Positions 1 through 64,000 of a DNA stretch of 64,000 bases are shown piece after piece (positions within the stretch are counted from its first letter, which is position 1; every line of letters begins with the position of its first letter). The notes below the pieces were generated by a model. That model searched no databases. It saw only the letters and a list, made by a program, of their open reading frames with translations, and was not told the DNA's origin. The position numbers and the translations under genes were made by a program. Where the stretch lies: positions 144,007 to 208,006 of the forward strand of contig JAFVUD010000005.1 in the NCBI GenBank assembly GCA_017502865.1, in the 5' to 3' direction. The stretch is from Alphaproteobacteria bacterium. Its GTDB lineage: Bacteria > Pseudomonadota > Alphaproteobacteria > Rs-D84.

Positions 1-444
1 CAAAATGCAGAACTAAACGGCCACACACTGGAACTGATTAATACCGATATCACAACATGGCGAACAAACCGCACATTTGACATCGTCGTATCCAATCCAC
101 CATATTTTCGTGGCAATCCCGCCACACATAACGCCCACCATAACGCAGATCTGCCAACATGGGTACGCCGCTGTGTTGCCCGAACCAAACCGAACGGATA
201 CTGCTGCTTAATCAGCGATGCCACAACATTGGCCACAATCATATCCAACATGACACACGCATGTGGCGATATTACAATTATCCCACTATTTGGTGCAAAA
301 AATACCGCAGAACGTGTACTGATACGGGGTCGGGTCGGGTCGCACGCTGGCACAACATTACACCAGGGCATACCTATGAATCAGGAAGCCATTTTGCGTG
401 ATGGCTTGACTATTGCAGATGTTTTGTCTAAACTGTTTCCATAA
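1..444 (+). CDS. SAM-dependent methyltransferase, C-terminal part (5' end outside window)
   Basis: Frame 1 is open from base 1 to TAA at 442-444. The translation contains FDIVVSNPPYF, the NPPY catalytic motif of N6-adenine/N5-glutamine type methyltransferases. The stop overlaps the next ATG (TAATG). Confidence 0.6.
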   Translation, partial: QNAELNGHTLELINTDITTWRTNRTFDIVVSNPPYFRGNPATHNAHHNADLPTWVRRCVARTKPNGYCCLISDATTLATIISNMTHACGDITIIPLFGAKNTAERVLIRGRVGSHAGTTLHQGIPMNQEAILRDGLTIADVLSKLFP

Positions 445-1724
445 TGTTAAACTTTATAACACGATATTTTACATCGCTGTGGGCGTTTATCACATCACCA
501 TTCCGTGCCATTTGGCGCGTGATTTCGCGTGTATTTCCACCACGTGAATTCACGGTTATGGACACCCCCCGTGGCAATGTTTACACATTCAAACAAAGCA
601 GTTTTTGGCGTTTTACACGTTTTTGCGGTAAAATAGGGCTGTTTGTCTGGGCCGCCTGGTCAACATACGTATTTGTATATCATCGTCCATTATTACAAAA
701 ACGCACCCAGCAATTGGACGAAACACGTGCCACACACGCACGCCATATGACTGATTTACAAACATACCTGACCAAATATAACGAATTAACACGCAACCTG
801 AACGTCATTGATGACAAGATTTTAAACTCTAAAAAACTTGACGACAAAGAACGCGAAAAATTAATGAACAGCCGTGTTAAAACCTGGGGTGAACTGGACT
901 TTCTGCGTACACGCATTACCGAAATGTTCACAGACGAAGATTATGCCCCCGAATACACAAAATTATCAGAATTATCTATCGAATACGAATTAACCCGTGC
1001 CGAAAACGAAGGATTAAAAAAACGCAACAATCAAATGTTGGAATCCATGGCAGAAATCACCGCCGCCGACAGCCAGATTGTAGAAGCCGTCGCCACATTA
1101 ACAACCCAAAACACCGAAGAACTACGCCAAAATATCAAAAAGATTAAAGGCACAATCGCAACACTGGGTTTATCTGAAACCACATTAATAAACAAAGCCA
1201 ACAAATATTCAAATCCACTGGTTGGCACTGCGTATAACCCATTGGATTTCGATGGCAAAATCGATGAAAAATACCAAAAATTGGCAGACGGTCTGGAATT
1301 ATGGCACGGTCTGAAACGCCTGAACGATGTATTACCACTGGGGGCCCCATTGGATAAAGTTCGCATTACATCAAATTTCGGCACCCGTAATGACCCATTC
1401 ACAGGCAAACCTAAAAAACACCGTGGCATCGACTTTGCCGGCAAAATCGGCACCGAATTAAAGGCCGTTGCCCCTGGTCGTGTTGTATCCGCCGGTGACC
1501 GTGTTGGGTATGGCACAACGGTTGAAATTGACCACGGATTGGGCTTTACAACATTATACGCCCACCTGTCACAAATAACGGTTTCACGTGGGGACTGGGT
1601 CCGTCCTGGCACTGTAATCGGGCTTGGCGGGTCATCTGGCCGTTCAACTGGCCCACACTTGCACTATGAAATCAGATACAAGGGCTCACCATTTGATCCA
1701 ACAAAATTTGTAAAGGAACAATAA
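444..1724 (+). CDS. M23 family metallopeptidase (murein endopeptidase-like) with N-terminal TM helix and coiled-coil
   Basis: 426-aa ORF. The C-terminus carries the M23 motifs HRGIDFAG...GYGTTVEIDHG...YAHL...GSSGRSTGPHLHYEIR. Confidence 0.85.
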   Translation: MLNFITRYFTSLWAFITSPFRAIWRVISRVFPPREFTVMDTPRGNVYTFKQSSFWRFTRFCGKIGLFVWAAWSTYVFVYHRPLLQKRTQQLDETRATHARHMTDLQTYLTKYNELTRNLNVIDDKILNSKKLDDKEREKLMNSRVKTWGELDFLRTRITEMFTDEDYAPEYTKLSELSIEYELTRAENEGLKKRNNQMLESMAEITAADSQIVEAVATLTTQNTEELRQNIKKIKGTIATLGLSETTLINKANKYSNPLVGTAYNPLDFDGKIDEKYQKLADGLELWHGLKRLNDVLPLGAPLDKVRITSNFGTRNDPFTGKPKKHRGIDFAGKIGTELKAVAPGRVVSAGDRVGYGTTVEIDHGLGFTTLYAHLSQITVSRGDWVRPGTVIGLGGSSGRSTGPHLHYEIRYKGSPFDPTKFVKEQ

Positions 1725-1725
1725 A

Positions 1726-2076
1726 ATGCTGGCATTTACAAACGCAAAAGAAAAACAATCACCCACAATTATCGGGGCAGGGTGCGAATTAACAGGTGAC
1801 ATTAAAACAGACCACATTGTCCAAATTCACGGCCTGGTTATTGGTAACATTACCGCCGAAACCGTTGTTATTGGTCGTGGCGGGCGTGTCCAGGGCCAAA
1901 TAAATGCCACAAACCTGTTCTTGCACGGCACACTGGATGGTCCTGCAACTGTCAACATTGCAAATGTATTTAATGCCGCCCAAATGACCGGCACATTATC
2001 ATACAGAACCCTGAACATTACCGGAAACACGGGTCTGGAATGCAAATTATCGAAACGAAAGGACAAAGAAAAATGA
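1726..2076 (+). CDS. bactofilin family polymer-forming protein
   Basis: 116 aa with repetitive beta-helix-like G/V/I pattern (IIGAGCELTGDI..IHGLVIGNI..VVIGRGGRVQGQI..LHGTLDG) typical of bactofilin/CcmA. Its stop overlaps the rpiB start (ATGA). Confidence 0.7.
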   Translation: MLAFTNAKEKQSPTIIGAGCELTGDIKTDHIVQIHGLVIGNITAETVVIGRGGRVQGQINATNLFLHGTLDGPATVNIANVFNAAQMTGTLSYRTLNITGNTGLECKLSKRKDKEK

Positions 2077-2519
2077 ACAAAACAGTATCCAAAGTCTTCA
2101 TTGCCGCCGATCACCGTGGGGTAGGCCTGAAATTATACTTGATTGAAATGCTGGCTGCGGCTGGATATAACGTTGTAAATCTGGGCACAGACGACCCAAA
2201 CGCATCTGTTGATTACCCAGATGTCGCCAACACATTGGCTGATGCCATGCTGGACGACAAAAATTCACGTGGCATCATTATTTGCGGCACTGGTGCCGGC
2301 ATTATGATTGCCGCCAACCGCCATCGCCATATTCGTGCATCACGTTGCGACCGCCCAGACCAGGCACGTGACGACCGTTTTCACGACGACACAAATGTTT
2401 TGGCATTGGCCGCAGACGACATTGATATAGAAATGGCATTTATGTGTGTCCAGGCATTTCTGGAAAGCCCATTTGATAATATCGAACGCCGCATCCGCCG
2501 TATTGAAAAAATCTCGTAA
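2073..2519 (+). CDS. rpiB: ribose-5-phosphate isomerase B (RpiB/LacAB family)
   Basis: The internal ATG at 2073 gives MNKTVSKVFIAADHRGVGLK...GIIICGTGAGIMIAANR, the RpiB signature. A hairpin terminator follows. Confidence 0.85.
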   Translation: MNKTVSKVFIAADHRGVGLKLYLIEMLAAAGYNVVNLGTDDPNASVDYPDVANTLADAMLDDKNSRGIIICGTGAGIMIAANRHRHIRASRCDRPDQARDDRFHDDTNVLALAADDIDIEMAFMCVQAFLESPFDNIERRIRRIEKIS

Positions 2520-2525
2520 AAAACA

Positions 2526-2550
2526 ATCCCCCTGTCATGGGGGATTTTTC
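2526..2550 (+). terminator. intrinsic terminator after rpiB
   Basis: ATCCCCC-TGTCAT-GGGGGAT followed by TTTTT. Confidence 0.8.
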
Positions 2551-2626
2551 ATTTTGCAACACACCTAAATTTATGATAAAATAAAAATAAACCAACAACG
2601 AATACGATTATTCAAGGGAAGGAAAA

Positions 2627-2863
2627 ATGTTAAAACCTATTGTTTTATCAACTGTTATTTTAATATCTGGCACTGCATTTGCGGACACTAAAAATATTCC
2701 ATCCCAAGAATACGTCCACGCTGTCAACACAGCAACTATCGAATACGTTGATGCCGACAAGGTTAGCGTTGCCGCCGGCACAACACAAACAATGGCGGGC
2801 GACTATACTGTGTCTGGCACATTAAACGTTCCAACACCGGCATTACCAACTGTCGAAGAATAA
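2627..2863 (+). CDS. small secreted protein of the EYV-head / VPTPxLP-tail family
   Basis: 78 aa with a signal peptide, then IPSQEYVHAV and ...TQTMAGDYTVSGTLNVPTPALPTVEE. Paralogous to 45042-45287 and 47490-47711, and to both ends of the protein at 16784-17995. Has its own terminator. Confidence 0.6.
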   Translation: MLKPIVLSTVILISGTAFADTKNIPSQEYVHAVNTATIEYVDADKVSVAAGTTQTMAGDYTVSGTLNVPTPALPTVEE

Positions 2864-2882
2864 AATCAATACAATAAATTCA

Positions 2883-2909
2883 ATCGACCCAAATCGGGTC
2901 GATTTTTTT
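2883..2909 (+). terminator. intrinsic terminator after 2627-2863
   Basis: ATCGACCC-AAATC-GGGTCGAT followed by T7. Confidence 0.8.
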
Positions 2910-2910
2910 A

Positions 2911-2941
2911 CACAAAAGAACAGGGGGGCACATCGCCCCCC
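2911..2941 (-). terminator. intrinsic terminator after leuS
   Basis: GGGGGG-CGATGTG-CCCCCC on the minus strand followed by TGTTCTTTT. Confidence 0.65.
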
Positions 2942-2945
2942 ATCC

Positions 2946-5345
2946 TTACTTTTTAACCACAAAGTTAACCAGCTTCTTTGGCACCACAATCGTTTTAATG
3001 ATTTGTACACCATCTAACTTATTGGCGACCACTTCTTTGGCACGGTTAACAATAACTTCTTCTGTGGCATCAACCGGTACAACAAATTCTGCCGCACGTT
3101 TACCATTAACCGACGCAACAATTGTCATTTCCGTTTCAACCAACTTAGCGGCATCAAACGTTGGCCACTGCGTCATCGCCAGCAATTCTGTATGCCCCAA
3201 TTTTTCCCACATTTCTTCGGTCAAATGTGGTGCAAATGGGTTCAACACCTGCAACAGCACTTCATACGCTGGCCGTGGCATTGTGCCATTAAACGCATTG
3301 ACATATTCCATCATCGCAGAAATAGTCGTATTGTATTTCATATTTTCAATACGTTCTGTCGCATCTGCAACCAATTTATTCATCAAGCGTTCTTGTTCCT
3401 GACCCATTTCATCATCTGTCAAATTATCGGCCATATTTTCCACACGTTTCAAGAAACGCTGAACACCCGCCAACGCACCTTCGGACCAGTTCACATTCGA
3501 ATCCCATGGCCCCAGTGACAACACCGTTGTACGTGCTGCGTCTGCACCAACTTCGGCAATTTTTTCATCTACCTGGAAACCATTCCCCGCAGATTTAGAC
3601 ATCTTTTTACCATCTGTCCCCATCAGCAAACCGTTCGTAGTACGTTTTTTGTATGGTTCTGGGGTGTTTACATGGCCCAAATCATACAACGCACGATGCC
3701 AGAAACGTGAATAAATCAAATGGCGTGTATTGTGTTCATTTCCACCATTATAATGGCCAACCGGCATCCATTTTTCCATCTGGGCACGTGAACAGAATTC
3801 ATTATCATTCTTTGGATCCAGATATCTCAAGAAATACCAAGAAGACCCCGCCCACTGTGGCATAGTATCTGTTTCACGTTTTGCCGCCCCACCACAATGT
3901 GGACATGTTGTATTCACCCAATCGGTCGCACGTGCCAATGGCGATTCACCATCTTCGGTTGGTCTAAAATCTTCCATATGTGGTTGCATCAATGGCAATT
4001 CAGATTCTGGTACCGGCACCCATCCGCATTTTTCGCAATACACCAACGGAATTGGTTCGCCCCAGTACATCTGACGTGAAAAACCCCAATCGCCCATGCG
4101 ATAGCGAACCTTGGGTCGTGCAAAGCCACCTTGTTCACCAACTTTGATTGCGGCGGCAATCGCATCGACCTTGTTCATGCCGTCCATAAATCCAGAATTA
4201 ATATGTTCACCATCTTCTTCCCACGCAGCCTGTGAAATATCACCACCGGCCAACACCTGAATAATTGGCAAATCAAACTTCTTGGCAAATGCATAATCAC
4301 GCCCGTCATGCGCCGGCACCGCCATAATCGTACCATGTGCATAATTCACCAGCACATAATCTGCCACGAACACAGGAATTTCAACACCTGTGAACGGATT
4401 TTTTGCCATAATCCCTTCCAGGCGAACACCTGTCTTGTCCTTGGTCGCATCTGTTCTGTCAAATTCAGACTTTGCCGCAGATTCCTTGATATACGCACGA
4501 ACTGCATCTGCATTTGTAATCTTGCCTTCATCCAACCATTTGGCCAGCAATTTATGTTCTGGGGCAATTGCACAGAATGTCACCCCAAATATTGTATCAA
4601 CACGTGTGGTATAAACCGTCATAATATCATCACCAACACGGAAGTCCACATCTGCCCCGGTTGAACGCCCAATCCAGTTTATCTGGTCACGTTTTACCTT
4701 TTCCGGATAATCAACAATATTCAACCCGTCCAGCAATTTATCTGCATACTTGGTAATCGCCAGGTTCCATTGCATTTTTTCACGCACTTCTACATCACCA
4801 TGACAGCGATTACATTTTCCATCTTCCAATTCTTCATTGGTCAGTGTTGTCCGGCACTTTGGACACCAATTCATTGGCAGCATCGATTTATATGCCAACC
4901 CTGCATTAAAGAACTGAATAAACATCCACTGGGTCCATTTGATAAATTCTGGATCCGATGTTGCCACCTGGGCCGACAAATCAATAGACCAACCCATATC
5001 CAACATATTTTTTGTAAATTTCTTGGCCAAATCACGAACAACAACCGATGGATGCTGGCCGATTTTGGTCGCATAGTTTTCCGCAGAAATCCCCAGTGAA
5101 TCAAACCCCAATGGGAACAAGACATCAAACCCCTGCATACGGCGAAAACGTGCCATAACATCACAACCTGTATAATTCAACATATGTCCACCGTGCAAAC
5201 CGGTACCCGATGGAAATGGAAATTCCGCCAACATATAGAAAGGCTGCTTTGAACCATCATTTTTTGGTGTAAAAACACCAGATTCTTGCCATTTTTTCTG
5301 CCATTTTGCTTCACGTTCGTGAACTTTCTTGATATCTTCTGCCAT
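2946..5345 (-). CDS. leuS: leucine--tRNA ligase
   Basis: 799 aa with the class I aaRS motifs HGGHMLNY (HIGH-like) and KMSKS, plus the LeuRS-type CP1 and zinc-binding region. Confidence 0.95.
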   Translation of the reverse strand: MAEDIKKVHEREAKWQKKWQESGVFTPKNDGSKQPFYMLAEFPFPSGTGLHGGHMLNYTGCDVMARFRRMQGFDVLFPLGFDSLGISAENYATKIGQHPSVVVRDLAKKFTKNMLDMGWSIDLSAQVATSDPEFIKWTQWMFIQFFNAGLAYKSMLPMNWCPKCRTTLTNEELEDGKCNRCHGDVEVREKMQWNLAITKYADKLLDGLNIVDYPEKVKRDQINWIGRSTGADVDFRVGDDIMTVYTTRVDTIFGVTFCAIAPEHKLLAKWLDEGKITNADAVRAYIKESAAKSEFDRTDATKDKTGVRLEGIMAKNPFTGVEIPVFVADYVLVNYAHGTIMAVPAHDGRDYAFAKKFDLPIIQVLAGGDISQAAWEEDGEHINSGFMDGMNKVDAIAAAIKVGEQGGFARPKVRYRMGDWGFSRQMYWGEPIPLVYCEKCGWVPVPESELPLMQPHMEDFRPTEDGESPLARATDWVNTTCPHCGGAAKRETDTMPQWAGSSWYFLRYLDPKNDNEFCSRAQMEKWMPVGHYNGGNEHNTRHLIYSRFWHRALYDLGHVNTPEPYKKRTTNGLLMGTDGKKMSKSAGNGFQVDEKIAEVGADAARTTVLSLGPWDSNVNWSEGALAGVQRFLKRVENMADNLTDDEMGQEQERLMNKLVADATERIENMKYNTTISAMMEYVNAFNGTMPRPAYEVLLQVLNPFAPHLTEEMWEKLGHTELLAMTQWPTFDAAKLVETEMTIVASVNGKRAAEFVVPVDATEEVIVNRAKEVVANKLDGVQIIKTIVVPKKLVNFVVKK

Positions 5346-5413
5346 ATCTTTGTCCTATATTTAATATGTTCGGGGCAAATTTTATAAACAAATGCCCATA
5401 AATTCAAGGAATT

Positions 5414-6127
5414 TTAATTGTGTTTTTCAAAACACGCTAAAAATTCGGTATTACCACTGCCACCCAGCACAGGTGATGGAATAACACCGCACAATCGAAA
5501 GCCCGAATGGGCAAATTCTTCAACCACACGATTGACCGACCAATCGTGCCATTCACTGGATTTAATAACCCCGTTAAATTTCGCCGCCACTTCACGCGGC
5601 ACCTCAAACTGTGGTTTAATCAGTGCAACAATCTTCTCTGGATTCCACTGGGCCAGAACACCCACAATATTCGCCAGTGATATAAAAGACACATCGACCA
5701 CAATCAAACGGGCTGATTCCGGTGGCACAACATCACGAATATCGGTCTGTTCCATCGATACCACACGTGCATCATTCCGCAGCGAATCCACTAACTGGTT
5801 CGTGCCAACGTCAACCGCATAAACCCGGGCGGCACCATTTTTCAATAAAACTTCTGTAAAACCACCCGTACTGGCCCCGACATCCAAACACACCATGCCA
5901 TCTGGATTAATTTTGAAATGTTCCAGTGCCCGTGCCAACTTCAAACTGCCACGACCAGTGGAATAGGGTAAATCACGCCCTATAATATCATCTGTATCCA
6001 AAACCGGTTGACTGGGTTTCTTAGCGACAACCCCATTTACAAAAACCAACCCCGCATCTATCGCAGCCACCGCTTTGGCACGGCTGGGGTATAAATTACG
6101 CTGAACCAGTTCTTGATCTAATCTCAT
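5414..6127 (-). CDS. tlyA: TlyA family rRNA (cytidine-2'-O)-methyltransferase
   Basis: 237 aa. N-terminal S4-like MRLDQELVQRNLYPSRAKA, then FtsJ-type SAM motif CLDVGASTGGFTEVLL. Confidence 0.85.
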   Translation of the reverse strand: MRLDQELVQRNLYPSRAKAVAAIDAGLVFVNGVVAKKPSQPVLDTDDIIGRDLPYSTGRGSLKLARALEHFKINPDGMVCLDVGASTGGFTEVLLKNGAARVYAVDVGTNQLVDSLRNDARVVSMEQTDIRDVVPPESARLIVVDVSFISLANIVGVLAQWNPEKIVALIKPQFEVPREVAAKFNGVIKSSEWHDWSVNRVVEEFAHSGFRLCGVIPSPVLGGSGNTEFLACFEKHN

Positions 6128-6373
6128 ACTACCAATCTTACCCCAGCATATTTACAAAATCAACCGCAATAAATTTATACAGAACAAACATGGAAAAACA
6201 CCAAATAAAAACACCATTTTTACAATTATTAAAAATCATCATGATTTATGTAATATCAAATTATTACTTTAACAATCTAAATTATTTTCTCAACTTTTAT
6301 ATACCTCATCAAAAACACTTACTTTTTGCCCGGCAATCACCCACCCCCAAGCCTAAAAAGCCACCAAAAACCG

Positions 6374-6424
6374 CCCCACCGGGCACAAAAACACCCGCAA
6401 ACCCGCAGAAATCCGCCATTTTTT
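6374..6424. repeat. ~52-bp direct repeat, copy 1 (CCCCACCGGGCACAAAAACACCCGCAAACCCGCAGAAATCCGCCATTTTTT)
   Basis: Matches 7309-7361 with 2 substitutions and a 2-nt indel. Confidence 0.8.
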
Positions 6425-7028
6425 CAATTTTTACCGGCCAGAGCAGGGCAAAAACCACCATTTTTCACCATTTTAACGCCACGCACACAAACAGCCGTTT
6501 TTGCACATTTTCACACCATCAAACAGACCATTTTTACACAAACACATAAAACAATTTATAAACGTATAATCAAAATAATATTTTTAACTTTATATAAATT
6601 AAATTAACTTTATTAACAAGAAAAACACCGGTGACAAAACCACACAAAAAAATCAATTTCAACACAACAGACAACAAGCCACGACATAACCAGAACATAA
6701 AACCAAATCGATTTTCAGCGACCTGAATCAAACCAGACATATAAATATACGCCCAGCACATTCAAACCAAGACATCACAAGAATAAAGCAATACACCAGA
6801 CGGATACAAATCGATTTTCATCGACCAAAAACAAAACAACCACACAACCATACCACCAGGCCGCCCAAATTCGATTACAACAACCACATACACAACAAAC
6901 AAACGCAACCGCATCAACCACAAATCAAACACAAACAAAACAACAACCAAACACAGCCCAGACCACAAACACCAACACAAAAACAAATAACAACATATTA
7001 CACAATTTCGCTATACACACTATATCAA

Positions 7029-7056
7029 ACTATACATAATATACATTATACGCCTT
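7029..7056 (-). other. dif-like Xer recombination site candidate
   Basis: The minus-strand 28-mer AAGGCGTATAATGTATATTATGTATAGT matches E. coli dif GGTGCGCATAATGTATATTATGTTAAAT at 21/28 positions, including a 16-nt exact run ATAATGTATATTATGT (hand alignment). Confidence 0.55.
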
Positions 7057-7308
7057 TTATATATTGCTATAACCTGCCGTTTTCCGCCACTTTTTATCCC
7101 ACCCATTACACAACAAATAATTATTTATAATTTCGGTACAGCACTTATATTTTTTATAATTCATCACCTAACCCAGACCACCTGGACCATCGGGTTCGCC
7201 TATTGTACCCGCACAATACCTTTACACACCCGTATTACTCAAAAACAACACCCCGCATATCCATCCACACAAAAAATCACCTTTACCCATAAAACACATG
7301 CCCACCCA

Positions 7309-7361
7309 CCCCACCGGACACAAAAAAACACCCGCAAACCCGCAGAAATCCGCTATTTTTT
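7309..7361. repeat. ~52-bp direct repeat, copy 2
   Basis: See copy 1. The copies are 935 bp apart inside the ORF-free region. Confidence 0.8.
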
Positions 7362-7450
7362 ACCAAAAAACCGCCAAAATCCGCCTATTTTACGCCTTTT
7401 TTGCAAACAAACTATACATAATCCACCAACACCAAACATACCATCCGCAA

Positions 7451-7483
7451 ATAAAAAGTGGCGATGCAAATATGCCCGCCACC
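7451..7483 (-). terminator. intrinsic terminator after mscL
   Basis: GTGGCG...CGCCAC stem with a 13-nt loop, followed by TTTTTAT on the minus strand. Confidence 0.6.
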
Positions 7484-7506
7484 TAATTAAATCAATTTGT
7501 CACAAA

Positions 7507-8067
7507 TTACTTTTTAGTCTTTGTAATCTTTTTGATTTTTGAAATCTGACCAGACGCAATTTTAGTCAAATTTTTGATGCCTTTTTCCAATTCGCTATCT
7601 TCTACTTCGCCTGTTTTTACAGGTTCCACAGCCGAACAGCAATGCGGACATTTTGTTGCAGAATTACTAATCGACATCGTGCAATATGGACACGCATGTG
7701 TGTTCGCAGGTTTCTTGCTACGCATTTTATTAACCGTACGCACAAACAAGAATATCGCAAACATAGTAATAAAGAAACTAACCACAGAATTCAGGAACAG
7801 CCCCATATTCAATGTTGTCGCACCTGCTGCCTGGGCGGCTGCAATTGTTTCATAATGCCCACCCGATGGATTATTCAACACAAAGAACCACTGGGAAAAA
7901 TCAACCCCACCTATCAACAACCCAATCGGCGGCATAATAACATCTTTTACCAGTGAATTTACAACACCGGTCATAACACTACCTACGATGATACCGACAG
8001 CCATGTCGATAGCATTGCCACGTTCCACAAATGCGCGGAATTCTTTTAATAAATTGGTCTTAGCCAT
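7507..8067 (-). CDS. mscL: large-conductance mechanosensitive channel MscL with C-terminal CxxC...CxxC extension
   Basis: N-terminus LKEFRAFVERGNAIDMAVGIIVG...PPIGLLIGGVDFS is canonical MscL. About 60 extra C-terminal residues contain CPYC...CPHCC. Confidence 0.85.
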   Translation of the reverse strand: MAKTNLLKEFRAFVERGNAIDMAVGIIVGSVMTGVVNSLVKDVIMPPIGLLIGGVDFSQWFFVLNNPSGGHYETIAAAQAAGATTLNMGLFLNSVVSFFITMFAIFLFVRTVNKMRSKKPANTHACPYCTMSISNSATKCPHCCSAVEPVKTGEVEDSELEKGIKNLTKIASGQISKIKKITKTKK

Positions 8068-8644
8068 TTTCTTTCCTTTTTTCTATATATTCGGTTATTG
8101 CTGCAACAACCTTGTCCAGGGTTTTACGCAGGCTTTCATCACGTGTTTCCACCGTAATATCCGCCAACGCATATGTTTTATAGCGTTCATCAATAAGCTG
8201 CCCCAGGATTTGGCGACTGTCCGCATGCAACAATTGCGGTCGTGTATGCCGAAAATTAGTCCGCTTAACCAGCAAATCTAAATCCGCACGCAACCACACT
8301 GTAATCGCACGCTTCATCACCATTTCACGCACAGCCGGCGTAATAAACGCCCCCTCGCCCGTAGATAAAACCTTTAACCCCGGCCCCGTATCCAACAAAC
8401 GTTCTATAACACGCTGTTCTACACGCCGAAATTCGGTTTCACCATACATTGCAAAGATATCAACCACGCTGCAGCCCGCAGCTGCTTCTATTTCTTTATC
8501 AGAATCAACGAACGGAATCCCCAGCCGCCGTGCCAACGCACGCCCGACACTGGTTTTTCCCGCCCCCATCAGCCCAACCATAACGATTGGCCTGTCTAAC
8601 AAAGATACTATTTCTTTACCCATAACACCCGTTATTCTATACAA
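8060..8644 (-). CDS. aroK: shikimate kinase
   Basis: Walker A motif GLMGAGKTSVGRALA followed by PFVDSDKEIE. The 3' end overlaps the mscL start by 8 nt. Confidence 0.85.
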   Translation of the reverse strand: MYRITGVMGKEIVSLLDRPIVMVGLMGAGKTSVGRALARRLGIPFVDSDKEIEAAAGCSVVDIFAMYGETEFRRVEQRVIERLLDTGPGLKVLSTGEGAFITPAVREMVMKRAITVWLRADLDLLVKRTNFRHTRPQLLHADSRQILGQLIDERYKTYALADITVETRDESLRKTLDKVVAAITEYIEKRKENG

Positions 8645-8769
8645 AAATGCTAAAATTCACAATAAAAATTCGCACAGCCCTGTTTTACCTTTTTATTTTC
8701 AGGATTTTTATGCTATAATATAACTATCAAAAACCTTAATTTAACCCAAAGAACAGAGAGAGAAGCAAA

Positions 8770-9819
8770 ATGAAATCAGCATTCTTTATTGCACCCGCTT
8801 TGATATTCTCTGCTGTCCACGCATCCGATGCCACCGCATCCATGTATGCCAGCACCATATCATCGCACAACATTATGCAAATTCAACACAGTGCACTGTC
8901 AAACGCATTTAATGCATTTGAATCAAACCGCACAACCCCTGCCCCTGCAAAAAAACAGGCAAAACCATCACCTGATCGTTATGGCACAATGTCAATGTAC
9001 GGCGAATACGGCGACGACGGTTCTGTATTCCAGGGCCGCAACGGTGGCGAATCCCCTGCACTGCGTGGCACATGGGCAAATTGGCAGCATACCAGCGACG
9101 ACGTACACTTTAATGACTACGCTGTTGTAGATACGGACACAGACATCATCACATTAGGTCTGGCCGGCGGCAAAAAACGCACTTCACACGGCACAACCGA
9201 ATGGGGCCTGTTCGGCGGCTACTTTAACGGCGACCAGACAACATCCGACACCACCATTGACCAACAGGGTGGCTTTGCCGGTGTTTACAGTGGTTATGCC
9301 CAAAACAACTTCCGTGTTGTCGCTGGCATCTCGGGCGGTGTAATGGATAATGGCGTAGAATTCGCATCTGGCGAAGATTCATTTGTTAATATGTGGGTCG
9401 GCGCCGGCGTTCGTTCAACATACGACATTCCATTGGACTCTACATTTACACTGCGTCCTGGTCTGCAGATTGAATACACTTGGATAAATTCACCAAGTTA
9501 CACTTCTGAATCCGGCATGGATATCGAACCAGACAACTTCAGTGCATTTAACATTGTGCCATCATTCCGTGCAATCAAACACATTGCAAACGGCTGGTAC
9601 GGCAGTGCAAATGTTAAATACGTTGCCACAATCACCCAAGAAGATGCACTGTTCGTAGATTCCGTCGCATTCCCTGCGCTGGAAATCGACAACTATACCG
9701 AATACGGCATCACATTGGAAAAATCGATTGCTGGATTTGACTTTGCCGCCACATTGGCACGCCGCGACGGTGGCCGCTCGGGCTGGCTGGGCCAATTTAA
9801 CATCAAATACGCATTCTAA
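8770..9819 (+). CDS. outer-membrane beta-barrel protein, autotransporter-barrel-like
   Basis: Signal peptide MKSAFFIAPALIFSAVHA, alternating beta-strand pattern, and C-terminal ...NIKYAF ending in an aromatic residue. An RBS-like purine run precedes the ATG. Confidence 0.6.
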   Translation: MKSAFFIAPALIFSAVHASDATASMYASTISSHNIMQIQHSALSNAFNAFESNRTTPAPAKKQAKPSPDRYGTMSMYGEYGDDGSVFQGRNGGESPALRGTWANWQHTSDDVHFNDYAVVDTDTDIITLGLAGGKKRTSHGTTEWGLFGGYFNGDQTTSDTTIDQQGGFAGVYSGYAQNNFRVVAGISGGVMDNGVEFASGEDSFVNMWVGAGVRSTYDIPLDSTFTLRPGLQIEYTWINSPSYTSESGMDIEPDNFSAFNIVPSFRAIKHIANGWYGSANVKYVATITQEDALFVDSVAFPALEIDNYTEYGITLEKSIAGFDFAATLARRDGGRSGWLGQFNIKYAF

Positions 9820-9833
9820 TTCGAATGCACAAA

Positions 9834-9866
9834 CAAAAAAAAATCCCGCACTTGCGGGATTTTTTA
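9834..9866. terminator. bidirectional terminator between the OMP gene and prfA
   Basis: A-run, ATCCCGC-ACTT-GCGGGAT, T-run. Confidence 0.8.
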
Positions 9867-9880
9867 TTTGAACACAAACC

Positions 9881-10945
9881 CTACTCCATATTTGCCAGTT
9901 GTTCCAACTGATCCGCCGCAATCAGCGCATCTATCATTTCATCCAAACCGGCACCGCCCGCCAAGATATCATCTAACTTGTACAAGGTCAGTTTAATACG
10001 ATGATCCGTCACACGCTGTTCTGGGAAATTATATGTACGAATCTTTTCGCTGCGATCACCCGAACCAACCATAGTCTTGCGTGACGCATTACTGGCCGAT
10101 TCCTGTTCCATACGCTGTTTTTCATACAATTTAGAACGCAACACAGACATCGCCGAAATCTTGTTCTGCAACTGACTGCGTTCATTTTGACACGTCACAA
10201 CAATCCCTGTTGGAAAGTGGGTAATACGAATTGCACTGTCAGTTTTGTTAACGTGCTGACCACCTGCCCCAGATGCACGAAAAATATCGATACGAATATC
10301 TTTATCTTCGATAACAACGTCAATTTCTTTGGCCTCGGGCATAACTGCAACCGATGCCGCACTGGTATGAATACGACCACCCGCTTCGGTTTCCGGCACA
10401 CGCTGAACACGATGAATACCTGATTCAAACTTCATACGTCCATACGCACCCGCCCCATCGATTTTGAACACAATTTCTTTATACCCACGCAGCGATGTTG
10501 CATTTTCTTCGATAACCTCTACCTTCCAGCCCTGACGCAACGCATAGGATTTATATTGATTGTACAAATCACCTGCAAACAACGCAGATTCTTCACCACC
10601 AACACCGGCACGAATTTCCATAATCACACTGTTATCATCCGCATCATCACGTGGCAACAATGGAATTTGCAGATTTTTTTCAATATCTGGCAGTTTGTGA
10701 TTTAATTCATGCAACTGATCATTTGCAATTTCACGCAATTCTGCATCACCCATCATTTCTTCGGCATCTTTGATACCAGCGACCGTCTGGAAATATTCGC
10801 TAATCAGCGGCAATATTTCATTCAATCGTGAATATTCTTTGGACAACTTGGTCAATTCATCGCCCGACACCGAACCCGAATTCATCTGGGCTTCTATATC
10901 CGCAGCACGTGCCTGAATATCTTTTAATTTCTGTTCAATAATCAT
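9881..10945 (-). CDS. prfA: peptide chain release factor 1
   Basis: 354 aa containing the PET-like tripeptide region and the GGQ motif (SGAGGQHVNKTDSAIRITH). Confidence 0.95.
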   Translation of the reverse strand: MIIEQKLKDIQARAADIEAQMNSGSVSGDELTKLSKEYSRLNEILPLISEYFQTVAGIKDAEEMMGDAELREIANDQLHELNHKLPDIEKNLQIPLLPRDDADDNSVIMEIRAGVGGEESALFAGDLYNQYKSYALRQGWKVEVIEENATSLRGYKEIVFKIDGAGAYGRMKFESGIHRVQRVPETEAGGRIHTSAASVAVMPEAKEIDVVIEDKDIRIDIFRASGAGGQHVNKTDSAIRITHFPTGIVVTCQNERSQLQNKISAMSVLRSKLYEKQRMEQESASNASRKTMVGSGDRSEKIRTYNFPEQRVTDHRIKLTLYKLDDILAGGAGLDEMIDALIAADQLEQLANME

Positions 10946-10950
10946 TTTTA

Positions 10951-12252
10951 TTACATACCTTTTAACATTTCTATCGCATCTGCGATGACCATTTCCTGTT
11001 GCTGACCAGATTCCATATTTTTAATCGCAACAACTTGATTTAATTTCTCGGTTTCGCCAATTATCATACTGAATCTAGAATTTATTTTATCCGCATATTC
11101 AATTTGATTTTTGAACTTTTTATCTGCATCCAAATACGCCACAGACGCAATATTTGCATCACGCAACGCATTCAAAACAGAAACCGCATAGTCCATATTT
11201 TCATTTCCCATACACAGTACCGCAACATCGACCGGTGACTCAAATTGCGACAAATCAATCGCCCCAGATTCCATCAGTGCAACAAAGATACGTGAAAAAC
11301 CGATTGCAGCCCCCACACCAATAATCTTGGTCTTGCTAAATTTCCCTGCTAAATCGGCATAACGACCACCACCGGCCGCTGTACCTAATTCCGGATGACT
11401 TAACAACTTAAATTCAAACACCAGACCGGTATAATACGCCAACCCACGTGTAATCGACAGATCTATTTCAGCATTTTTTACCCCGAACAATTCCAAAGTT
11501 TTCATAAACTCGTTCAACTCTGCAATTGCTGCATCTAACTTAACAGATTTGTTCACAAAATCAAAATAACCGTTTGTAAATACTGATTTAATTTGATTTT
11601 CTTTTTCTGTGTTATCCAGGGTATCTTTCAGCCCTTCGGCAAAATCTTCGTCGCCCATTTTGTCTTTTTTATCGATTAAAACGAACACGTCTTTCTTTTG
11701 CCCGTCATTCATTTCCAGATAATCAAACAACGCATCCCAGAACGGACGTGAACCGACACGAACTGCATTTTCACCAATAAATTCCGACACAGAATTCAAT
11801 GTACGTTGAATCACAGAAATAATTTCTGCATCATAATTTGTGGACAATGTATTTACACCCATAATATCCATGTCCATCTGATAAAATTCACGATAGCGAC
11901 CACGTTGTGCACGTTCCCCACGATAACGTTTAGAAAACTGACTGGCACGGAATGGGAACGTCAAATCGTTCAGATGCCCCGCAACATAACGTGACAACCC
12001 AACGGTCCCGTCATAACGCAGCCCCATTTTTGTATCACCCTTTTGAAACAAGAACATCTGAGTTTCGATTTCATCCCAGTTATCTTTATCTGTCAAAACT
12101 TCTGCCCGTTCAATGGCTGGCAAATCCAGTTGATTAAATCCCGCTGTTTTCAGCACATCCAACATACGTGCTGCACAAAAATCAAAGCAACGCTGCTGAA
12201 CCGGCAATAATTCTATAAAACCCGACAGTGGTTTTGTTGGTTTCAAATCCAT
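10951..12252 (-). CDS. hisS: histidine--tRNA ligase (class II, HisS-type)
   Basis: 433 aa with class II motif 2-like RGERAQRGRYREFYQ, GLAYYTGLVFE, GGGRYADL, and a C-terminal anticodon-binding-like domain. Confidence 0.75.
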   Translation of the reverse strand: MDLKPTKPLSGFIELLPVQQRCFDFCAARMLDVLKTAGFNQLDLPAIERAEVLTDKDNWDEIETQMFLFQKGDTKMGLRYDGTVGLSRYVAGHLNDLTFPFRASQFSKRYRGERAQRGRYREFYQMDMDIMGVNTLSTNYDAEIISVIQRTLNSVSEFIGENAVRVGSRPFWDALFDYLEMNDGQKKDVFVLIDKKDKMGDEDFAEGLKDTLDNTEKENQIKSVFTNGYFDFVNKSVKLDAAIAELNEFMKTLELFGVKNAEIDLSITRGLAYYTGLVFEFKLLSHPELGTAAGGGRYADLAGKFSKTKIIGVGAAIGFSRIFVALMESGAIDLSQFESPVDVAVLCMGNENMDYAVSVLNALRDANIASVAYLDADKKFKNQIEYADKINSRFSMIIGETEKLNQVVAIKNMESGQQQEMVIADAIEMLKGM

Positions 12253-12443
12253 TTTATTATTCCTATTGTTTATATTTTTAATGGAAAAACTTTTTGCACA
12301 TTATGTGCAGATTATATCATATAAAAAGACAATATGCTAATACCCACCCAACTGGGTGTGATGAAAAACAGCCAAGATAAAATCTTTTTTAATCATTACA
12401 CCTTAATTTTAGGGTATTTTTTTGTATTTTCAAGGCAAAAATA

Positions 12444-13145
12444 CTAAAAATAGCGATGCAATTGCCCACCATTCTGTACCAACCACCGCTTTGCACGTTC
12501 CACACCAAACCCATACAGTTCACGCACATACGCCCAAAATTCTGGCGAATGATTCATATGCCGTACATGTGCCAATTCATGCATAACCACATACCGCATA
12601 ACATCATACGGTGCAAACGCCAATCGCCACGAAAAAGACATTGTCCCCGAACTGGAACAACTGCCCCAGCGACTGGTCGTATCACGAATTGCGATACGTT
12701 TTGGCCACAATTCCGCCGGTGCCGTACGCACAACCGCCTTTAATTCACGCAAAAATTCACTTTTGATAAAATCCCGCACCCGCCGTTCAAACATAGACAC
12801 ATCGCCACCAATAATTAATTTTTCGCCATCATCGCTAAATTTATTTGACCGCAACGCACCATCATGCACCAACACAACCCGTCGCCCCAGAAATTCTATT
12901 TCGTCCCCCGGCACCAATTTTACCTTGGCTGGGGACTTTTCAAATATTTGATTCACCCAACGTGATTTTGATTCTAAAAAGCGTATCGCCGCCGCATTTG
13001 ACACCAACCACGGCTTAGACATACAAATTTCCCGCCGTGGCGACACACGTGGCCGCAGCGTAATATTACGCAAACCACGACGTGTTTGAATTATAACTGG
13101 AATTTCTTCACCACTGGCCAAAACAAAAACAAAATCGTCCGCCAT
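12444..13145 (-). CDS. M48/YgjP-like (DUF45) metal-dependent hydrolase
   Basis: 233 aa with the HELAHVRHMNHS zinc motif near the C-terminus. The start overlaps the tkt stop (TAATG). Confidence 0.75.
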   Translation of the reverse strand: MADDFVFVLASGEEIPVIIQTRRGLRNITLRPRVSPRREICMSKPWLVSNAAAIRFLESKSRWVNQIFEKSPAKVKLVPGDEIEFLGRRVVLVHDGALRSNKFSDDGEKLIIGGDVSMFERRVRDFIKSEFLRELKAVVRTAPAELWPKRIAIRDTTSRWGSCSSSGTMSFSWRLAFAPYDVMRYVVMHELAHVRHMNHSPEFWAYVRELYGFGVERAKRWLVQNGGQLHRYF

Positions 13146-14926
13146 TATTTAATATTCTTTTTCAGCGATTCCGCAATCTTATCCGCATCAAAGCCAAAAT
13201 GTGCATATACTTCTGCCCCTGGGCCCGACACACCAAATTCATCGATACCAACAACCGCATCTGCAAACTCAAACCATGGTGCCGATGCCCCTGCTTCGAT
13301 TACAACGACAAAGCCACGCAAAATTCCCTGCTTATACGCATCTGTTTGCCGCTTAAAATGCCCAACCGATGGCATAGACACAACCTGAATTCCATCGCCC
13401 AACTTTTTTGCAACATCAACCGCCAATGGAACCTCGGCCCCTGTTGCTATAATTGTTGCACGCACACGTCCAGAATTCGCCGGCACTATTACATAGCCAC
13501 CACGACGAACATCCGCCCCACGTGGTGTTTCAATTTGCTTAAACTTTTGCCGTGACAAAACAATCGACGACGGACTGTTGTTATCCTGTAACGCCATTTG
13601 CCATGCAACTGCAACTTCATCTGCATTACATGGACGAAAAACATTCATATTCGGCATTAAACGCAGTGATGCCAATTGTTCAATCGGCTGATGCGTTGGA
13701 CCATCTTCGCCAACTGCAACACTGTCATGCGTTAAAACAAAGATTGACGGTATTCCCGACAACGCCGCCAACCGCATCGCAGGCCGCATATAATCACTGA
13801 ACACCAAAAACGTAGAACCATACGTACGCAAACCGACCGATGAAATTCCATTCATAATCGCCGCCATCGCATGTTCACGCACGCCATAGTTTATATAGTT
13901 TCCATTCCATACCCCCGGCACCACATCAACCGAAGATTCAACACGGCCATTCGTACTGCCACCTAAATCTGCACTGCCCCCAATGATTGGGAAACCTGAT
14001 TTTATAATTTCATTTATATACAACCCCGACAGTTCACGTGTTGACACATCACCCGAAACCGCCGGCATTTTTGCACGTCGCACATCCATAGACGGATTTA
14101 TCATCAACATATCAAAATGATTTTTCGCCACATCCGCCCATAACGATTCGCCCGCCGGACTGATAAATTTATCAATCAATTCAGCCAATTCCGCATCAGA
14201 TAACGCCAAACCATGCGCTTTGTTCTGGCCTGCCAAACTGGAACCAAAACCAATCTGGGTTTTACACTGCACAAAGACCGGCTTTGGCTGATTATTCACC
14301 ACCGCCATTGCACGTGTGATTTGATCGCCTTTTTCGCCATCCACAGTGGTTATTTTCCACCCTGCCGCCATCATTCGTGCTGGAATATTTTCTTCACCCT
14401 GGGTGACACCATCAATCGTCATACCATTATCATCCCAGATTAAGACCAAATTATTTAATTTATACCGCCCTGCGAACGCAATTGCTTCCTGGGCGACGCC
14501 CTCCATCAAATCGCCATCGGAACACAGACAGTACACACACCCGTCTGAATTACGCATTTTTTCTGCCAATGCGATACCAACCGCATTTGCAACCCCCTGG
14601 CCCAGCGGCCCGGTCGTAGCATCAACACCATCAATTCCAAATTCAGGATGCCCAGGCAATCCGCCCATTTTACGGAAAGTCCCCAATCCGTCAATATCAT
14701 ACCCTGCCAAATTCAGCACAGAATATAACAACGCACTGCCATGCCCCGCCGACATAACAAATTTATCGCGTCCAACACGCAGTGCATTTGCAAAAACCGC
14801 TGTAATCGCCGTGGCTGCACCCAATACAATCCCCACATGCCCACTGCGTGCCATACGCAATGCGTGCAGTGCACCCGCCCGCACCGCATTTGCCATTTCT
14901 TTTAAATCTTTGGAATTATAGCTCAT
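13145..14926 (-). CDS. tkt: transketolase
   Basis: Motifs SGHVGIVLG, MSAGHGSALLY, CLCSDGDLMEG and HDSVAVGEDGPTHQP. I chose the ATG at 14926 (MSYNSKDLKE...) because the longer ORF to 15130 adds a Cys/Arg-rich non-homologous extension overlapping rnhA. Confidence 0.9.
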   Translation of the reverse strand: MSYNSKDLKEMANAVRAGALHALRMARSGHVGIVLGAATAITAVFANALRVGRDKFVMSAGHGSALLYSVLNLAGYDIDGLGTFRKMGGLPGHPEFGIDGVDATTGPLGQGVANAVGIALAEKMRNSDGCVYCLCSDGDLMEGVAQEAIAFAGRYKLNNLVLIWDDNGMTIDGVTQGEENIPARMMAAGWKITTVDGEKGDQITRAMAVVNNQPKPVFVQCKTQIGFGSSLAGQNKAHGLALSDAELAELIDKFISPAGESLWADVAKNHFDMLMINPSMDVRRAKMPAVSGDVSTRELSGLYINEIIKSGFPIIGGSADLGGSTNGRVESSVDVVPGVWNGNYINYGVREHAMAAIMNGISSVGLRTYGSTFLVFSDYMRPAMRLAALSGIPSIFVLTHDSVAVGEDGPTHQPIEQLASLRLMPNMNVFRPCNADEVAVAWQMALQDNNSPSSIVLSRQKFKQIETPRGADVRRGGYVIVPANSGRVRATIIATGAEVPLAVDVAKKLGDGIQVVSMPSVGHFKRQTDAYKQGILRGFVVVIEAGASAPWFEFADAVVGIDEFGVSGPGAEVYAHFGFDADKIAESLKKNIK

Positions 14927-14961
14927 GTGTGATATTATATCATAAAAAGGACACATATAAA

Positions 14962-15393
14962 ATGTTAAAAATTTACACAGATGGCAGTTGTTTGGGCAAC
15001 CCTGGCCCCGGCGGTTGGGGCTTTGTCGCCACAGACGGAAAACATACCGCCGAACGCAGTGGCGGCGAATTAAACACAACCAACAACCGCATGGAATTAA
15101 TGGCGGTAATTCGTGCCCTGACTGCGGCAAAAAATCATGACGAATTAGAAATCCACACCGACAGCCAATATGTTAAAAACGGCATGACCACATGGGTCGC
15201 CGGGTGGAAGAAAAACAATTGGCGTACATCCACAAAAAAGCCAGTAAAAAATCAAGACCTGTGGATGCAGTTGGACGAATTGGCATCAACCAAGAAAATT
15301 CATTGGTTTTGGGTACGTGGCCACAATGGCGACGAAATGAACGAACGTGTTGACACATTGGCCCGCACCTTTGCCGAAGGGTTAAAGAAATAA
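14962..15393 (+). CDS. rnhA: ribonuclease HI
   Basis: MLKIYTDGSCLGNPGPGGWG...TNNRMELMA...HTDSQYV...WVRGHNGDEMNERVD. Start taken at the internal ATG at 14962. Confidence 0.9.
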   Translation: MLKIYTDGSCLGNPGPGGWGFVATDGKHTAERSGGELNTTNNRMELMAVIRALTAAKNHDELEIHTDSQYVKNGMTTWVAGWKKNNWRTSTKKPVKNQDLWMQLDELASTKKIHWFWVRGHNGDEMNERVDTLARTFAEGLKK

Positions 15394-15410
15394 CTACCAC
15401 CCACACAAAT

Positions 15411-15438
15411 AAAAAACGCCCCATTCGGGGCATTTTTT
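15411..15438. terminator. bidirectional terminator between rnhA and 15437-16774
   Basis: AAAAAACGCCCC-ATTC-GGGGCATTTTTT. Confidence 0.8.
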
Positions 15439-16774
15439 ATCGCCAAACTTCCGGCATTGTCGAATAATCATCTAAATTGGAACAATTCTGGTACATATTC
15501 TGCACCTGGGCACTGGTTGCATCTGGCCAAATCTCGTACAGATATTGCCCATTTATCTTGGCCGAATCCCCCGTCAAACCTGTACAACCTGTAAACATAT
15601 AAGAAAACGAAGCACTTGCCAAATCACCCGAAATATCACCAAACAAATCATCCGGAATCGATGTCAATTTTGTACACTTTTCAAATGTATAGTTAAACAT
15701 CTTGCCCGCCGGCGCCCCATTAATATTTTTAAACAATCCTGCTGGTATTTCTTCCAGACTGGTACAGTTACTGAATGTATTATTAAACATTTCATACACA
15801 GGATACCCATAAAACGCATCAAACAATCCCTCTGGCAAACGTTTTAAGCCTGTACAACGATTAAACGTACTGGAAAACATTGTATCGGCCGGCTGGCCAC
15901 GCAACCCCGCAAACAAACCCGATGGCAATTCGGTCAGCCCATAACAGTACTGAAATGTACGGCGAAACATTTTTGTTGTCGAATTGCCATAAATCCCCGA
16001 AAACACACCATCTGGTATAGACTTTATGTCTGGATTATGTGCAAAAGTCTGATAGAAACGCGGTTGAGTCCCATCTGACAAAGTACTAAACACACACCCC
16101 AAACATCCTTCAAAAGACGAAATTTTCGGTGTTAGTGTAGCACCACCAAAAAATGACTCTCTAAGCGTTCCTGCAAACGACACCGCCGCGGTTTCATCAT
16201 TTGTACTATACGCAGTCGCATCACCCGAAACACCAATTTTATAATTGCTGGCCGCATCACTGTATGTATGCGAATACGCAGTATCATTTGTATCTGTTTT
16301 ATTTATTACCTGCAAATCACTGCCATCACCCCAATCTATTACATAATCCCCCGCCGCACTGATATTAAATGAAAAACTTGTACTGGTCCCCGCCGGCGTA
16401 ATCCAGAATTCCGGCACATGCGTAACCGTTCCATCATCGCCGCCCTCTTCTTCATCTACGACCGTCTTTTTAATCAGCCTGTTTACTGCATCTATCGCAG
16501 CAATCGTATCAACCGCATCCAACGTTGCAAATTCACTGTTTGCATAATCCGTTGTTGCAATACCATTTAATTTTTTATTCGCAATATCAACCGCCGTCAG
16601 CAAATATTTCATATTTACCGCCGCACTGGGACTGTCCAGATGGGTATTATATTTAACGTCAACCTGATGTTCACGACTGATTAAATTATGTAAATATTGC
16701 ACATTTATCAAATCGCCTGCATAAACAGACGCATTACCAAACAACGCCAATAAAAATATCATCAAATATTTCAT
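15437..16774 (-). CDS. secreted repeat protein, single-unit member of the PKD-like + 30-aa LFAG/MF/TF/C repeat family (BspA/LRR-like logic)
   Basis: Signal peptide, then NVQYLHNLI...AVNMKYLLTAVDIAN head, IDWGDG...YSHTY domain, repeats LFAGLRGQPADTMFSSTFNRCTGLKRLPEG, and C-terminus GQYLYEIWPDA...MPEVWR. Confidence 0.8.
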   Translation of the reverse strand: MKYLMIFLLALFGNASVYAGDLINVQYLHNLISREHQVDVKYNTHLDSPSAAVNMKYLLTAVDIANKKLNGIATTDYANSEFATLDAVDTIAAIDAVNRLIKKTVVDEEEGGDDGTVTHVPEFWITPAGTSTSFSFNISAAGDYVIDWGDGSDLQVINKTDTNDTAYSHTYSDAASNYKIGVSGDATAYSTNDETAAVSFAGTLRESFFGGATLTPKISSFEGCLGCVFSTLSDGTQPRFYQTFAHNPDIKSIPDGVFSGIYGNSTTKMFRRTFQYCYGLTELPSGLFAGLRGQPADTMFSSTFNRCTGLKRLPEGLFDAFYGYPVYEMFNNTFSNCTSLEEIPAGLFKNINGAPAGKMFNYTFEKCTKLTSIPDDLFGDISGDLASASFSYMFTGCTGLTGDSAKINGQYLYEIWPDATSAQVQNMYQNCSNLDDYSTMPEVWR

Positions 16775-16783
16775 AAAAATCCA

Positions 16784-17995
16784 TTATTCGGTTGGCAACG
16801 CTGGGGTTGGTACCTTGAACGAACCTGTAACAGTGTAATTACCACCCATCTCATTCGTTCCCGTCTTGCTAACATAGCCCGACATATCCGTAGATTCTGG
16901 GAATTCTGGGATATCCGCCGCCGTAATAAATCCCGAATCGTTGGTCAGTTGCGATGTCTTGGTCGGCACAGCCGGCAATTCACTGGACTTTACATAGCCT
17001 GCATCATTTGTAAATGCTGAAACCGCCGTTGGAACGGTTGGAATTTCAGACTTTAACGCATAATTACCCGCCGCCTGTTTACCTGCAATTTGTGTCGCAT
17101 ATCCATCATATGTTGAAACCTTGGCCGCTGTGATTCCCGAATTTACCGCATTTTGCTGGGCTGCAGTCAATGCATCCTGTTTACCCGACAACGCACTGTT
17201 CATTGCACTGGTTGTTGCATAACCAGACAAAGCCGAATTCGTGATATACCCCGAATCGTTGGTCAGTTCTGAAACCTTGGTCGGAACTGTTGGAATATCT
17301 GTTGTTTTGGCATAGCCTGACAATGCAGAACTGGTAATAAAACCACTGTCATTGGTCAATTGTGACGTTTTTGTTGGCAAATCCGTCTTTAACGCATATG
17401 CCGTCAATGCCCCTGAATCCACCTTACCCGCCAGTGCCGTATTCATTGCACTGGTCGTTGCATAACCACTTAATGCAGCATCGGTAATAAACCCAGAATC
17501 GTTTGTTAACTGTGATGTTTTTGTTGGCAAATCCGCCATTTTTGCATAACCATTTAACGCCGCACTGGTGATATAACCCGAATCGTTTGTTAAACTGGAT
17601 GTCTTGGTTGGCAATTTGTCCGCCGTCACAAATCCCGAATCGTTTGTCAAATCTGAAACCTTGGTCGGCACAGACGGAATATCAATCAATTTTGCATAAT
17701 CATTCAATGCGGCACTGGTAATAAAACCGCTGTCATTGGTCAATTTCGATGTTTTTGTTGGCAAATCCGCCTTTAATGCATAATCACCAACCGCCTGTTT
17801 ACCGGCCAATCCCGTGTTTAATTCATCCTTGGTCGCCAATGAACTGACCTGATTTTGCACGTGCGTATCTACATATTCTTTACTGGTAATCGCAGCAAAG
17901 CCAGGCGTATTAAACACCACCACACATGCGAAAATCCATAAAATCGCCCGCTTAAACGCCACTCTACTCTCCAAACAGCCTACTTTGCTTACCAC
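16784..17995 (-). CDS. secreted fibrous protein with 8 PTKTSxLTNDSGFIT repeats
   Basis: 403 aa. Eight copies of P-T-K-[TV]-S-x-L-T-N-D-S-G-[FY]-[IV]-T alternate with LSGYA[KT] segments. N-terminus has ITSKEYVDTHV and C-terminus has MGGNYTVTGSFKVPTPALPTE. Lies 9 nt upstream of 15437-16774. Confidence 0.75.
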   Translation of the reverse strand: MVSKVGCLESRVAFKRAILWIFACVVVFNTPGFAAITSKEYVDTHVQNQVSSLATKDELNTGLAGKQAVGDYALKADLPTKTSKLTNDSGFITSAALNDYAKLIDIPSVPTKVSDLTNDSGFVTADKLPTKTSSLTNDSGYITSAALNGYAKMADLPTKTSQLTNDSGFITDAALSGYATTSAMNTALAGKVDSGALTAYALKTDLPTKTSQLTNDSGFITSSALSGYAKTTDIPTVPTKVSELTNDSGYITNSALSGYATTSAMNSALSGKQDALTAAQQNAVNSGITAAKVSTYDGYATQIAGKQAAGNYALKSEIPTVPTAVSAFTNDAGYVKSSELPAVPTKTSQLTNDSGFITAADIPEFPESTDMSGYVSKTGTNEMGGNYTVTGSFKVPTPALPTE

Positions 17996-18070
17996 TCATT
18001 ATATCATAAAATCAGTCCACAAACAAGCCACCATTAAGAAAATCGGCCGACATTTTATATCGACCGATTT

Positions 18071-18730
18071 TTATCCCCTAAATCCCATCGCAACAATGAA
18101 CATTTCCACACTGTCTTTGCGTGATGCCGGCGGTTTTATATGATGCACAGATTCAAATTTTTCTTTAATCTGCTTTAACAATTCGTTTGTTGTGCCACCT
18201 GTGAACGATTTGCACACAAACGTTCCACCTGGTTTTAACGCACGCAGTGCAAAATCAAACGCATATTCCAGCAAAACCATCTGGCGAATATGATCTGTTT
18301 TTTTATGTCCAACCGTATTTGGTGCCATATCCGACACTATCACATCGGCTGTACCCGCCCCCATTTCATCTGGTTGCAGTCCCAACTTTCCTTCCAGCCA
18401 GCGCAAAGCCTCGTCCGTGGTAAAATCCCCTTGGTATGTTTCCACACCAACAATCGGTGATATTTCCAGCAAATCCATTGCAAAAATACGTGATTTTGGA
18501 TACGTACGTGCAATATACTGCGACCACGATCCTGGTGCCGCCCCTAAATCAACAACGACCTGGCCATTACGCAGGAAATGAAATTTTTCATCCATTTCAA
18601 TCAGTTTATATGCCGCACGGGCCCGATATCCATCTTTGTGGGCACGTGCAACATATGGATCCGCCGCCTGGCGTTGCAGCCATGCGACAGATGATTTTTT
18701 ACTGGCAATCTTTTTATTGGTTATTTTCAT
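18071..18730 (-). CDS. rlmE: 23S rRNA (uridine2552-2'-O)-methyltransferase RlmE/FtsJ
   Basis: SSVAWLQRQAADPYVARAHKDGYRARAAYKL...VVDLGAAPGSWSQY...VIVSDMAPN. Start taken at the ATG at 18730 (MKITNKK). Confidence 0.9.
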   Translation of the reverse strand: MKITNKKIASKKSSVAWLQRQAADPYVARAHKDGYRARAAYKLIEMDEKFHFLRNGQVVVDLGAAPGSWSQYIARTYPKSRIFAMDLLEISPIVGVETYQGDFTTDEALRWLEGKLGLQPDEMGAGTADVIVSDMAPNTVGHKKTDHIRQMVLLEYAFDFALRALKPGGTFVCKSFTGGTTNELLKQIKEKFESVHHIKPPASRKDSVEMFIVAMGFRG

Positions 18731-18732
18731 TT

Positions 18733-19014
18733 TTAGTCTTTTTGACGTGACATTTCCGCTGCCATACGTGCCTTTTGACGGTTCATACGACGAACGGCGT
18801 CTGCATAGCACAATTTCGCCGCTTCTTCTGGGCTGCGGAAAGTTGTGTACAATCTTTCATCTTCGGCATCGAAATAATATTTGTCTGTACCGTGATACTT
18901 ATACCGCACCAGAACTGTATAACCTGCTGTCTGGCCATTGCTCTTAAAACTCTGTGCTGGGCCACCAACAGAATCAATTGTCCAATCAAACAAATGTTTC
19001 CAATCTAATTTCAT
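18733..19014 (-). CDS. hypothetical protein, tandem paralog A (GYTVxVRYKYHGT motif)
   Basis: 93-aa ORF packed between neighbouring genes (2-nt gaps). Shares the FDWT...GYTV[LR]VRYKYHGT core with the next ORF. Confidence 0.55.
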   Translation of the reverse strand: MKLDWKHLFDWTIDSVGGPAQSFKSNGQTAGYTVLVRYKYHGTDKYYFDAEDERLYTTFRSPEEAAKLCYADAVRRMNRQKARMAAEMSRQKD

Positions 19015-19015
19015 T

Positions 19016-19294
19016 TTAACGTCCTTTTATTTTACCCTGCATCCTCTCGTAAAACTTAATTGCATTATCCAGTGCCTTTTCCTGACTAACCAACCCCAGT
19101 TTTTCTTCATCATACCCAAACAAATGCGACTGGGTTCCATGATACTTGTACCGTACACGCACCGTATATCCCAACAACACATGTCCTTTGTCACGATATG
19201 TACGATATTCTGGCCGTGGGAATGCCACAGACACCGGTGTCCAATCAAACGCCTGTTTTATCTTTGTACACAATGCCTTGAACGAAAAATCCAT
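19016..19294 (-). CDS. hypothetical protein, tandem paralog B (GYTVxVRYKYHGT motif)
   Basis: 92-aa ORF, paralogous to 18733-19014. Confidence 0.55.
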   Translation of the reverse strand: MDFSFKALCTKIKQAFDWTPVSVAFPRPEYRTYRDKGHVLLGYTVRVRYKYHGTQSHLFGYDEEKLGLVSQEKALDNAIKFYERMQGKIKGR

Positions 19295-19297
19295 ATT

Positions 19298-19831
19298 TTA
19301 ATTACCCTGTGGTTTCATACCTGGCATACCACCCTGCTGTTGCATACGCGCCATCACTGCTTCCATTCCCCCCATACGCTGAATCATAGCCATCTGTTGT
19401 TTCATTTTTGTGTACTGTTTAATCATGTGTTCAACATCACGTACCGTACATTTCGCAGTTTCCGCAATACGTGCCTTGGCATTTGCGAAAATCTTTTCTG
19501 GTTCTGCACGTTCAGCAGGTGTCATTGCTTCCAGAATTTTAATCTGGGCATCAACACTGCCATCTTTAATCTTTTCTTTCATTGCAGATACCGCACCACT
19601 CATACCCGGCACCATTTTCAACAGACCGCTAAAATTGCTCATTTTCTTAATCTGCTTTAACTGGGCCAACATATCATTCATATCGAATTGCCCCGCCATC
19701 ATACGTGCTGCTGTTTCTTTCATGCCACTGGGCATTTTATCTACACCCAATTCTTTTTCAGCCGCCTTGACATCTGCATCTGTAAAATTTTCTACTACTT
19801 TTTTTTCTTTCTTTTTACCAAAACCAAACAT
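19298..19831 (-). CDS. stand-alone SRP54/Ffh M-domain-like protein (no NG GTPase domain)
   Basis: 177 aa. GQFDMNDMLAQLKQIKKMSNFSGLLKMVPGMSG...EAMTPAERAEPEKI...ARIAETAKCTVRDVEHMIKQYTKMKQ plus a Met-rich tail matches the Ffh M domain. Only 39 nt separate it from the uvrA stop. Confidence 0.7.
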   Translation of the reverse strand: MFGFGKKKEKKVVENFTDADVKAAEKELGVDKMPSGMKETAARMMAGQFDMNDMLAQLKQIKKMSNFSGLLKMVPGMSGAVSAMKEKIKDGSVDAQIKILEAMTPAERAEPEKIFANAKARIAETAKCTVRDVEHMIKQYTKMKQQMAMIQRMGGMEAVMARMQQQGGMPGMKPQGN

Positions 19832-19870
19832 TTCTACTCCTTTTACCTTGTTTATTTTAATTGCTTTTCC

Positions 19871-22711
19871 CTATTTGTCCAGATACTTCTGCAAATATTT
19901 TCCTGTCTTAGACTGGGGAACCTTGACCACATCTTCCGGGGTCCCTGTGGCAATAACCTGGCCACCGCCGGCACCACCGGTCGGCCCCAAATCCACAATC
20001 CAGTCCGCTGTTTTAATCACTTCCAGATTATGTTCAATAACAATAACTGTGTTTCCTTGGTCAACCAATTCATGCAACACCGACAACAGCAATTTAATAT
20101 CTTCGAAATGCAAGCCCGTGGTTGGTTCGTCCAGAATATAAATCGTCTGCCCCGTACTGCGTGCCGCCAATTCTTTGGATAATTTGATACGTTGGGCTTC
20201 CCCACCAGACAAATCCAGCGAACTTTGCCCCAATTTGATGTAATCCAGCCCCACACGCTTTAACAGTTCCAATTTGCGTGCTATTTTTGGCACATTTACA
20301 AAGAATCTATATGCTTCTTCAACCGTCATATTCAAAACATCGGCAATAGATTTACCCTTGTACTTTACCGCCAACGTTTCTTCGTTATAACGCGTCCCGT
20401 GACAACAATCACATTCCACATACACATCGGCCAAGAAATTCATTTCAATCTTAATCTGGCCATCACCCTGGCACGCTTCGCATCGCCCACCCTTGACATT
20501 GAACGAAAATCTGCCCGGCCCGTACCCACGTGCCTTGGCTTCGGGCAATCCTGCAAAGAAATCACGAATATCACCGAATACACCGGTATAGGTCGCCGGA
20601 TTACTGCGTGGACTGCGTCCAATTGGCGATTGGTCAATATCAACAACCTTGTCCACATTTTCCATACCACGAATAATATCATGGGCACCTGTTTCAATCT
20701 TGGAATTATACAGTGCACGCATCAATGCCGGATACAACGTATCCAACAACAACGTTGATTTTCCAGACCCCGACACACCTGTCAACGCAACAAATTTCCC
20801 CAACGGAAATTCAACCGTCACATTTTTCAGGTTATTTTCACGTGCCCCCGAAACCACAATCGATTTACCATTGCCCTTGCGACGTGTTTTAGGAACGGCT
20901 ATCTTACGCTTTCCTGACAAATACAGTCCGGTCAAAGAATCTTTATTTTTAATAACCTGGGCGGGTGTACCATGTGCAACAACATTGCCTCCATTTATCC
21001 CGGCACCACGACCAATATCAACCAGATAATCCGCCGCACGCATTGCATCTTCGTCATGTTCAACAACAATAACTGTATTATCTTTGTCACGCAGCATTTT
21101 CAACGTTTCCAGCAATTTATCATTATCTGCCTGGTGCAGACCAATGGACGGTTCATCCAACACATACAGAACGCCCGACAAACCACTGCCAATCTGTGAT
21201 GCCAATCTAATACGCTGGGCTTCACCCCCCGACAACGTTCCCGCCATACGTGACATTGTCAAATACCCCAACCCCACATTTTGCAGGAAATACAATCTGT
21301 CCGTAATTTCACGCAGAACAATCCGTGCAATATCGTTATCTTTCTGGGACAAATGATTTGGCAAATCACGGAACCATTCCAAACAATCATCCACAGACAT
21401 ATCGCACACGTCCATAATATCCGCACCGTTTATTTTAACGCATAATGCATGAATATTTAAACGCTTGCCATGACAAATCGGGCATGGCTTTTCTGCCTGA
21501 TATTTGGCTAATTCGTTGCGTACCGCTTCGGAATCAGATTCACGCCACCGTCTTTCCAGATTTGGAATCACACCCTCGAACGGTTTTTCATATACAAAAC
21601 CATTCCAGTTAATTTTAACGGCTTCATCACCACTGCCATACAGAATCAAATCTTTCTGTTCCTGGGTCAACGTATGCCATGGTTTTCCCAATGGAATTTT
21701 GAACTTTTTATGCAACGCATCTAACAAGTGTTCAAATTGGCTTAACATACCACCACGTGACCATGGTGCAATCGCACCACCCAAAATCGTCTTAGACGGA
21801 TCCGGCACCACCAAATCTGGCGACATATTTAACTGAACACCCAAACCATCACAGGTTTGACACGCCCCCATTGGTGCGTTAAACGAAAACAAACGTGGTT
21901 CAATCTTTGGCACTGTAAAACCACTGACGGGACATGCATAGTTCTGGGAATACAAAATATCTTCGTTGGTGTCCAATCTGCGAACCAGAACCGCACCCGG
22001 CACCAATCGCAACGAACCTTCGAACGAAGAATACATACGTGAACGCATTTCTTCGTCATCTGCAACATCTGGAATTGCCAAACGATCAACAATCACAAAA
22101 ATATTATGCTTTTTATTTTTATCCAATGGCTGTACCGCCGATAAATCAACCAACTCATCATCTATTATCGCACGTTGATAGCCCTGCTTAATCAAGAACG
22201 CAATTTCCTTGCGATATTCACCTTTGCGTTCACGAACCAGTGGGGCCATAATAAAAATCTTGGTCCCAGATGGAATTTTCATTGTCCAATCGACCATTTC
22301 TGCAATAGTCTGTGATTTAATTGGCAACCCGGTTACAGGCGAATGTGGCACCCCAATACGTGCCCACAACAAACGTAAATAATCATAAATTTCTGTAACT
22401 GTACCAACCGTAGAACGTGGATTTTTCGACGTAGTCTTTTGCTCTATTGAAATTGCTGGTGCCAAACCTTCGATTAAATCAACATCTGGCTTTTTCTGCA
22501 TATCTAAAAATTGGCGTGCATAACTGGACAACGATTCCACATATCTGCGCTGGCCTTCGGCATAAATGGTATTAAATGCCAACGACGATTTTCCAGAACC
22601 AGATACGCCTGTAAAGACCACCAATTTATTTTTTGGTATGTCCAAATCAATATTCTTAAGATTATTTTCGCGTGCACCACGAATTTTAATTATGCTTGCC
22701 ATAGTACCCAT
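19871..22711 (-). CDS. uvrA: excinuclease ABC subunit A
   Basis: 946 aa. N-terminus [19 protein letters not shown], two ABC ATPase modules ([31 protein letters not shown] twice) and zinc-finger Cys clusters. Confidence 0.95.
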
Positions 22712-22780
22712 AAATATAGTGGAAATAATGAATTTTTCAATAACAAAGGGCGAATATTTTTCGCCCCTGTGTAAAGTTTC

Positions 22781-23638
22781 TTATTTGCTGGCAACCAGAC
22801 TTTCTGGCGACAACGAAATACCGGACTTTCTGGTATGATCCGGCCCCGCATCTGGCACCTGAACACCATCAACCCAGATATCTATACCGCCCGCATTACC
22901 AAATGTAGCCTTGTACTTATCACCATTTGGCACATAGTACACATCACCTGGTACCAATACACGACTGAACACTGTGTTGCCACGACCGTCTTCAACCTTG
23001 ACCCATGATTCCTGGGCAGCCTGCAAAATAACCTTGGCAGATTCACGATTTTCTGTACCAAATCTTTCACGAACCGCTGTTGTGTACGCAGGTTCAGCAA
23101 CCTGGACAACCGGTGCTGCAACCGCAGTCGGCGCCAATTCTTTAACCTCTTTTTCGGTTGCACCAATCAAAACAATACCCACAACCAACAAAATAACCGC
23201 AACCAGCGCACCTACAAACCAAATCCAGTTTCTGGCAACAAATTTCCATGCACTTTCCATTGTTTTCTGGAAATGTTTTTCTTCTTTGATGCTTGGCATT
23301 GCACATGTTGGGCCTTCTTCATCGGCAACATCAGCCGTTGATGTACATGCACCATTTACCATGCCCAATTCTTGTTTAATTTTCAGCACGATTTCATCTG
23401 GATTCAGCCCCAGTTCCATCGCATAATTGCGTGCAAAACCCAAAATATAAATAGTTTCCGGGATAATGGTATAATTACCTTCTTCCAGCGCAGTCAAAAA
23501 TTCTTCACGAATGCACAACTGTTTTGCAATCGTTGAAATTTCACGTTTACGACGACCGGTTGTACGTGCCTGACGCAACATTTCACCCACTGTCAGTTCT
23601 GCTTTTACTTCCTGTTCTACTACAATATCTTCTGTCAT
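22781..23638 (-). CDS. RodZ-like cytoskeleton protein (HTH + TM + DUF4115-like C-terminus)
   Basis: N-terminal HTH (GEMLRQAR...IAKQLCIREEFLTALEEGNY), a central TM helix (WIWFVGALVAVILLVVGIVLI), and a C-terminal beta-rich domain (WVKVEDGRGNTVFSRVLVPGDVY). Confidence 0.7.
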   Translation of the reverse strand: MTEDIVVEQEVKAELTVGEMLRQARTTGRRKREISTIAKQLCIREEFLTALEEGNYTIIPETIYILGFARNYAMELGLNPDEIVLKIKQELGMVNGACTSTADVADEEGPTCAMPSIKEEKHFQKTMESAWKFVARNWIWFVGALVAVILLVVGIVLIGATEKEVKELAPTAVAAPVVQVAEPAYTTAVRERFGTENRESAKVILQAAQESWVKVEDGRGNTVFSRVLVPGDVYYVPNGDKYKATFGNAGGIDIWVDGVQVPDAGPDHTRKSGISLSPESLVASK

Positions 23639-23665
23639 ATTAAACCATCCATTCCTGTTAAATTT

Positions 23666-24607
23666 TTAACAATGATAATCCCAAAATTCTCTAATTGCAA
23701 CCTTCAATGTTTCTGCATCTGTAATCTGGTTTACCCTGATACGAAATTCAGACGAATTTTTCATGCCTGCACTGTACCACGCCGCATGCTTTCTAAACAT
23801 AGGCACCGCCGTCTTTTCCCCATAATATTCCAACGCATATTCCAAATGTTGCAACGCCACCGCCGCAACATTAACCGGCACATCCATGCCACACATTTGC
23901 GATATAATCCATGGTTGCCCCAACAATCCACGCCCAACCATCGCACCCGCAAAGCCCATATTTAACACACGTTCAACATCATCTGCGTTTTTTATATCAC
24001 CATTGGCAATGATTGGAATCGGTGCATCTGTCACATCTGGCAACACCGCCGGTCCAACATACAACTGGGCACGGGTTCGACCATGCAACGCGGCAAACTT
24101 TACCCCACTGTCCGCCGCAATATTTATCAAATCACGCCAATCTTTGTGCTCTTCGTCCCACCCCAGACGTGTTTTAATCGATACAGGAATCTTAACTGCA
24201 CGCACAACCGCATCCATAATCTTGCCCGCCAACACATGATCACGCATTAAAAATGCACCCGCACCGGCCCGTGTTGCAACCTTAGGCACCGGACATCCCA
24301 TATTTATATCAATCCAACGGGCACCTTGGCCTTCCAGTATCTTGGCGGCTTCGGCCATTAATTTTACATTTGCCCCAAAAATTTGTGCACCAACGGCACC
24401 TTCATCATCATACCTGTCGAAATTACGCAGACAATTTTTATGTGCCCCCACAATCGAATGGCACGAAATCATTTCCGTCACCATCGGGGCATCTGGGGCA
24501 AATTGACGCACAATACGACGAAACGGGCGATCAGTGATGCCCGCCAAAGGTGCTGCAAAAATTTGTTTCTGACTAAACATTTCAAATATTTTGTGATATA
24601 ATGCCAT
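23666..24607 (-). CDS. dus: tRNA-dihydrouridine synthase
   Basis: FAAPLAGITDRPFRRI...DINMGCPVPKV...GAGAFLM...HGRTRAQ, the Dus family signature. Confidence 0.85.
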   Translation of the reverse strand: MALYHKIFEMFSQKQIFAAPLAGITDRPFRRIVRQFAPDAPMVTEMISCHSIVGAHKNCLRNFDRYDDEGAVGAQIFGANVKLMAEAAKILEGQGARWIDINMGCPVPKVATRAGAGAFLMRDHVLAGKIMDAVVRAVKIPVSIKTRLGWDEEHKDWRDLINIAADSGVKFAALHGRTRAQLYVGPAVLPDVTDAPIPIIANGDIKNADDVERVLNMGFAGAMVGRGLLGQPWIISQMCGMDVPVNVAAVALQHLEYALEYYGEKTAVPMFRKHAAWYSAGMKNSSEFRIRVNQITDAETLKVAIREFWDYHC

Positions 24608-24936
24608 TCATGAAAGAAAAAATCAAAAATTTATTTAGTTTTATTGGTCGTGCTTGGTCGGGCAGCCTGCGTGGCAAAGCCGGCGTTATCGCCCTGATGA
24701 TGGCATTAATTATTTTTGTACGCATGTTTATGGGCGAACGCAACGTGCAATCATTTGTATTGAACATATGGCGTCTAAATGGGGAACAGGCAACGTTAAC
24801 CATGGAAACAGACCGATTAAACGACCTGAACCGGCATATCGAATTATTAAAAGGATACAGCCCCGATTACGTTTCCGAAATGGGGCTGAAATACCTGAAT
24901 ATTGGCGATTCTAATTACAAAATTTTGAAATTTTAA
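24601..24936 (+). CDS. septum formation initiator (FtsB/DivIC-like)
   Basis: 111 aa with a single TM helix (GVIALMMALIIFV), a short coiled coil, and ...YSPDYVSEMGLKYLN. An alternative start exists at 24610. Confidence 0.55.
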   Translation: MPFMKEKIKNLFSFIGRAWSGSLRGKAGVIALMMALIIFVRMFMGERNVQSFVLNIWRLNGEQATLTMETDRLNDLNRHIELLKGYSPDYVSEMGLKYLNIGDSNYKILKF

Positions 24937-25406
24937 TTCAAAAAGGCAATCGTTCCATTCAAATACATTGCAAAGCACAACCATGCAATATATGGCCATA
25001 CCAGATAGAACGCACCTTTGCTGATTGGTTTGAATGCACACGCCATCCATACCGACACCACAATCAATGCCAACAGTATGACCAATGCAACCCCAGTCAA
25101 ATGCAAACCAAAGAACAAATATGTCCACAATGCATTCAAAATCATTTGAACCACAAACAGAACATACGCCTTGGTCTTGCTAAGTCTTGTTTTTTCATTA
25201 TTCATAATCAAGAATAACGCGATACCCAACAACGTGTACAGTATTGTCCACGCCATTCCAAACACCCACCCATCTGGGGTCAGCACTGAATTATTCAGTG
25301 CATTATACCACGCATCATTACCGTGACTGGGCGTAAACATAACCCCGATAATACCGGGAATAAAAGAAATAAAAATCGCCAACAAAAATTTGAAAAACTT
25401 TTTCAT
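24933..25406 (-). CDS. tspO: TspO/MBR family tryptophan-rich sensory protein
   Basis: Five predicted TM segments and Trp-rich motifs (WYNALN..P.GWVFGMAWTILY...NALWTYLFFG). Start taken at the ATG at 25406. Confidence 0.8.
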   Translation of the reverse strand: MKKFFKFLLAIFISFIPGIIGVMFTPSHGNDAWYNALNNSVLTPDGWVFGMAWTILYTLLGIALFLIMNNEKTRLSKTKAYVLFVVQMILNALWTYLFFGLHLTGVALVILLALIVVSVWMACAFKPISKGAFYLVWPYIAWLCFAMYLNGTIAFLN

Positions 25407-25483
25407 ATTCTCTCTCCTTGTACTCCACAACCACTATACCACGCCCAAAACCAAATCCCCACAGGAACGATTTCGCAGCCGCC

Positions 25484-25512
25484 TTGACTTTATTGGTATT
25501 TTTTCCCATAAT
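25484..25512 (+). promoter_or_regulatory. sigma70-like promoter for CDS 25542-25994
   Basis: TTGACT (25484-25489), 17-nt spacer, CATAAT (25507-25512). A GGAG RBS precedes the ATG. Confidence 0.5.
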
Positions 25513-25541
25513 TCTTATGGTTAGAACGGAGAAAAAAGACT

Positions 25542-25994
25542 ATGAACGAAACAACAAAAACCAAAGAACAGGCATTCCTGCGCACAGTCGGCAAAAACCC
25601 ATCTGTTTTCCAATACACACGTTTTGCCGCGGGCACACCATACATCACATCATTTGACCAAAATGGTCGCCGCAGTGCCCGCCATGTCAGCCACGACGAA
25701 GTTATCGTTGCATCAAAACTGTCCACCCAGTTGAACCAACCGGTTTTAACATATGACAACGGTGTTTATTGCTGGTCATGGGGCCCAGACGTTGTATTTT
25801 TGTTTGTTGAACCCGAACTGGCCCATGCACTGATGCCAAACCGCAAACCAATTACAACAGAATTTGTACCTATGGCAAACGGTGAAACATATCTGGGTTC
25901 GCCATCTTTAAGCCACCTGCGTCGTATTTCATACGATTACCAGAAACGAAAAATCACACAACAAACACAACAGGTATTACAGCACACCAAATAA
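25542..25994 (+). CDS. hypothetical protein
   Basis: 150-aa ORF with a good upstream sigma70-like promoter, a GGAG RBS and a downstream hairpin terminator. No motif recognised. Confidence 0.5.
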   Translation: MNETTKTKEQAFLRTVGKNPSVFQYTRFAAGTPYITSFDQNGRRSARHVSHDEVIVASKLSTQLNQPVLTYDNGVYCWSWGPDVVFLFVEPELAHALMPNRKPITTEFVPMANGETYLGSPSLSHLRRISYDYQKRKITQQTQQVLQHTK

Positions 25995-25998
25995 CAAT

Positions 25999-26027
25999 AA
26001 AATCCCCAAATTGGGGATTTTATTTTT
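25999..26027. terminator. bidirectional terminator
   Basis: AAAATCCCC-AAATT-GGGGATTTTATTTTTT. Confidence 0.75.
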
Positions 26028-26604
26028 TGTTTTCATAAATAAATAACTTATGCGGATATTTCAGCGGTCCATATCGTGTAAATCCATGTTTCAAATCAAC
26101 AACATAATCCGCCCCACCATCTGTCAACGAAACATCTAACAAAATCAGCACCCGAAATTTATCCATATACGGTTTTAATTTATCATTAATCCCTGGCCCC
26201 ATATACGCCACCGCCACATCAAACACACCATCATATTCCCCCAGAAATTCAAACGCATCACATTTAATTGTCTTAACACGTCGTGCAAACGTAAAAAAAT
26301 CCGCAACACGTGCAACAAAATATGTAAACGGCATATTTTCCAGTGCAACAACATTTGCCCCTGTACGCCGTGCAATCGCACGTGCCATACCGCCATATCC
26401 CGAACCAATTTCACAGATATTTTTTGCGTTTGGATATCTTGATGCAATTTCACGTACCACCGCACGTCGCAATGTACGATCACTGGCCACAAATGGCACC
26501 TGCTTTTTTTGATATGCACACCGTGCATATTCCATACACCGTACAATCCAGTATATTTCCAGCACTGCAATAAATACCGTAAAACAAACCAAAAATATTT
26601 TCAT
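26020..26604 (-). CDS. class I SAM-dependent methyltransferase with N-terminal TM helix
   Basis: Motif I ICEIGSGYGGMARAIA followed by VVALE. 194 aa. Confidence 0.6.
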   Translation of the reverse strand: MKIFLVCFTVFIAVLEIYWIVRCMEYARCAYQKKQVPFVASDRTLRRAVVREIASRYPNAKNICEIGSGYGGMARAIARRTGANVVALENMPFTYFVARVADFFTFARRVKTIKCDAFEFLGEYDGVFDVAVAYMGPGINDKLKPYMDKFRVLILLDVSLTDGGADYVVDLKHGFTRYGPLKYPHKLFIYENKK

Positions 26605-26613
26605 TTATCCCAC

Positions 26614-26683
26614 CATCCCCCAACACATTTAATTAAACCCAACACGATGTGTTGGGTGAAACTTTGGCACGCCCTGGGGGATT
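26614..26683. repeat. 70-bp perfect direct repeat, copy 1 (duplicate of tRNA-Arg 3' end plus its downstream hairpin)
   Basis: Identical to 26743-26812. Contains TGGCACGCCCTGGGGGATT (the last 19 nt of tRNA-Arg) and the CCCAACAC..GTGTTGGG hairpin. Confidence 0.9.
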
Positions 26684-26742
26684 GTAATTCCCACCGCAAT
26701 TGCGGCGGGCCCCTTTCGCCGTTGGCCCGAACCCTGGGTTCT

Positions 26743-26812
26743 CATCCCCCAACACATTTAATTAAACCCAACACGATGTGTTGGGTGAAACTTTGGCACG
26801 CCCTGGGGGATT
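26743..26812. repeat. 70-bp perfect direct repeat, copy 2 (overlaps the genuine tRNA-Arg 3' end)
   Basis: Identical to 26614-26683. Period 129 bp. Confidence 0.9.
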
Positions 26813-26870
26813 CGAACCCTCGACCTGCAGATTAGAAATCTGATGCTCTATCCAGCTGAGCTAAGGGCGC
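26794..26870 (-). tRNA. tRNA-Arg (anticodon UCU)
   Basis: The reverse complement GCGCCCTTAGCTCAGCTGGATAGAGCATCAGATTTCTAATCTGCAGGTCGAGGGTTCGAATCCCCCAGGGCGTGCCA folds as a cloverleaf. The anticodon loop is TTTCTAA, and a GGTTCGAATCC T-arm and encoded CCA are present. Confidence 0.9.
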
Positions 26871-26920
26871 ACTGCTGATAATCTTACACCAAAAAACTTG
26901 AAATTTCAAGCCCCACACAC

Positions 26921-26950
26921 ATAAAAAACAAAACCGCCCGAATGGGCGGT
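26921..26950 (-). terminator. terminator after the HdeD-like gene
   Basis: ACCGCCC-GAAT-GGGCGGT with a T-run on the minus strand. Confidence 0.7.
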
Positions 26951-26954
26951 ATTT

Positions 26955-27566
26955 TTAATCATCAACTGCTTCTTTTAATTTATGCAATTCAATAACCATA
27001 TAAACATCTGCCGCGGCATACAGTAACAATGTCATCGCCAGATAATATACCACTGCAACCGCCCCTGCCATTGGCCAGAACAGCAACATTACCGCCATAA
27101 CACACAGCACAATCGCCAACACCAAATCAATCAACCAGTGTCCAAAACGTGCACGTGTCATATGTATTGCAAATATCAGTGATTTAATCGCCTTGGCCAA
27201 GAATAATGCCAGGAATATATACAACAATGTTATCATTGACCCCGATGGAAATACACACAGCAACACACCCAACGCAACATTGACCAAACCAAATGTAATA
27301 TCCATTCCGCCAATGCCATATTTATGCGACATAATAAAACCTGAAATCGTACGCCACAATCCAACCAGTATCAACCCAACACCAATAACCAATACCAGTG
27401 TTGCAAACACCGCCAACGGCTTAAATGCCATAAACAGTGCAATCACACCAAACAACAACGCTTCACCAATCAACATTGGCGCACTTTTTTCATACAGACG
27501 TTCAACCGCATCTTCGACCATTTCATGATGTGCCGCTGCAACTTTTTTATTTTGTTTTTTTGCCAT
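26955..27566 (-). CDS. HdeD/DUF308-like multi-pass membrane protein
   Basis: About 200 aa with six hydrophobic helices in repeated pairs. Start taken at the ATG at 27566 (MAKKQNKK). Confidence 0.5.
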   Translation of the reverse strand: MAKKQNKKVAAAHHEMVEDAVERLYEKSAPMLIGEALLFGVIALFMAFKPLAVFATLVLVIGVGLILVGLWRTISGFIMSHKYGIGGMDITFGLVNVALGVLLCVFPSGSMITLLYIFLALFLAKAIKSLIFAIHMTRARFGHWLIDLVLAIVLCVMAVMLLFWPMAGAVAVVYYLAMTLLLYAAADVYMVIELHKLKEAVDD

Positions 27567-27641
27567 GAAATCCCCCCTTTGGATTAAATTCATTATAATA
27601 TATAATAATATACATTAATCACAATTTCAAGACGAACAAAA

Positions 27642-28049
27642 TCAGTTTTCATCACTATCAATTACACGTTCAATCAAATCAATCAACACATCGAAATCTG
27701 CACGTCCCAAACGTGATTTAATTTGCGACAAAAAATCATCTCTTTCAGCCCGGAATTTATCGAATAACGCACGTCCACGTTTGGTTGGCATAACATAAAA
27801 ACTGCGACCATCTTCGGGCGACGGAATCTTGGCCACAAAACCCTGGGATATCAGGGAATTTATCAATGTTGTCACCATTGGCTTTGACACCCCCAGCATA
27901 TCCGCCAACAGAACCGGTGTATGCGGTCCAACCGTTGAACAAATAATTTTCATCACATTCATTTCACTGTTGCGAATCGGAAAATTCGCACCAATTTCTT
28001 CATACATACGGCAAAAATCCGCCAATATCGCACCCGCATCACGTCGCAT
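27642..28049 (-). CDS. MarR family transcriptional regulator
   Basis: 135 aa with a winged-HTH pattern (LADMLGVSKPMVTTLINSLISQGFVAKIPSPEDGRS). Confidence 0.8.
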   Translation of the reverse strand: MRRDAGAILADFCRMYEEIGANFPIRNSEMNVMKIICSTVGPHTPVLLADMLGVSKPMVTTLINSLISQGFVAKIPSPEDGRSFYVMPTKRGRALFDKFRAERDDFLSQIKSRLGRADFDVLIDLIERVIDSDEN

Positions 28050-28080
28050 AATATTTCCTTGATTGTTTTTTAGTTAAACA

Positions 28081-28103
28081 CAGTTAACTATATTAGTTAA
28101 CTA
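28081..28103. promoter_or_regulatory. two copies of palindrome [CT]AGTTAACTA in the marR / secreted-protein divergent region (candidate MarR operator)
   Basis: CAGTTAACTA at 28081-28090 and the perfect palindrome TAGTTAACTA at 28094-28103. Extra AGTTAA/TTAACTA half sites lie at 28072 and 28107. Confidence 0.45.
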
Positions 28104-28197
28104 ACCTTAACTATGTCAATATAAAATATTCCCCCACCCGGTTTGCTTGGGACGCAAATCCATGATATAATTATCAAAGAATAAAAATATGTAAATC

Positions 28198-29640
28198 ATG
28201 CGCAAACTGATTGGCTTTATATCTTGTTTATCATTACTGCTGAACGGCACCATCGCTGCATCTGCCACACGTCAATCACAAAACACACAAACACGTGCAT
28301 CACGTGCACGCACTGCAACACAAACAAATTCACCACGCACAGCCAACACACAAACACGCCGCGTTGTTGCACGTTCTGCCACAAAACAAACAAATTCGCC
28401 ACGTACAACCAATACACAGTCACGCCGTGTTGTTGCACGTGCCGCAACACGCACCGGTTCCACACGCACGCACGTAACACCAACACGCAACGTCGTCGCC
28501 CGCAGTGCAGTCCGCACAACACCATCAACAACCACGGCCGCAACATATACAAATTCATACCTGGCCGACATCCTTGACGAAACAACCGGCTTAATCACAA
28601 CAGATGCATATAATTCATGTATGAAATCATATTACGCATGCATGGACGAAATCTGCACTGCCCGTGCCCCAAACCAGGGTCGCTGTGGCTGTGCCGACCG
28701 CACCAAATCGTTTGCCGATGCACAATCTGCAATCGCAACCGCTACCACCGAATTGATTAAGGTTTCTGGCGAACTAACCCTGTTGCTGACCGGCGACGGC
28801 AATGACATTTCTGCCGCATTTCAATTAACCGATGCCGAAAAAGTCCTTAACTGTGTTTCATGGCGTGATGCCAGCAAGAATGGCACCGCCACCGCCGTTG
28901 AATTCGGCGATTGGTGTGCCGAACACGGCATTCACAACGGCAAATGCAGTGTCAGAACCGCACCATCATATTGCTATCAAGAATTTAATAATTTTGGATT
29001 CGACATATCTGATTTAAACAGTGGAAAATCCGATATCATATCCGCACTCCAGGGCTGGGCCGCCACCAAAGAAGCCGCCGTCGCCATTGCAGATTCCAAA
29101 ACAAACAATATGGCGGGGGTTGCAAACGGATTGGCCAATATCACAAACAAACCTGCCGATGAAATCAAAGACTCGCTGGCCGAAACATGGGGCTATAATT
29201 TGCTGGAATACGCACACAACAACGTCTGTGCCCGCATACTGGACAATTGCTTTAATGGCATTTACGAAGACTGTGGCTTCCCACCATCATACATCCGCAC
29301 ATGCAACAACGAAAACGGCTGTCCATATAATTACAACAGTCGCATCGCCCTGCGCCCAGACACAAACGAACCAATAATTATTAAACCCGACCCAACGTCA
29401 AACCCATATCACAAATCCCAGTGTTTTGGCTACACCAATACTGCCGACCCATACATCAACGTTCGCACCGCCGTCGCCGATTCCCGTCGCAGCATTATTG
29501 AACGATATAAAATCGATGCAAACGCAGATTGCGACACATTTGGTGCCGCATTGCAACGCACCGCCCAAAATTTGGAATACCAAACCCAAATTGCCAAACA
29601 AAAACTACAAGAATTCCGTAACGACCACACCGACAAATAA
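28198..29640 (+). CDS. secreted Thr/Arg-rich (RRVVAR repeats) and Cys-rich protein, family member 1
   Basis: Signal peptide, three TNSPRT.NTQ.RRVVARSA repeats, then a Cys-rich region (YNSCMKSYYACMDEICTARAPNQGRCGCADR...). Paralogous to 31502-32443. Confidence 0.7.
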   Translation: MRKLIGFISCLSLLLNGTIAASATRQSQNTQTRASRARTATQTNSPRTANTQTRRVVARSATKQTNSPRTTNTQSRRVVARAATRTGSTRTHVTPTRNVVARSAVRTTPSTTTAATYTNSYLADILDETTGLITTDAYNSCMKSYYACMDEICTARAPNQGRCGCADRTKSFADAQSAIATATTELIKVSGELTLLLTGDGNDISAAFQLTDAEKVLNCVSWRDASKNGTATAVEFGDWCAEHGIHNGKCSVRTAPSYCYQEFNNFGFDISDLNSGKSDIISALQGWAATKEAAVAIADSKTNNMAGVANGLANITNKPADEIKDSLAETWGYNLLEYAHNNVCARILDNCFNGIYEDCGFPPSYIRTCNNENGCPYNYNSRIALRPDTNEPIIIKPDPTSNPYHKSQCFGYTNTADPYINVRTAVADSRRSIIERYKIDANADCDTFGAALQRTAQNLEYQTQIAKQKLQEFRNDHTDK

Positions 29641-29643
29641 ACA

Positions 29644-29670
29644 CCCCGCCGAATCGGCGGGGTATATTTT
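29644..29670 (+). terminator. terminator after 28198-29640
   Basis: CCCCGCCGA-A-TCGGCGGGG followed by TATATTTT. Confidence 0.7.
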
Positions 29671-30571
29671 ATTCGAACATCTCTAACGGAATATCATAAT
29701 CCCTGCAAAACTCGTAAAAGAATTCCAAAAACGCCTGCACCTTGGGTGTTTTTACTGTTAACGGATTCCCAATACCCGTCAAAATATATTCATAATCAAA
29801 ATCGATATTTGGAACCTCTATCAATTTCGTGTTTTTTGTGGTACACCATTCTGGCATCAACGCAATACCGGCACCATCACTAACCAACTGATATATAATT
29901 GATGCAGAATCCGCCGTAGTATTCAGTTTCTTGGCACGCTTTAATATAAAATTACACTCTGGCAATTCCAGAAACTTTTGACGCATACACATATCGAAAT
30001 TTTCCAGCATATCATCCATATCCCGGGGCACACCATATTTATCCAAATATTCCTGTACGGCATAAAACTTTGCCTTGGTCTTGAACTTAAACAATGGTTT
30101 GCCTGGGAATTTTTCCAGCGATCGTGCATCCATAATTGCAATATCTGGATTTGACATATGCATATGCCGATTCGTTAAAATATCCAATCGAATTTTTGGA
30201 TGCTTGGCATACAACTTAGACAATTCAATAAACAAACGGCTGCCGGCAAAACCCTCTTCTGTCCAGATTGAAATGTATCCTGTTAATTCTTCGGGGCCGG
30301 CCACATTCTGCAATATCGCATTCAGCGTATCCACAATACTTTCAATTTCCGCATATACTTGCCGTGTTGTATTTGTCGGCACACTGCCCGACGAACTGCG
30401 TATTAATAAACGTGCTTTAAACCTGGCTTCTAAATCCGCTATCAATTTCGACATATTAGAATGCTTGATTCCATTACGTTCCGCTGCCGCTTGAATCTGC
30501 CCTGCATCAATCACTTCTTTCAGTGCCAACAATTCACGCAGCAGCGTCACCTTCGTTTTGATAGTAGCCAT
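29669..30571 (-). CDS. LysR family transcriptional regulator
   Basis: N-terminal HTH (LRELLALKEVIDAGQIQAAAERNGIKHSNMSKLIADLE) plus a substrate-binding domain. Start taken at the ATG at 30571. Confidence 0.85.
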   Translation of the reverse strand: MATIKTKVTLLRELLALKEVIDAGQIQAAAERNGIKHSNMSKLIADLEARFKARLLIRSSSGSVPTNTTRQVYAEIESIVDTLNAILQNVAGPEELTGYISIWTEEGFAGSRLFIELSKLYAKHPKIRLDILTNRHMHMSNPDIAIMDARSLEKFPGKPLFKFKTKAKFYAVQEYLDKYGVPRDMDDMLENFDMCMRQKFLELPECNFILKRAKKLNTTADSASIIYQLVSDGAGIALMPEWCTTKNTKLIEVPNIDFDYEYILTGIGNPLTVKTPKVQAFLEFFYEFCRDYDIPLEMFE

Positions 30572-30668
30572 AAAAACCCCTTTGGTTATTAAGAAAACGA
30601 TACCCTGCATCTTACACTAGGAAAAGAAACCAACACAACCACAAAATTACCCCAGGAAAAAATCCGCA

Positions 30669-30683
30669 TTACCAATGGGGTAA
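30669..30683. promoter_or_regulatory. inverted repeat TTACC-N5-GGTAA (contains T-N11-A) in the lysR / HTH divergent region, candidate LysR box
   Basis: TTACCAATGGGGTAA read directly. The core TACCAATGGGGTA fits the generic LysR T-N11-A motif. Confidence 0.35.
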
Positions 30684-30835
30684 CCGAAAAAAATCCGCAA
30701 AAATATGCACATTTCCACAATTACAGCCCCCTTTTTATACATACCACGGCGTAAAAACAGAATAACAGTAAATATAAAAACCTATTTTATAATTTAGACA
30801 TGTCACAGAACAACTACAAACAAGGAGAAAAAACT

Positions 30836-31084
30836 ATGACACATCAAGACGTATGGCTGGCCATCGACACATTCGCCCGTGAACACAAAATGTCCTGTTC
30901 CGGATTGGCAAAACGCAGTGGTTTGGATCCAACCACATTTAACAAAAGCAAACGTTGGTCTAAATACGGCCAGCCACGGTGGCCATCAACCAACAGCATT
31001 GCAAAAATCCTGGACGCAACCGGTGCATCGTTAAATGACTTTATTAAATACTTCGCACCTGCTGCCCAGCAACCAGACCGCTGA
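30836..31084 (+). CDS. small HTH DNA-binding protein (phage-repressor-like N-terminal domain only)
   Basis: AAGGAG RBS lies 8 nt upstream of the ATG at 30836. MTHQDVWLAIDTFAREHKMSCSGLAKRSGLDPTTFNKSKR has an HTH pattern. A terminator follows. Confidence 0.6.
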   Translation: MTHQDVWLAIDTFAREHKMSCSGLAKRSGLDPTTFNKSKRWSKYGQPRWPSTNSIAKILDATGASLNDFIKYFAPAAQQPDR

Positions 31085-31107
31085 GACAAAAAAAACATCA
31101 AAAAAAA

Positions 31108-31136
31108 ATACCGCATCAACTGCGGTATTTTTGTTT
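31108..31136 (+). terminator. terminator after the HTH gene
   Basis: ATACCGCA-TCAAC-TGCGGTAT followed by TTTTGTTT. Confidence 0.8.
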
Positions 31137-31327
31137 ATCTCTGGTCGGGGCGACAATGAGTAGATTTCGCAAGCAACGCACAGCGAAATCGTTAGGAATG
31201 CCACGCAGCCGACACAACGTGTCGTGCGAGTGAAACGTTCGAACCCGACAAAAGAATTTTGTCGTTCAAATCCGCACGTTCCAAACAGAAAATTAAAACC
31301 GCCGCAAATGCGACGGTTTGAATTTTC

Positions 31328-31405
31328 TGGTCGGGGCGAAAGGATTCGAACCTTCGACACCTTGGTCCCAAACCAAGTACTCTACCAGACTGAGCTACGC
31401 CCCGA
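31328..31405 (-). tRNA. tRNA-Pro (anticodon UGG)
   Basis: The reverse complement is TCGGGGCGTAGCTCAGTCTGGTAGAGTACTTGGTTTGGGACCAAGGTGTCGAAGGTTCGAATCCTTTCGCCCCGACCA. Anticodon stem CTTGG/CCAAG, loop TTTGGGA, and encoded CCA. Confidence 0.9.
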
Positions 31406-31501
31406 AACGAACCACATTATAACAACATTTTTTTGAAATGCAACAATTTCTGTGAATTTTTATGCTTGTTTGATTTTATTAAAAAAACTATCATATAACA
31501 T

Positions 31502-32443
31502 ATGGGAAAAAAACTATCATATTTCGGGATTTTATTTTTATCCGCAACTGCGGCGGGGACTGCATTTGCCGCAACCCGCGCATCCCAATATATCAAGCCT
31601 GATACATACAATTACATGTATCCATACATGAATAATCAAATGCGGGTTGATTTGAATCCTGGCATAACACCATCCCAATCTACAAATCCAATGGACATTG
31701 TTGTTCGCACAGAACAATTGTCAACCGAACGCCGTGTTGTTCCACGTGCACGCAAATCAACTACCGCCCGTGCCGCAACAAACACATCTGCAAAAACATC
31801 TAATAATTCGAATCGGCGTGTTGTGGCCCGTCGTGGAAAAAACACAAACGCAAACACAATTGCAACCGTTAACAGATATCGCAACGATGCATCATACACA
31901 AACCGGACCAGTGCAAACGCCACGGGTGCCACCCAGTTGGCGACACAAACATGGACATCGTCACGGTGCCTGGCGGATTACAGTGCATGCATGGACAATT
32001 ATTGCGAACGTGAAAATACTGCATACAACCGCTGTTATTGCAGTGCAAAACTGTCACAAATTGATTCCACGTATCAGCCTGCTATTGATAAATTAATCAA
32101 ACAAATCATTTCGCTGAAAAACACCAACACATGGACCGATGCCGAAATGAATGAATACTGGATGGAAAAGATTGGCAATTACGTTGGCGACAACAGTTGG
32201 GTTAATCTGGAAAATGCGTTAAACATTGACTGGGCCGGCACAGAAAGCCGTGTTCGCGGTCAATATGCATTTACAACTGGCCACGATTATTGCATGCAAC
32301 ACCTTCAGGGTTGCTTTTACATGGCATCGAATCTGCGCGATGCATACCGTTCTGAAATCGCACGTGATTGCGGTTCATACGAACAATCATTACAAAGAAT
32401 TAAAAACGCCGCAGAAAGCATAGTAGAGAGTTATAATGACTAA
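31502..32443 (+). CDS. secreted Thr/Arg-rich (RRVV[AP]R) and Cys-rich protein, family member 2
   Basis: Signal peptide, ERRVVPRARKS...NRRVVARRGKN, then SSRCLADYSACMDNYCERENTAYNRCYCSAKL. The stop overlaps the next gene by 8 nt. Confidence 0.7.
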   Translation: MGKKLSYFGILFLSATAAGTAFAATRASQYIKPDTYNYMYPYMNNQMRVDLNPGITPSQSTNPMDIVVRTEQLSTERRVVPRARKSTTARAATNTSAKTSNNSNRRVVARRGKNTNANTIATVNRYRNDASYTNRTSANATGATQLATQTWTSSRCLADYSACMDNYCERENTAYNRCYCSAKLSQIDSTYQPAIDKLIKQIISLKNTNTWTDAEMNEYWMEKIGNYVGDNSWVNLENALNIDWAGTESRVRGQYAFTTGHDYCMQHLQGCFYMASNLRDAYRSEIARDCGSYEQSLQRIKNAAESIVESYND

Positions 32444-33275
32444 GAAAATGATGGGTATTAAATATGGCCGTGGGGCAACTGCGACCATTACAAATGACGG
32501 CCCGGCCCACGGCCCTGATGCGATTCGCAAAATGTTCCCAAATGCAGACTGGACAATGGTCACCCCCGATGAATTTAATCTGGCAGAATGCATGGCCGAC
32601 CGTTTTGGCGAAAACGCAAAAATCCAGAAAAGAATTTACGAAAACACACCAAACGAATCGCACATAATGATTGGTGGTGACCATTCTGTAAACTTTGGCC
32701 ACTTTGCTGCAATTGCAGACAACCTGGACGACACAGATATTTGTTTGATATATATCGATGCCCACCTGGACATCCACAGCCCCGAAAGCTCCAAACTCCA
32801 GGCATCTGGGGCACCACACGGCACAAATGTACGTGCACTGCTGGGCGACGGGGATATGCGCTGGCTGTCATTACAAAAACACACACCGGCCCTGAAACCA
32901 GAAAACCTGTTTTATTTGGGCACCCGTGCCTTTGAACCGGCTGAAATCGAATTTGCCCAATCTAAAAACATTTATATTCGCACACCATTACAGTTAAAAA
33001 ACGAATCGGATTGGGCTGAAACCGTGGCTGAAATCCGGAAACGTATCGGCAACCGTAAATTCGTTGTTTCATTTGACTTTGATGCAATCGACCCAACAAT
33101 ATTCAGCGACGTTTTGGTCCCAGAATCAAACGGCATTTCATTGGATGCTGCACGCCATTTGATAAACGCATTCCGTGATGCATTCAGTTTTGAATTTGTG
33201 GAATATTCACCAACCGGCGACCCAGCCAGCGCATCTATTGCCAACGAATTAGTGAATATTGTGTATGCTGGATAA
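32436..33275 (+). CDS. arginase/agmatinase/formiminoglutamase family (ureohydrolase) protein
   Basis: Metal-binding motifs GGDHSV, IDAHLDIHS and SFDFDAIDP. Confidence 0.8.
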   Translation: MTKKMMGIKYGRGATATITNDGPAHGPDAIRKMFPNADWTMVTPDEFNLAECMADRFGENAKIQKRIYENTPNESHIMIGGDHSVNFGHFAAIADNLDDTDICLIYIDAHLDIHSPESSKLQASGAPHGTNVRALLGDGDMRWLSLQKHTPALKPENLFYLGTRAFEPAEIEFAQSKNIYIRTPLQLKNESDWAETVAEIRKRIGNRKFVVSFDFDAIDPTIFSDVLVPESNGISLDAARHLINAFRDAFSFEFVEYSPTGDPASASIANELVNIVYAG

Positions 33276-33276
33276 A

Positions 33277-34230
33277 TTATCGCTGGTTCAAACTGTTAAC
33301 AAAATTTAACAGGCGTTCATTATCATCGTACCACGCAACCAGTCCAACCAACTCAATCGCCCGTTCTGCTTCGGCTTTATCACGGGCGTTTTTTGCATTT
33401 GCACGTGCCCGTTGAACCGCTGCTGCATCCATACATGCAACCTGGCGAAACAATTTACGTGCCCGATACGACATACTGCCATAATCTGTACGATATGTTT
33501 CGCCCCAATCTATTCTGCGACCAGCACGCAGATTTCTGCTTTTATTTTCATCATCACGTGCGACAAAGACAATATACTTGTTTTCACGCTGTCTGATTTC
33601 ATCATCTTTATCCCCACCCCACGCAGACAACATATATTGTTCATACATTAACGATGCCATATAGACCATATTATTATCACGTGGTTCTGCCCTGCCCGCA
33701 GCCAACGCCGTGGCAACTTCGAACCATGGCCCATGACTAAAATGCAGCCATTGGTCGGCATCATGATGAAATAACTTTAACGCATAGTGTGCATTAATAT
33801 CTGGAAACGATAACTTAGACACAAATCCAGATATACCAACCCACGGATTACATTCGGTTATACCACGTGTATGCAATTGACACTGTGTACCGAACAAATC
33901 ACCAATTTCTGGAATATTATAAACAACATCTGCCTTGGCGACACGCATCTGTGGTGCATTTTGAATCAAGAAATTTTCTAGCCCATCACGAAACAGTACC
34001 GTTATTTCCGCAATCTTGCCCCCGGGCAATTGTGCCCGCAGTTCCGGTGGCAACGCCCCCAGATATGGCGACACATCACAGTTATAAACGATACGTCGCA
34101 GCACATTTGGATTACGTTCCCATTTATGACGTAACACCTTGGTCAAAGCAGGATGCTTGACCCGTGGTGCGTTTATATCATAAATCAAAATATTGTCTAA
34201 ATTCGTTATCACACCAGACTTATAGTACAA
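33277..34230 (-). CDS. hypothetical protein (317 aa, cytoplasmic)
   Basis: Long ORF with normal amino-acid composition. No motif I can name. Confidence 0.55.
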   Translation of the reverse strand: MYYKSGVITNLDNILIYDINAPRVKHPALTKVLRHKWERNPNVLRRIVYNCDVSPYLGALPPELRAQLPGGKIAEITVLFRDGLENFLIQNAPQMRVAKADVVYNIPEIGDLFGTQCQLHTRGITECNPWVGISGFVSKLSFPDINAHYALKLFHHDADQWLHFSHGPWFEVATALAAGRAEPRDNNMVYMASLMYEQYMLSAWGGDKDDEIRQRENKYIVFVARDDENKSRNLRAGRRIDWGETYRTDYGSMSYRARKLFRQVACMDAAAVQRARANAKNARDKAEAERAIELVGLVAWYDDNERLLNFVNSLNQR

Positions 34231-34250
34231 AACACACCAAAGTCAACCTG

Positions 34251-34448
34251 TTATTTATCATATTGCTGACAAATCATATTATGCCGGTATATATTACGGG
34301 CTAAATCATCGCTTATTATGCCCCAGTCACTTTTTCGTCCATAAATCGGCACACATGGCCACCCCGCCCTACCATCATTCTGCAATGGTGTATTTTTCGC
34401 ACAGGACACGCCTAATATCATCAGTGCTACTGCGAACCACTTTTTCAT
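34251..34448 (-). CDS. small lipoprotein
   Basis: MKKWFAVALMILGVSC has a lipobox-like LGVSC. 65 aa. Confidence 0.45.
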   Translation of the reverse strand: MKKWFAVALMILGVSCAKNTPLQNDGRAGWPCVPIYGRKSDWGIISDDLARNIYRHNMICQQYDK

Positions 34449-34602
34449 TTATTCCCTCTAATTTTTGATTTATTTGCATTTGGCGTCCATTTTGTTGTTG
34501 ATACATGTCCGCCTGGCAATCTGCTGTGGCAATTTTACGTCCCGATATATATGCCCCCATCATTAATACAGCCAAAACCACCACCAAATAAAATTTTACC
34601 AT
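34375..34602 (-). CDS. possible small membrane-anchored protein
   Basis: 75-aa ORF with an N-terminal TM helix (FYLVVVLAVLMMGAYI). Its 3' end overlaps 34251-34448 by 74 nt, so one of the two calls may be wrong. Confidence 0.3.
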   Translation of the reverse strand: MVKFYLVVVLAVLMMGAYISGRKIATADCQADMYQQQNGRQMQINQKLEGINEKVVRSSTDDIRRVLCEKYTIAE

Positions 34603-34618
34603 TACAAATCCTTTACCA

Positions 34619-34646
34619 TTAAAAAACGCCCCGTTTGGGGCGTTTT
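34619..34646 (-). terminator. terminator after the giant repeat gene
   Basis: AACGCCCC-AAAC-GGGGCGTT followed by TTTTTT on the minus strand. Confidence 0.8.
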
Positions 34647-34649
34647 GTT

Positions 34650-37600
34650 TTACTTCCAGTAACTTGGGATACTTGAATAATCCGTCAAGCCTGTCGAATT
34701 ATAATACGTGTACTGCCAACCCGGATTTGACCAGATTTGGTATAAATATTTACCATTAATCTTGGCCGACGGTCCACGCAACGCTGGGCAATATGCAAAT
34801 GTATAGTAGAACATATAACTTGCATAACTACCACTTATGTTACCAAACAGGTTTGCTGGAATCGCTGCCAATTTGTCACAACTATAGAATGTTCGATAAA
34901 ACATTGAGTATGCTGGCGTTCCACTCAAACCACCAAACAGATTTTCCGGTATAGTGGTCAGATTGTCACAGTCATTAAATGTGTTATTGAACATGTACTG
35001 CGCCGGTGTGCCCTTGATACCCGCAAACAAACCTGCTGGAATCGTTGTCAAACCATCACAATTACTGAACGTTCCTTCAAACATATATGTTGCTGGTGCC
35101 CCTGAAATGCCGGCAAACAAACCTGCTGGGATTGTTGTCAGACCCGAAGAAGCAAAGGTATACATGAACATATTTGACGCTGGTTTTCCTGTAATACCCG
35201 CAAACAAACCTGCTGGAACTGTCTTCAAGCTAGAACAGCCACTAAAGGTATAATCAAACATATTTGATGCTGGTACCCCTGAAATACCTGCGAACAGATC
35301 TTCTGGAACAGCTGTCAGCTTTTTACAACCATTAAATGTATTTGCAAACATATATTGTGCTGGTTTCCCTGAAAGACCCGCAAACAAGTCTTCTGGGATT
35401 GTTGTCAAATTATCACAACCTTCAAAAGTCCCTTCAAACATGTACTTTGCTGGTGCCCCCTTGATACTTGCAAACAAACCTGCTGGCACTGTAACCAAGT
35501 TGTCACAGTTATTAAATGTATCCTGGAACATGTTTGTTTCTGGTGCTCCCTTGATACCTGCGAACAAGCCTTCTGGGATTGACTTAATCGCTGTTCCAGC
35601 GAACGCATTCTTAAACATTGACTTTGTTGGTTCACCTGTAATACCTGCGAACAAACCTTCTGGGATTGCCGCCAGCTTAGAACAGTTATTAAATACATTC
35701 TGCAACATATAGTCTGCCGCATCACCCTTGACACCTGCAAACAATTCTTCTGGAATTGCTGTCAAGCTGGAACAGCCGCTAAATGTAGAGTCAAACATAT
35801 ACTTTGCCGGCGCCCCACTGATACCTGCGAACAAGTCCGATGGAATTGCCTTCAGGCTGGTACAATCCTGGAATGTCTGCTTAAACATATTCTGGACTGG
35901 TGCCCCCTGGACATTCGCAAACAGACCCTCTGGCAATGTTGTCAATCCATTACAGTTGCTAAATGTTGCTTCAAACATACTTGATGCTGGTGCACCCGAA
36001 ATGCCTGCGAACAAGCCCGCTGGCACAACTGTCAGCCTGTCACAATCATAAAATGTCTGCTTGAACATATTTGCCGCTGGTGCCCCCTTGATACTTGCAA
36101 ACAAACCTTCTGGCAATGTTGCCAAGTTATAGCATCCATAGAACGTCTGATAGAACAATGATTCCGCTGGTGCCCCTGAAATGCTTGCAAACAAACCTTC
36201 TGGAACAGACCGCAATGCGGAACAACCATAGAATGTTCCATTGAACAGGTGTTCAACCGGTGCCCCAGAAATGTTTGCGAACAAACCTTCTGGAACTTCT
36301 GTCAAATTATAGTTCCCTTCAAATGTCTGATAGAACATATATGGACGTGGTGCCCCCTTAACCCCTGCAAACAAATCTGCCGGAACTGTCTTCAAAGACG
36401 CATCCGCAAATGTCTGATAGAAACTTGGCTGGCTACCATCGGCCAATGTTGGGAACACATCCCCCAACTGGCCTGTCACAGACGCAACACGTGTAAATTT
36501 CACTGTTGCGGTCTTGTCATTGGTGCTATATGCTGTCGCCAAACCTGCAACCTTAACATTATACGCAGCAGACTTTGCATACATGTGATTATACGATTTC
36601 AAACTTGTATCTGTACGTTCAATCACACTGGATGAACCATCACCCCAATCAACATAGAACGTACCCTTTGCCGACAACGAAATCGTCACATCTGATGTAT
36701 TGGTTGTTGTGTATTCAAACGCCCAATCATCAACACATGCCTGTGCACCCCAAATTGCTGGCATCATGACACCCGTTTCACAGTTATTATCTGTCAAACC
36801 GGTACAACCTGTGTACATATCACCAACCTGGGCTGATGTTGCGTTTGGCCAAATTTCATACAAGAATTTACCACCCGATTTAACAGATGTACCTGTCAAA
36901 CCTGAACATCCCTGGAACGTTTGTACAAACATATTGCTTGTGGCCGACCCTGACAATGTACCTGCAAAAACATTCGATATGTCGCCTTTCATGTTCTGAC
37001 AGCCAAAGAATGTCTGATAGAACATATAACTTGCTGGTGCACCGTTTAATGTACCAAACATACCAGACAGTTCTGCTTCTTCCAACCCAGAACAATTATA
37101 GAATGTTTGCTGGAACATATAACTTGCTGGGGCACCTGAAATACCGGCGAACAATGGCCCACCAATACCCGTCAAACCAGAACAGTTATAGAATGTTTGA
37201 TAGAACATATAACTTGCTGGCGCCCCTTTGATACCTGCGAACAGACCCGCTGGGATTTCACCTGTCAAACCATAACAATTATAGAATGTCCGATAGAACA
37301 TATATTGACGTGGTGTGCCACTTATCCCGCTGAACAATGTTGCTGGGATTTCACCTGTCAAACTAGAACAGTTATAGAATGTCTGATAGAAGCTTGGCTG
37401 GCTGCCATTAGACAACGTTGGGAAGATTTCACCCAAACTACCCTTTACCCCCGCTGTAGCGGTACTGAATGAAATTGCTGCTGTTGAATACGATGTATTA
37501 TACGCTGTTGCCAACCCCGCCAATTTAACAGTATACACACCCGACTTGTTATACGAATGACTATAATAAGTGCTATATGTATCTGTCTTATTTATAACCT

Positions 37601-40600
37601 GTGTGTAACCATCACCCCAATCGACATAGAACGTACCAGCCGCTGCGATATAGAATGAATAGCTATACGTATTGGTTGTAGTCAGTTCTAATGGCCAGTA
37701 GTCCAAGCATACCGGACCACCCCAACTTAATGGGACCTGGTCTTCTGAACCACATCTCATCCCTGTCAGGCCCACTGCACCTTCATACACCCCACCAATA
37801 TGGTCGGTTGTTGCATCTGGCCAGATATTATACAAATATTCACCGCCAGCACGCACAGTATTACCCGTCAAATTGCGGCAATTAGCGAACATATAGGCAA
37901 ACATATTTGTTGCCGCATTACCAGACAATGCCCCAATAAAGTTAGCAGGGATTTCGCCTGTCAAACCAGAACAGTTATAGAATGTCTGATAGAACATATA
38001 CTGTGCTGGTGTGCCGCTGATTCCTGCAAACAATGCACCACCAATACCCGACAATCTGTTACATCCATAGAATGTCTGATAGAACATATACGCACGTGGC
38101 TGCCCCGAAATACCGGCAAACAAGTCCGCTGGGATTTCACCGGATAAACCACTACAGCCATTGAACGTCCGATAGAACATATACGCACGTGGTTGCCCCG
38201 AAATACCTGCGAACAAGTCCGCTGGGATTTCATCATAGATATTATTTGCCCCATAGAACGTCTGATAGAAGCTTGGCTGGCTGCCATCAGCCAATGTTGG
38301 GAATATCGCACCCAAACTGCCCGACAGTTTTGTCAAAGAACCTGTATTGCTAAACGAAATCGTAGCCAATTCATCATCGGTATTATATGCCGTTGCCAAA
38401 CCGCCCATTTTAATCGTATATGTATTTGCACGGCGATACGAATGTGAATGACCTGTCCGTGATGCATCTGTCTTTTCGATTACATCAACCTTGCCATCGC
38501 CCCAACTGATATAGTATTTACCAGCCGCCGCCAAATAAACTGTCATCGAAGACACATTGGTTGTCGCCGTTTCAAATGCCCAATCAGAAAAATCAACATC
38601 CGAAACGTCTTCACATGCGGTCATATCTGCTGGGATATTGGCCACATCTTCCAACTGGGTATCACCACAATACATGGTCTTCATATACGATGGGTCCCAA
38701 ATATTGTACAGATACTGTTCACCTGTCTGGGCCGACGTGCCACTTAATGATGTGCAACGTCCAAACGTACCATAGAACATATCTGTTGCTGCTGTCCCTG
38801 AAATCCCCGCAAACAAGCCTGCTGGGATTTCGCCTGTCAATCCTGTACAGCCCCAGAATGTTTGTTCAAACATATATGGTGCCGGGGTGCCTTCAATACC
38901 TGCGAACAAGTCCGCTGGGATTGGGCCTTCTAACCCTGTACAATCTGCAAATGTACGTGTGAACATATCCTGGGCTGGTGCTCCCTTAATTCCACTGAAC
39001 AATGTTGCTGGAATTGTTCCGGTCAATCCTGAACAGCCTTCAAATGTCCCCATAAACATCCCATACGATGGGGCACCCTGGATTCTTGCGAACAATGTCG
39101 CTGGGATTGATCCTGTCAACCCTGAACAACCCTTGAATGTTTCACGGAACAGTTCAGCTGATGGCTGTGCATACAAATCTTCAAACAGATCTGCTGGGAT
39201 TGAACCTGTCAAGCCAGAACAACCCATGAATGTTTGATAGAACTTCTTGCTTTCTCCATCAATGCCGCCCATTGCCAACATATTTCTTGGGAACAATTGT
39301 TCTGGGATTTCACCCTTCAAATTCTTGCAGTTATAGAATGTTCTATAGAAGTTTGGCGATGGAATCAATACACCCACAACCGATGGCATAACTGGGAACA
39401 ATTCACGGAAAGACCCCTCAATCTTAGCCAAGTTATAGTTCGATTCAAAACTAATCGTTGGAACCGTGGCACCCCCAACATATCCTACCGCTTCACCTGA
39501 TATTTTGATTTTGTATTCACCCGCTTTGTCATACTTATGTGAAAATACCAGTTCATCTACACTATCATGCGTCACAGTGTCAAATGTACCATCACCCCAA
39601 TCAACACCGAAAACACCCGATGCATTCATACGGAATTCAAATGATGTCGTATCTGGTGTTGTTGTTGCGATAAACTTTGGTTCGCCCAGTCCTGTCTGGC
39701 CCAAACCACCCCAGTTTTCTGGGATTGTCGCATAATCATCCAACTTATTACTGTGCATAAATGAATATGTCAATGCATCTGGCCAGATTTCATACAAATA
39801 CTTACCACCCTTACCCTTAGCAGATGGCCCTGCCAAATCAGACATGCTAAAGAATGTATAGAAGAACATACCTAATTCTGCAGAACCTTCGATACCTGCA
39901 AACAGGCCATCCCCAATACCACTTAATCTATCATCTTCGATAAATGTAAATCCAAACATACCCAATGCTGGGGCCCCTTCAAGATTACGGAACAACCCAC
40001 CCGGGATTTCGCCAGACAATTGTGTGCAGCCCGCAAAAGTACCTAAGAAACAACCAACGCTTGGTGCACCCTTAACACCCTTGAACAAATCTTCTGGAAT
40101 TGTGCCAGACAAGCCAAAACTGGCCCCAAATGTACCTGCAAATGCCAATTCACCCGGTGCACCATTCAGGTTTCCAAACAAAGATTCTGGAATTGTTCCT
40201 GTCAAGCCTTCACCCTTAAAGATATTTACATCTGGGCCATTATTCACCAATTCAATTATGTCAATCCCACTGCCGGCAAATGTACCCAAATACTGTGCCG
40301 CCATTGGACGACCAGATATACCTGCAAACAATTTCGCTGGGATGCGACCTTCCAAATATGGCATAGCCGCAAAAGTCAATGCAAAAGCGGCTTCTTTTGC
40401 CTGGCCTTTTAAGCCTGAAAACAAAGTCGATGGCAATTCGCCCTTGAACCCGGATACCGCAAATGTGCCCAAGAACGCCCCACGTTCCGGTGCACCACGC
40501 AAATTAGCATACAATTTTGCTGGTATTGAACTTTCTACAAGTGGCGTTAACAAGAAAGTACCTGCATTCATCGCATATGATGGATGGCCGGTCAAACCTG

Positions 40601-41462
40601 CAAATAATTTTTCTGGAACAGATTTCAAACCAGAAAGCGCAAAAGTCCCCGTGAACATCAATGGGGATGGCTGACCATAAACACGGCTGAACAATCTTTC
40701 TGGAATAATACCATCCCAATTCATGGCCCCTGCGAAAGTCAGCAAGAAACTTGGGTTATCGCCATTTTCCAGCGTTGGGAAAACCGAACCCAAACTGCCA
40801 TCGATATGTGCAATACGATCTGAATCTGTTACAAAAGAAATGGTGATACCTTCTGGTGCAATCTGTAAATTATCAAACGCATGTTCATCAAAATCAACGA
40901 TAAAGCGTTGCAGGGAATTAATAATTGGGTCAACATCCATATATGCATAGCCTGTGGCACGGCCACCAAAGCGAACTACATATTTACCTGGTGTTGCATA
41001 ACTGTGGTTATATGGCATAAATTCTGTGTTATCACGCACAATTGTTTCAACCGTACCATCACCCCAGTCAACCATAAATGTCCCCGCAGCCCCCAGGATA
41101 AACCCAAACGATTCTGCATTTTCGGTGGTAGTAACCGAGAATGGCCATTCTTCATAGACCAGTTCATTAACCGCCTGTTCTGTGACTGTAATATCAGCAA
41201 TCTGATTCGTTGCATATTCACCGGCACCGTATCTTGATGTCACTTCGCCATTCAATATTTCATTGGCTACGTCAACCGCAGTCAGCAGATATTCCATATT
41301 TGCCACCTGGCGTGGATTACGCAACTTGGCATTATATGGCACTTCCACCCCGATACGATTCGCAATCATGTTATGTACATACTCTACATTTGCGATCTGT
41401 GCAGCATGCGCAGCAAATGCAAAAAATGCACCAAAAACAACGGTTAACAGTTTCTTTAACAT
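34650..41462 (-). CDS. giant secreted repeat protein made of five concatenated PKD-like + 30-aa-repeat family units
   Basis: 2270 aa from the ATG at 41462 (MLKKLLTVVFGAFFAFAAHA). Five WGDG...H.Y domains, dozens of LFAGI.GAPA..MF..TF..C..LT.IP repeats, and five YLY.IW terminal motifs. Terminators lie on both sides. Confidence 0.85.
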   Translation of the reverse strand: MLKKLLTVVFGAFFAFAAHAAQIANVEYVHNMIANRIGVEVPYNAKLRNPRQVANMEYLLTAVDVANEILNGEVTSRYGAGEYATNQIADITVTEQAVNELVYEEWPFSVTTTENAESFGFILGAAGTFMVDWGDGTVETIVRDNTEFMPYNHSYATPGKYVVRFGGRATGYAYMDVDPIINSLQRFIVDFDEHAFDNLQIAPEGITISFVTDSDRIAHIDGSLGSVFPTLENGDNPSFLLTFAGAMNWDGIIPERLFSRVYGQPSPLMFTGTFALSGLKSVPEKLFAGLTGHPSYAMNAGTFLLTPLVESSIPAKLYANLRGAPERGAFLGTFAVSGFKGELPSTLFSGLKGQAKEAAFALTFAAMPYLEGRIPAKLFAGISGRPMAAQYLGTFAGSGIDIIELVNNGPDVNIFKGEGLTGTIPESLFGNLNGAPGELAFAGTFGASFGLSGTIPEDLFKGVKGAPSVGCFLGTFAGCTQLSGEIPGGLFRNLEGAPALGMFGFTFIEDDRLSGIGDGLFAGIEGSAELGMFFYTFFSMSDLAGPSAKGKGGKYLYEIWPDALTYSFMHSNKLDDYATIPENWGGLGQTGLGEPKFIATTTPDTTSFEFRMNASGVFGVDWGDGTFDTVTHDSVDELVFSHKYDKAGEYKIKISGEAVGYVGGATVPTISFESNYNLAKIEGSFRELFPVMPSVVGVLIPSPNFYRTFYNCKNLKGEIPEQLFPRNMLAMGGIDGESKKFYQTFMGCSGLTGSIPADLFEDLYAQPSAELFRETFKGCSGLTGSIPATLFARIQGAPSYGMFMGTFEGCSGLTGTIPATLFSGIKGAPAQDMFTRTFADCTGLEGPIPADLFAGIEGTPAPYMFEQTFWGCTGLTGEIPAGLFAGISGTAATDMFYGTFGRCTSLSGTSAQTGEQYLYNIWDPSYMKTMYCGDTQLEDVANIPADMTACEDVSDVDFSDWAFETATTNVSSMTVYLAAAGKYYISWGDGKVDVIEKTDASRTGHSHSYRRANTYTIKMGGLATAYNTDDELATISFSNTGSLTKLSGSLGAIFPTLADGSQPSFYQTFYGANNIYDEIPADLFAGISGQPRAYMFYRTFNGCSGLSGEIPADLFAGISGQPRAYMFYQTFYGCNRLSGIGGALFAGISGTPAQYMFYQTFYNCSGLTGEIPANFIGALSGNAATNMFAYMFANCRNLTGNTVRAGGEYLYNIWPDATTDHIGGVYEGAVGLTGMRCGSEDQVPLSWGGPVCLDYWPLELTTTNTYSYSFYIAAAGTFYVDWGDGYTQVINKTDTYSTYYSHSYNKSGVYTVKLAGLATAYNTSYSTAAISFSTATAGVKGSLGEIFPTLSNGSQPSFYQTFYNCSSLTGEIPATLFSGISGTPRQYMFYRTFYNCYGLTGEIPAGLFAGIKGAPASYMFYQTFYNCSGLTGIGGPLFAGISGAPASYMFQQTFYNCSGLEEAELSGMFGTLNGAPASYMFYQTFFGCQNMKGDISNVFAGTLSGSATSNMFVQTFQGCSGLTGTSVKSGGKFLYEIWPNATSAQVGDMYTGCTGLTDNNCETGVMMPAIWGAQACVDDWAFEYTTTNTSDVTISLSAKGTFYVDWGDGSSSVIERTDTSLKSYNHMYAKSAAYNVKVAGLATAYSTNDKTATVKFTRVASVTGQLGDVFPTLADGSQPSFYQTFADASLKTVPADLFAGVKGAPRPYMFYQTFEGNYNLTEVPEGLFANISGAPVEHLFNGTFYGCSALRSVPEGLFASISGAPAESLFYQTFYGCYNLATLPEGLFASIKGAPAANMFKQTFYDCDRLTVVPAGLFAGISGAPASSMFEATFSNCNGLTTLPEGLFANVQGAPVQNMFKQTFQDCTSLKAIPSDLFAGISGAPAKYMFDSTFSGCSSLTAIPEELFAGVKGDAADYMLQNVFNNCSKLAAIPEGLFAGITGEPTKSMFKNAFAGTAIKSIPEGLFAGIKGAPETNMFQDTFNNCDNLVTVPAGLFASIKGAPAKYMFEGTFEGCDNLTTIPEDLFAGLSGKPAQYMFANTFNGCKKLTAVPEDLFAGISGVPASNMFDYTFSGCSSLKTVPAGLFAGITGKPASNMFMYTFASSGLTTIPAGLFAGISGAPATYMFEGTFSNCDGLTTIPAGLFAGIKGTPAQYMFNNTFNDCDNLTTIPENLFGGLSGTPAYSMFYRTFYSCDKLAAIPANLFGNISGSYASYMFYYTFAYCPALRGPSAKINGKYLYQIWSNPGWQYTYYNSTGLTDYSSIPSYWK

Positions 41463-41520
41463 ATTCCCACCTTTCTTTATGATAACCACTGTACTAAATC
41501 ATACGAAATCTACACAAGCA

Positions 41521-41550
41521 AAAAATTTAAACGCCCCGTTTGGGGCGTTT
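41521..41550 (-). terminator. terminator after rho
   Basis: AAACGCCCC-AAAC-GGGGCGTTT followed by AAATTTTT on the minus strand. Confidence 0.7.
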
Positions 41551-41553
41551 TAT

Positions 41554-42822
41554 TTATTGATTCATGGAACTGAAAAAGTCCGCATTTGTCTTGGTCAACC
41601 GCAATTTATCCAGCAAGAATTCCATCGCTTCCAACGTTCCCATTGGATTTATAATGCGACGCAAGACATACATCTTGGACAGATATTCTTTCCCGACCAG
41701 CAAATCTTCTTTACGTGTTCCAGATTTAGTAATATCAATCGCCGGATACACACGTTTATCAGACAATTTACGATCCAGGATAATTTCACTGTTCCCTGTA
41801 CCTTTAAATTCTTCAAAGATAACTTCGTCCATTTTCGACCCTGTATCCACCAACGCAGTTGCAATAATGGTCAATGAACCGCCACCTTCGATATTACGTG
41901 CCGCCCCAAAGAAGCGTTTTGGACGTTGCAACGCATACGCATCAACGCCACCGGTCAACACTTTACCACTGGATGGCACACATGTATTATATGCACGCCC
42001 CAAACGTGTAATAGAATCTAACAAGATAACAACATCCTGTCCTGCTTCGACCAAACGCTTGGCTTTTTCAATAACCATTTCGGCAACCTGAATATGTCGT
42101 GCCGCAGGTTCATCGAATGTAGATGATATAACTTCGCCTTTAACGCTGCGTTGCATATCCGTCACTTCTTCTGGACGTTCATCAATCAACAATACGATTA
42201 ATTTCACATCTGGATAGTTTGTTGCAATACTGTGTGCAATGTTTTGCAGCATAACTGTTTTACCGGTACGTGGTGGTGCCACAATCAGTGAACGTTGCCC
42301 TTTACCAGTTGGTGAAATCAAATCGATAACACGTGCCGACAAATTGCGACCTTTGTCCTTGTCATCTGGCACTTCCATTTTCAACTGTTCATCTGGATAC
42401 AGCGGTGTCATATCATCGAACGACACACGATGTTTCAACTTTTCTGGATTATCGCCGTTAACACGTTCAATTGTTTCCAACGCAAAATAACGTTCTGTTT
42501 CTGCGGCCGGTGCCTGAATCTGTCCTTCGACATAGTCACCCGTTTTCAACCCATACTTTTTAATCAAATTTGGTGACACATACAAATCATCTGGTCCCGC
42601 CAGATAATTAGATTCTGGTGCACGCAAGAATCCAAACCCATCCTGCATACGTTCCAGCACCCCGTCACCAATCAGTGTGACCTTTTTATCCGCAGCAAAC
42701 ACACGCATAACTGCAAAACGCAGTTGTTGCACATTTAATTGCGCCGGATTTTCAATACCCATATCTTCTGCCATTTTCAGCAGTTGCTGTGGCGATTTCG
42801 CCTTTAATTCATTTATATGCAT
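41554..42822 (-). CDS. rho: transcription termination factor Rho
   Basis: [16 protein letters not shown]-terminal domain, Walker A motif PPRTGKT, and RNA-binding and ATPase motifs. Start taken at the ATG at 42822. Confidence 0.95.
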
Positions 42823-42913
42823 AAATAATCCTTTTGTGGAGATTGGCACATGGAACCATGGCCATTTGATATGTATATTATAGACTAAATTGACAAAAAT
42901 GTCAAGTCCCCAA

Positions 42914-42937
42914 CAAAAAACCGCCATATTGGCGGTC
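42914..42937 (-). terminator. terminator after 42943-45027
   Basis: ACCGCC-AATA-TGGCGGT followed by TTTTTT on the minus strand. An identical copy lies at 45352-45375. Confidence 0.8.
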
Positions 42938-42942
42938 TTTTA

Positions 42943-45027
42943 TTACTTCCAGTTATCTGGGATATTCGCATAGTCTTTTAATCCCGTTGCGCCGTTATAT
43001 GTATTCGCATCCCCAGATGGTGTGAACACTTCATACAAGAATTTATCAGCCGTCGTAAATGTACCATCTTCATTTTCGGTCACAACCGTCATCTTGGCAG
43101 AATCACTGGCCAATTTGGTTGCATTGTTAAATGTATTACTGAACATTCCCGACACCCAATTACCCGTAATATTGCCAAATATAGGATGCCCACTGGTACC
43201 GGTTGCCGCATCATAACCAATATTTATCAGACCCGTACTGTCAGCAAATGTGCTATTAAACATATTCTGTGCTGGTTCGCCCGAAATTCCCGCAAACAAT
43301 CCCTTTGGAATATTTTTAATATTCCATGTTGTACTGAATGTGCTACTGAACATATTTTTAGCTGGTGCCCCAACAATCCCTGCAAACAAACCTTCTGGCA
43401 AATCACCTACATTATTCCAATGGAATGTTCCACTAAACATCCCCTCGGCCGGTTCACCACGAATCCCCGCAAACAATTTCGCTGGCACAGTATTCACACC
43501 AGAATCCTGGAATGTACCCTGGAACATATATTCCAACGGGCGCCCCTCAATCCCACGGACATAATTGCCATTGTCATCATATTCTGTGAACAGATTTTCT
43601 GGAATATTATTCCCCATTCCCCCGGTCTGACAGAACGTATACGCAAATGCACGTCCCATATTATAATGCCATGTTATACCCGAAAACAAATCTGCTGGAA
43701 TGGGTCCACCCAATCTGCGGCACTGCTGGAAAGTACCTTCGAACATCCCATATGCCCCTGGCCCCTTAATCCCAGCAAACAGTCCACTTGGCAACTTCCC
43801 TTGAATTCCCGAAAAACCAAATGTTCCATGGAACATCTTGTGTGCAGGTGCGCCTTCGATACCCGCAAACAATTCCGCCGGAATCGAGCCAGTCAGTCTA
43901 GTATGCTGACTCCAACAACTACCATCTGGTCTATCATCTGGTGCAGACAAACAGGCAAAAGTAGAATGGAACATCATTGGTTTTGGTGCCCCCTTGATGC
44001 CCGCAAAGAAATCTTTATCCAACGGTCCAATTAAATTACGTGCAGAATCAAATGTCCCATAGAACAAACCTGTTGTTGGTGCACCACTAATCTTTGCAAA
44101 CAATTTTGGTGGTATCTGCCCCGATAAACTGTCGCAATTTCTAAATGTATGCATAAACATACCTGTTGTCGGGCGGCCGCTGATACCCGCAAAGAAATCT
44201 TCTGGAATCGCCCCATCCAATTCATAACAACCATCAAACATTTCACGGAACATATATGCCTTGTCCGCTTGGCCTGTCAATCCGGTCAAGAAACCATCTG
44301 GAATTGGACCAATCAAATTCTTGCACCCTTTACAGAAACCATAAAAGCTGGGTTGACTGCCATCGGCCAATGTTGAAAAAACCGCACCCAATGAATTATA
44401 AATTTTATACAGGTTTTCTGGCGTGCCGATTTTAATAGATGGAATTACCCCACTAACTTCATCCGCCATCAGTGTAACGGCCCCTTCGACATAGCCAGCA
44501 CCACCGGTTGAATTATATTCAGTTGGTGTACCCGTTAATTTAATATAGTGTGCTTCGGCCGTATCATATGTATGTGAATATGTGACCTGGTCTGTGGTAT
44601 CCTGGGTAAATGTTTCGTTGGTACCATCACCCCATTTAATAGTAAATGTACCCTTGGCTGCGATTTTAATTTCAAAATATGTTGTATCGGTTGTTGTACG
44701 GAATGTCAAACCACGCACATCAATCAAATCAACAACTGCTTTATCCGTTGCCTCCTTATCCGCCGCCAGCATAGTTGCCAACGGATCTTCGGCATAGTCA
44801 CTGATATCAATACTGTTCACGGTCCAGTTTGTTTCATCCATCGCATGCAGCAGATATTTCATATTTGCCGCAGCCATGGTACTGCTGACCTCGTCATTAT
44901 ATGGTAAAAAGAATCCCCATTCGGCCTGAATAGCCTTGTGAATATAATCCAGGTTTGCGACCACTGCGGAATCGGCCGTCGCCACCACACCGCACGACAC
45001 CATCAACGCAAACAACAATTTTTTCAT
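42943..45027 (-). CDS. secreted PKD-like + 30-aa-repeat family protein (694 aa)
   Basis: Signal peptide, VANLDYIHKAI...ANMKYLLHAMDETN head, IKWGDG...YSHTY domain, LFAGI.G.P...MF..TF repeats, and C-terminus KFLYEVF...IPDNWK. Confidence 0.85.
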   Translation of the reverse strand: MKKLLFALMVSCGVVATADSAVVANLDYIHKAIQAEWGFFLPYNDEVSSTMAAANMKYLLHAMDETNWTVNSIDISDYAEDPLATMLAADKEATDKAVVDLIDVRGLTFRTTTDTTYFEIKIAAKGTFTIKWGDGTNETFTQDTTDQVTYSHTYDTAEAHYIKLTGTPTEYNSTGGAGYVEGAVTLMADEVSGVIPSIKIGTPENLYKIYNSLGAVFSTLADGSQPSFYGFCKGCKNLIGPIPDGFLTGLTGQADKAYMFREMFDGCYELDGAIPEDFFAGISGRPTTGMFMHTFRNCDSLSGQIPPKLFAKISGAPTTGLFYGTFDSARNLIGPLDKDFFAGIKGAPKPMMFHSTFACLSAPDDRPDGSCWSQHTRLTGSIPAELFAGIEGAPAHKMFHGTFGFSGIQGKLPSGLFAGIKGPGAYGMFEGTFQQCRRLGGPIPADLFSGITWHYNMGRAFAYTFCQTGGMGNNIPENLFTEYDDNGNYVRGIEGRPLEYMFQGTFQDSGVNTVPAKLFAGIRGEPAEGMFSGTFHWNNVGDLPEGLFAGIVGAPAKNMFSSTFSTTWNIKNIPKGLFAGISGEPAQNMFNSTFADSTGLINIGYDAATGTSGHPIFGNITGNWVSGMFSNTFNNATKLASDSAKMTVVTENEDGTFTTADKFLYEVFTPSGDANTYNGATGLKDYANIPDNWK

Positions 45028-45041
45028 TACAAAATCCTCTG

Positions 45042-45287
45042 CTATTCTTCTACATGTGCCACAGATTTTGGCAATGGTTGGGTTGCCACATTTAACGATC
45101 CTGTCACGTCGTACGTACCGGCCATGGTCTGATTGGCATTTTCGGAAACACTGACCTTGTCTTCATCAACATATTTACGTGTATTCGCATCCACTTCATC
45201 TACATAGTTTTGTGATGGAATATTCGGTGCCGCAATCGCCGCCCCTGACATCAACGCCAACACTGAAAAAACAAGGATTTTTTGCAT
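45042..45287 (-). CDS. small secreted protein, EYV-head / VxTxPLP-tail family
   Basis: MQKILVFSVLALMSGAAIAAPNIPSQNYVDEV...NQTMAGTYDVTGSLNVATQPLP. Lies 14 nt upstream of 42943-45027. Confidence 0.6.
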   Translation of the reverse strand: MQKILVFSVLALMSGAAIAAPNIPSQNYVDEVDANTRKYVDEDKVSVSENANQTMAGTYDVTGSLNVATQPLPKSVAHVEE

Positions 45288-45351
45288 TTTTCTTTCTCCT
45301 AACACACTATTATTGATAATAATTGTATCATAAAACACCCCGCCCCGCAAA

Positions 45352-45375
45352 TAAAAAACCGCCATATTGGCGGTC
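45352..45375 (-). terminator. terminator after 45381-47483
   Basis: Same sequence as 42914-42937. Confidence 0.8.
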
Positions 45376-45380
45376 TTTTG

Positions 45381-47483
45381 TTATTTCCACAATTCTGGGA
45401 TATTCGCATAGTCTGTTAATCCCGTTGCACCGTTATATGTATTTGCATCCCCAGATGGTGTGAACACTTCATACAAATACTTTATCGCCGAAGACGTCGT
45501 TCCATCTTCATTTTCAGTTATAACCGTCATCTTGGCAGAATCACTGGCCAATTTGGTTGCGTTACTAAACGTATTGCTGAACATTCCCGACACCCAACTC
45601 CCCGTAATATTACCAAATATTGGATGCCCACTGGTACCGGTTGCCGCATCATAACCAATATCTACCAACGATTTATTATTCGAAAACGTGCCATTAAACA
45701 TATTCTTGGCCGCTGGTCCAGAAATCTTGGCAAACAACCCCTTTGGAATTTTTGTTGTGCTTGACCAAGCATCACCGGCACTAAATGTACCACTGAACAT
45801 AGACTCTGCCGGTTCCCCTTCGATACCATCAAAGAACCCTTCGGGAATATCACCAACACTATTCCAGTGGAACGTGTTGGCAAACATAGCTTTGGCCGGT
45901 TTTCCACGAATACCTGCGAACAATTTCGCTGGCAAATTACTTGCACCACTATCCGTCCATGTACCATTGAACATTTCTGCGGACGGTGCCCCCTCTATCC
46001 CACGGACATAATTACCGTCTTCGTCATATTCTGTGAACAGGTTTTCTGGAATATTTCCGCCCGCCCATGTCTGACAGAACGTCAACGCAAACGCACGTGA
46101 CATATCCGGCGACCATGTTATCCCTGCAAAGAAATCTTCGGGAATTTGTCCTCCCATACCACGGGCCTGTTGGAATGTGGCTTCAAACATACCGGGCGCC
46201 CCAGGTCCCTTGATGCCTGCAAACAATCCTGCTGGATACCCACCTGTATGCCCCGAAAATGCAAATGTAGAATGGAACATTTTGTACGCAGGGGCCCCTT
46301 CAATTTTACCAAACAATTTTGCTGGAATTGGGTTTTTCATCGACATTTTTGACCAACATTCACCATCTGGCAAATTAACACATCCAAATGTCCCCAGGAA
46401 CATCATCGGTTTTGGTGCACCACCAATATTTGCAAACAACTGGTCCGACAAAGCACCCGTCAACCCACGTGCCCCGTTAAATGTTTCATAGAACAATGCC
46501 AATGTAACATCACCGTTCAAACCACCAAACACGTCGGCCGGAATCCCACCCGTCAATGATTTACAGTTATAAAATGTCTGCATAAACTGGGCAGTTGTTG
46601 GACGACCTGTTATGCCCGCAAACATACCTGCTGGGATTTCACCATTTAACTTATAACAATTCAAGAACATACGACGAAATTGGTACGCTTTATCCGATTC
46701 GCCCGTAATCCCAGCCAACAAATTTGCTGGAATCGGCCCAACCAGGTTCGTACATCCTTCACAAAATGTATTAAAGCTTGGCTGACTGCCATCAGCCAAC
46801 GTTGGGAAAACCGAACCCAACGAATTATAAATCTTATACAAATTGGCTGGTGTAGCAATTTTAATAGTTGGCGTCGCCCCACTAACTTCACCTAAACTTT
46901 CATCTACACCACCATCTGAATATTGAACAATAATATCTCCGCCGGTCGAATTATACTCGGTCGCCTTGCCTAACAATTTGATATAGTGTGCTTCGGCCTT
47001 ATCATACGTATGCGAATACGTTTTTTGTTCTGTGGTATCGTGGGTAAAAGTTTCATTAACGCCGTCGCCCCATTTAATTGTAAATGTACCCTTGGCTGCG
47101 ATTTTAATTGAAAATTCCGTTGTATCAGTCGTCGTACGGAATGTTAAACCACGCACATCAATCAGGTCAACAACTGCGACATCTGTCGCATTGGTGTCTG
47201 CGGCACGCATTGTCGCCAATGGATCTTCGGCATAGTCACTGATGTCTTCACTGTTCACGGTCCAGTTTGTTTCGTCCATCGCATGCAACAGATATTTCAT
47301 ATTTGCCGCCGCCATTGTACTGCGAACCTCTTCATTCCATGGCAAAAAGAATCCCCACTCGGCCTGGATTGCGTTATGAATATATTCCAAATTTGCGATT
47401 TTGCCGGACCAAGCGGCCGAAATCACCATAAAACAAGACAAAAAAGCGACACATAACTTTTTAATCACGCTAAAATCCCCCAT
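45381..47483 (-). CDS. secreted PKD-like + 30-aa-repeat family protein (700 aa), tandem paralog of 42943-45027
   Basis: Same architecture. N- and C-terminal ~150 aa are nearly identical to the neighbour and the middle has diverged. C-terminus is ...IPELWK. Confidence 0.85.
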   Translation of the reverse strand: MGDFSVIKKLCVAFLSCFMVISAAWSGKIANLEYIHNAIQAEWGFFLPWNEEVRSTMAAANMKYLLHAMDETNWTVNSEDISDYAEDPLATMRAADTNATDVAVVDLIDVRGLTFRTTTDTTEFSIKIAAKGTFTIKWGDGVNETFTHDTTEQKTYSHTYDKAEAHYIKLLGKATEYNSTGGDIIVQYSDGGVDESLGEVSGATPTIKIATPANLYKIYNSLGSVFPTLADGSQPSFNTFCEGCTNLVGPIPANLLAGITGESDKAYQFRRMFLNCYKLNGEIPAGMFAGITGRPTTAQFMQTFYNCKSLTGGIPADVFGGLNGDVTLALFYETFNGARGLTGALSDQLFANIGGAPKPMMFLGTFGCVNLPDGECWSKMSMKNPIPAKLFGKIEGAPAYKMFHSTFAFSGHTGGYPAGLFAGIKGPGAPGMFEATFQQARGMGGQIPEDFFAGITWSPDMSRAFALTFCQTWAGGNIPENLFTEYDEDGNYVRGIEGAPSAEMFNGTWTDSGASNLPAKLFAGIRGKPAKAMFANTFHWNSVGDIPEGFFDGIEGEPAESMFSGTFSAGDAWSSTTKIPKGLFAKISGPAAKNMFNGTFSNNKSLVDIGYDAATGTSGHPIFGNITGSWVSGMFSNTFSNATKLASDSAKMTVITENEDGTTSSAIKYLYEVFTPSGDANTYNGATGLTDYANIPELWK

Positions 47484-47489
47484 TGTTAA

Positions 47490-47711
47490 TTATTCTGCGG
47501 CAGTATTTGCAACAGATGTTGGCAATGGCTGTGTTGGCACATCAAAAGTGCCCGTCACAGTATATGTTCCTGCCATTGTCTGGTTGGCTGATGCCGATGT
47601 ATCAACCTTGGTCGCAATAGATTCTTCTACATATTGCGTACCTGCCAAATCTGCCCATGCAGCCGGCATAAAACAGCACATAAACAACGCAAAAAACAAT
47701 GTATTTTTCAT
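47490..47711 (-). CDS. small secreted protein, EYV-head / VPTxPLP-tail family
   Basis: MKNTLFFALFMCCFMPAAWADLAGTQYVEESI...NQTMAGTYTVTGTFDVPTQPLP. Lies 6 nt upstream of 45381-47483. Confidence 0.6.
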   Translation of the reverse strand: MKNTLFFALFMCCFMPAAWADLAGTQYVEESIATKVDTSASANQTMAGTYTVTGTFDVPTQPLPTSVANTAAE

Positions 47712-47880
47712 TTTTCCTCCAACAAAATAAATACTTCCTGTCACCGTATATTGTACAATAAAACTCAATCATTAACAAGGGCAATTTTTCGTCACATTCC
47801 CACTTAAATATTTCTTGCAATTTGATATTAATGTTGCTCAAATACAAATATATAAAATTAAACACAAAAGGAAGCGAAAA

Positions 47881-48333
47881 ATGGCAGGCAGTATTAATAA
47901 AGTGACATTGGTCGGCAACATTGGCGGCGATCCCCAGGTTCGCAACATGCCCAGCGGTCAAAAGGTTGTAAATTTCAACCTGGCAACATCCGAACGTTGG
48001 CGTGACCGTGCAACCGGCGAAATGAAAGAACAAACCGAATGGCATCGTATTGTTATCTTTAACCCAAATTTGGCAGATGTTGCCGAACGCATGTTGCAGA
48101 AAGGCACAAAATTATACATCGAAGGTTCATTAAAAACCCGCAAATGGCAAAATCAACAGGGCGTTGACGTTTACACAACCGAAGTTGTATTGAACCCATT
48201 CGCCGGTCAAATGGTAATCTTGTCCGGGTCCAAGGGTGCCGGTGACAGCGAATATAACGCCGCCCCAACACCCGCATCGGCCCCACGTGAAGAAATTTCC
48301 GTTGCCGACATCAACGACGATATTCCATTCTAA
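47881..48333 (+). CDS. ssb: single-stranded DNA-binding protein
   Basis: [21 protein letters not shown]...[11 protein letters not shown]-fold and acidic C-terminal tip DDIPF. A terminator follows. Confidence 0.9.
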
Positions 48334-48355
48334 AAAGAAAAATATATCACACAAA

Positions 48356-48380
48356 AACCGCCATTTCGGCGGTTTTTTTT
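48356..48380 (+). terminator. terminator after ssb
   Basis: AACCGCC-ATTTC-GGCGGTT followed by T8. Confidence 0.85.
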
Positions 48381-48482
48381 CTGCCGACACAATCCCCCCA
48401 GGTCACAATTCCCTGTTCGCCCCATTTACCTGGGTTCCACGGTCAAGCCGTGGAATGACAAAGATTGATAAATTTCGAAATT

Positions 48483-48778
48483 AAATTAGAACGATTTAGA
48501 TGTGGAACGGTCCCGGCAACGTAGTGCACAAACCGCTACATGAGTTGTCGGGACCGCCCAACCCCTTGCCTGTTAAAAATAAATTAGAATGATTTAGATG
48601 TGGAACGGTCCCGGCAACGTAGTGTACAAACGCTACATGAGTTGTCGGGCCACCCAACCCCTTGCCTGTTAAAAATAAATTAGAATGATTTAGATGTGGA
48701 ACGGTCCCGGCAACGTAGTGTACAAACGCTACATGAGTTGTCGGGACCGCCCACAGATGAATTATTATAATTTATTTT
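48483..48778 (+). repeat. tandem array A: three ~97-nt hairpin-containing repeat units
   Basis: Units start at 48483, 48581 and 48677. The conserved hairpin is CCCGGCAAC-GTAGTG-TACAAA-CGCTAC-ATGA-GTTGTCGGG. The last unit has a distinct AT-rich tail. Confidence 0.9.
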
Positions 48779-51700
48779 TTAGAAGCGGTAAGAACCTGAG
48801 ACTTTAATATTATGCAACTGGATGGCATCGTTGTATTGATATCTGTAATCAACACCAATTTGAATGCCGGTTGCGGAAATCAGTTCAAAACCACCACCAA
48901 TATTTGCCCACAATGGATCAATATCCAATGCATAGTCGGTGAACGAATGGGCCGGACCAAATTTATATTGAACCTGGTCTGGGGCACCCAGAACATCATA
49001 TTCGACACCAATCGATGCATATGGTCTGATTTGGAACCATGCTGTTGGATAGATGCGTTTCTGGGCCGTTAATGTGTACCCAGGGGTCAACATCAAATAG
49101 CCATCTGATTCCATATTCATGTAATCGCCACTGCCGGCGGTTTCATCAACACTGAAACCAAAATTATAACCAACACGTGCATACAGATTTCCAACGATAT
49201 ACTGGTTCAACCAATCGTGCATCAACCCCCATTCAGATGTCAATGCCAACGCCATACCATCACCATCGATTGTATCCATGAAATTCATGTTTCTGTCTGT
49301 ATCTAACATATGGATATCCAAGAACGCATTTCCATACGCACGCACAGAATTAGTCAATGTTTTAGCCAAATAACCGCCCAGGCCGATATTTGTATCTGTG
49401 ACGGACACAGAAACATTTCCTTGTTCTGTGATGGCACCATAACTTAAATCCATAGAATCTGAATTATCGCTGGACATATGTGAAACACGACCTGTCAACC
49501 CCAGAATCAGTGTTTCAGATTCCTGCCAGTCAAATCCACCGGCAACACTGAAACGATTTCCACCAACACGTTTGTTATCTGTCACATTCTGGCGGAACAT
49601 ACCATAGTCAACATCAACCCATGCTTTTTTCAAACTGCGGTTTCTGTTCCAGATAAATTCATCCATCATGCGATCTTCGAAATCACGGAACGATGTATGT
49701 TCATTCAACATAACTGCACCCGCAATTTGTTCGATTTCACGTGGCTGAACCAATCTGCTGAATCGTGCCAATGGTGCACCTTCGGCATTGGCAACATAGT
49801 GTTCCATACGATTGTACAATTCATTTGCCAATTTAGACATATCTGTCCCTTCGAACAACAATGGAATCACTTCAATTGGCGTACTGTTAAAGAATCCCTG
49901 ATTAACCAATTGACCATCCAACAGATCGTCCAACGCACCGGCCGCCATATATTCACCATCTGTATGATCTGGTTCACGGCCAACAATTGGCTGGATACGC
50001 ATATTTTCAATCAAAACAGGGCCACCAAAGCGTGGATCAAACACGACATACAAACTGTCATTTTCACCATTTGCATCCGCATCACGAACCGAGATATACG
50101 CCGGCAATTCTTCGCCCGATTTATTATTCGCATCAATCGCATCCAGATAGTTAAAGCATTTTGAACCATCTGCATTACAGAACATAACTTCCAGATTGCG
50201 AACCTTGGCCAATGCATCAAATTCTTCGATACCATCTTTGGCGTTTAACAACCAAATCGCAGTACCCTGGTCAACGGCATCAAATATATTAATACCGATT
50301 TGTGAATCCGCCAACTGAACTTCTTTGTTACCCAAATTCAGCCCAGAATCATATACTTTACCCGATATAAATTTGCCATTAACCGAAATCATTGGTTCTG
50401 CATCGGCTGCATTTGTGATATCACCCAGTGTATCATCTTCGGCCAGGCTGACGGTTGCCCAATAATTCTTGGCACTGGAATTCATTGTGGTACCATCTGC
50501 ATATTTCAAGATTGCAACATTCAATCGGCTGTTTTCATCAAATGTATAATTACCACCAATACTCATTTGTTCCAGACCGATAAAGTCAACCCCACCTGAA
50601 ACATCACCACCAACCGACACATCCATCCAGTTTGCATATGGCGACGCAACAAATGCTAAATCAACTGCATCTATGCTGCCAGAAACATCAATATCACTGC
50701 TGTTCACAACCATTGTCCCAGATTTCTGGTCAATCGCCCCAACATTCATATTAGATGTATTTATAACATAATCAGATGCCGCCACATTTACATCACGACT
50801 GGCCAATGTACCTGCATAATTTTGATATAATGTACCATCGGTTGTAAATGGTGTTGCCAAATCCAATCCAGCCCCAGACAACTGAATCATACCATCGTTC
50901 ATGGCCAATGAATTCATTGTTATAAACCCATTACCCGAACCAATATACAACGTACCATTATTCGCAACATCTGCGAAATCAGCAGATTCCTGGGCAAATA
51001 TTGCCAAAGAACCGCTGTTTTCCAAATTCTGCGACGCAAACGATTTCGCATTTACCATCACGCCGGCACCATCTGCCACAGAAACATTACCAACAACATT
51101 GAATAAATCTGTAATGTTATATGAAACCGTATTTTCATCTGCGACAAAATTACCACCAATGTTCATACTGGCCGCCTGAACACTTGATTCATCGGCTGTC
51201 AAATTCAGCATACCATTTTTAGCAGTACCCTGGTTCAAATCGCCTGCAACGCTAATATCGCCACCGACGATTGTGCGTTCCGCATCAATATTTGCCCCAC
51301 CCCCAGACACTGTCAAACCATATGAAACATCGAATTGTTTTGCATCAACCGACACTAAACCACCCGTTGATGTAATTGAATTCGCAGACACATTGTTGGC
51401 ATTTGCTGTAAACGCACCACTGTTTGTCACATTTTCAACAGACACCGCATTTACATTCCCCTGGCCTAACAAAGTTGTCAAACCTGTATTTGTAATATCC
51501 TGGGCGGTTATCATTGTACCCGATGCATACAGCGATCCACCAACCGTTGTATCATTTTTGATATCAACCAATTTATTCGCCACCAGGTTCAATTCACCAC
51601 CTGCATCAATCAAGCCAGAAACATTGATATTATTCGCAGATTTCAATGTTAACCCGTCACGTGTTGCCGCCATAACTGTAATACCACCGGCAACATCAAT

Positions 51701-54088
51701 ATCCTGATTTGCCCCGGTTGATTGCAATGTCATACCGTCTGTACCAATTATCGACAGCCCCCGTGTTGGATTCAAACTGCTGTCATACCAGATACCATTT
51801 TTAATATTAATACCGCCCTGGTCTGCAACAACAAATTGACCATACAGATTAATCAAACCATCTTGTTCAACCAGCGATGCAACATTTGCCCCCGCGTTAT
51901 AGATTTCAACAGTACCACCATTTTGTGCAACAACATCACCTGTCACATCCAGTGTCACATCCTCTACCTCTGGAATATACATATCATAGGTTGTCGGCGC
52001 ACCCGCATCTGGAATTTTATATATAAACGCAACCTGCCCCTGGCCCGATGCTACAACATCACCACCCACGGTCATACCGGCTGCAGAAAATCCCATTTTT
52101 CGAACATTACTGGCATCTGTTGCGGTAATATCACCATCAACATTGATTGTATTATCAGATGCCAAAACAAAACCTTGGACACCCTTGGCTGCGACATTTA
52201 CATCACCTGCCGCCCCTGTTGTTGCAGATGTTGCTGTGATATTACCAGCAATTTCAACACTGCCTGCAACATTAACCGTGTTCGTATTGCCGCCAATATT
52301 CAGCACACCACCCGTCACAGTCAAATCACCCGAACCTGTTAAATAACGGTCGTCTTCTGCGATTGCAAACTGACCGATTAAGGCATCAATGTTTGTTGTA
52401 CCACCCTGAACATCCAGACCACCCATTGTGATTGGCCCTTCGCCTAAATCTGAACCCTTGATGGTGGTAGAACCATTTTTATTTATAACATTCCCTAAAA
52501 TTGCGATATTACGCCCTTCGATTAATGTAGAACCACTGTTATTGTTCACATTTCCCACAACCCCAACGGATCCATATTCATCTGTATATGCCACGACACG
52601 CAAATTACCGCCATCATTTACCAGATTACCCCCCGACACCGTTGGTTCAGACGCATTATCCTCTTGCAGCATTTGCCCCAACATAATCGTTTCTGCATTC
52701 AATGTTGTATTTCCAGAATTCGAAACATTTTCATCGACATACAAATACGAAGACGCCGTCAAATGTGCGGTTGCATCTTGGGCTGTGGTCAAAGATTTAA
52801 TTGCAATTTCACCATACACACTGTTGCTGTCGTTATATGGCTGAATTGAACCCGCAACGGCATCATTATTCACTTCGGCCACCATATTCAGTGTACCACC
52901 CGATGCATAAACGTCTTGGGCCCAGATATCACCAGCCTTGATATTCATGATTGCATTTTTATTATTTGCCCCATTTTGAATATCCAAAACTATCAGTTCG
53001 CCACGTGTCACATTCAAATCGAACTGTTTTGCATCGTTCGACATCATAGCAAACACTTGGTCTTCCGTAGTATTCCCCCAATAAATCTGCCCTGTGGTCA
53101 AACTGAATGTATTATCAGTCCCCATTGTGCTTAAATCCACACCATTGGCGAAATAAGTTTCCCCAGAAACATTGATATTCACATTACCGCCATTGACAAA
53201 AGACGCATTATTATCGTCACCACCATTTAATTGCAGCGATCCTGTATTAATAACTAACGTCCCATTTGCCGAATCGTTTTTGACTGTGCCCCCAACATTA
53301 ATCGAACTGTTGACGGCATTAAATGTCAAACTGTCACCTGAATTTTCCAGATTACCATCAATATAAACAATCGATCCATTGTTAACATTGATTTCCATAT
53401 CACCGGCATTATTCTGGATATTCCCCACCGTTTCATCATCGATACTGCCGTCCAACGCTTCTTCCTGTGGGCCACGCATATCCAACGAACCCGCATTAAC
53501 AACAAACTTACCCGTACTGTCGTTTTGTAATTTTTCTGCTTCCAGCGTATCTGTCGCAGTGATTGTTGTATTACCTGTACCTGTTGCCGCCAAATCTTGA
53601 ACTGAGATATATTCCGCCCCCAGTGTCAAATCCCCATTACTGGTCACATGCTGTGCATACAACCCCACAATTCCATCATCAATCGTCAGCGTCCCCAGGT
53701 TTTCGATTGCACCAAAATACGCTTCTGAAATCTGTGCATTGTCTGTTGCATTTGCATGAATGCCCAACGTACGACCATTTGCCACCGTCAGTGCCCCCAG
53801 CACTTCGATATTACCGCTGCTTAAAATCGTGTACGAAGAATTCGTATCTGGCCCGACATAGACCCAGCCATCTGGACTGGCCGCAGGAATTTGTGCCCCA
53901 ACAGACAATCCGTGTGTTACCGTCATACCACCGGTCCCCACAACAAAACCACTACCACCGGTAAAATGATATACGTCTGTCGTCGCATTCAACCCATCAA
54001 ATGTTGCATTATTTGGATAAACTAACGGTTCGGCCACCGCACCAAAAGGCGCCAAGCAGCACATCAGTGACATAATTTTCTTGAACAT
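48779..54088 (-). CDS. large autotransporter (beta-helical passenger plus C-terminal barrel)
   Basis: 1769 aa from the ATG at 54088 (MFKKIMSLMCCLAPFGAVA). The passenger is G/N/T/V-rich and repetitive. The C-terminal ~280 aa show alternating beta-strands ending in ...SGSYRF. Confidence 0.8.
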   Translation of the reverse strand: MFKKIMSLMCCLAPFGAVAEPLVYPNNATFDGLNATTDVYHFTGGSGFVVGTGGMTVTHGLSVGAQIPAASPDGWVYVGPDTNSSYTILSSGNIEVLGALTVANGRTLGIHANATDNAQISEAYFGAIENLGTLTIDDGIVGLYAQHVTSNGDLTLGAEYISVQDLAATGTGNTTITATDTLEAEKLQNDSTGKFVVNAGSLDMRGPQEEALDGSIDDETVGNIQNNAGDMEINVNNGSIVYIDGNLENSGDSLTFNAVNSSINVGGTVKNDSANGTLVINTGSLQLNGGDDNNASFVNGGNVNINVSGETYFANGVDLSTMGTDNTFSLTTGQIYWGNTTEDQVFAMMSNDAKQFDLNVTRGELIVLDIQNGANNKNAIMNIKAGDIWAQDVYASGGTLNMVAEVNNDAVAGSIQPYNDSNSVYGEIAIKSLTTAQDATAHLTASSYLYVDENVSNSGNTTLNAETIMLGQMLQEDNASEPTVSGGNLVNDGGNLRVVAYTDEYGSVGVVGNVNNNSGSTLIEGRNIAILGNVINKNGSTTIKGSDLGEGPITMGGLDVQGGTTNIDALIGQFAIAEDDRYLTGSGDLTVTGGVLNIGGNTNTVNVAGSVEIAGNITATSATTGAAGDVNVAAKGVQGFVLASDNTINVDGDITATDASNVRKMGFSAAGMTVGGDVVASGQGQVAFIYKIPDAGAPTTYDMYIPEVEDVTLDVTGDVVAQNGGTVEIYNAGANVASLVEQDGLINLYGQFVVADQGGINIKNGIWYDSSLNPTRGLSIIGTDGMTLQSTGANQDIDVAGGITVMAATRDGLTLKSANNINVSGLIDAGGELNLVANKLVDIKNDTTVGGSLYASGTMITAQDITNTGLTTLLGQGNVNAVSVENVTNSGAFTANANNVSANSITSTGGLVSVDAKQFDVSYGLTVSGGGANIDAERTIVGGDISVAGDLNQGTAKNGMLNLTADESSVQAASMNIGGNFVADENTVSYNITDLFNVVGNVSVADGAGVMVNAKSFASQNLENSGSLAIFAQESADFADVANNGTLYIGSGNGFITMNSLAMNDGMIQLSGAGLDLATPFTTDGTLYQNYAGTLASRDVNVAASDYVINTSNMNVGAIDQKSGTMVVNSSDIDVSGSIDAVDLAFVASPYANWMDVSVGGDVSGGVDFIGLEQMSIGGNYTFDENSRLNVAILKYADGTTMNSSAKNYWATVSLAEDDTLGDITNAADAEPMISVNGKFISGKVYDSGLNLGNKEVQLADSQIGINIFDAVDQGTAIWLLNAKDGIEEFDALAKVRNLEVMFCNADGSKCFNYLDAIDANNKSGEELPAYISVRDADANGENDSLYVVFDPRFGGPVLIENMRIQPIVGREPDHTDGEYMAAGALDDLLDGQLVNQGFFNSTPIEVIPLLFEGTDMSKLANELYNRMEHYVANAEGAPLARFSRLVQPREIEQIAGAVMLNEHTSFRDFEDRMMDEFIWNRNRSLKKAWVDVDYGMFRQNVTDNKRVGGNRFSVAGGFDWQESETLILGLTGRVSHMSSDNSDSMDLSYGAITEQGNVSVSVTDTNIGLGGYLAKTLTNSVRAYGNAFLDIHMLDTDRNMNFMDTIDGDGMALALTSEWGLMHDWLNQYIVGNLYARVGYNFGFSVDETAGSGDYMNMESDGYLMLTPGYTLTAQKRIYPTAWFQIRPYASIGVEYDVLGAPDQVQYKFGPAHSFTDYALDIDPLWANIGGGFELISATGIQIGVDYRYQYNDAIQLHNIKVSGSYRF

Positions 54089-54199
54089 TTTTTTCTTTTT
54101 CTGTTTTATTTCCAATCCGATTGTGTTTATATTATACCGCAAAATGAATTTAATGCAAAGGTAAACTGTGCATAAACTCATTATTATTTATCAAAGTAA

Positions 54200-55474
<1,275 letters not shown>

Positions 55475-55495
55475 TACAGTGCGAAGTGTGAACGG

Positions 55496-55520
55496 GGGGG
55501 GCAAACATTTGCCCCCTTTT
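55496..55520 (+). terminator. terminator after eno
   Basis: GGGGGCAA-ACA-TTGCCCCC followed by TTTT. Confidence 0.8.
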
Positions 55521-55533
55521 CTATTAAACAAAC

Positions 55534-55740
55534 ATGATTGAATTGGGCGAAATTTTATTGGTGGCAAAATATGCAATCTGCATATATATTTTGCTGATAA
55601 TAATTTGTGCACCCGCATGGCTGGCCCGCCAAACCAAAAAGAACAAGCAAGACATGATTTTGGTCCGCCTGGGGTCCTGGCTGTTTTTATGGTCTGGTGT
55701 TGGCTGGCTGTGGGCCCTGTATTGGTCGGTCAAGAAATAA
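55534..55740 (+). CDS. small two-TM membrane protein (superinfection-immunity Imm-like pattern)
   Basis: 68 aa with two hydrophobic helices and a C-terminal GVGWLWALYWSV motif. Flanked by terminators. Confidence 0.45.
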   Translation: MIELGEILLVAKYAICIYILLIIICAPAWLARQTKKNKQDMILVRLGSWLFLWSGVGWLWALYWSVKK

Positions 55741-55767
55741 AAACCGCCCATCTGGGCGGTAATTTTT
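55741..55767. terminator. bidirectional terminator
   Basis: AAACCGCCCA-TC-TGGGCGGT followed by AATTTTT. An A-run lies on the other side. Confidence 0.7.
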
Positions 55768-56599
55768 ATTCAGTCGGTCCATCTTCGTACAGCCCCGTCA
55801 ACACCGTTGACCGGTACCATTCCACCCCGGCGAAATAGTCTGCACAGTTTCCTTCACAGTTATCATCACATCCTGCCCAACTGGAACTGAATCTGAACAC
55901 CCACGGTGTAAAATCCAATCCCGGCACATTTTTCACACGACAATAGCACACATTGCCATAATATGCTTCACTGCGGTCGGCATTATCCAAATCCTGTTTT
56001 CGTGGAATATATATCGCCCCACCGGTACTGGTAAAATCGCTTTCTATATATGTTGTACACAACGCATCGCCTTCGACATAGCCAAAATCATAATACGCCC
56101 GCCATGTACCAATTGTTTCACGGTTTGGCGAATGTGCCGAATACCCCATTGTCTGGGTCCATTCATATCCATCGGCACCATTACCGCCCGATCCCATTGC
56201 CGCCCGCAAATCATCGGCGGTTGCCGGCCCGACCCAGTTTGGCCGCACCGTAATATCAGACGTAAAATTATAAACAAACGAAACCGCAGTATTTGTACCG
56301 TATGTTGCAACCCGATTATCACCAACATAAATTGCGATACCACCCCATGCCAAACCATCGGGTGCCGTACAAATCAAAGAACTTAAACTGCCATCAAAAC
56401 GATCTGCCGTTGCCAACCGTTCCAACGTCACAGTTTCCCCATATGTCACGGTTTGTGATTCCGGCAGTGTTTTTCCATCCGCCACCGTTCCCGCACCACA
56501 GTCATATGTAATTGTATATGTTTCATTAACACAGTCTGTCACCGCATACAACGGCAAAACCGCCATAATTCCAACCAAAGACATTAAAACTTTCCGCAT
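55766..56599 (-). CDS. secreted Cys-rich protein with one DCG-type B-repeat-like domain (operon gene 3)
   Basis: Signal peptide MRKVLMSLVGIMAVLPLYA, then YTITYDCGAGTVADGKTLPESQTVTYGETVT, and a Cys-rich C-terminus. Confidence 0.65.
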   Translation of the reverse strand: MRKVLMSLVGIMAVLPLYAVTDCVNETYTITYDCGAGTVADGKTLPESQTVTYGETVTLERLATADRFDGSLSSLICTAPDGLAWGGIAIYVGDNRVATYGTNTAVSFVYNFTSDITVRPNWVGPATADDLRAAMGSGGNGADGYEWTQTMGYSAHSPNRETIGTWRAYYDFGYVEGDALCTTYIESDFTSTGGAIYIPRKQDLDNADRSEAYYGNVCYCRVKNVPGLDFTPWVFRFSSSWAGCDDNCEGNCADYFAGVEWYRSTVLTGLYEDGPTE

Positions 56600-56616
56600 C
56601 ATAACGCCCCCATCCA

Positions 56617-57399
56617 TTAGCACGGTCTGCCACACCCAGAAACCATAGACCTACGAATTGGCATACCTGTTTGTGCATCCATCATTGATTTTCCACATGT
56701 TGTTGCACATTCTGCCGAACATGCGTCAACATCATCATATACCTGTGTTTGTACCCACACCGGACCACAACCAGAACATTGCTCATTCAAACAATAACAA
56801 ACAGGACCCGTATCCATGTAATCAGCAATCGAATCACCACTTGTCAAACCAAATGTTATTCCTAAATTTGCCCCAACATTCGAAACCGTTGGCACACCAC
56901 AATACGATACACCACTTGCGGTTCCAGACCATCCAACAAAACTCCATTCTCCTAAAACACCATTTGTAGCAGTATATTCTATACCACCTGGCACTATATC
57001 CTCAGACATCGTACCAACCCATCGTGGTTGAATTGTAATATCACGGGTATATTTATACACAAACGATTGGGCCGTTTTTGATAACACATCGGCAACAATC
57101 TGTTCGCCATACCCCCATTCATCCACAACACGTGGTTCGGCAACAATTTGATACCCCGCCCATTTTTCATAACCATTATTCGGACCAACGCATTGTGATT
57201 TTATCAATTGCGGTGTGACGGTTTGGTTATATTTTACCGGTGTTGGTTCGGGCAATGTTTGACCATCTGCCAATGTACCATTACCACACGAATAATGTAT
57301 ATAATACACCGTATCATCGGTTGCACATGTTAACGCATTTGCATTAAACGCAAATAATGCAACACCCCATACCACAAACAATATTTTATATAATTTCAT
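56617..57399 (-). CDS. secreted Cys-rich protein with one B-repeat-like domain (operon gene 2)
   Basis: Signal peptide MKLYKILFVVWGVALFAFNANA, then YYIHYSCGNGTLADGQTLPEPTPVKYNQTVT. Paralogous to gene 3. Confidence 0.65.
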   Translation of the reverse strand: MKLYKILFVVWGVALFAFNANALTCATDDTVYYIHYSCGNGTLADGQTLPEPTPVKYNQTVTPQLIKSQCVGPNNGYEKWAGYQIVAEPRVVDEWGYGEQIVADVLSKTAQSFVYKYTRDITIQPRWVGTMSEDIVPGGIEYTATNGVLGEWSFVGWSGTASGVSYCGVPTVSNVGANLGITFGLTSGDSIADYMDTGPVCYCLNEQCSGCGPVWVQTQVYDDVDACSAECATTCGKSMMDAQTGMPIRRSMVSGCGRPC

Positions 57400-57410
57400 T
57401 TCTTCACCAC

Positions 57411-58868
57411 CTACATTGGACAAACCCAATTTGCCGACAAAATCGCATTATAGCCCCGCTTATAAACCGCACTTTCTCCCTCATCAATAGTCATCGATGC
57501 ACCATACCTGTCATAACCATCCATAACATATAGCTTCCACCCTTGACGCGACACACTACACTCCCACTCTGGCGGTGTTGTACACAAACTGGAATCCGGG
57601 CTAATGACATCACCATAATGTACCTGTATATAGGCATCTGTTTCATCGCCACCATCACCACAATCATACGCAATTATATATGTTTCTGGGGTCCAAATGG
57701 CATGCAATGTTGTGTCCGCTTTCCATGAATATCGGATTGCAGTATATGGATCAATAACCGTTTCCGTATCACCAACCGTCCATCCCGAAACATAATGACC
57801 AGCACGAGAACATCCTCTGCCATAATTCGCCGGACTGAATAATTCATTATAACCAACCGTTACGACAAGATCTTCATCCCAACCGTATTTATCGCCATCG
57901 GCATCGGTCCCACAATCAAACGTCAGTTGATATTCCCCTTCGTCAACGGTGCGATCCCATTCCCACACCGCACGCAGCACGACATTATGTGGCCACTGGA
58001 ACTTGGCACTCTGTCCTGCTGGAATAAACAGTCCCAAATCCTGGTTCGCCATACTGTAAACATCGTATCCCTTGAACACAGCACCCGCCGGACGTTGACA
58101 TTGACCCTCGCTAGGGGCACCAGGGGTAAAGTTCGAACCATATCTGGTCGCATTTTTTACATTCATTGGCCCCTTAACCCACGGATATTCACAGTCATTA
58201 CACAAACGAACCCAATACATCAATCGCTGGGACCAAACGGCGGTGGCGGTCATATCACTGGCCCATTTCCAAACCGGTGCCGATTTGTGATTATATGTTG
58301 TTCCATCAATTTTCCACCCGGAAATATAGTACCCATCACGATAGCATGTACCACCGGTATGCCCAACACCAAATGCCGAACCATATCGAATCGTCTGGGA
58401 TTCGGGCGGTGTACCATAATCACCACCGCAATCATAATTCAGTGTAAACGACGGTGCACAAATCTTGTGCGTGGTTGGTGCAACATAATATGCCGTACCA
58501 TCTACATCAACATTCAATGTTCCCGCCTGGCTGCCCGATGGCATATCGGCATAGCAAACCATATCATTATATTTTGTGGCTAATTTACGTGTGGTGGATG
58601 CAGTCTTGAACAAATCAATACGTGTGCCATTTTCTGCAACAATTGCACGCACCCCCGCATCGCACAGATCTGTACATTCACCATTTAAATTTTCCATCTG
58701 GGTAACCGCCGGCCCGGTATATGGCACCATGCCCGTTGGACACACCGATTCCGCATATGCCAAACCAACAATAAACAATCCCGCGACGGCTAAACTACCG
58801 CTGGGGGGGGGGGGGGGTAAAAACCGCAGAAATCCGGCACACTTGCCGTTATCACAACATTTTTTCAT
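57411..58868 (-). CDS. secreted Cys-rich protein with three Listeria-Bacteroides (InlB B)-repeat-like domains; C15 tract in 5' coding region (operon gene 1)
   Basis: FTLNYDCGGDYGTPPESQTIRYGSAF...GYYISGWKIDG, YQLTFDCGTDADGD...GHYVSGWTVGD, and YIIAYDCGDGGDETDAYIQVHYGDV...RQGWKL. The N-terminus reads MKKCCDNGKCAGFLRFLPPPPPSGSLAVAGLFIVGLAYA. Confidence 0.7.
   Translation of the reverse strand: MKKCCDNGKCAGFLRFLPPPPPSGSLAVAGLFIVGLAYAESVCPTGMVPYTGPAVTQMENLNGECTDLCDAGVRAIVAENGTRIDLFKTASTTRKLATKYNDMVCYADMPSGSQAGTLNVDVDGTAYYVAPTTHKICAPSFTLNYDCGGDYGTPPESQTIRYGSAFGVGHTGGTCYRDGYYISGWKIDGTTYNHKSAPVWKWASDMTATAVWSQRLMYWVRLCNDCEYPWVKGPMNVKNATRYGSNFTPGAPSEGQCQRPAGAVFKGYDVYSMANQDLGLFIPAGQSAKFQWPHNVVLRAVWEWDRTVDEGEYQLTFDCGTDADGDKYGWDEDLVVTVGYNELFSPANYGRGCSRAGHYVSGWTVGDTETVIDPYTAIRYSWKADTTLHAIWTPETYIIAYDCGDGGDETDAYIQVHYGDVISPDSSLCTTPPEWECSVSRQGWKLYVMDGYDRYGASMTIDEGESAVYKRGYNAILSANWVCPM
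58803..58817 (-). repeat. homopolymeric C15 tract (G15 on + strand) inside codons 18-22 of CDS 57411-58868
   Basis: Counted directly: 15 consecutive G at 58803-58817, translated as PPPPP. Confidence 0.95.
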
Positions 58869-58958
58869 GATTTTTGCGTCTTCCTTCTTTTTACCCTATT
58901 CTATCATAACACGAATTTATTCACAAGTACATTTTCCATATCTTTGCCAAACAAAAAT

Positions 58959-59255
58959 AAATTAGAATGATTTAGATGTGAAACGGTCCCGGCAACGTAG
59001 TGTACAAATCGCTACATGAGTTGTCGGGCCACCCACCCCCTTGCCTGTTAAAAATGAATTAGAATGATTTAGATAAAAGAAAATCGGGAATCGTAGTGTA
59101 CACGACGCTACATAAGATTCCCAGACAACCACACCCCCTTGCCTGTTAAAAATAAATTAGAATGATTTAGATGTGGAACGGTCCCGACAACGTAGTGTAC
59201 AAACGCTACATGAGTTGTCGGGACCGCCCACAGATGAATTATTATAATTTATTTT
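58959..59255 (+). repeat. tandem array B: three ~97-nt units of the same element
   Basis: Units start at 58959, 59056 and 59154. The third unit is 104/105 identical to the third unit of array A. The middle unit has a swapped outer stem. Confidence 0.9.
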
Positions 59256-59822
59256 TTATTCGTCGTCTGGAACTTCTTCCTCCTCCTCATCCTCTTCTTC
59301 AACGGCATTCAAATCAATTTCTTTTGGAATACCCAAAATATCTTCGATTTTGTCAGATGCAGAATCCAAATCCATTTTATGCAGAACTGCAAATTCCTGG
59401 GCCATACGTTCCAACGCACGCAAATATAATTGCCGGGCCGAAAATGTCATTGTATCTGCCGCTGTGCGACGTTGCAGGTCACGCACCACTTCGGCCAATT
59501 TCATTGGGTCACCCGAATTAATGTTTTCTTCGTACTGGGCGGCACGACGGGCCCAAATCATACGTTTTACACCGGCTTTACCCTTGGCTGATGCGATGGC
59601 CTCATCCATTTTTTTAGTTGTCGTCAACGGACGCAGCCCTGAAATTTCTGCACGTTCGATTGGCACACGCAATGTCATATGATTGCGTTCAAAATCGATA
59701 ACCAACATCTTTATTTTCTGGCCTGCGACGGTCTGTTCTTCGATTCGCAACAGTTTACCAACACCCTGGGTTGGATAAACGACATACTGTCCGGCTTTAA
59801 AATCTAACTTTTTACTTGGCAT
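59256..59822 (-). CDS. carD: CarD/CdnL family RNA-polymerase-binding transcription regulator
   Basis: FKAGQYVVYPTQGVGKLLRIEEQTVAGQKIKMLVIDFERNHMTLRVPIERAE, with an acidic C-terminal tail. Confidence 0.85.
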   Translation of the reverse strand: MPSKKLDFKAGQYVVYPTQGVGKLLRIEEQTVAGQKIKMLVIDFERNHMTLRVPIERAEISGLRPLTTTKKMDEAIASAKGKAGVKRMIWARRAAQYEENINSGDPMKLAEVVRDLQRRTAADTMTFSARQLYLRALERMAQEFAVLHKMDLDSASDKIEDILGIPKEIDLNAVEEEDEEEEEVPDDE

Positions 59823-59865
59823 ACTTACACTCTTTTACAGTTTTGCCATTCTCTCTGTCCCGGAC

Positions 59866-59893
59866 ATTATACCATAAAAAACACGAAAAACAA
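59866..59893 (-). promoter_or_regulatory. sigma70-like promoter for carD
   Basis: The minus strand reads TTGTTT-N16-TATAAT with an extended -10 TGG. It lies about 45 nt upstream of the ATG at 59822. Confidence 0.4.
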
Positions 59894-59939
59894 ATAAAGT
59901 TGACGAAAAAAATTTATGCACCCAAACGGGTGCATATAA

Positions 59940-60485
59940 TCAGCGGCCCAACTGGCGAATCTGCCCGGTTCGACGAATTGTCGATTTCCGCAGGGCTTCT
60001 GGATTTTCCTGGGGGATTGCACAAACCCATTCACCATCCTGCAAAATCGCTGTTTCGCCCGCCCCACATTCTGGCTTTTCCAGACGCCATGCAAAACAAC
60101 TGCCCTTTTGATATGACAAATATGTCGCATTATCGGCACCACCACGGGTATATGCACCATATTCTGGGTTCCATGCACCGGCGGCCACACCCGAACACCA
60201 TTTGCGTTCGCCCCAGCAAACTACACAGTTCCCATTGGCATCACACAATTCATTGGCAGACGGGGTTGCAACATAACCACTGGCTGGTGCATTACCAGTC
60301 CCCATGGCACGCCCTGTTTCTAAATCACGGCACCACAATTTTTGACATTCGTATGTATCAATACCATCTGTCTTTTTCACTTTTTCCAGAACATAGCCTT
60401 CGCCACATGAAAATTCTGGTTCAACAACACTAAACGCAGGCATTGCACACAACATGGCAAAAACAAAAATACAAACTCTCTTCAT
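59940..60485 (-). CDS. secreted Cys-rich hypothetical protein
   Basis: Signal peptide MKRVCIFVFAMLCAMPAFS. Roughly a dozen Cys in 181 aa. Confidence 0.5.
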   Translation of the reverse strand: MKRVCIFVFAMLCAMPAFSVVEPEFSCGEGYVLEKVKKTDGIDTYECQKLWCRDLETGRAMGTGNAPASGYVATPSANELCDANGNCVVCWGERKWCSGVAAGAWNPEYGAYTRGGADNATYLSYQKGSCFAWRLEKPECGAGETAILQDGEWVCAIPQENPEALRKSTIRRTGQIRQLGR

Positions 60486-60494
60486 ATCATCCCC

Positions 60495-60923
60495 CTATTG
60501 CCCCAGACCAGCCGGGCTGAAACGTCCAATATTATTGAACAATTCTTCAATTGCATTCAATTCGATTGCAGCCGGAATTGCCGTTTCGCCATCTGCGATT
60601 TTCACATCTGGCAAATCTTTATCGTGTAAAACCTGGGTCTTGACAACATTTTTGCCACGCACCCACGCCAACAACACTGTTTCATCTGTAAATGTCGGTG
60701 CCAATGGCCCACGATAGTTTTCATTTGCCCCATAATAAATCCAAACTTCGTCCCCGTGCACAGTCTTTACCTGGGGGGCACCAATCTTGTCAATCAATTG
60801 ATTTGTATTTTTTATGGTTGCAACCTGGGCTTCTAAATCAGACGGAAAAACATAGCCACGTGGCTTGGTCTGGAATGTACAGGCCGCAACAAATAATGCA
60901 AAAAATAAAAAAATCTTCCTCAT
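60495..60923 (-). CDS. bamE: outer membrane protein assembly factor BamE (SmpA/OmlA) lipoprotein
   Basis: Lipobox FVAAC after MRKIFLFFAL, then PRGYVFPSDLEAQVA...IDKIGAPQ...WIYY, a BamE-like fold pattern. Confidence 0.7.
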   Translation of the reverse strand: MRKIFLFFALFVAACTFQTKPRGYVFPSDLEAQVATIKNTNQLIDKIGAPQVKTVHGDEVWIYYGANENYRGPLAPTFTDETVLLAWVRGKNVVKTQVLHDKDLPDVKIADGETAIPAAIELNAIEELFNNIGRFSPAGLGQ

Positions 60924-61032
60924 GCCTGTAAATGTACAACAAAAAGCACATACTGTGCAACGAAAAAAATTCGCACAAACTATTGACAATTACTACTTTT
61001 GTCCTACAATATAGTCAAAGGAGTCATAAATT

Positions 61033-61566
61033 ATGGCAACGCTGACAAACAAAACAACAACTGAATACGCATTCAAAACCCCTATTGCGATACATTCATG
61101 CACCTGCACCACGTACAATTTCCATGGTGCCGCCCCGACCCAGACAGTTCGTTTCGGCAAAATGCTGGTGGTGCTGGAAGATTTTGCAAAAATGCCAATG
61201 GTAAAACCCAGCCAGACTTTTTACAAGGTCGCACCTGTCACCAACGAATCAACAGGTCAACTTGAAGGTAAATTTGTTGCGGTTCCAAATTGCAGCATGT
61301 ATTTCTTGCTGGACAAAAGAAAAGGTTTCTTTGTATTCCGCACTGCGAAAACACCTGAAATCGCATACAGAATGTGTTCTGATGCATTACAGTCATTTGA
61401 TGACCAGCACAACACATCATACATTCGTCAAATAACAGATTCGACACCCGCCATCCCCAGTGGCATGTACATTAAAAACCAAGATCCTCAGTTCAACAAT
61501 GTTGAAAATGCATACGAATATAACTGGGATAAATATATTATGCAAAATCTTGGAAAACAGCGTTAA
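61033..61566 (+). CDS. hypothetical protein (177 aa)
   Basis: GGAG RBS upstream and a bidirectional terminator downstream. No motif recognised. Confidence 0.5.
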   Translation: MATLTNKTTTEYAFKTPIAIHSCTCTTYNFHGAAPTQTVRFGKMLVVLEDFAKMPMVKPSQTFYKVAPVTNESTGQLEGKFVAVPNCSMYFLLDKRKGFFVFRTAKTPEIAYRMCSDALQSFDDQHNTSYIRQITDSTPAIPSGMYIKNQDPQFNNVENAYEYNWDKYIMQNLGKQR

Positions 61567-61573
61567 AGAAAAT

Positions 61574-61606
61574 AAAAACCGGCATTTGTGTGCCGGTTTT
61601 ATTTTT
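61574..61606. terminator. bidirectional terminator between 61033-61566 and the PFOR gene
   Basis: AAAACCGGCA-TTTGTG-TGCCGGTTTT followed by ATTTTT. Confidence 0.8.
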
Positions 61607-64000
61607 AGCCTTCTCCGTTTTCTTTAACTTCGGGATTATTCAACATTGCAAAGTGTGCAATATGCTTTTTCAATTCGCTTTTATACAAATTGTTGGCCTT
61701 GGCCATATCGACCAATTTGTTAAATTGCGGATTTGCAGCACGTGCCGCCCCGAAACGAGATTCCGTTTTCAAGAAATCTTCCAATGGCAACGGATTATCA
61801 ACATTTGAATCCATCGTTAATGGATTATGCCCATCTGCAATCAAACATGGATCAAATCTGTACAGTGGCCATGCACCGGTTTGCACCATCTGGGTCTGGT
61901 GTTCTGGGCCATTTTGCAGTGCAAACCCATGTGCAATACATGGTGCATACGCCAAAATGATTGATGGACCATTAAACGATTCCGCTTCACGGAATGCACG
62001 AATCGCCTGGGCCTGGTTTGCACCCATTGCAATCTGGGCAACATACGCACCACTCATCATTGCAATCATACCCAAATCTTTCTTGGCGTGTTCTTTACCA
62101 CCGATGGCAAATTTCATACTGGCCCCAAATGGCGTAGATTTTGATTGCTGGCCACCTGTATTCGAATACCCTTCGGTATCCAGAACCAATATATTTACAT
62201 TTTCACCACTGTGCAGAATATGATCAACGCCACCATATCCAATGTCATAGGCCCAACCGTCACCACCGATAATCCAAACAGACTTATCAACGATTTCGCC
62301 GACCAAGCTTTCGGCCAAACGTGCACGTGGCCCATCGATTGTTGCCAATTTTGCACGCAACCCCGTTTCTATTTCACGCTGTTTACCAGAATCGGTTTCA
62401 TCAAACAGTTCTTCGACATTTTCAATCCCCAGTTCGAACAGCAACGCTTTCAGGTTTTCACGTTTTTGATTCAGTGCCAAACGCATACCCAACCCATATT
62501 CCGCATTATCTTCGAACAGCGAATTAGACCATGCTGGACCACGACCACTGGCATCCTTGGTCCATGGTGTTGTTGGCAAATTCGCCCCATAAATAGACGA
62601 ACACCCCGTTGCATTTGCAACAACCATACGATCACCAAACAAATGCGACAATAATTTCACATATGGCGTTTCACCACATCCCGCACACGCCCCTGGGAAT
62701 TCAAAGTAATGTGGCAAGAATTCCACATGCTTTGGAATATTCAGGTTTAATTTTTCACGTGGCATATCTGGCAATTTTTCTGCTGCATTAAATGCCGCCT
62801 GGTTTTCAGCCATCACTTCACTGGCTGGTGCCATTGCCAATGCTTTGACTGGGCAATTTTTCACACACAGATTACACCCGGTACAATCCGCCGGCGAAAT
62901 ATTCAATGTGTAATACATATTTGGCCCCAGTTCTGGTGTTTTCATTGGCACGACTGTAATTCCAGATTTACGTGCTTCTTCTGCCTGTTCTTCGGTCATT
63001 GCCTTGATACGGATTGCCGCATGTGGACACAACATAGAACATTTTCCACACTGGATACATTTATCCAAATCACATGTCGCCACCGAAGACGAAACTGCAC
63101 GTTTTTCGTATTTTGACGTACCAACTGGATATTGACCGCCACCAAATTCACCATCAACACGGAAACGTGAAACCGGTATCGCATCACCACGTTGTGCCGC
63201 CATTTCACCCAACGTTCCCGCAATAGATGCTGGGGCATCTGCCGTCATAGCCGGGACAAAATCTGGGGCAAAATTAGAAATTGACGATGGCACCTGATAT
63301 TCATGCAGGTATTCGGCCGCCTTGTCCACCGCCGCCCAGTTTGCCTGGACAACGTCCATACCCTTCTTTTTATATGTCTTTTCAATTGCAACCTTGGCAC
63401 TGTCTGCTGCAACCTTAGGATCAATAACACCGGTCAGGTTAAAGAAATTCAACATGATAAATGTGTTGATACGATTACCCAACCCCAATTGTGCCGCCGC
63501 AGTATTGGCATCTAAAAAGAACACACGTGCACGAATCCGCATCAGGTGTTCCTGAACATCCTTGGGCAGGTTTGCAAATGCAACATCCGGTGCCATCGAT
63601 GTATTAATCATCACTGTCCCACCGGCACGCAATCCACGGAACACATCAAAACGTTGTGCAATCATAAAGTTTGAAACACTGATAAAATCCGCCACTTCGA
63701 CCAAGTACTGACTTTTAATCGGTGCATTTGAAAATCTGATATGCGATGCCGTTAACCCACCTGATTTTTTGGAATCATAGACCGCATACGATTGTGGATA
63801 CAAATCTGAATTTTCCCCAACAATCTTTACAATATTCTTAACTGCACCAACGGTACCGTCACTACCGATACCATACAGAATTGCGGTCTTGAATCCTGGA
63901 TCTTCGATTGAAAACGCTGCATCTGTTTCCAGTGACAGCCCCATCAAATCATCATCAATACCAACTGTAAAGTTATGGACCAATGTGCCACGCATCATAT
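61605..64000 (-). CDS. nifJ: pyruvate:ferredoxin (flavodoxin) oxidoreductase, C-terminal ~800 aa (5' end outside window)
   Basis: Two 4Fe-4S ferredoxin motifs (CIQCGKCSMLCPHAA, CTGCNLCVKNCPVKA), a TPP-binding GGDGWAYDIGYGG motif and the YSNTGGQ motif. The ORF is open to the window edge. Confidence 0.9.
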   Translation of the reverse strand, partial: MMRGTLVHNFTVGIDDDLMGLSLETDAAFSIEDPGFKTAILYGIGSDGTVGAVKNIVKIVGENSDLYPQSYAVYDSKKSGGLTASHIRFSNAPIKSQYLVEVADFISVSNFMIAQRFDVFRGLRAGGTVMINTSMAPDVAFANLPKDVQEHLMRIRARVFFLDANTAAAQLGLGNRINTFIMLNFFNLTGVIDPKVAADSAKVAIEKTYKKKGMDVVQANWAAVDKAAEYLHEYQVPSSISNFAPDFVPAMTADAPASIAGTLGEMAAQRGDAIPVSRFRVDGEFGGGQYPVGTSKYEKRAVSSSVATCDLDKCIQCGKCSMLCPHAAIRIKAMTEEQAEEARKSGITVVPMKTPELGPNMYYTLNISPADCTGCNLCVKNCPVKALAMAPASEVMAENQAAFNAAEKLPDMPREKLNLNIPKHVEFLPHYFEFPGACAGCGETPYVKLLSHLFGDRMVVANATGCSSIYGANLPTTPWTKDASGRGPAWSNSLFEDNAEYGLGMRLALNQKRENLKALLFELGIENVEELFDETDSGKQREIETGLRAKLATIDGPRARLAESLVGEIVDKSVWIIGGDGWAYDIGYGGVDHILHSGENVNILVLDTEGYSNTGGQQSKSTPFGASMKFAIGGKEHAKKDLGMIAMMSGAYVAQIAMGANQAQAIRAFREAESFNGPSIILAYAPCIAHGFALQNGPEHQTQMVQTGAWPLYRFDPCLIADGHNPLTMDSNVDNPLPLEDFLKTESRFGAARAANPQFNKLVDMAKANNLYKSELKKHIAHFAMLNNPEVKENGEG

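Follow-up and report, generated by a model that had tools for sequence, protein, structure and literature searches.

A length-variable C15 tract in the signal-peptide coding region of an exported B-repeat protein gene, a probable phase-variation switch in an uncultured alphaproteobacterium

Described contingency loci and the present tract

Contingency loci that switch by slipped-strand mispairing are familiar textbook material, known from a handful of cultured pathogens. In the opa genes of Neisseria the repeat lies inside the region coding for the leader peptide, and these genes occur in multiple copies that share their 5′ region while their bodies are mosaic and recombine. The tract of pilC reportedly lies in the part of the gene coding for the signal peptide, a placement that is said to go back to Jonsson et al. 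1991. Poly-G/C tracts of nine or more count as phase-variable, with G9-20 in pilC and C9-13 in nalP, and opa carries 7-21 genic CTTCT repeats (PMC5953494). A recent review treats it as an open question if the confinement of multi-locus phase variation to pathogens is real or an effect of database bias (PMC11868660). Our search of the literature for homopolymer phase variation in Alphaproteobacteria found nothing relevant.

Within the 64-kb stretch of alphaproteobacterial DNA analysed here (the window) the opening gene of a three-gene operon carries a C15 tract close to its 5′ end. Probably the tract is a translational ON/OFF phase-variation switch that makes gene 1 a contingency locus. With Neisseria pilC1 and pilC2 it shares an intragenic G/C homopolymer near the 5′ end, an exported product of adhesion-related type, the proposed ON/OFF control through reading frame, and a similar range of lengths between strains (PMC5953494). 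It differs in that the product is a B-repeat protein unrelated to PilC/PilY1, encoded at the head of a three-gene operon in an uncultured gut alphaproteobacterium known from sequence alone.

As in opa, the repeat is placed in the signal-peptide coding sequence with the mature protein independent of repeat number, there are at least two operon copies per genome, and the homology between loci extends from the promoter on. The repeat is a mononucleotide here and a pentanucleotide in opa, and the Opa proteins are beta-barrel outer-membrane proteins of another fold. The poly-G genes of Campylobacter jejuni and the C9-13 tract of Neisseria nalP are likewise intragenic poly-G/C runs of at least nine that act as translational switches in surface-structure genes (PMC3068675, PMC5953494). 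Switching rates and phenotypes have been measured for those genes, whereas our analysis is one of sequence comparison, and with one such tract in the 64-kb window a multi-locus ‘phasome’ is conjectural.

Gene 1, its leader and its operon

The tract reads as G15 on the + strand at 58803-58817, and thus as C15 on the − strand, which is the coding strand. It comprises codons 18-22 of gene 1 (57411..58868, − strand), a 485-aa ORF opening with the ATG at 58868, and consists of five CCC codons specifying PPPPP. Reading of the sequence confirmed both this position and the placement of Pro18-22 between MKKCCDNGKCAGFLRFL and the hydrophobic core SGSLAVAGLFIVGLAYA. The other G/C runs in the window are a single G8 (55494-55501) and runs of six or fewer, while A/T runs reach a maximum of nine (A9 at 9835 and 31100). 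The initial annotation had stated that there was no comparable run and that the G8 was the next longest; the latter statement holds for G/C runs, but fails for homopolymers as a whole. The G8 does lie in the eno terminator as had been described, where the hairpin stem GGGGGGGGCAAACATTTGCCCCC is followed by a T run. From the composition of the window about 2e-7 occurrences of G15 would be expected, and the length of the tract exceeds the published threshold of hypermutability (poly-G/C of nine or more; PMC5953494).

Of the proline codons in the long ORFs of the window 7.5% are CCC and 65% CCA, and these ORFs contain no other proline run longer than two. The probability of five successive CCC codons is about 2e-6. 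Since CCC is rare among proline codons the run exists at the nucleotide level and not as a protein feature, and it therefore appears to be the nucleotide run that is maintained rather than a proline motif. We simulated tract lengths from C10 to C19, and a full-length product resulted only at 12, 15 and 18, all other lengths giving peptides of 22-26 aa. A single gain or loss of C does therefore frameshift the 485-aa ORF, as had been suggested.

The tract is embedded in a predicted signal-peptide coding region of 39 codons (58752..58868, − strand). The leader reads MKKCCDNGKCAGFLRFL-PPPPP-SGSLAVAGLFIVGLAYA↓ESVCPTG and is of Sec type, with a charged n-region MKKCCDNGKCAGFLRFL, the five prolines and the h-region SGSLAVAGLFIVGLAYA. 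Cleavage by SPase I would occur at the predicted site AYA↓ES. A lipoprotein signal was considered and rejected, as there is no lipobox before Cys43, and SPase I cleavage at AYA↓E is preferred. Residues 1-47 are disordered in the AF2 model. Distant members of the family have signal peptides of 18-25 aa that end just before a conserved CP(D/T)G motif and have no tract, from which it follows that the long leader with its tract is a derived trait of this subclade.

The signals for expression all lie upstream of the tract. A sigma-70-like promoter, TTGTGA-17 nt-TAGAAT with an extended −10 TG, is found at 58898..58926 (− strand) and is invariant in all the paralogous loci. The Shine-Dalgarno-like AGGAAG at 58880..58885 (− strand) falls in the ribosome-binding stretch AAGAAGGAAG, with the ATG 11 nt later; this spacing is rather long and counts against the switch. 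The −35 and −10 boxes, AAGAAGGAA and ATCATGAA exhibit no variation over ten loci that occupy at least three genomic contexts, after CarD, after rpsB-tsf and after lptC-OmpA, and the homology between contexts begins exactly at the −35 box (58926/58927). The only starts available on the 3′ side of the tract are TTG codons within the h-region and ATG47, and each lacks a Shine-Dalgarno sequence. The hydrophobic core and the AYA↓E site are themselves 3′ of the tract, so that a protein begun beyond it would lack an export signal. A start of translation past the tract, which would have undermined the proposed switch, is thus not supported, and the conserved promoter, Shine-Dalgarno sequence and ATG speak against it.

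A role as a riboswitch or structured leader was rejected, because no Rfam family was found in 48200-60000, the leader mRNA folds no better than shuffled sequences (z = +0.41) and the consensus fold has essentially no covariation.

Gene 1 is followed after 11 nt by gene 2 (56617..57399, − strand; 260 aa, signal peptide MKLYKILFVVWGVALFAFNANA), and after a further gap of 14 nt by gene 3 (55766..56602, − strand; 278 aa, signal peptide MMRKVLMSLVGIMAVLPLYA), a paralog of gene 2 with which it is 30% identical. The operon is closed by a hairpin at 55743..55760 (− strand) resembling an intrinsic terminator and bidirectional in form. To call it a secreted-protein operon is reasonable, given the N-terminal Sec-type signal sequences of all three products. 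Export of the three across the inner membrane can reasonably be predicted on this basis, and any location beyond it is putative.

No Pfam family matched the 485-aa protein at E ≤ 0.01, and among the three operon proteins and their neighbours CarD alone was matched. A profile of the gene 1 family retrieved 1099 proteins, the distant ones being giant multi-repeat proteins; all six of the multi-repeat matches that we sampled gave Flg_new (Listeria-Bacteroides / InlB B-repeat) with E from 1e-55 to 1e-127. The AF2 model has a mean pLDDT of 69, rising to 80-90 in the repeats, and in Foldseek it matches the InlB B-repeat structure 2y5p with a probability of 0.98-0.99 and a TM score of ~0.65 on the target. 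Family profile and fold match together suggest that the protein consists of a Cys-containing N-terminal domain and, after it, about four divergent InlB B-repeat (Flg_new-like) domains.

On the predicted signal peptide and fold, gene 1 is taken to encode an exported protein with divergent B-repeats, a kind of domain that typifies surface and adhesion proteins. The Sec-type signal peptide and the B-repeat fold make the product a candidate member of this class, with an outer-surface location in a diderm being putative. Its likeness to the Flg_new (PF09479) and InlB B-repeat (PF18998) proteins lies in the retrieval of Flg_new by the family profile and in the superposition of the predicted repeats on 2y5p. 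Unlike them it is below Pfam significance, contains many cysteines, begins with a unique N-terminal domain and is accompanied by two small partner genes that are paralogs of each other.

The operon is flanked by CarD upstream and eno downstream in a window of ordinary chromosomal character, where leuS, prfA, hisS, tkt, uvrA, rho, ssb, eno and PFOR are found. Several very large proteins that are also encoded in the window have no Pfam match. Directly upstream of the promoter an intergenic repeat of ~97 nt that contains a hairpin occurs in about three tandem copies (58937..59230). It is context and not part of the switch; more copies are found at 48478-48760 and upstream of the homologous operons in loci L008 and L012-L014 of the set described below.

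Tract length across homologous loci

A protein search of a 5.8-billion-protein collection yielded nine cluster representatives with 38-94% identity, all from metagenome assemblies, and the named carriers are MAGs labelled ‘Alphaproteobacteria bacterium’. We compared the window with the DNA of 14 loci (L001-L014), using assembly consensus sequences; these loci were sampled via called proteins, and are thus biased towards ON alleles. Searching for the conserved leader as an exact DNA pattern (AACGGCAANNGTGCCGGATTTCTGCGNNTTTT) gave no matches in GTDB representative genomes or JGI metagenome contigs, and a locus search with the protein profile gave no confirmed relatives in either.

The tract is C15 in the window, L001 and L002, C12 in L003 and C9 in L006, while L004 and L005 have C8T. 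It is C13 in L010 and L011, C10 in L014, and C15 behind a leader containing A6 in L012, and in these four alleles the conserved ATG is out of frame with the body. The tract is interrupted in L013 (C8TCCTC6), and decayed in L007 (CTCCCC) and in L008 and L009 (CCCCATCC). Lengths read directly in DNA thus span C8-C15 (8, 9, 10, 12, 13, 15), and others could be inferred from protein N-termini: C11 for P0041, C13 for P0038, C14 for P0037, and C17 for both P0039 and P0047.

In the off-frame alleles the frame of the ATG stops 2-3 codons past the tract and the body ORF of 437-446 aa is intact. Gene callers had begun these alleles at a GTG of another frame (MITANVPDFCGFYPPPP..., MPDFCGFY...) or at an internal Met. 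The leader of L012 has one extra A (GGCAAAAAATGCC), giving A6 in place of A5. This shifts the frame of entry, so that 3n+2 lengths would be ON in that lineage.

The most direct comparisons are between alleles that have the same body. P0037 (C14), P0041 (C11) and P0045 from L012 (C15, OFF) have identical 437-aa bodies, on contigs of 5647, 5644 and 5648 nt whose differences in length equal the difference in tract exactly. The allele of the window (P0010, C15) is the same as P0012, from an NCBI MAG, over 439 aa, and P0012 was called from an internal TTG (‘MAYAES...’), which implies that its upstream frame is broken. Similarly the body of P0001 (C12) is identical to that of the N-truncated P0018. 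Different tract states on identical bodies mean that the tract changes faster than point substitution occurs. As a control, the C8 run of the eno terminator is C7-C8 over the same loci. Taken with the identical bodies, this makes the tract far faster-changing than the surrounding sequence.

Among pure tracts the ratio of ON to OFF is ~7:4, or 7:7 if N-truncated calls are counted, and is not statistically different from neutrality. Comparison between strains or metagenome assemblies had been put forward as a check on the switch, and it gave differing lengths, states in and out of frame, and an intact downstream ORF. The variation between assemblies, extending to out-of-frame states, thus supports a slipped-strand phase-variation locus as first suggested.

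We have considered whether the OFF lengths might instead be homopolymer errors of short-read assembly, with the real tract drifting in threes as a tolerated poly-proline polymorphism and the gene always ON. Long homopolymers are error-prone in short-read assemblies, so that an individual OFF call at C13 or C15 may be wrong by one nucleotide, the C10 of L014 being less exposed. Every OFF state comes from metagenome assemblies, the in-frame lengths 9, 12 and 15 are all observed in DNA, and identical contigs have the same tract length. Contigs that are 100% identical over 3.7-7.5 kb agree on C15 (window, L001, L002) or on C13 (L010, L011), and the consensus has therefore not been randomised between those assemblies, some of which may share reads. 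Against assembly error there are four independent OFF alleles, including the short C10 that sequencing handles well; C13 is found in two assemblies from different pipelines; and there are more N-truncated calls with identical bodies (P0012, P0018, P0027). Drift confined to the reading frame is opposed by the exclusive use of the rare CCC codon, which points to selection on the DNA run and not on the prolines, and by the fact that homopolymer slippage does not yield steps of three only. We regard this explanation as quite unlikely.

That the off-frame alleles are decaying pseudogenes, with the tract a mutational liability and not an evolved switch, seems to us highly improbable. Decayed or interrupted tracts do occur in L007, L008 and L013, and P0011 has a frameshift in its body. 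However, the OFF bodies are intact with zero substitutions relative to ON alleles, long pure tracts are kept in several diverged alleles and paralogs (46-94% identity), and the tract is placed exactly where changes of length spare the mature protein.

The operon is present in multiple copies and is mosaic. L010 contains two, ~4 kb apart, and in the MAG IJ276 two members are separated by ~20 genes as judged from locus tags. Blocks of 95-98% identity alternate with unalignable segments between the window and L010. Compared with L008, eno is 98% identical and the operon is 77% identical or unalignable. We asked if G15 might act as a G-quadruplex or recombination initiator generating the mosaic family, and found no support for this, because the blocks of homology between the window and L010 run through the tract.

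A translational switch and its setting

Returning to the phase-variation switch, the locus displays the sequence-level hallmarks of contingency loci: a simple sequence repeat of sufficient length, placement within the 5′ part of the ORF, and polymorphism between strains with off-frame states and an intact gene. In the proposed mechanism slipped-strand mispairing during replication would add or remove C nucleotides. At lengths of 3n (9, 12, 15, 18) the frame set by the Shine-Dalgarno sequence and ATG would continue into the body. Prolines gained or lost would then fall at the n/h junction of a signal peptide that is cleaved, leaving the mature protein unaltered; being within the cleaved leader, in-frame changes of length would be neutral for it. 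At lengths of 3n+1 or 3n+2 translation would end 2-3 codons past the tract with a peptide of 22-26 aa, and the rest of the gene would be left with no start codon able to supply the export signal. The 1.4 kb left untranslated would probably lower expression of genes 2 and 3, either by loss of coupling or by Rho-dependent polarity, the latter being feasible as rho is present in the window. We infer that replication slippage is the cause, that the tract would change often and reversibly, that polarity would act on genes 2 and 3, and that the benefit may lie in evading recognition by host or phage.

The OFF state need not be absolute. All three frames are open over the 36 nt 5′ of the tract and contain GTG codons, and those in the other two frames could allow some leaky expression when the phase is OFF. 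Carried further, the tract would act as a volume control and not a binary switch, OFF lengths still yielding some exported protein through alternative starts or polymerase slippage on C15. This is compatible with the phase-variation switch and does not exclude it. Full-length ORFs were indeed called from alternative-frame GTG codons (MITANVPDFCGFY..., MPDFCGFY...). One lineage uses the third frame productively, as KCRISAVFT+Pn, through the change from A5 to A6, and GTGCCGGATTTCTGCG, which adjoins the tract, is invariant in nucleotide sequence even where it is read in different frames. The GTG codons have no Shine-Dalgarno sequence, however, the alternative n-region MPDFCGFY has no positive charge, and the leader RNA has no special structure, as seen above from its z score and covariation. 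Transcriptional slippage is moreover best documented for A/T runs. We therefore consider graded output of this kind unlikely.

To return once more to the switch, the A5/A6 run 27 nt upstream of the tract is possibly a second layer that resets which C-lengths are ON.

More tentatively, and with some doubt, a modular cassette of promoter, Shine-Dalgarno sequence, long leader and poly-C may head several paralogous, recombining three-gene B-repeat operons at different sites in each genome, the present tract being one example. A profile of the leader alone was searched against the 5.8-billion-sequence database for a cassette heading unrelated genes; nothing significant was found, the query being too short to be informative.

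Phase variation would be new for this lineage and this protein family, in that we found no report of it in the literature, while the mechanism itself is already known. For annotation there is a practical warning, that N-truncated or alternative-frame calls in this family, such as MBR2482741.1, are phase-OFF alleles and not different genes. The locus bears on whether phase variation through simple sequence repeats is confined to pathogens, as it provides a clear, comparatively supported case from an alphaproteobacterium of gut or rumen that is uncultured and represented by MAGs alone. The exported B-repeat proteins among which it is set form a hypervariable family that had not been annotated before, and the locus marks these operons as likely targets of selection by host or phage. 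If the modular cassette is real, an animal-gut commensal alphaproteobacterium would possess a combinatorial exported repertoire that is both phase-variable and antigenically mosaic, and this would be a multi-locus phasome of simple sequence repeats outside the classical pathogens.

Mosaic operon and its flanking repeat

The three-gene operon headed by the 485-aa B-repeat-type gene 1 (window 55766-58868, - strand) is both hypervariable and mosaic among strains when compared with the homologous loci L008 and L010 from other assemblies, and in the same comparison the identity of its flanks, which comprise eno and autotransporter-like genes, is 97-98%. On the 5' side of the operon promoter we find CarD in the window versus OmpA and a 52-aa ORF in L010, and the break in genomic context between the two lies exactly at the -35 box.

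Directly 5' of the promoter of the candidate switch lies an intergenic repeat of ~97 nt, present as ~3 tandem copies (58937-59230), with a further ~3 tandem copies 3' of an 1800-aa gene (48478-48760). In other strains the unit precedes the homologous operons (L008 1-55 and the first ~60 nt of L012-L014). Every unit contains a perfect 13-bp hairpin with arms CGGTCCCGACAAC and GTTGTCGGGACCG, together with the motif ATCTAAATCATTCTAATT. Contig ends and synteny breakpoints coincide with the repeat unit. No match was found in Rfam, and the repeat looks like a REP/MITE-like element.

Surrounding genes and base composition

Two tandem paralogs of ~700 aa (42943-45027 and 45381-47483) both carry repeated LFAGI.G.P...MF..TF motifs that are leucine-rich-repeat-like, and each is preceded by a small ORF for a secreted protein of ~90-107 aa (45042-45365 and 47490-47768). 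Neither the paralogs nor their small neighbors had a match in Pfam at 1e-5, and there was likewise no Pfam match for two giant ORFs of 2279 aa (34650-41489) and 1800 aa (48779-54181). The latter ends in VSGSYRF, a C-terminus resembling those of autotransporters or outer-membrane beta-barrels. The autotransporter beta-domain itself is matched by another ORF, of 349 aa (8770-9819). Between the eno terminator and a bidirectional terminator shared with the operon there is a small hydrophobic ORF of 68 aa (55534-55740, + strand).

GC skew is strong and uniform across the window, lying between -0.1 and -0.45 in all 2-kb bins; the + strand is 27% C and 17% G, and 19 of the 26 ORFs of at least 250 aa are on the - strand. 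There is no switch in the sign of the skew in the window, and therefore no replication origin or terminus within it. Runs of A8, A9, A7 and T7, the window's longest A/T homopolymers, cluster in an AT-rich intergenic stretch (31088-31108 and 31428-31513).

Reading frame ahead of the tract

The sister alleles L012 and L013 differ by one A at a site 27 nt 5' of the tract, with A6 in L012 (124-129, GGCAAAAAATGCC) and A5 in L013 (147-151, GGCAAAAATGCC). This one base puts the 10 codons ahead of the tract into different frames (KCRISAVFT in L012, NAGFLRFL in L013), and the tract lengths that join the ATG to the body ORF become 3n+2 rather than 3n. Despite the differing reading frames, GTGCCGGATTTCTGCG is unchanged at the nucleotide level in all ten loci.

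Public annotations of the gene 1 family (the protein records P0011, MBQ7949378.1; P0012, MBR2482741.1; P0018; P0027; and P0045) contain gene calls that are truncated at the N-terminus or placed in an alternative frame, as well as one allele with a frameshift in the body. These gene calls probably reflect the phase of the tract, not distinct genes.

Follow-up and report, generated by a model that had tools for sequence, protein, structure and literature searches.

Two tandem arrays in the window (the whole 64-kb stretch of DNA that we analyzed) are built from a hairpin-forming repeat, and the middle unit of one of them has an outer stem that is exchanged on both arms and is itself complementary. 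The original prediction took this exchange as compensatory covariation in an element of ~97 nt. The question that the locus raises is what kind of element the repeat is, and whether the exchanged stem arose by paired substitutions in place.

Two arrays of a hairpin-forming repeat

Both arrays consist of three units in the same orientation, array A at 48478–48777 and array B at 58955–59254. Array A lies between an 1800-aa OMP-like ORF and ssb; array B separates a CarD gene from the start of the next gene on the minus strand. TRF called array A at 48478–48753 with a period of 96 and array B at 58953–59216 with a period of 98. The 18-mer AATTAGAATGATTTAGAT occurs 6 times in the 64-kb window at no more than 1 mismatch (0.12 expected by chance), and the linker CCCCTTGCCTGTTAAAAAT occurs 4 times (0.05 expected). 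A covariance model run with its filters off found the six units to be the only copies of the family in the 64 kb, so that the predicted number of six copies is borne out by the 18-mer count and by the model. Marginal matches of the same model at 9804–9894 and 31264–31351 are ordinary bidirectional terminators and were rejected as units of the family. On the plus strand all six units are more stable than their own shuffles (z from −2.5 to −3.2).

In five units the outer stem is of the CCCGRCAAC/GTTGTCGGG type; specifically, A1, A2, A3 and B1 have CCCGGCAAC/GTTGTCGGG and B3 carries the variant CCCGACAAC. An alignment of the units and an inverted-repeat scan both confirm that in B2 this stem is replaced by GGGAATC (59086–59092) and GATTCCC (59116–59122), with ATAA in place of ATGA.

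In the four internal units the right arm is cut short and fused to the linker, and the right block described below is lacking. A1 (48478–48576, plus strand; 55.3 bits with the covariance model) is made up of a left conserved block (48478–48501), a left arm (48502–48520), a tip (48521–48543), a right arm (48544–48560) and the linker ACCCCTTGCCTGTTAA (48561–48576). A2 (48577–48672, plus strand), identified by the 18-mer, the linker and the covariance model, has a left block (48577–48599), a hairpin (48600–48656) in which the right arm is shortened to GTTGTCGGGCCACCCA, and a linker (48657–48672). The first unit of array B, B1 (58955–59051, plus strand; 40.1 bits with the covariance model), comprises a left block (58955–58977), an arm (58978–58996), a tip (58997–59019), a shortened right arm (59020–59035) and a linker (59036–59051). 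B2 (59052–59149, plus strand), an internal unit of another subfamily that scores 25.1 bits over 59086–59122, has a left block (59052–59074), the left arm AAAAGAAAATCGGGAATC (59075–59092), a tip (59093–59115), GATTCCC as its residual right arm (59116–59122), a filler (59123–59133) and a linker (59134–59149).

The terminal unit is a complete palindrome that ends at a stop codon

The last, gene-proximal unit of each array is a complete, near-perfect palindrome of ~105 nt. In A3 (48673–48777, plus strand; 117.4 bits, E = 2.5e-23) a left inverted repeat (48673–48695) and an arm (48696–48714) lead into the tip (48715–48736), which is followed by the second arm (48737–48754) and a right inverted repeat (48755–48777). 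B3 (59150–59254, plus strand; 119.2 bits, E = 1e-23) has the same plan, with left inverted repeat at 59150–59172, arm at 59173–59191, tip at 59192–59213, arm at 59214–59231 and right inverted repeat at 59232–59254. In these two units the left sequence AAATAAATTAGAATGATTTAGAT base-pairs with the right block AGATGAATTATTATAATTTATTT, a block present only in them. The original prediction, which gave a length of ~97 nt, overlooked these terminal palindromes. The fold of B3 has a predicted energy of −56.6 kcal/mol on the plus strand (z = −12) and of −46.3 kcal/mol on the minus strand. What results is a short non-coding element bounded by terminal inverted repeats, AT-rich ends of 23–29 nt that pair with each other. 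The terminal inverted repeats of a MITE are thus present; a match to a known MITE is absent.

The sequence shared by the two arrays reaches the TAA stop of a minus-strand gene. At array A this is the stop (48779–48781) of the 1800-aa OMP-like gene (48779–54181), 1 nt from the right end of A3, and at array B the stop (59256–59258) of the CarD-family gene (59256–59822), 1 nt from the right end of B3. Outside the element, a canonical bidirectional terminator of ssb (AAAAACCGCC/GGCGGTTTTT, 48353–48377) lies ~100 nt past array A when read in the direction of the 1800-aa gene.

The repeat belongs to a family of Candidatus Enterousia

A scan of species-representative genomes with one left-arm 18-mer yielded at least 117 loci, nearly all of them in MAGs of Candidatus Enterousia or of gut Alphaproteobacteria from human, ruminant and poultry samples. 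These MAGs belong to the order Rs-D84, whose genomes are mostly smaller than 1 Mb, and the family is abundant in those of Candidatus Enterousia. Hundreds of copies are spread across the MAGs; as a rough measure of copy number, there are two arrays in the 64-kb window and at least 10 loci in one MAG. Among the matches listed, the ~11–12 outside Alphaproteobacteria are bare 18-mers without a hairpin. The loci listed gave 87 complete elements, among which 73 different cores occur, and 77 of these elements were aligned.

No Rfam family matched at either gathering or permissive thresholds, in keeping with the original prediction, which recognized no named sRNA family in the element; only two tRNAs pass in the window. 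The best matches below threshold were to plant miRNA-precursor models (30.8 bits against a cut-off of 113 bits) and reflect a generic long hairpin. Phage and plasmid collections held no match to the repeat, and IMG/VR gave three chance matches to the 18-mer in which the hairpin is absent. The window's 64 kb contain no transposase, integrase, recombinase or cas domains.

The short-read metagenome source of these sequences and the tandem structure of the arrays could suggest that the similarity arose by chance or in assembly, or that the arrays are CRISPR-like. Identical arrays recovered from independent samples and the hundreds of copies across MAGs speak against an artefact, and a CRISPR array is at odds with the window's lack of cas genes and with the would-be spacers, which are palindromes from a small pool common to different species. 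We regard this group of explanations as effectively refuted.

Complementarity is kept while the mid-stem is replaced

An alignment of 76 distinct complete copies from ~35 MAG species, taken from the loci listed, resolves the element into three nested modules: a base formed by a 23-nt inverted repeat, a mid-stem of 18–19 bp and a tip of ~24 nt. The base is conserved and AT-rich, our search pattern having selected for its left arm and not for its right arm, and the tip is conserved as CGTAGTGTAC-loop-CGCTACATGAG. The mid-stem occurs in more than 10 unrelated versions among the 76 copies, each of which is internally complementary (for example GTGGAACGGTCCCGACAAC, AAAAAGAAATCGGGAATC and ACGCACGAACCCGAAACC, and further ATGGGATGGGGGCGACAAC, AAAAGTAGTGCCGGCAAT and ACAGTTAAAAACACCGGC).

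Across the 76 copies 95.0% of cells are paired, as compared with 84.4% in column shuffles and 38–48% when the partners are slid. Cells changed on both sides number 399, against 141 in the shuffles, and none of 500 shuffles reaches 399; 18 of the 37 pairs of the main stem covary. These counts include related copies and so overstate the number of independent events; given the slid-partner control and the diversity of the stems, the conclusion that the stem covaries is robust. One covarying pair sits in the base, where columns 5/103 are A-U, C-G or G.U. The hairpin is therefore kept by complementary changes, and to this extent the predicted compensatory covariation stands, although not for B2 itself, since the arrays of sister strains (below) give no sign of a double swap in place.

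The inner stem GTAGTG/CGCTAC is present as predicted, and it varies on one side only, with no covariation. RNAalifold favors GTGTA/TACAT in the tip. Given this preference and the one-sided variation, we treat the tip as a motif conserved in sequence.

At least three further types of base occur in other MAGs (for example AAATAAAAGATAATGGTATAGAT / AGATATGCCATTAGATTTTATTT), all with the same pool of mid-stems. AGAT is found on both sides of the variable hairpin in every type of inverted repeat, and all subfamilies have a fixed mismatch or bulge 5–6 nt into the stem. A nested insertion, in which the variable hairpin would have entered a 42-nt carrier palindrome at AGAT, is conceivable; no empty carrier was found. 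A search for a guide-like role of the variable arms found no targets elsewhere in the window.

The plus strand folds better

Predicted folds of the plus strand are stronger than those of the minus strand by ~12 kcal/mol (mean −48.4 versus −36.6 kcal/mol), and this holds for 75 of the 76 copies. The conserved modules contain fixed G.U pairs at columns 15/93, 19/89 and 46/63, and the AGAT on either side of the variable hairpin gives tandem G.A. In the variable stem, by comparison, mismatches of the G.T kind (37) are about as frequent as those of the A.C kind (45), so that there is no strand-specific wobble signature, and we dropped wobble as evidence for which strand is the RNA. The plus strand is antisense to the abutting gene; the hairpin in the sense of the mRNA is therefore the weaker one. 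The preference for the plus strand could reflect a single-stranded DNA substrate or an antisense transcript. Because it stems from few, inherited positions, we treat it as an unexplained lead and not as proof.

Arrays are reshuffled between strains

We compared contigs that encode an identical CarD protein at the locus of array B. A single complete unit of the GTGG type is found in L119, L120 and L124 and two units in L125, whereas L121, L122, L123 and L126 have three units in other orders or combinations. Array size thus ranges from 1 to 3 units among strains with identical CarD, and the number, order and type of units vary while the flanking gene does not. Array A varies likewise, with one complete unit in L129 versus three in the window. 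The same alleles were recovered from independent samples, with L118 and L128 matching the window, L119 identical to L120 and L121 close to L122.

The B2 arm AAAAGAAAATCGGGAATC defines a subfamily that is common in other MAGs. In five of the contigs with identical CarD a unit of the B2 type is the complete terminal unit, with 18 bp in the stem, the right arm GATTCCCGATTTGCTTTT and then the right inverted repeat. In the window, which is identical to L118 here, B2 is internal and has 7 bp left, only GATTCCC remaining before the filler and the linker. Since strains with identical CarD carry the B2 type complete and terminal, the apparent swap corresponds to a unit of another subfamily in a rapidly reshuffled array. 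Judging from these sister-strain sequences, B2 is a unit of a different subfamily that was shuffled into the array, and not the product of compensatory substitutions in place.

Internal units elsewhere show the same features. Arms from two subfamilies are combined in unit 1 of L121, unit 2 of L123 and units 1 and 2 of L126. Over all loci the median number of paired mid-stem positions is 17 in terminal units versus 7 in internal ones, some of which have non-matching arms. B2 is a typical internal unit. A first metagenome scan for alleles at the CarD end returned nothing; a second returned two short contigs, one of them with a terminal unit whose non-matching arms come from two subfamilies. All the comparative data are metagenome assemblies, in which repeats shorter than the assembler k-mer can give chimeras, and some of the chimeric units could be short-read assembly errors.

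Between species, linkers are wholly different, each species having its own. Subfamilies are near-identical across species whose genes differ by 10–25%, and at the EF-P site the turnover of the element is largely uncoupled from the divergence of the gene.

Reshuffling of this kind might be taken to indicate a folded-DNA recombination site like attC, with the plus-strand hairpin as the substrate and arrays that grow by site-specific insertion of units. The conserved base and tip around a middle that is variable yet paired are what such a site would have, as are the fixed mismatch or bulge 5–6 nt into the stem, the AGAT flanks on both sides, the better fold of one strand and the position at gene 3′ ends. 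The window is, however, without an integrase or recombinase, the elements are dispersed behind core housekeeping genes and not in cassette arrays, and the variable and chimeric junctions of internal units fit homologous or illegitimate recombination better; we therefore consider an attC-like site highly improbable.

More broadly, the arrays might be made by a dedicated system specific for the hairpin rather than by passive recombination, a proposal that we hold to be improbable. The constant base and tip would then be determinants of recognition or processing and the exchangeable 18–19-bp stems would carry specificity, which we think equally improbable. A recombinase acting on the plus-strand hairpin in the manner of attC, or a processing of the hairpins to small duplex RNAs, would be examples, neither of them at all likely. 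Such a system would actively add units beside stop codons and trade them between loci and species, and this too we think improbable.

Complete units are anchored at stop codons, in the slot of terminators

The association with gene ends was assessed in 138 arrays of 1–6 units from the loci listed. When an array is complete, its right-hand neighbor gene points towards the element in ~95% of cases. Specifically, the contexts of complete arrays are convergent in 41 cases, co-directional in 24 versus 1 in the opposite orientation, and divergent in 3. For 95 of the 101 complete arrays, the distance between the right end and the stop codon of this neighbor falls in the range −13 to +8 nt; in 35 of those 95 the stop is a TTA within the inverted repeat itself. 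The left end is far less tightly placed: of the 41 arrays in convergent contexts, 20 have the stop of the left gene no more than about 17 nt away, and in the rest it is 33–192 nt away. We considered whether the element could be a signal for stop-codon read-through or frameshifting and rejected this because both its frame and its distance relative to the stop vary (−13 to +8 nt).

The upstream genes, as identified from their C-terminal sequences and Pfam, are housekeeping genes, including those for EF-P (19 species), SecB, YebC, FabF and ClpB, with ribosomal protein S11, DnaN, FtsK, thioredoxin reductase, CarD and several OMPs among the others. At least 19 species carry the element behind the same genes.

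In these MAGs, canonical terminators with an A-tract, a GC stem and a T-tract start a median of ~3 nt after the stop (in the window, for example, at 9836–9873 and 26926–26954). At the 3′ end of CarD the window has array B whereas L031, a different species, has a canonical terminator; conversely, the DUF308 gene ends in the terminator at 26926–26954 in the window and in the element in L048, again a different species, with both flanks conserved. In both of the two comparisons available, then, the orthologous slot that lacks the element holds a canonical terminator. No other terminator precedes the next gene in 19 of the 24 co-directional arrays.

Arms that start with AAAA, including the complete B2 type, combine a GC stem with TTTGCTTTT and are terminator-like. 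In the GTGG type, the main subfamily of the window, there is no U-tract directly after the GC-rich stem, and a consensus terminator scan made no call in either array.

The unit could instead be an independently transcribed, structured small RNA of the plus strand, the arrays being tandem sRNA genes. The strong covariation would fit such an RNA, as would the conserved G.U and tandem G.A that make the plus strand ~12 kcal/mol more stable, and the first unit of array B has a weak promoter-like match, TTGCCA-16-AATGAT. A scan of each unit for sigma-70 promoters and intrinsic terminators found none that is consistent, and a TTGCC motif in the linker that resembles a −35 element is absent as a conserved feature from the linkers of other species, which differ wholly; these scans thus lend no support to a free-standing plus-strand RNA gene, the kind of reading toward which the original prediction leaned. 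Nor is there the wobble signature expected of an RNA (G.T 37, A.C 45 in the variable stem) or a match in Rfam, pairing is lost in internal units, and position and polarity are tied to the stop of a gene on the opposite strand. Taken together, these observations make tandem sRNA genes very unlikely.

A MITE/REP-like repeat that may serve as a gene-end hairpin

The explanation that we favor, with confidence only somewhat above even, is that the units are copies of a non-coding palindromic repeat, MITE/REP-like in kind and specific to the Candidatus Enterousia lineage, whose complete copies serve as hairpins at gene ends. The complete, gene-proximal hairpin would be co-transcribed with the upstream gene and would act there as a gene-end signal, either as a substitute for a terminator or as a protector of the 3′ end, and this role would maintain the complementarity of its arms. 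Units may spread and pass from locus to locus when recombination acts on the conserved base, linker and tip, which offer segments of 40–60 nt. Internal units, truncated or chimeric, would be decaying by-products of this exchange, and B2 would be one such by-product, from the AAAAGAAAATCGGGAATC subfamily.

Several observations count against a role at gene ends. The GTGG type has no adjacent U-tract and the terminator scan was silent in both arrays, a canonical terminator lies beyond array A regardless, and the hairpin in the sense of the mRNA is that of the weaker strand. Furthermore, a selfish element limited to the sole permissive sites of a compact genome would show much the same distribution.

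That the repeat is purely selfish, a non-autonomous MITE/REPIN-like element without host function that is mobilized in trans by an enzyme recognizing the folded or inverted-repeat DNA, is the most substantial alternative to a gene-end hairpin, albeit one that we judge unlikely. Insertions would then lie near stops and terminators because these are the only sites that are tolerated or targeted, and the bias in orientation could reflect strand-specific insertion. The terminal inverted repeats, the multiple copies and the subfamilies that are near-identical across species with 10–25% gene difference all agree with mobility, as do presence and absence at orthologous sites and the hypervariable arrays of different strains, and a stronger plus-strand fold would be expected of a single-stranded DNA substrate. 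Evidence of a mobilizing partner did not emerge: the window has no transposase, and in 130 loci (~0.8 Mb) and the window there was neither a pair of the inverted repeats more than 200 nt apart or enclosing a gene nor an autonomous parent element with the family's inverted repeats. Likewise, no RAYT gene was seen in the window or in the 8-kb flanks of the loci. We found no clear target-site duplication; the A/T-run flanks merge with the ends of the element and with the stop codon, and although a T is common just before the left A-run, as is an A just after the right T-run, adjacency to a stop codon alone would give the same pattern. Genomes below 1 Mb usually purge selfish DNA, and yet the element persists in genomes of this size. 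At least 19 species also retain it behind the same genes, and its pairing is kept in terminal copies whereas it decays in internal ones.

Comparison with known elements

MITE-like palindromic repeats that have been reviewed or catalogued in bacteria include Correia/NEMIS in Neisseria, ERIC and YPAL in enterobacteria and RUP in pneumococcus (PMC2229807, PMC2267715). Like the element described here, these are intergenic non-coding repeats, 100–170 nt long, whose ends pair into one long hairpin, and they share with it orientation-dependent behavior, filled and empty sites and co-transcription with the upstream gene, which for our element is presumed. Unlike them, it has no demonstrated target-site duplication, whether TA or other, and there is no sequence similarity. 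In families of the Correia, ERIC and RUP type the ends are conserved and the interior drifts. Here, by contrast with the Correia/ERIC type, both ends and tip are conserved, the mid-stem exists in many fully compensated versions, and the right end lies 0–13 nt from a stop codon in ~95% of arrays. We know of no head-to-tail arrays of truncated, linker-joined units in Correia, ERIC, YPAL or RUP.

REPs, which RAYTs mobilize, are palindromes of 20–40 bp that bear an unpaired tag, GTAG or CGTC, at one end (PMC3733652). REP, BIME and REPIN elements resemble the present one in being clustered extragenic palindromes that in most cases follow a gene and separate ORFs of convergent or equal orientation, and roles in termination and in mRNA stabilization have been proposed for them. 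The GTAG...CTAC of the tip recalls REP, but it is located inside the apical stem of a 105-nt hairpin and is not an unpaired tag; the element thus has neither the tag at the foot nor the size of a REP. In addition, BIME clusters alternate in orientation whereas the arrays here are strictly head-to-tail.

With Rho-independent bidirectional terminators the element shares the slot 0–10 nt after the stop and the outline of A-tract, hairpin and T-tract. Several mid-stems (AAAAGAAAATCGGGAATC...GATTCCCGATTTGCTTTT) resemble terminators, and orthologous sites hold one or the other. The element is nevertheless ~5 times longer than a terminator, has an AT-rich, mismatched lower stem between its GC-rich part and the T-run, and is distinguished by its conserved tip and ends and by its multi-copy identity across loci and species.

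In the MIRU-VNTR loci of mycobacteria, units of 50–100 nt are repeated head-to-tail between genes, in numbers that depend on the strain. They always face the same way with respect to the neighboring genes and overlap stop codons. MIRUs do not form long palindromes, and small coupled ORFs have been proposed for them. In our element, unlike MIRU, the frame relative to the stop varies and the units are hairpins. The attC sites, imperfect palindromes of ~60–140 nt at gene 3′ ends, are similar in that their structure is better conserved than their sequence, that one strand forms the stronger fold and that irregularities of the stem are conserved; they differ in that here the window has no integrase, there is no cassette organization and no R/L core boxes were identified. 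A CRISPR array does not describe the repeat either, its variable parts being palindromes of a shared pool with no phage or plasmid matches, in a window without cas domains.

On account of these differences in sequence, pattern of conservation, anchoring and array structure, we assign the repeat neither to any named family nor to a new class; MITE/REP-like is the closest kind. The combination of a constant base and tip, a complementary mid-stem that is replaced wholesale and anchoring at stop codons in one orientation has, to our knowledge, not been described for a bacterial repeat.

Implications for Rs-D84 genomes

For Enterousia and the other Rs-D84 members, which are uncultured gut bacteria with genomes below 1 Mb, we know of no report on non-coding DNA. 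In MAGs of these bacteria the arrays probably cause contigs to break. Because they vary between strains whose flanking genes are identical, they also provide ready-made strain markers. If the complete hairpin is a portable terminator or protector of 3′ ends, these bacteria would offer a case in which a minimal genome renews its gene-end signals by means of a mobile module.

Additional base types and the position of the hairpin between genes

The hairpin family also occurs with different inverted repeats at its base, which co-vary, in other metagenome-assembled genomes (L031, at 3900-4380, L015 and L064). The type 2 base consists of the inverted repeat AAATAAAAGATAATGGTATAGAT / AGATATGCCATTAGATTTTATTT, and one five-unit array behind EF-P alternates type 1 and type 2 units. 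In every base type, AGAT flanks the variable hairpin on either side. At the EF-P locus, the element fills the entire intergenic space between EF-P (ending ...EYVERAK*) and a convergent gene ending ...GSDNK(IN)*, and the stop codons of both genes fall within its inverted repeats, the left one being the TAG in AAATTAG and the right one the TAA in AATTTATTT (L025, L069, L086, L091 and L108).

A terminal unit in the metagenome contig JAEIGA011566661.1 (L134) combines a C-type left arm (AAAAACAAATCGGGCATC) with a G-type right arm (GTTGTCGGGACCGCCCAC). This mixed-arm unit is either a chimera of the assembly or the product of a crossover inside the conserved tip.

Linkers and canonical terminators

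The left flanks of the elements in L001, L017, L063 and L112, and also L092, show that in some species the linker adjoining the left inverted repeat consists of a canonical terminator hairpin that is itself repeated, ACGCTAATCATGAATTTGTGATTAGTGTTTTTTT (gene sense). Other species carry unrelated linkers, such as the mini-hairpin CCCCTTGC or CACAGCACATCAGATGCG. The linkers are a second layer of repeats. Within the window, canonical bidirectional terminators (A-tract/GC-stem/T-tract) abut or overlap stop codons at 9836-9873, 26926-26954, 31296-31320 and 48353-48377; in related genomes the stem starts a median of ~3 nt past the stop codon.

Other repeats and reading frames in the window

A 1.4-kb stretch (6128-7506) that lacks any ORF of at least 150 aa encloses 5.9 copies of the 11-nt repeat CAAACACAAAC (6915-6981). 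Tandem Repeats Finder detected in-frame tandem repeats with a unit of 90-93 nt at 35017-38270, in a 2279-aa ORF (34650-41489, minus strand). The 1800-aa ORF at 48779..54181 had no match in Pfam; its C-terminal end, ...SGSYRF, resembles that of an outer-membrane beta-barrel.

Directly downstream of array B lies a 485-aa ORF (57411..58868, minus strand) that contains, ~17 codons in, a tract of 15 consecutive G residues (read in gene sense as C15; 58803-58817). This tract is absent from the sister strains L119 and L120, where the gene calls are 295 + 202 aa as opposed to 485 aa. The 485-aa ORF is a candidate phase-variable surface protein.
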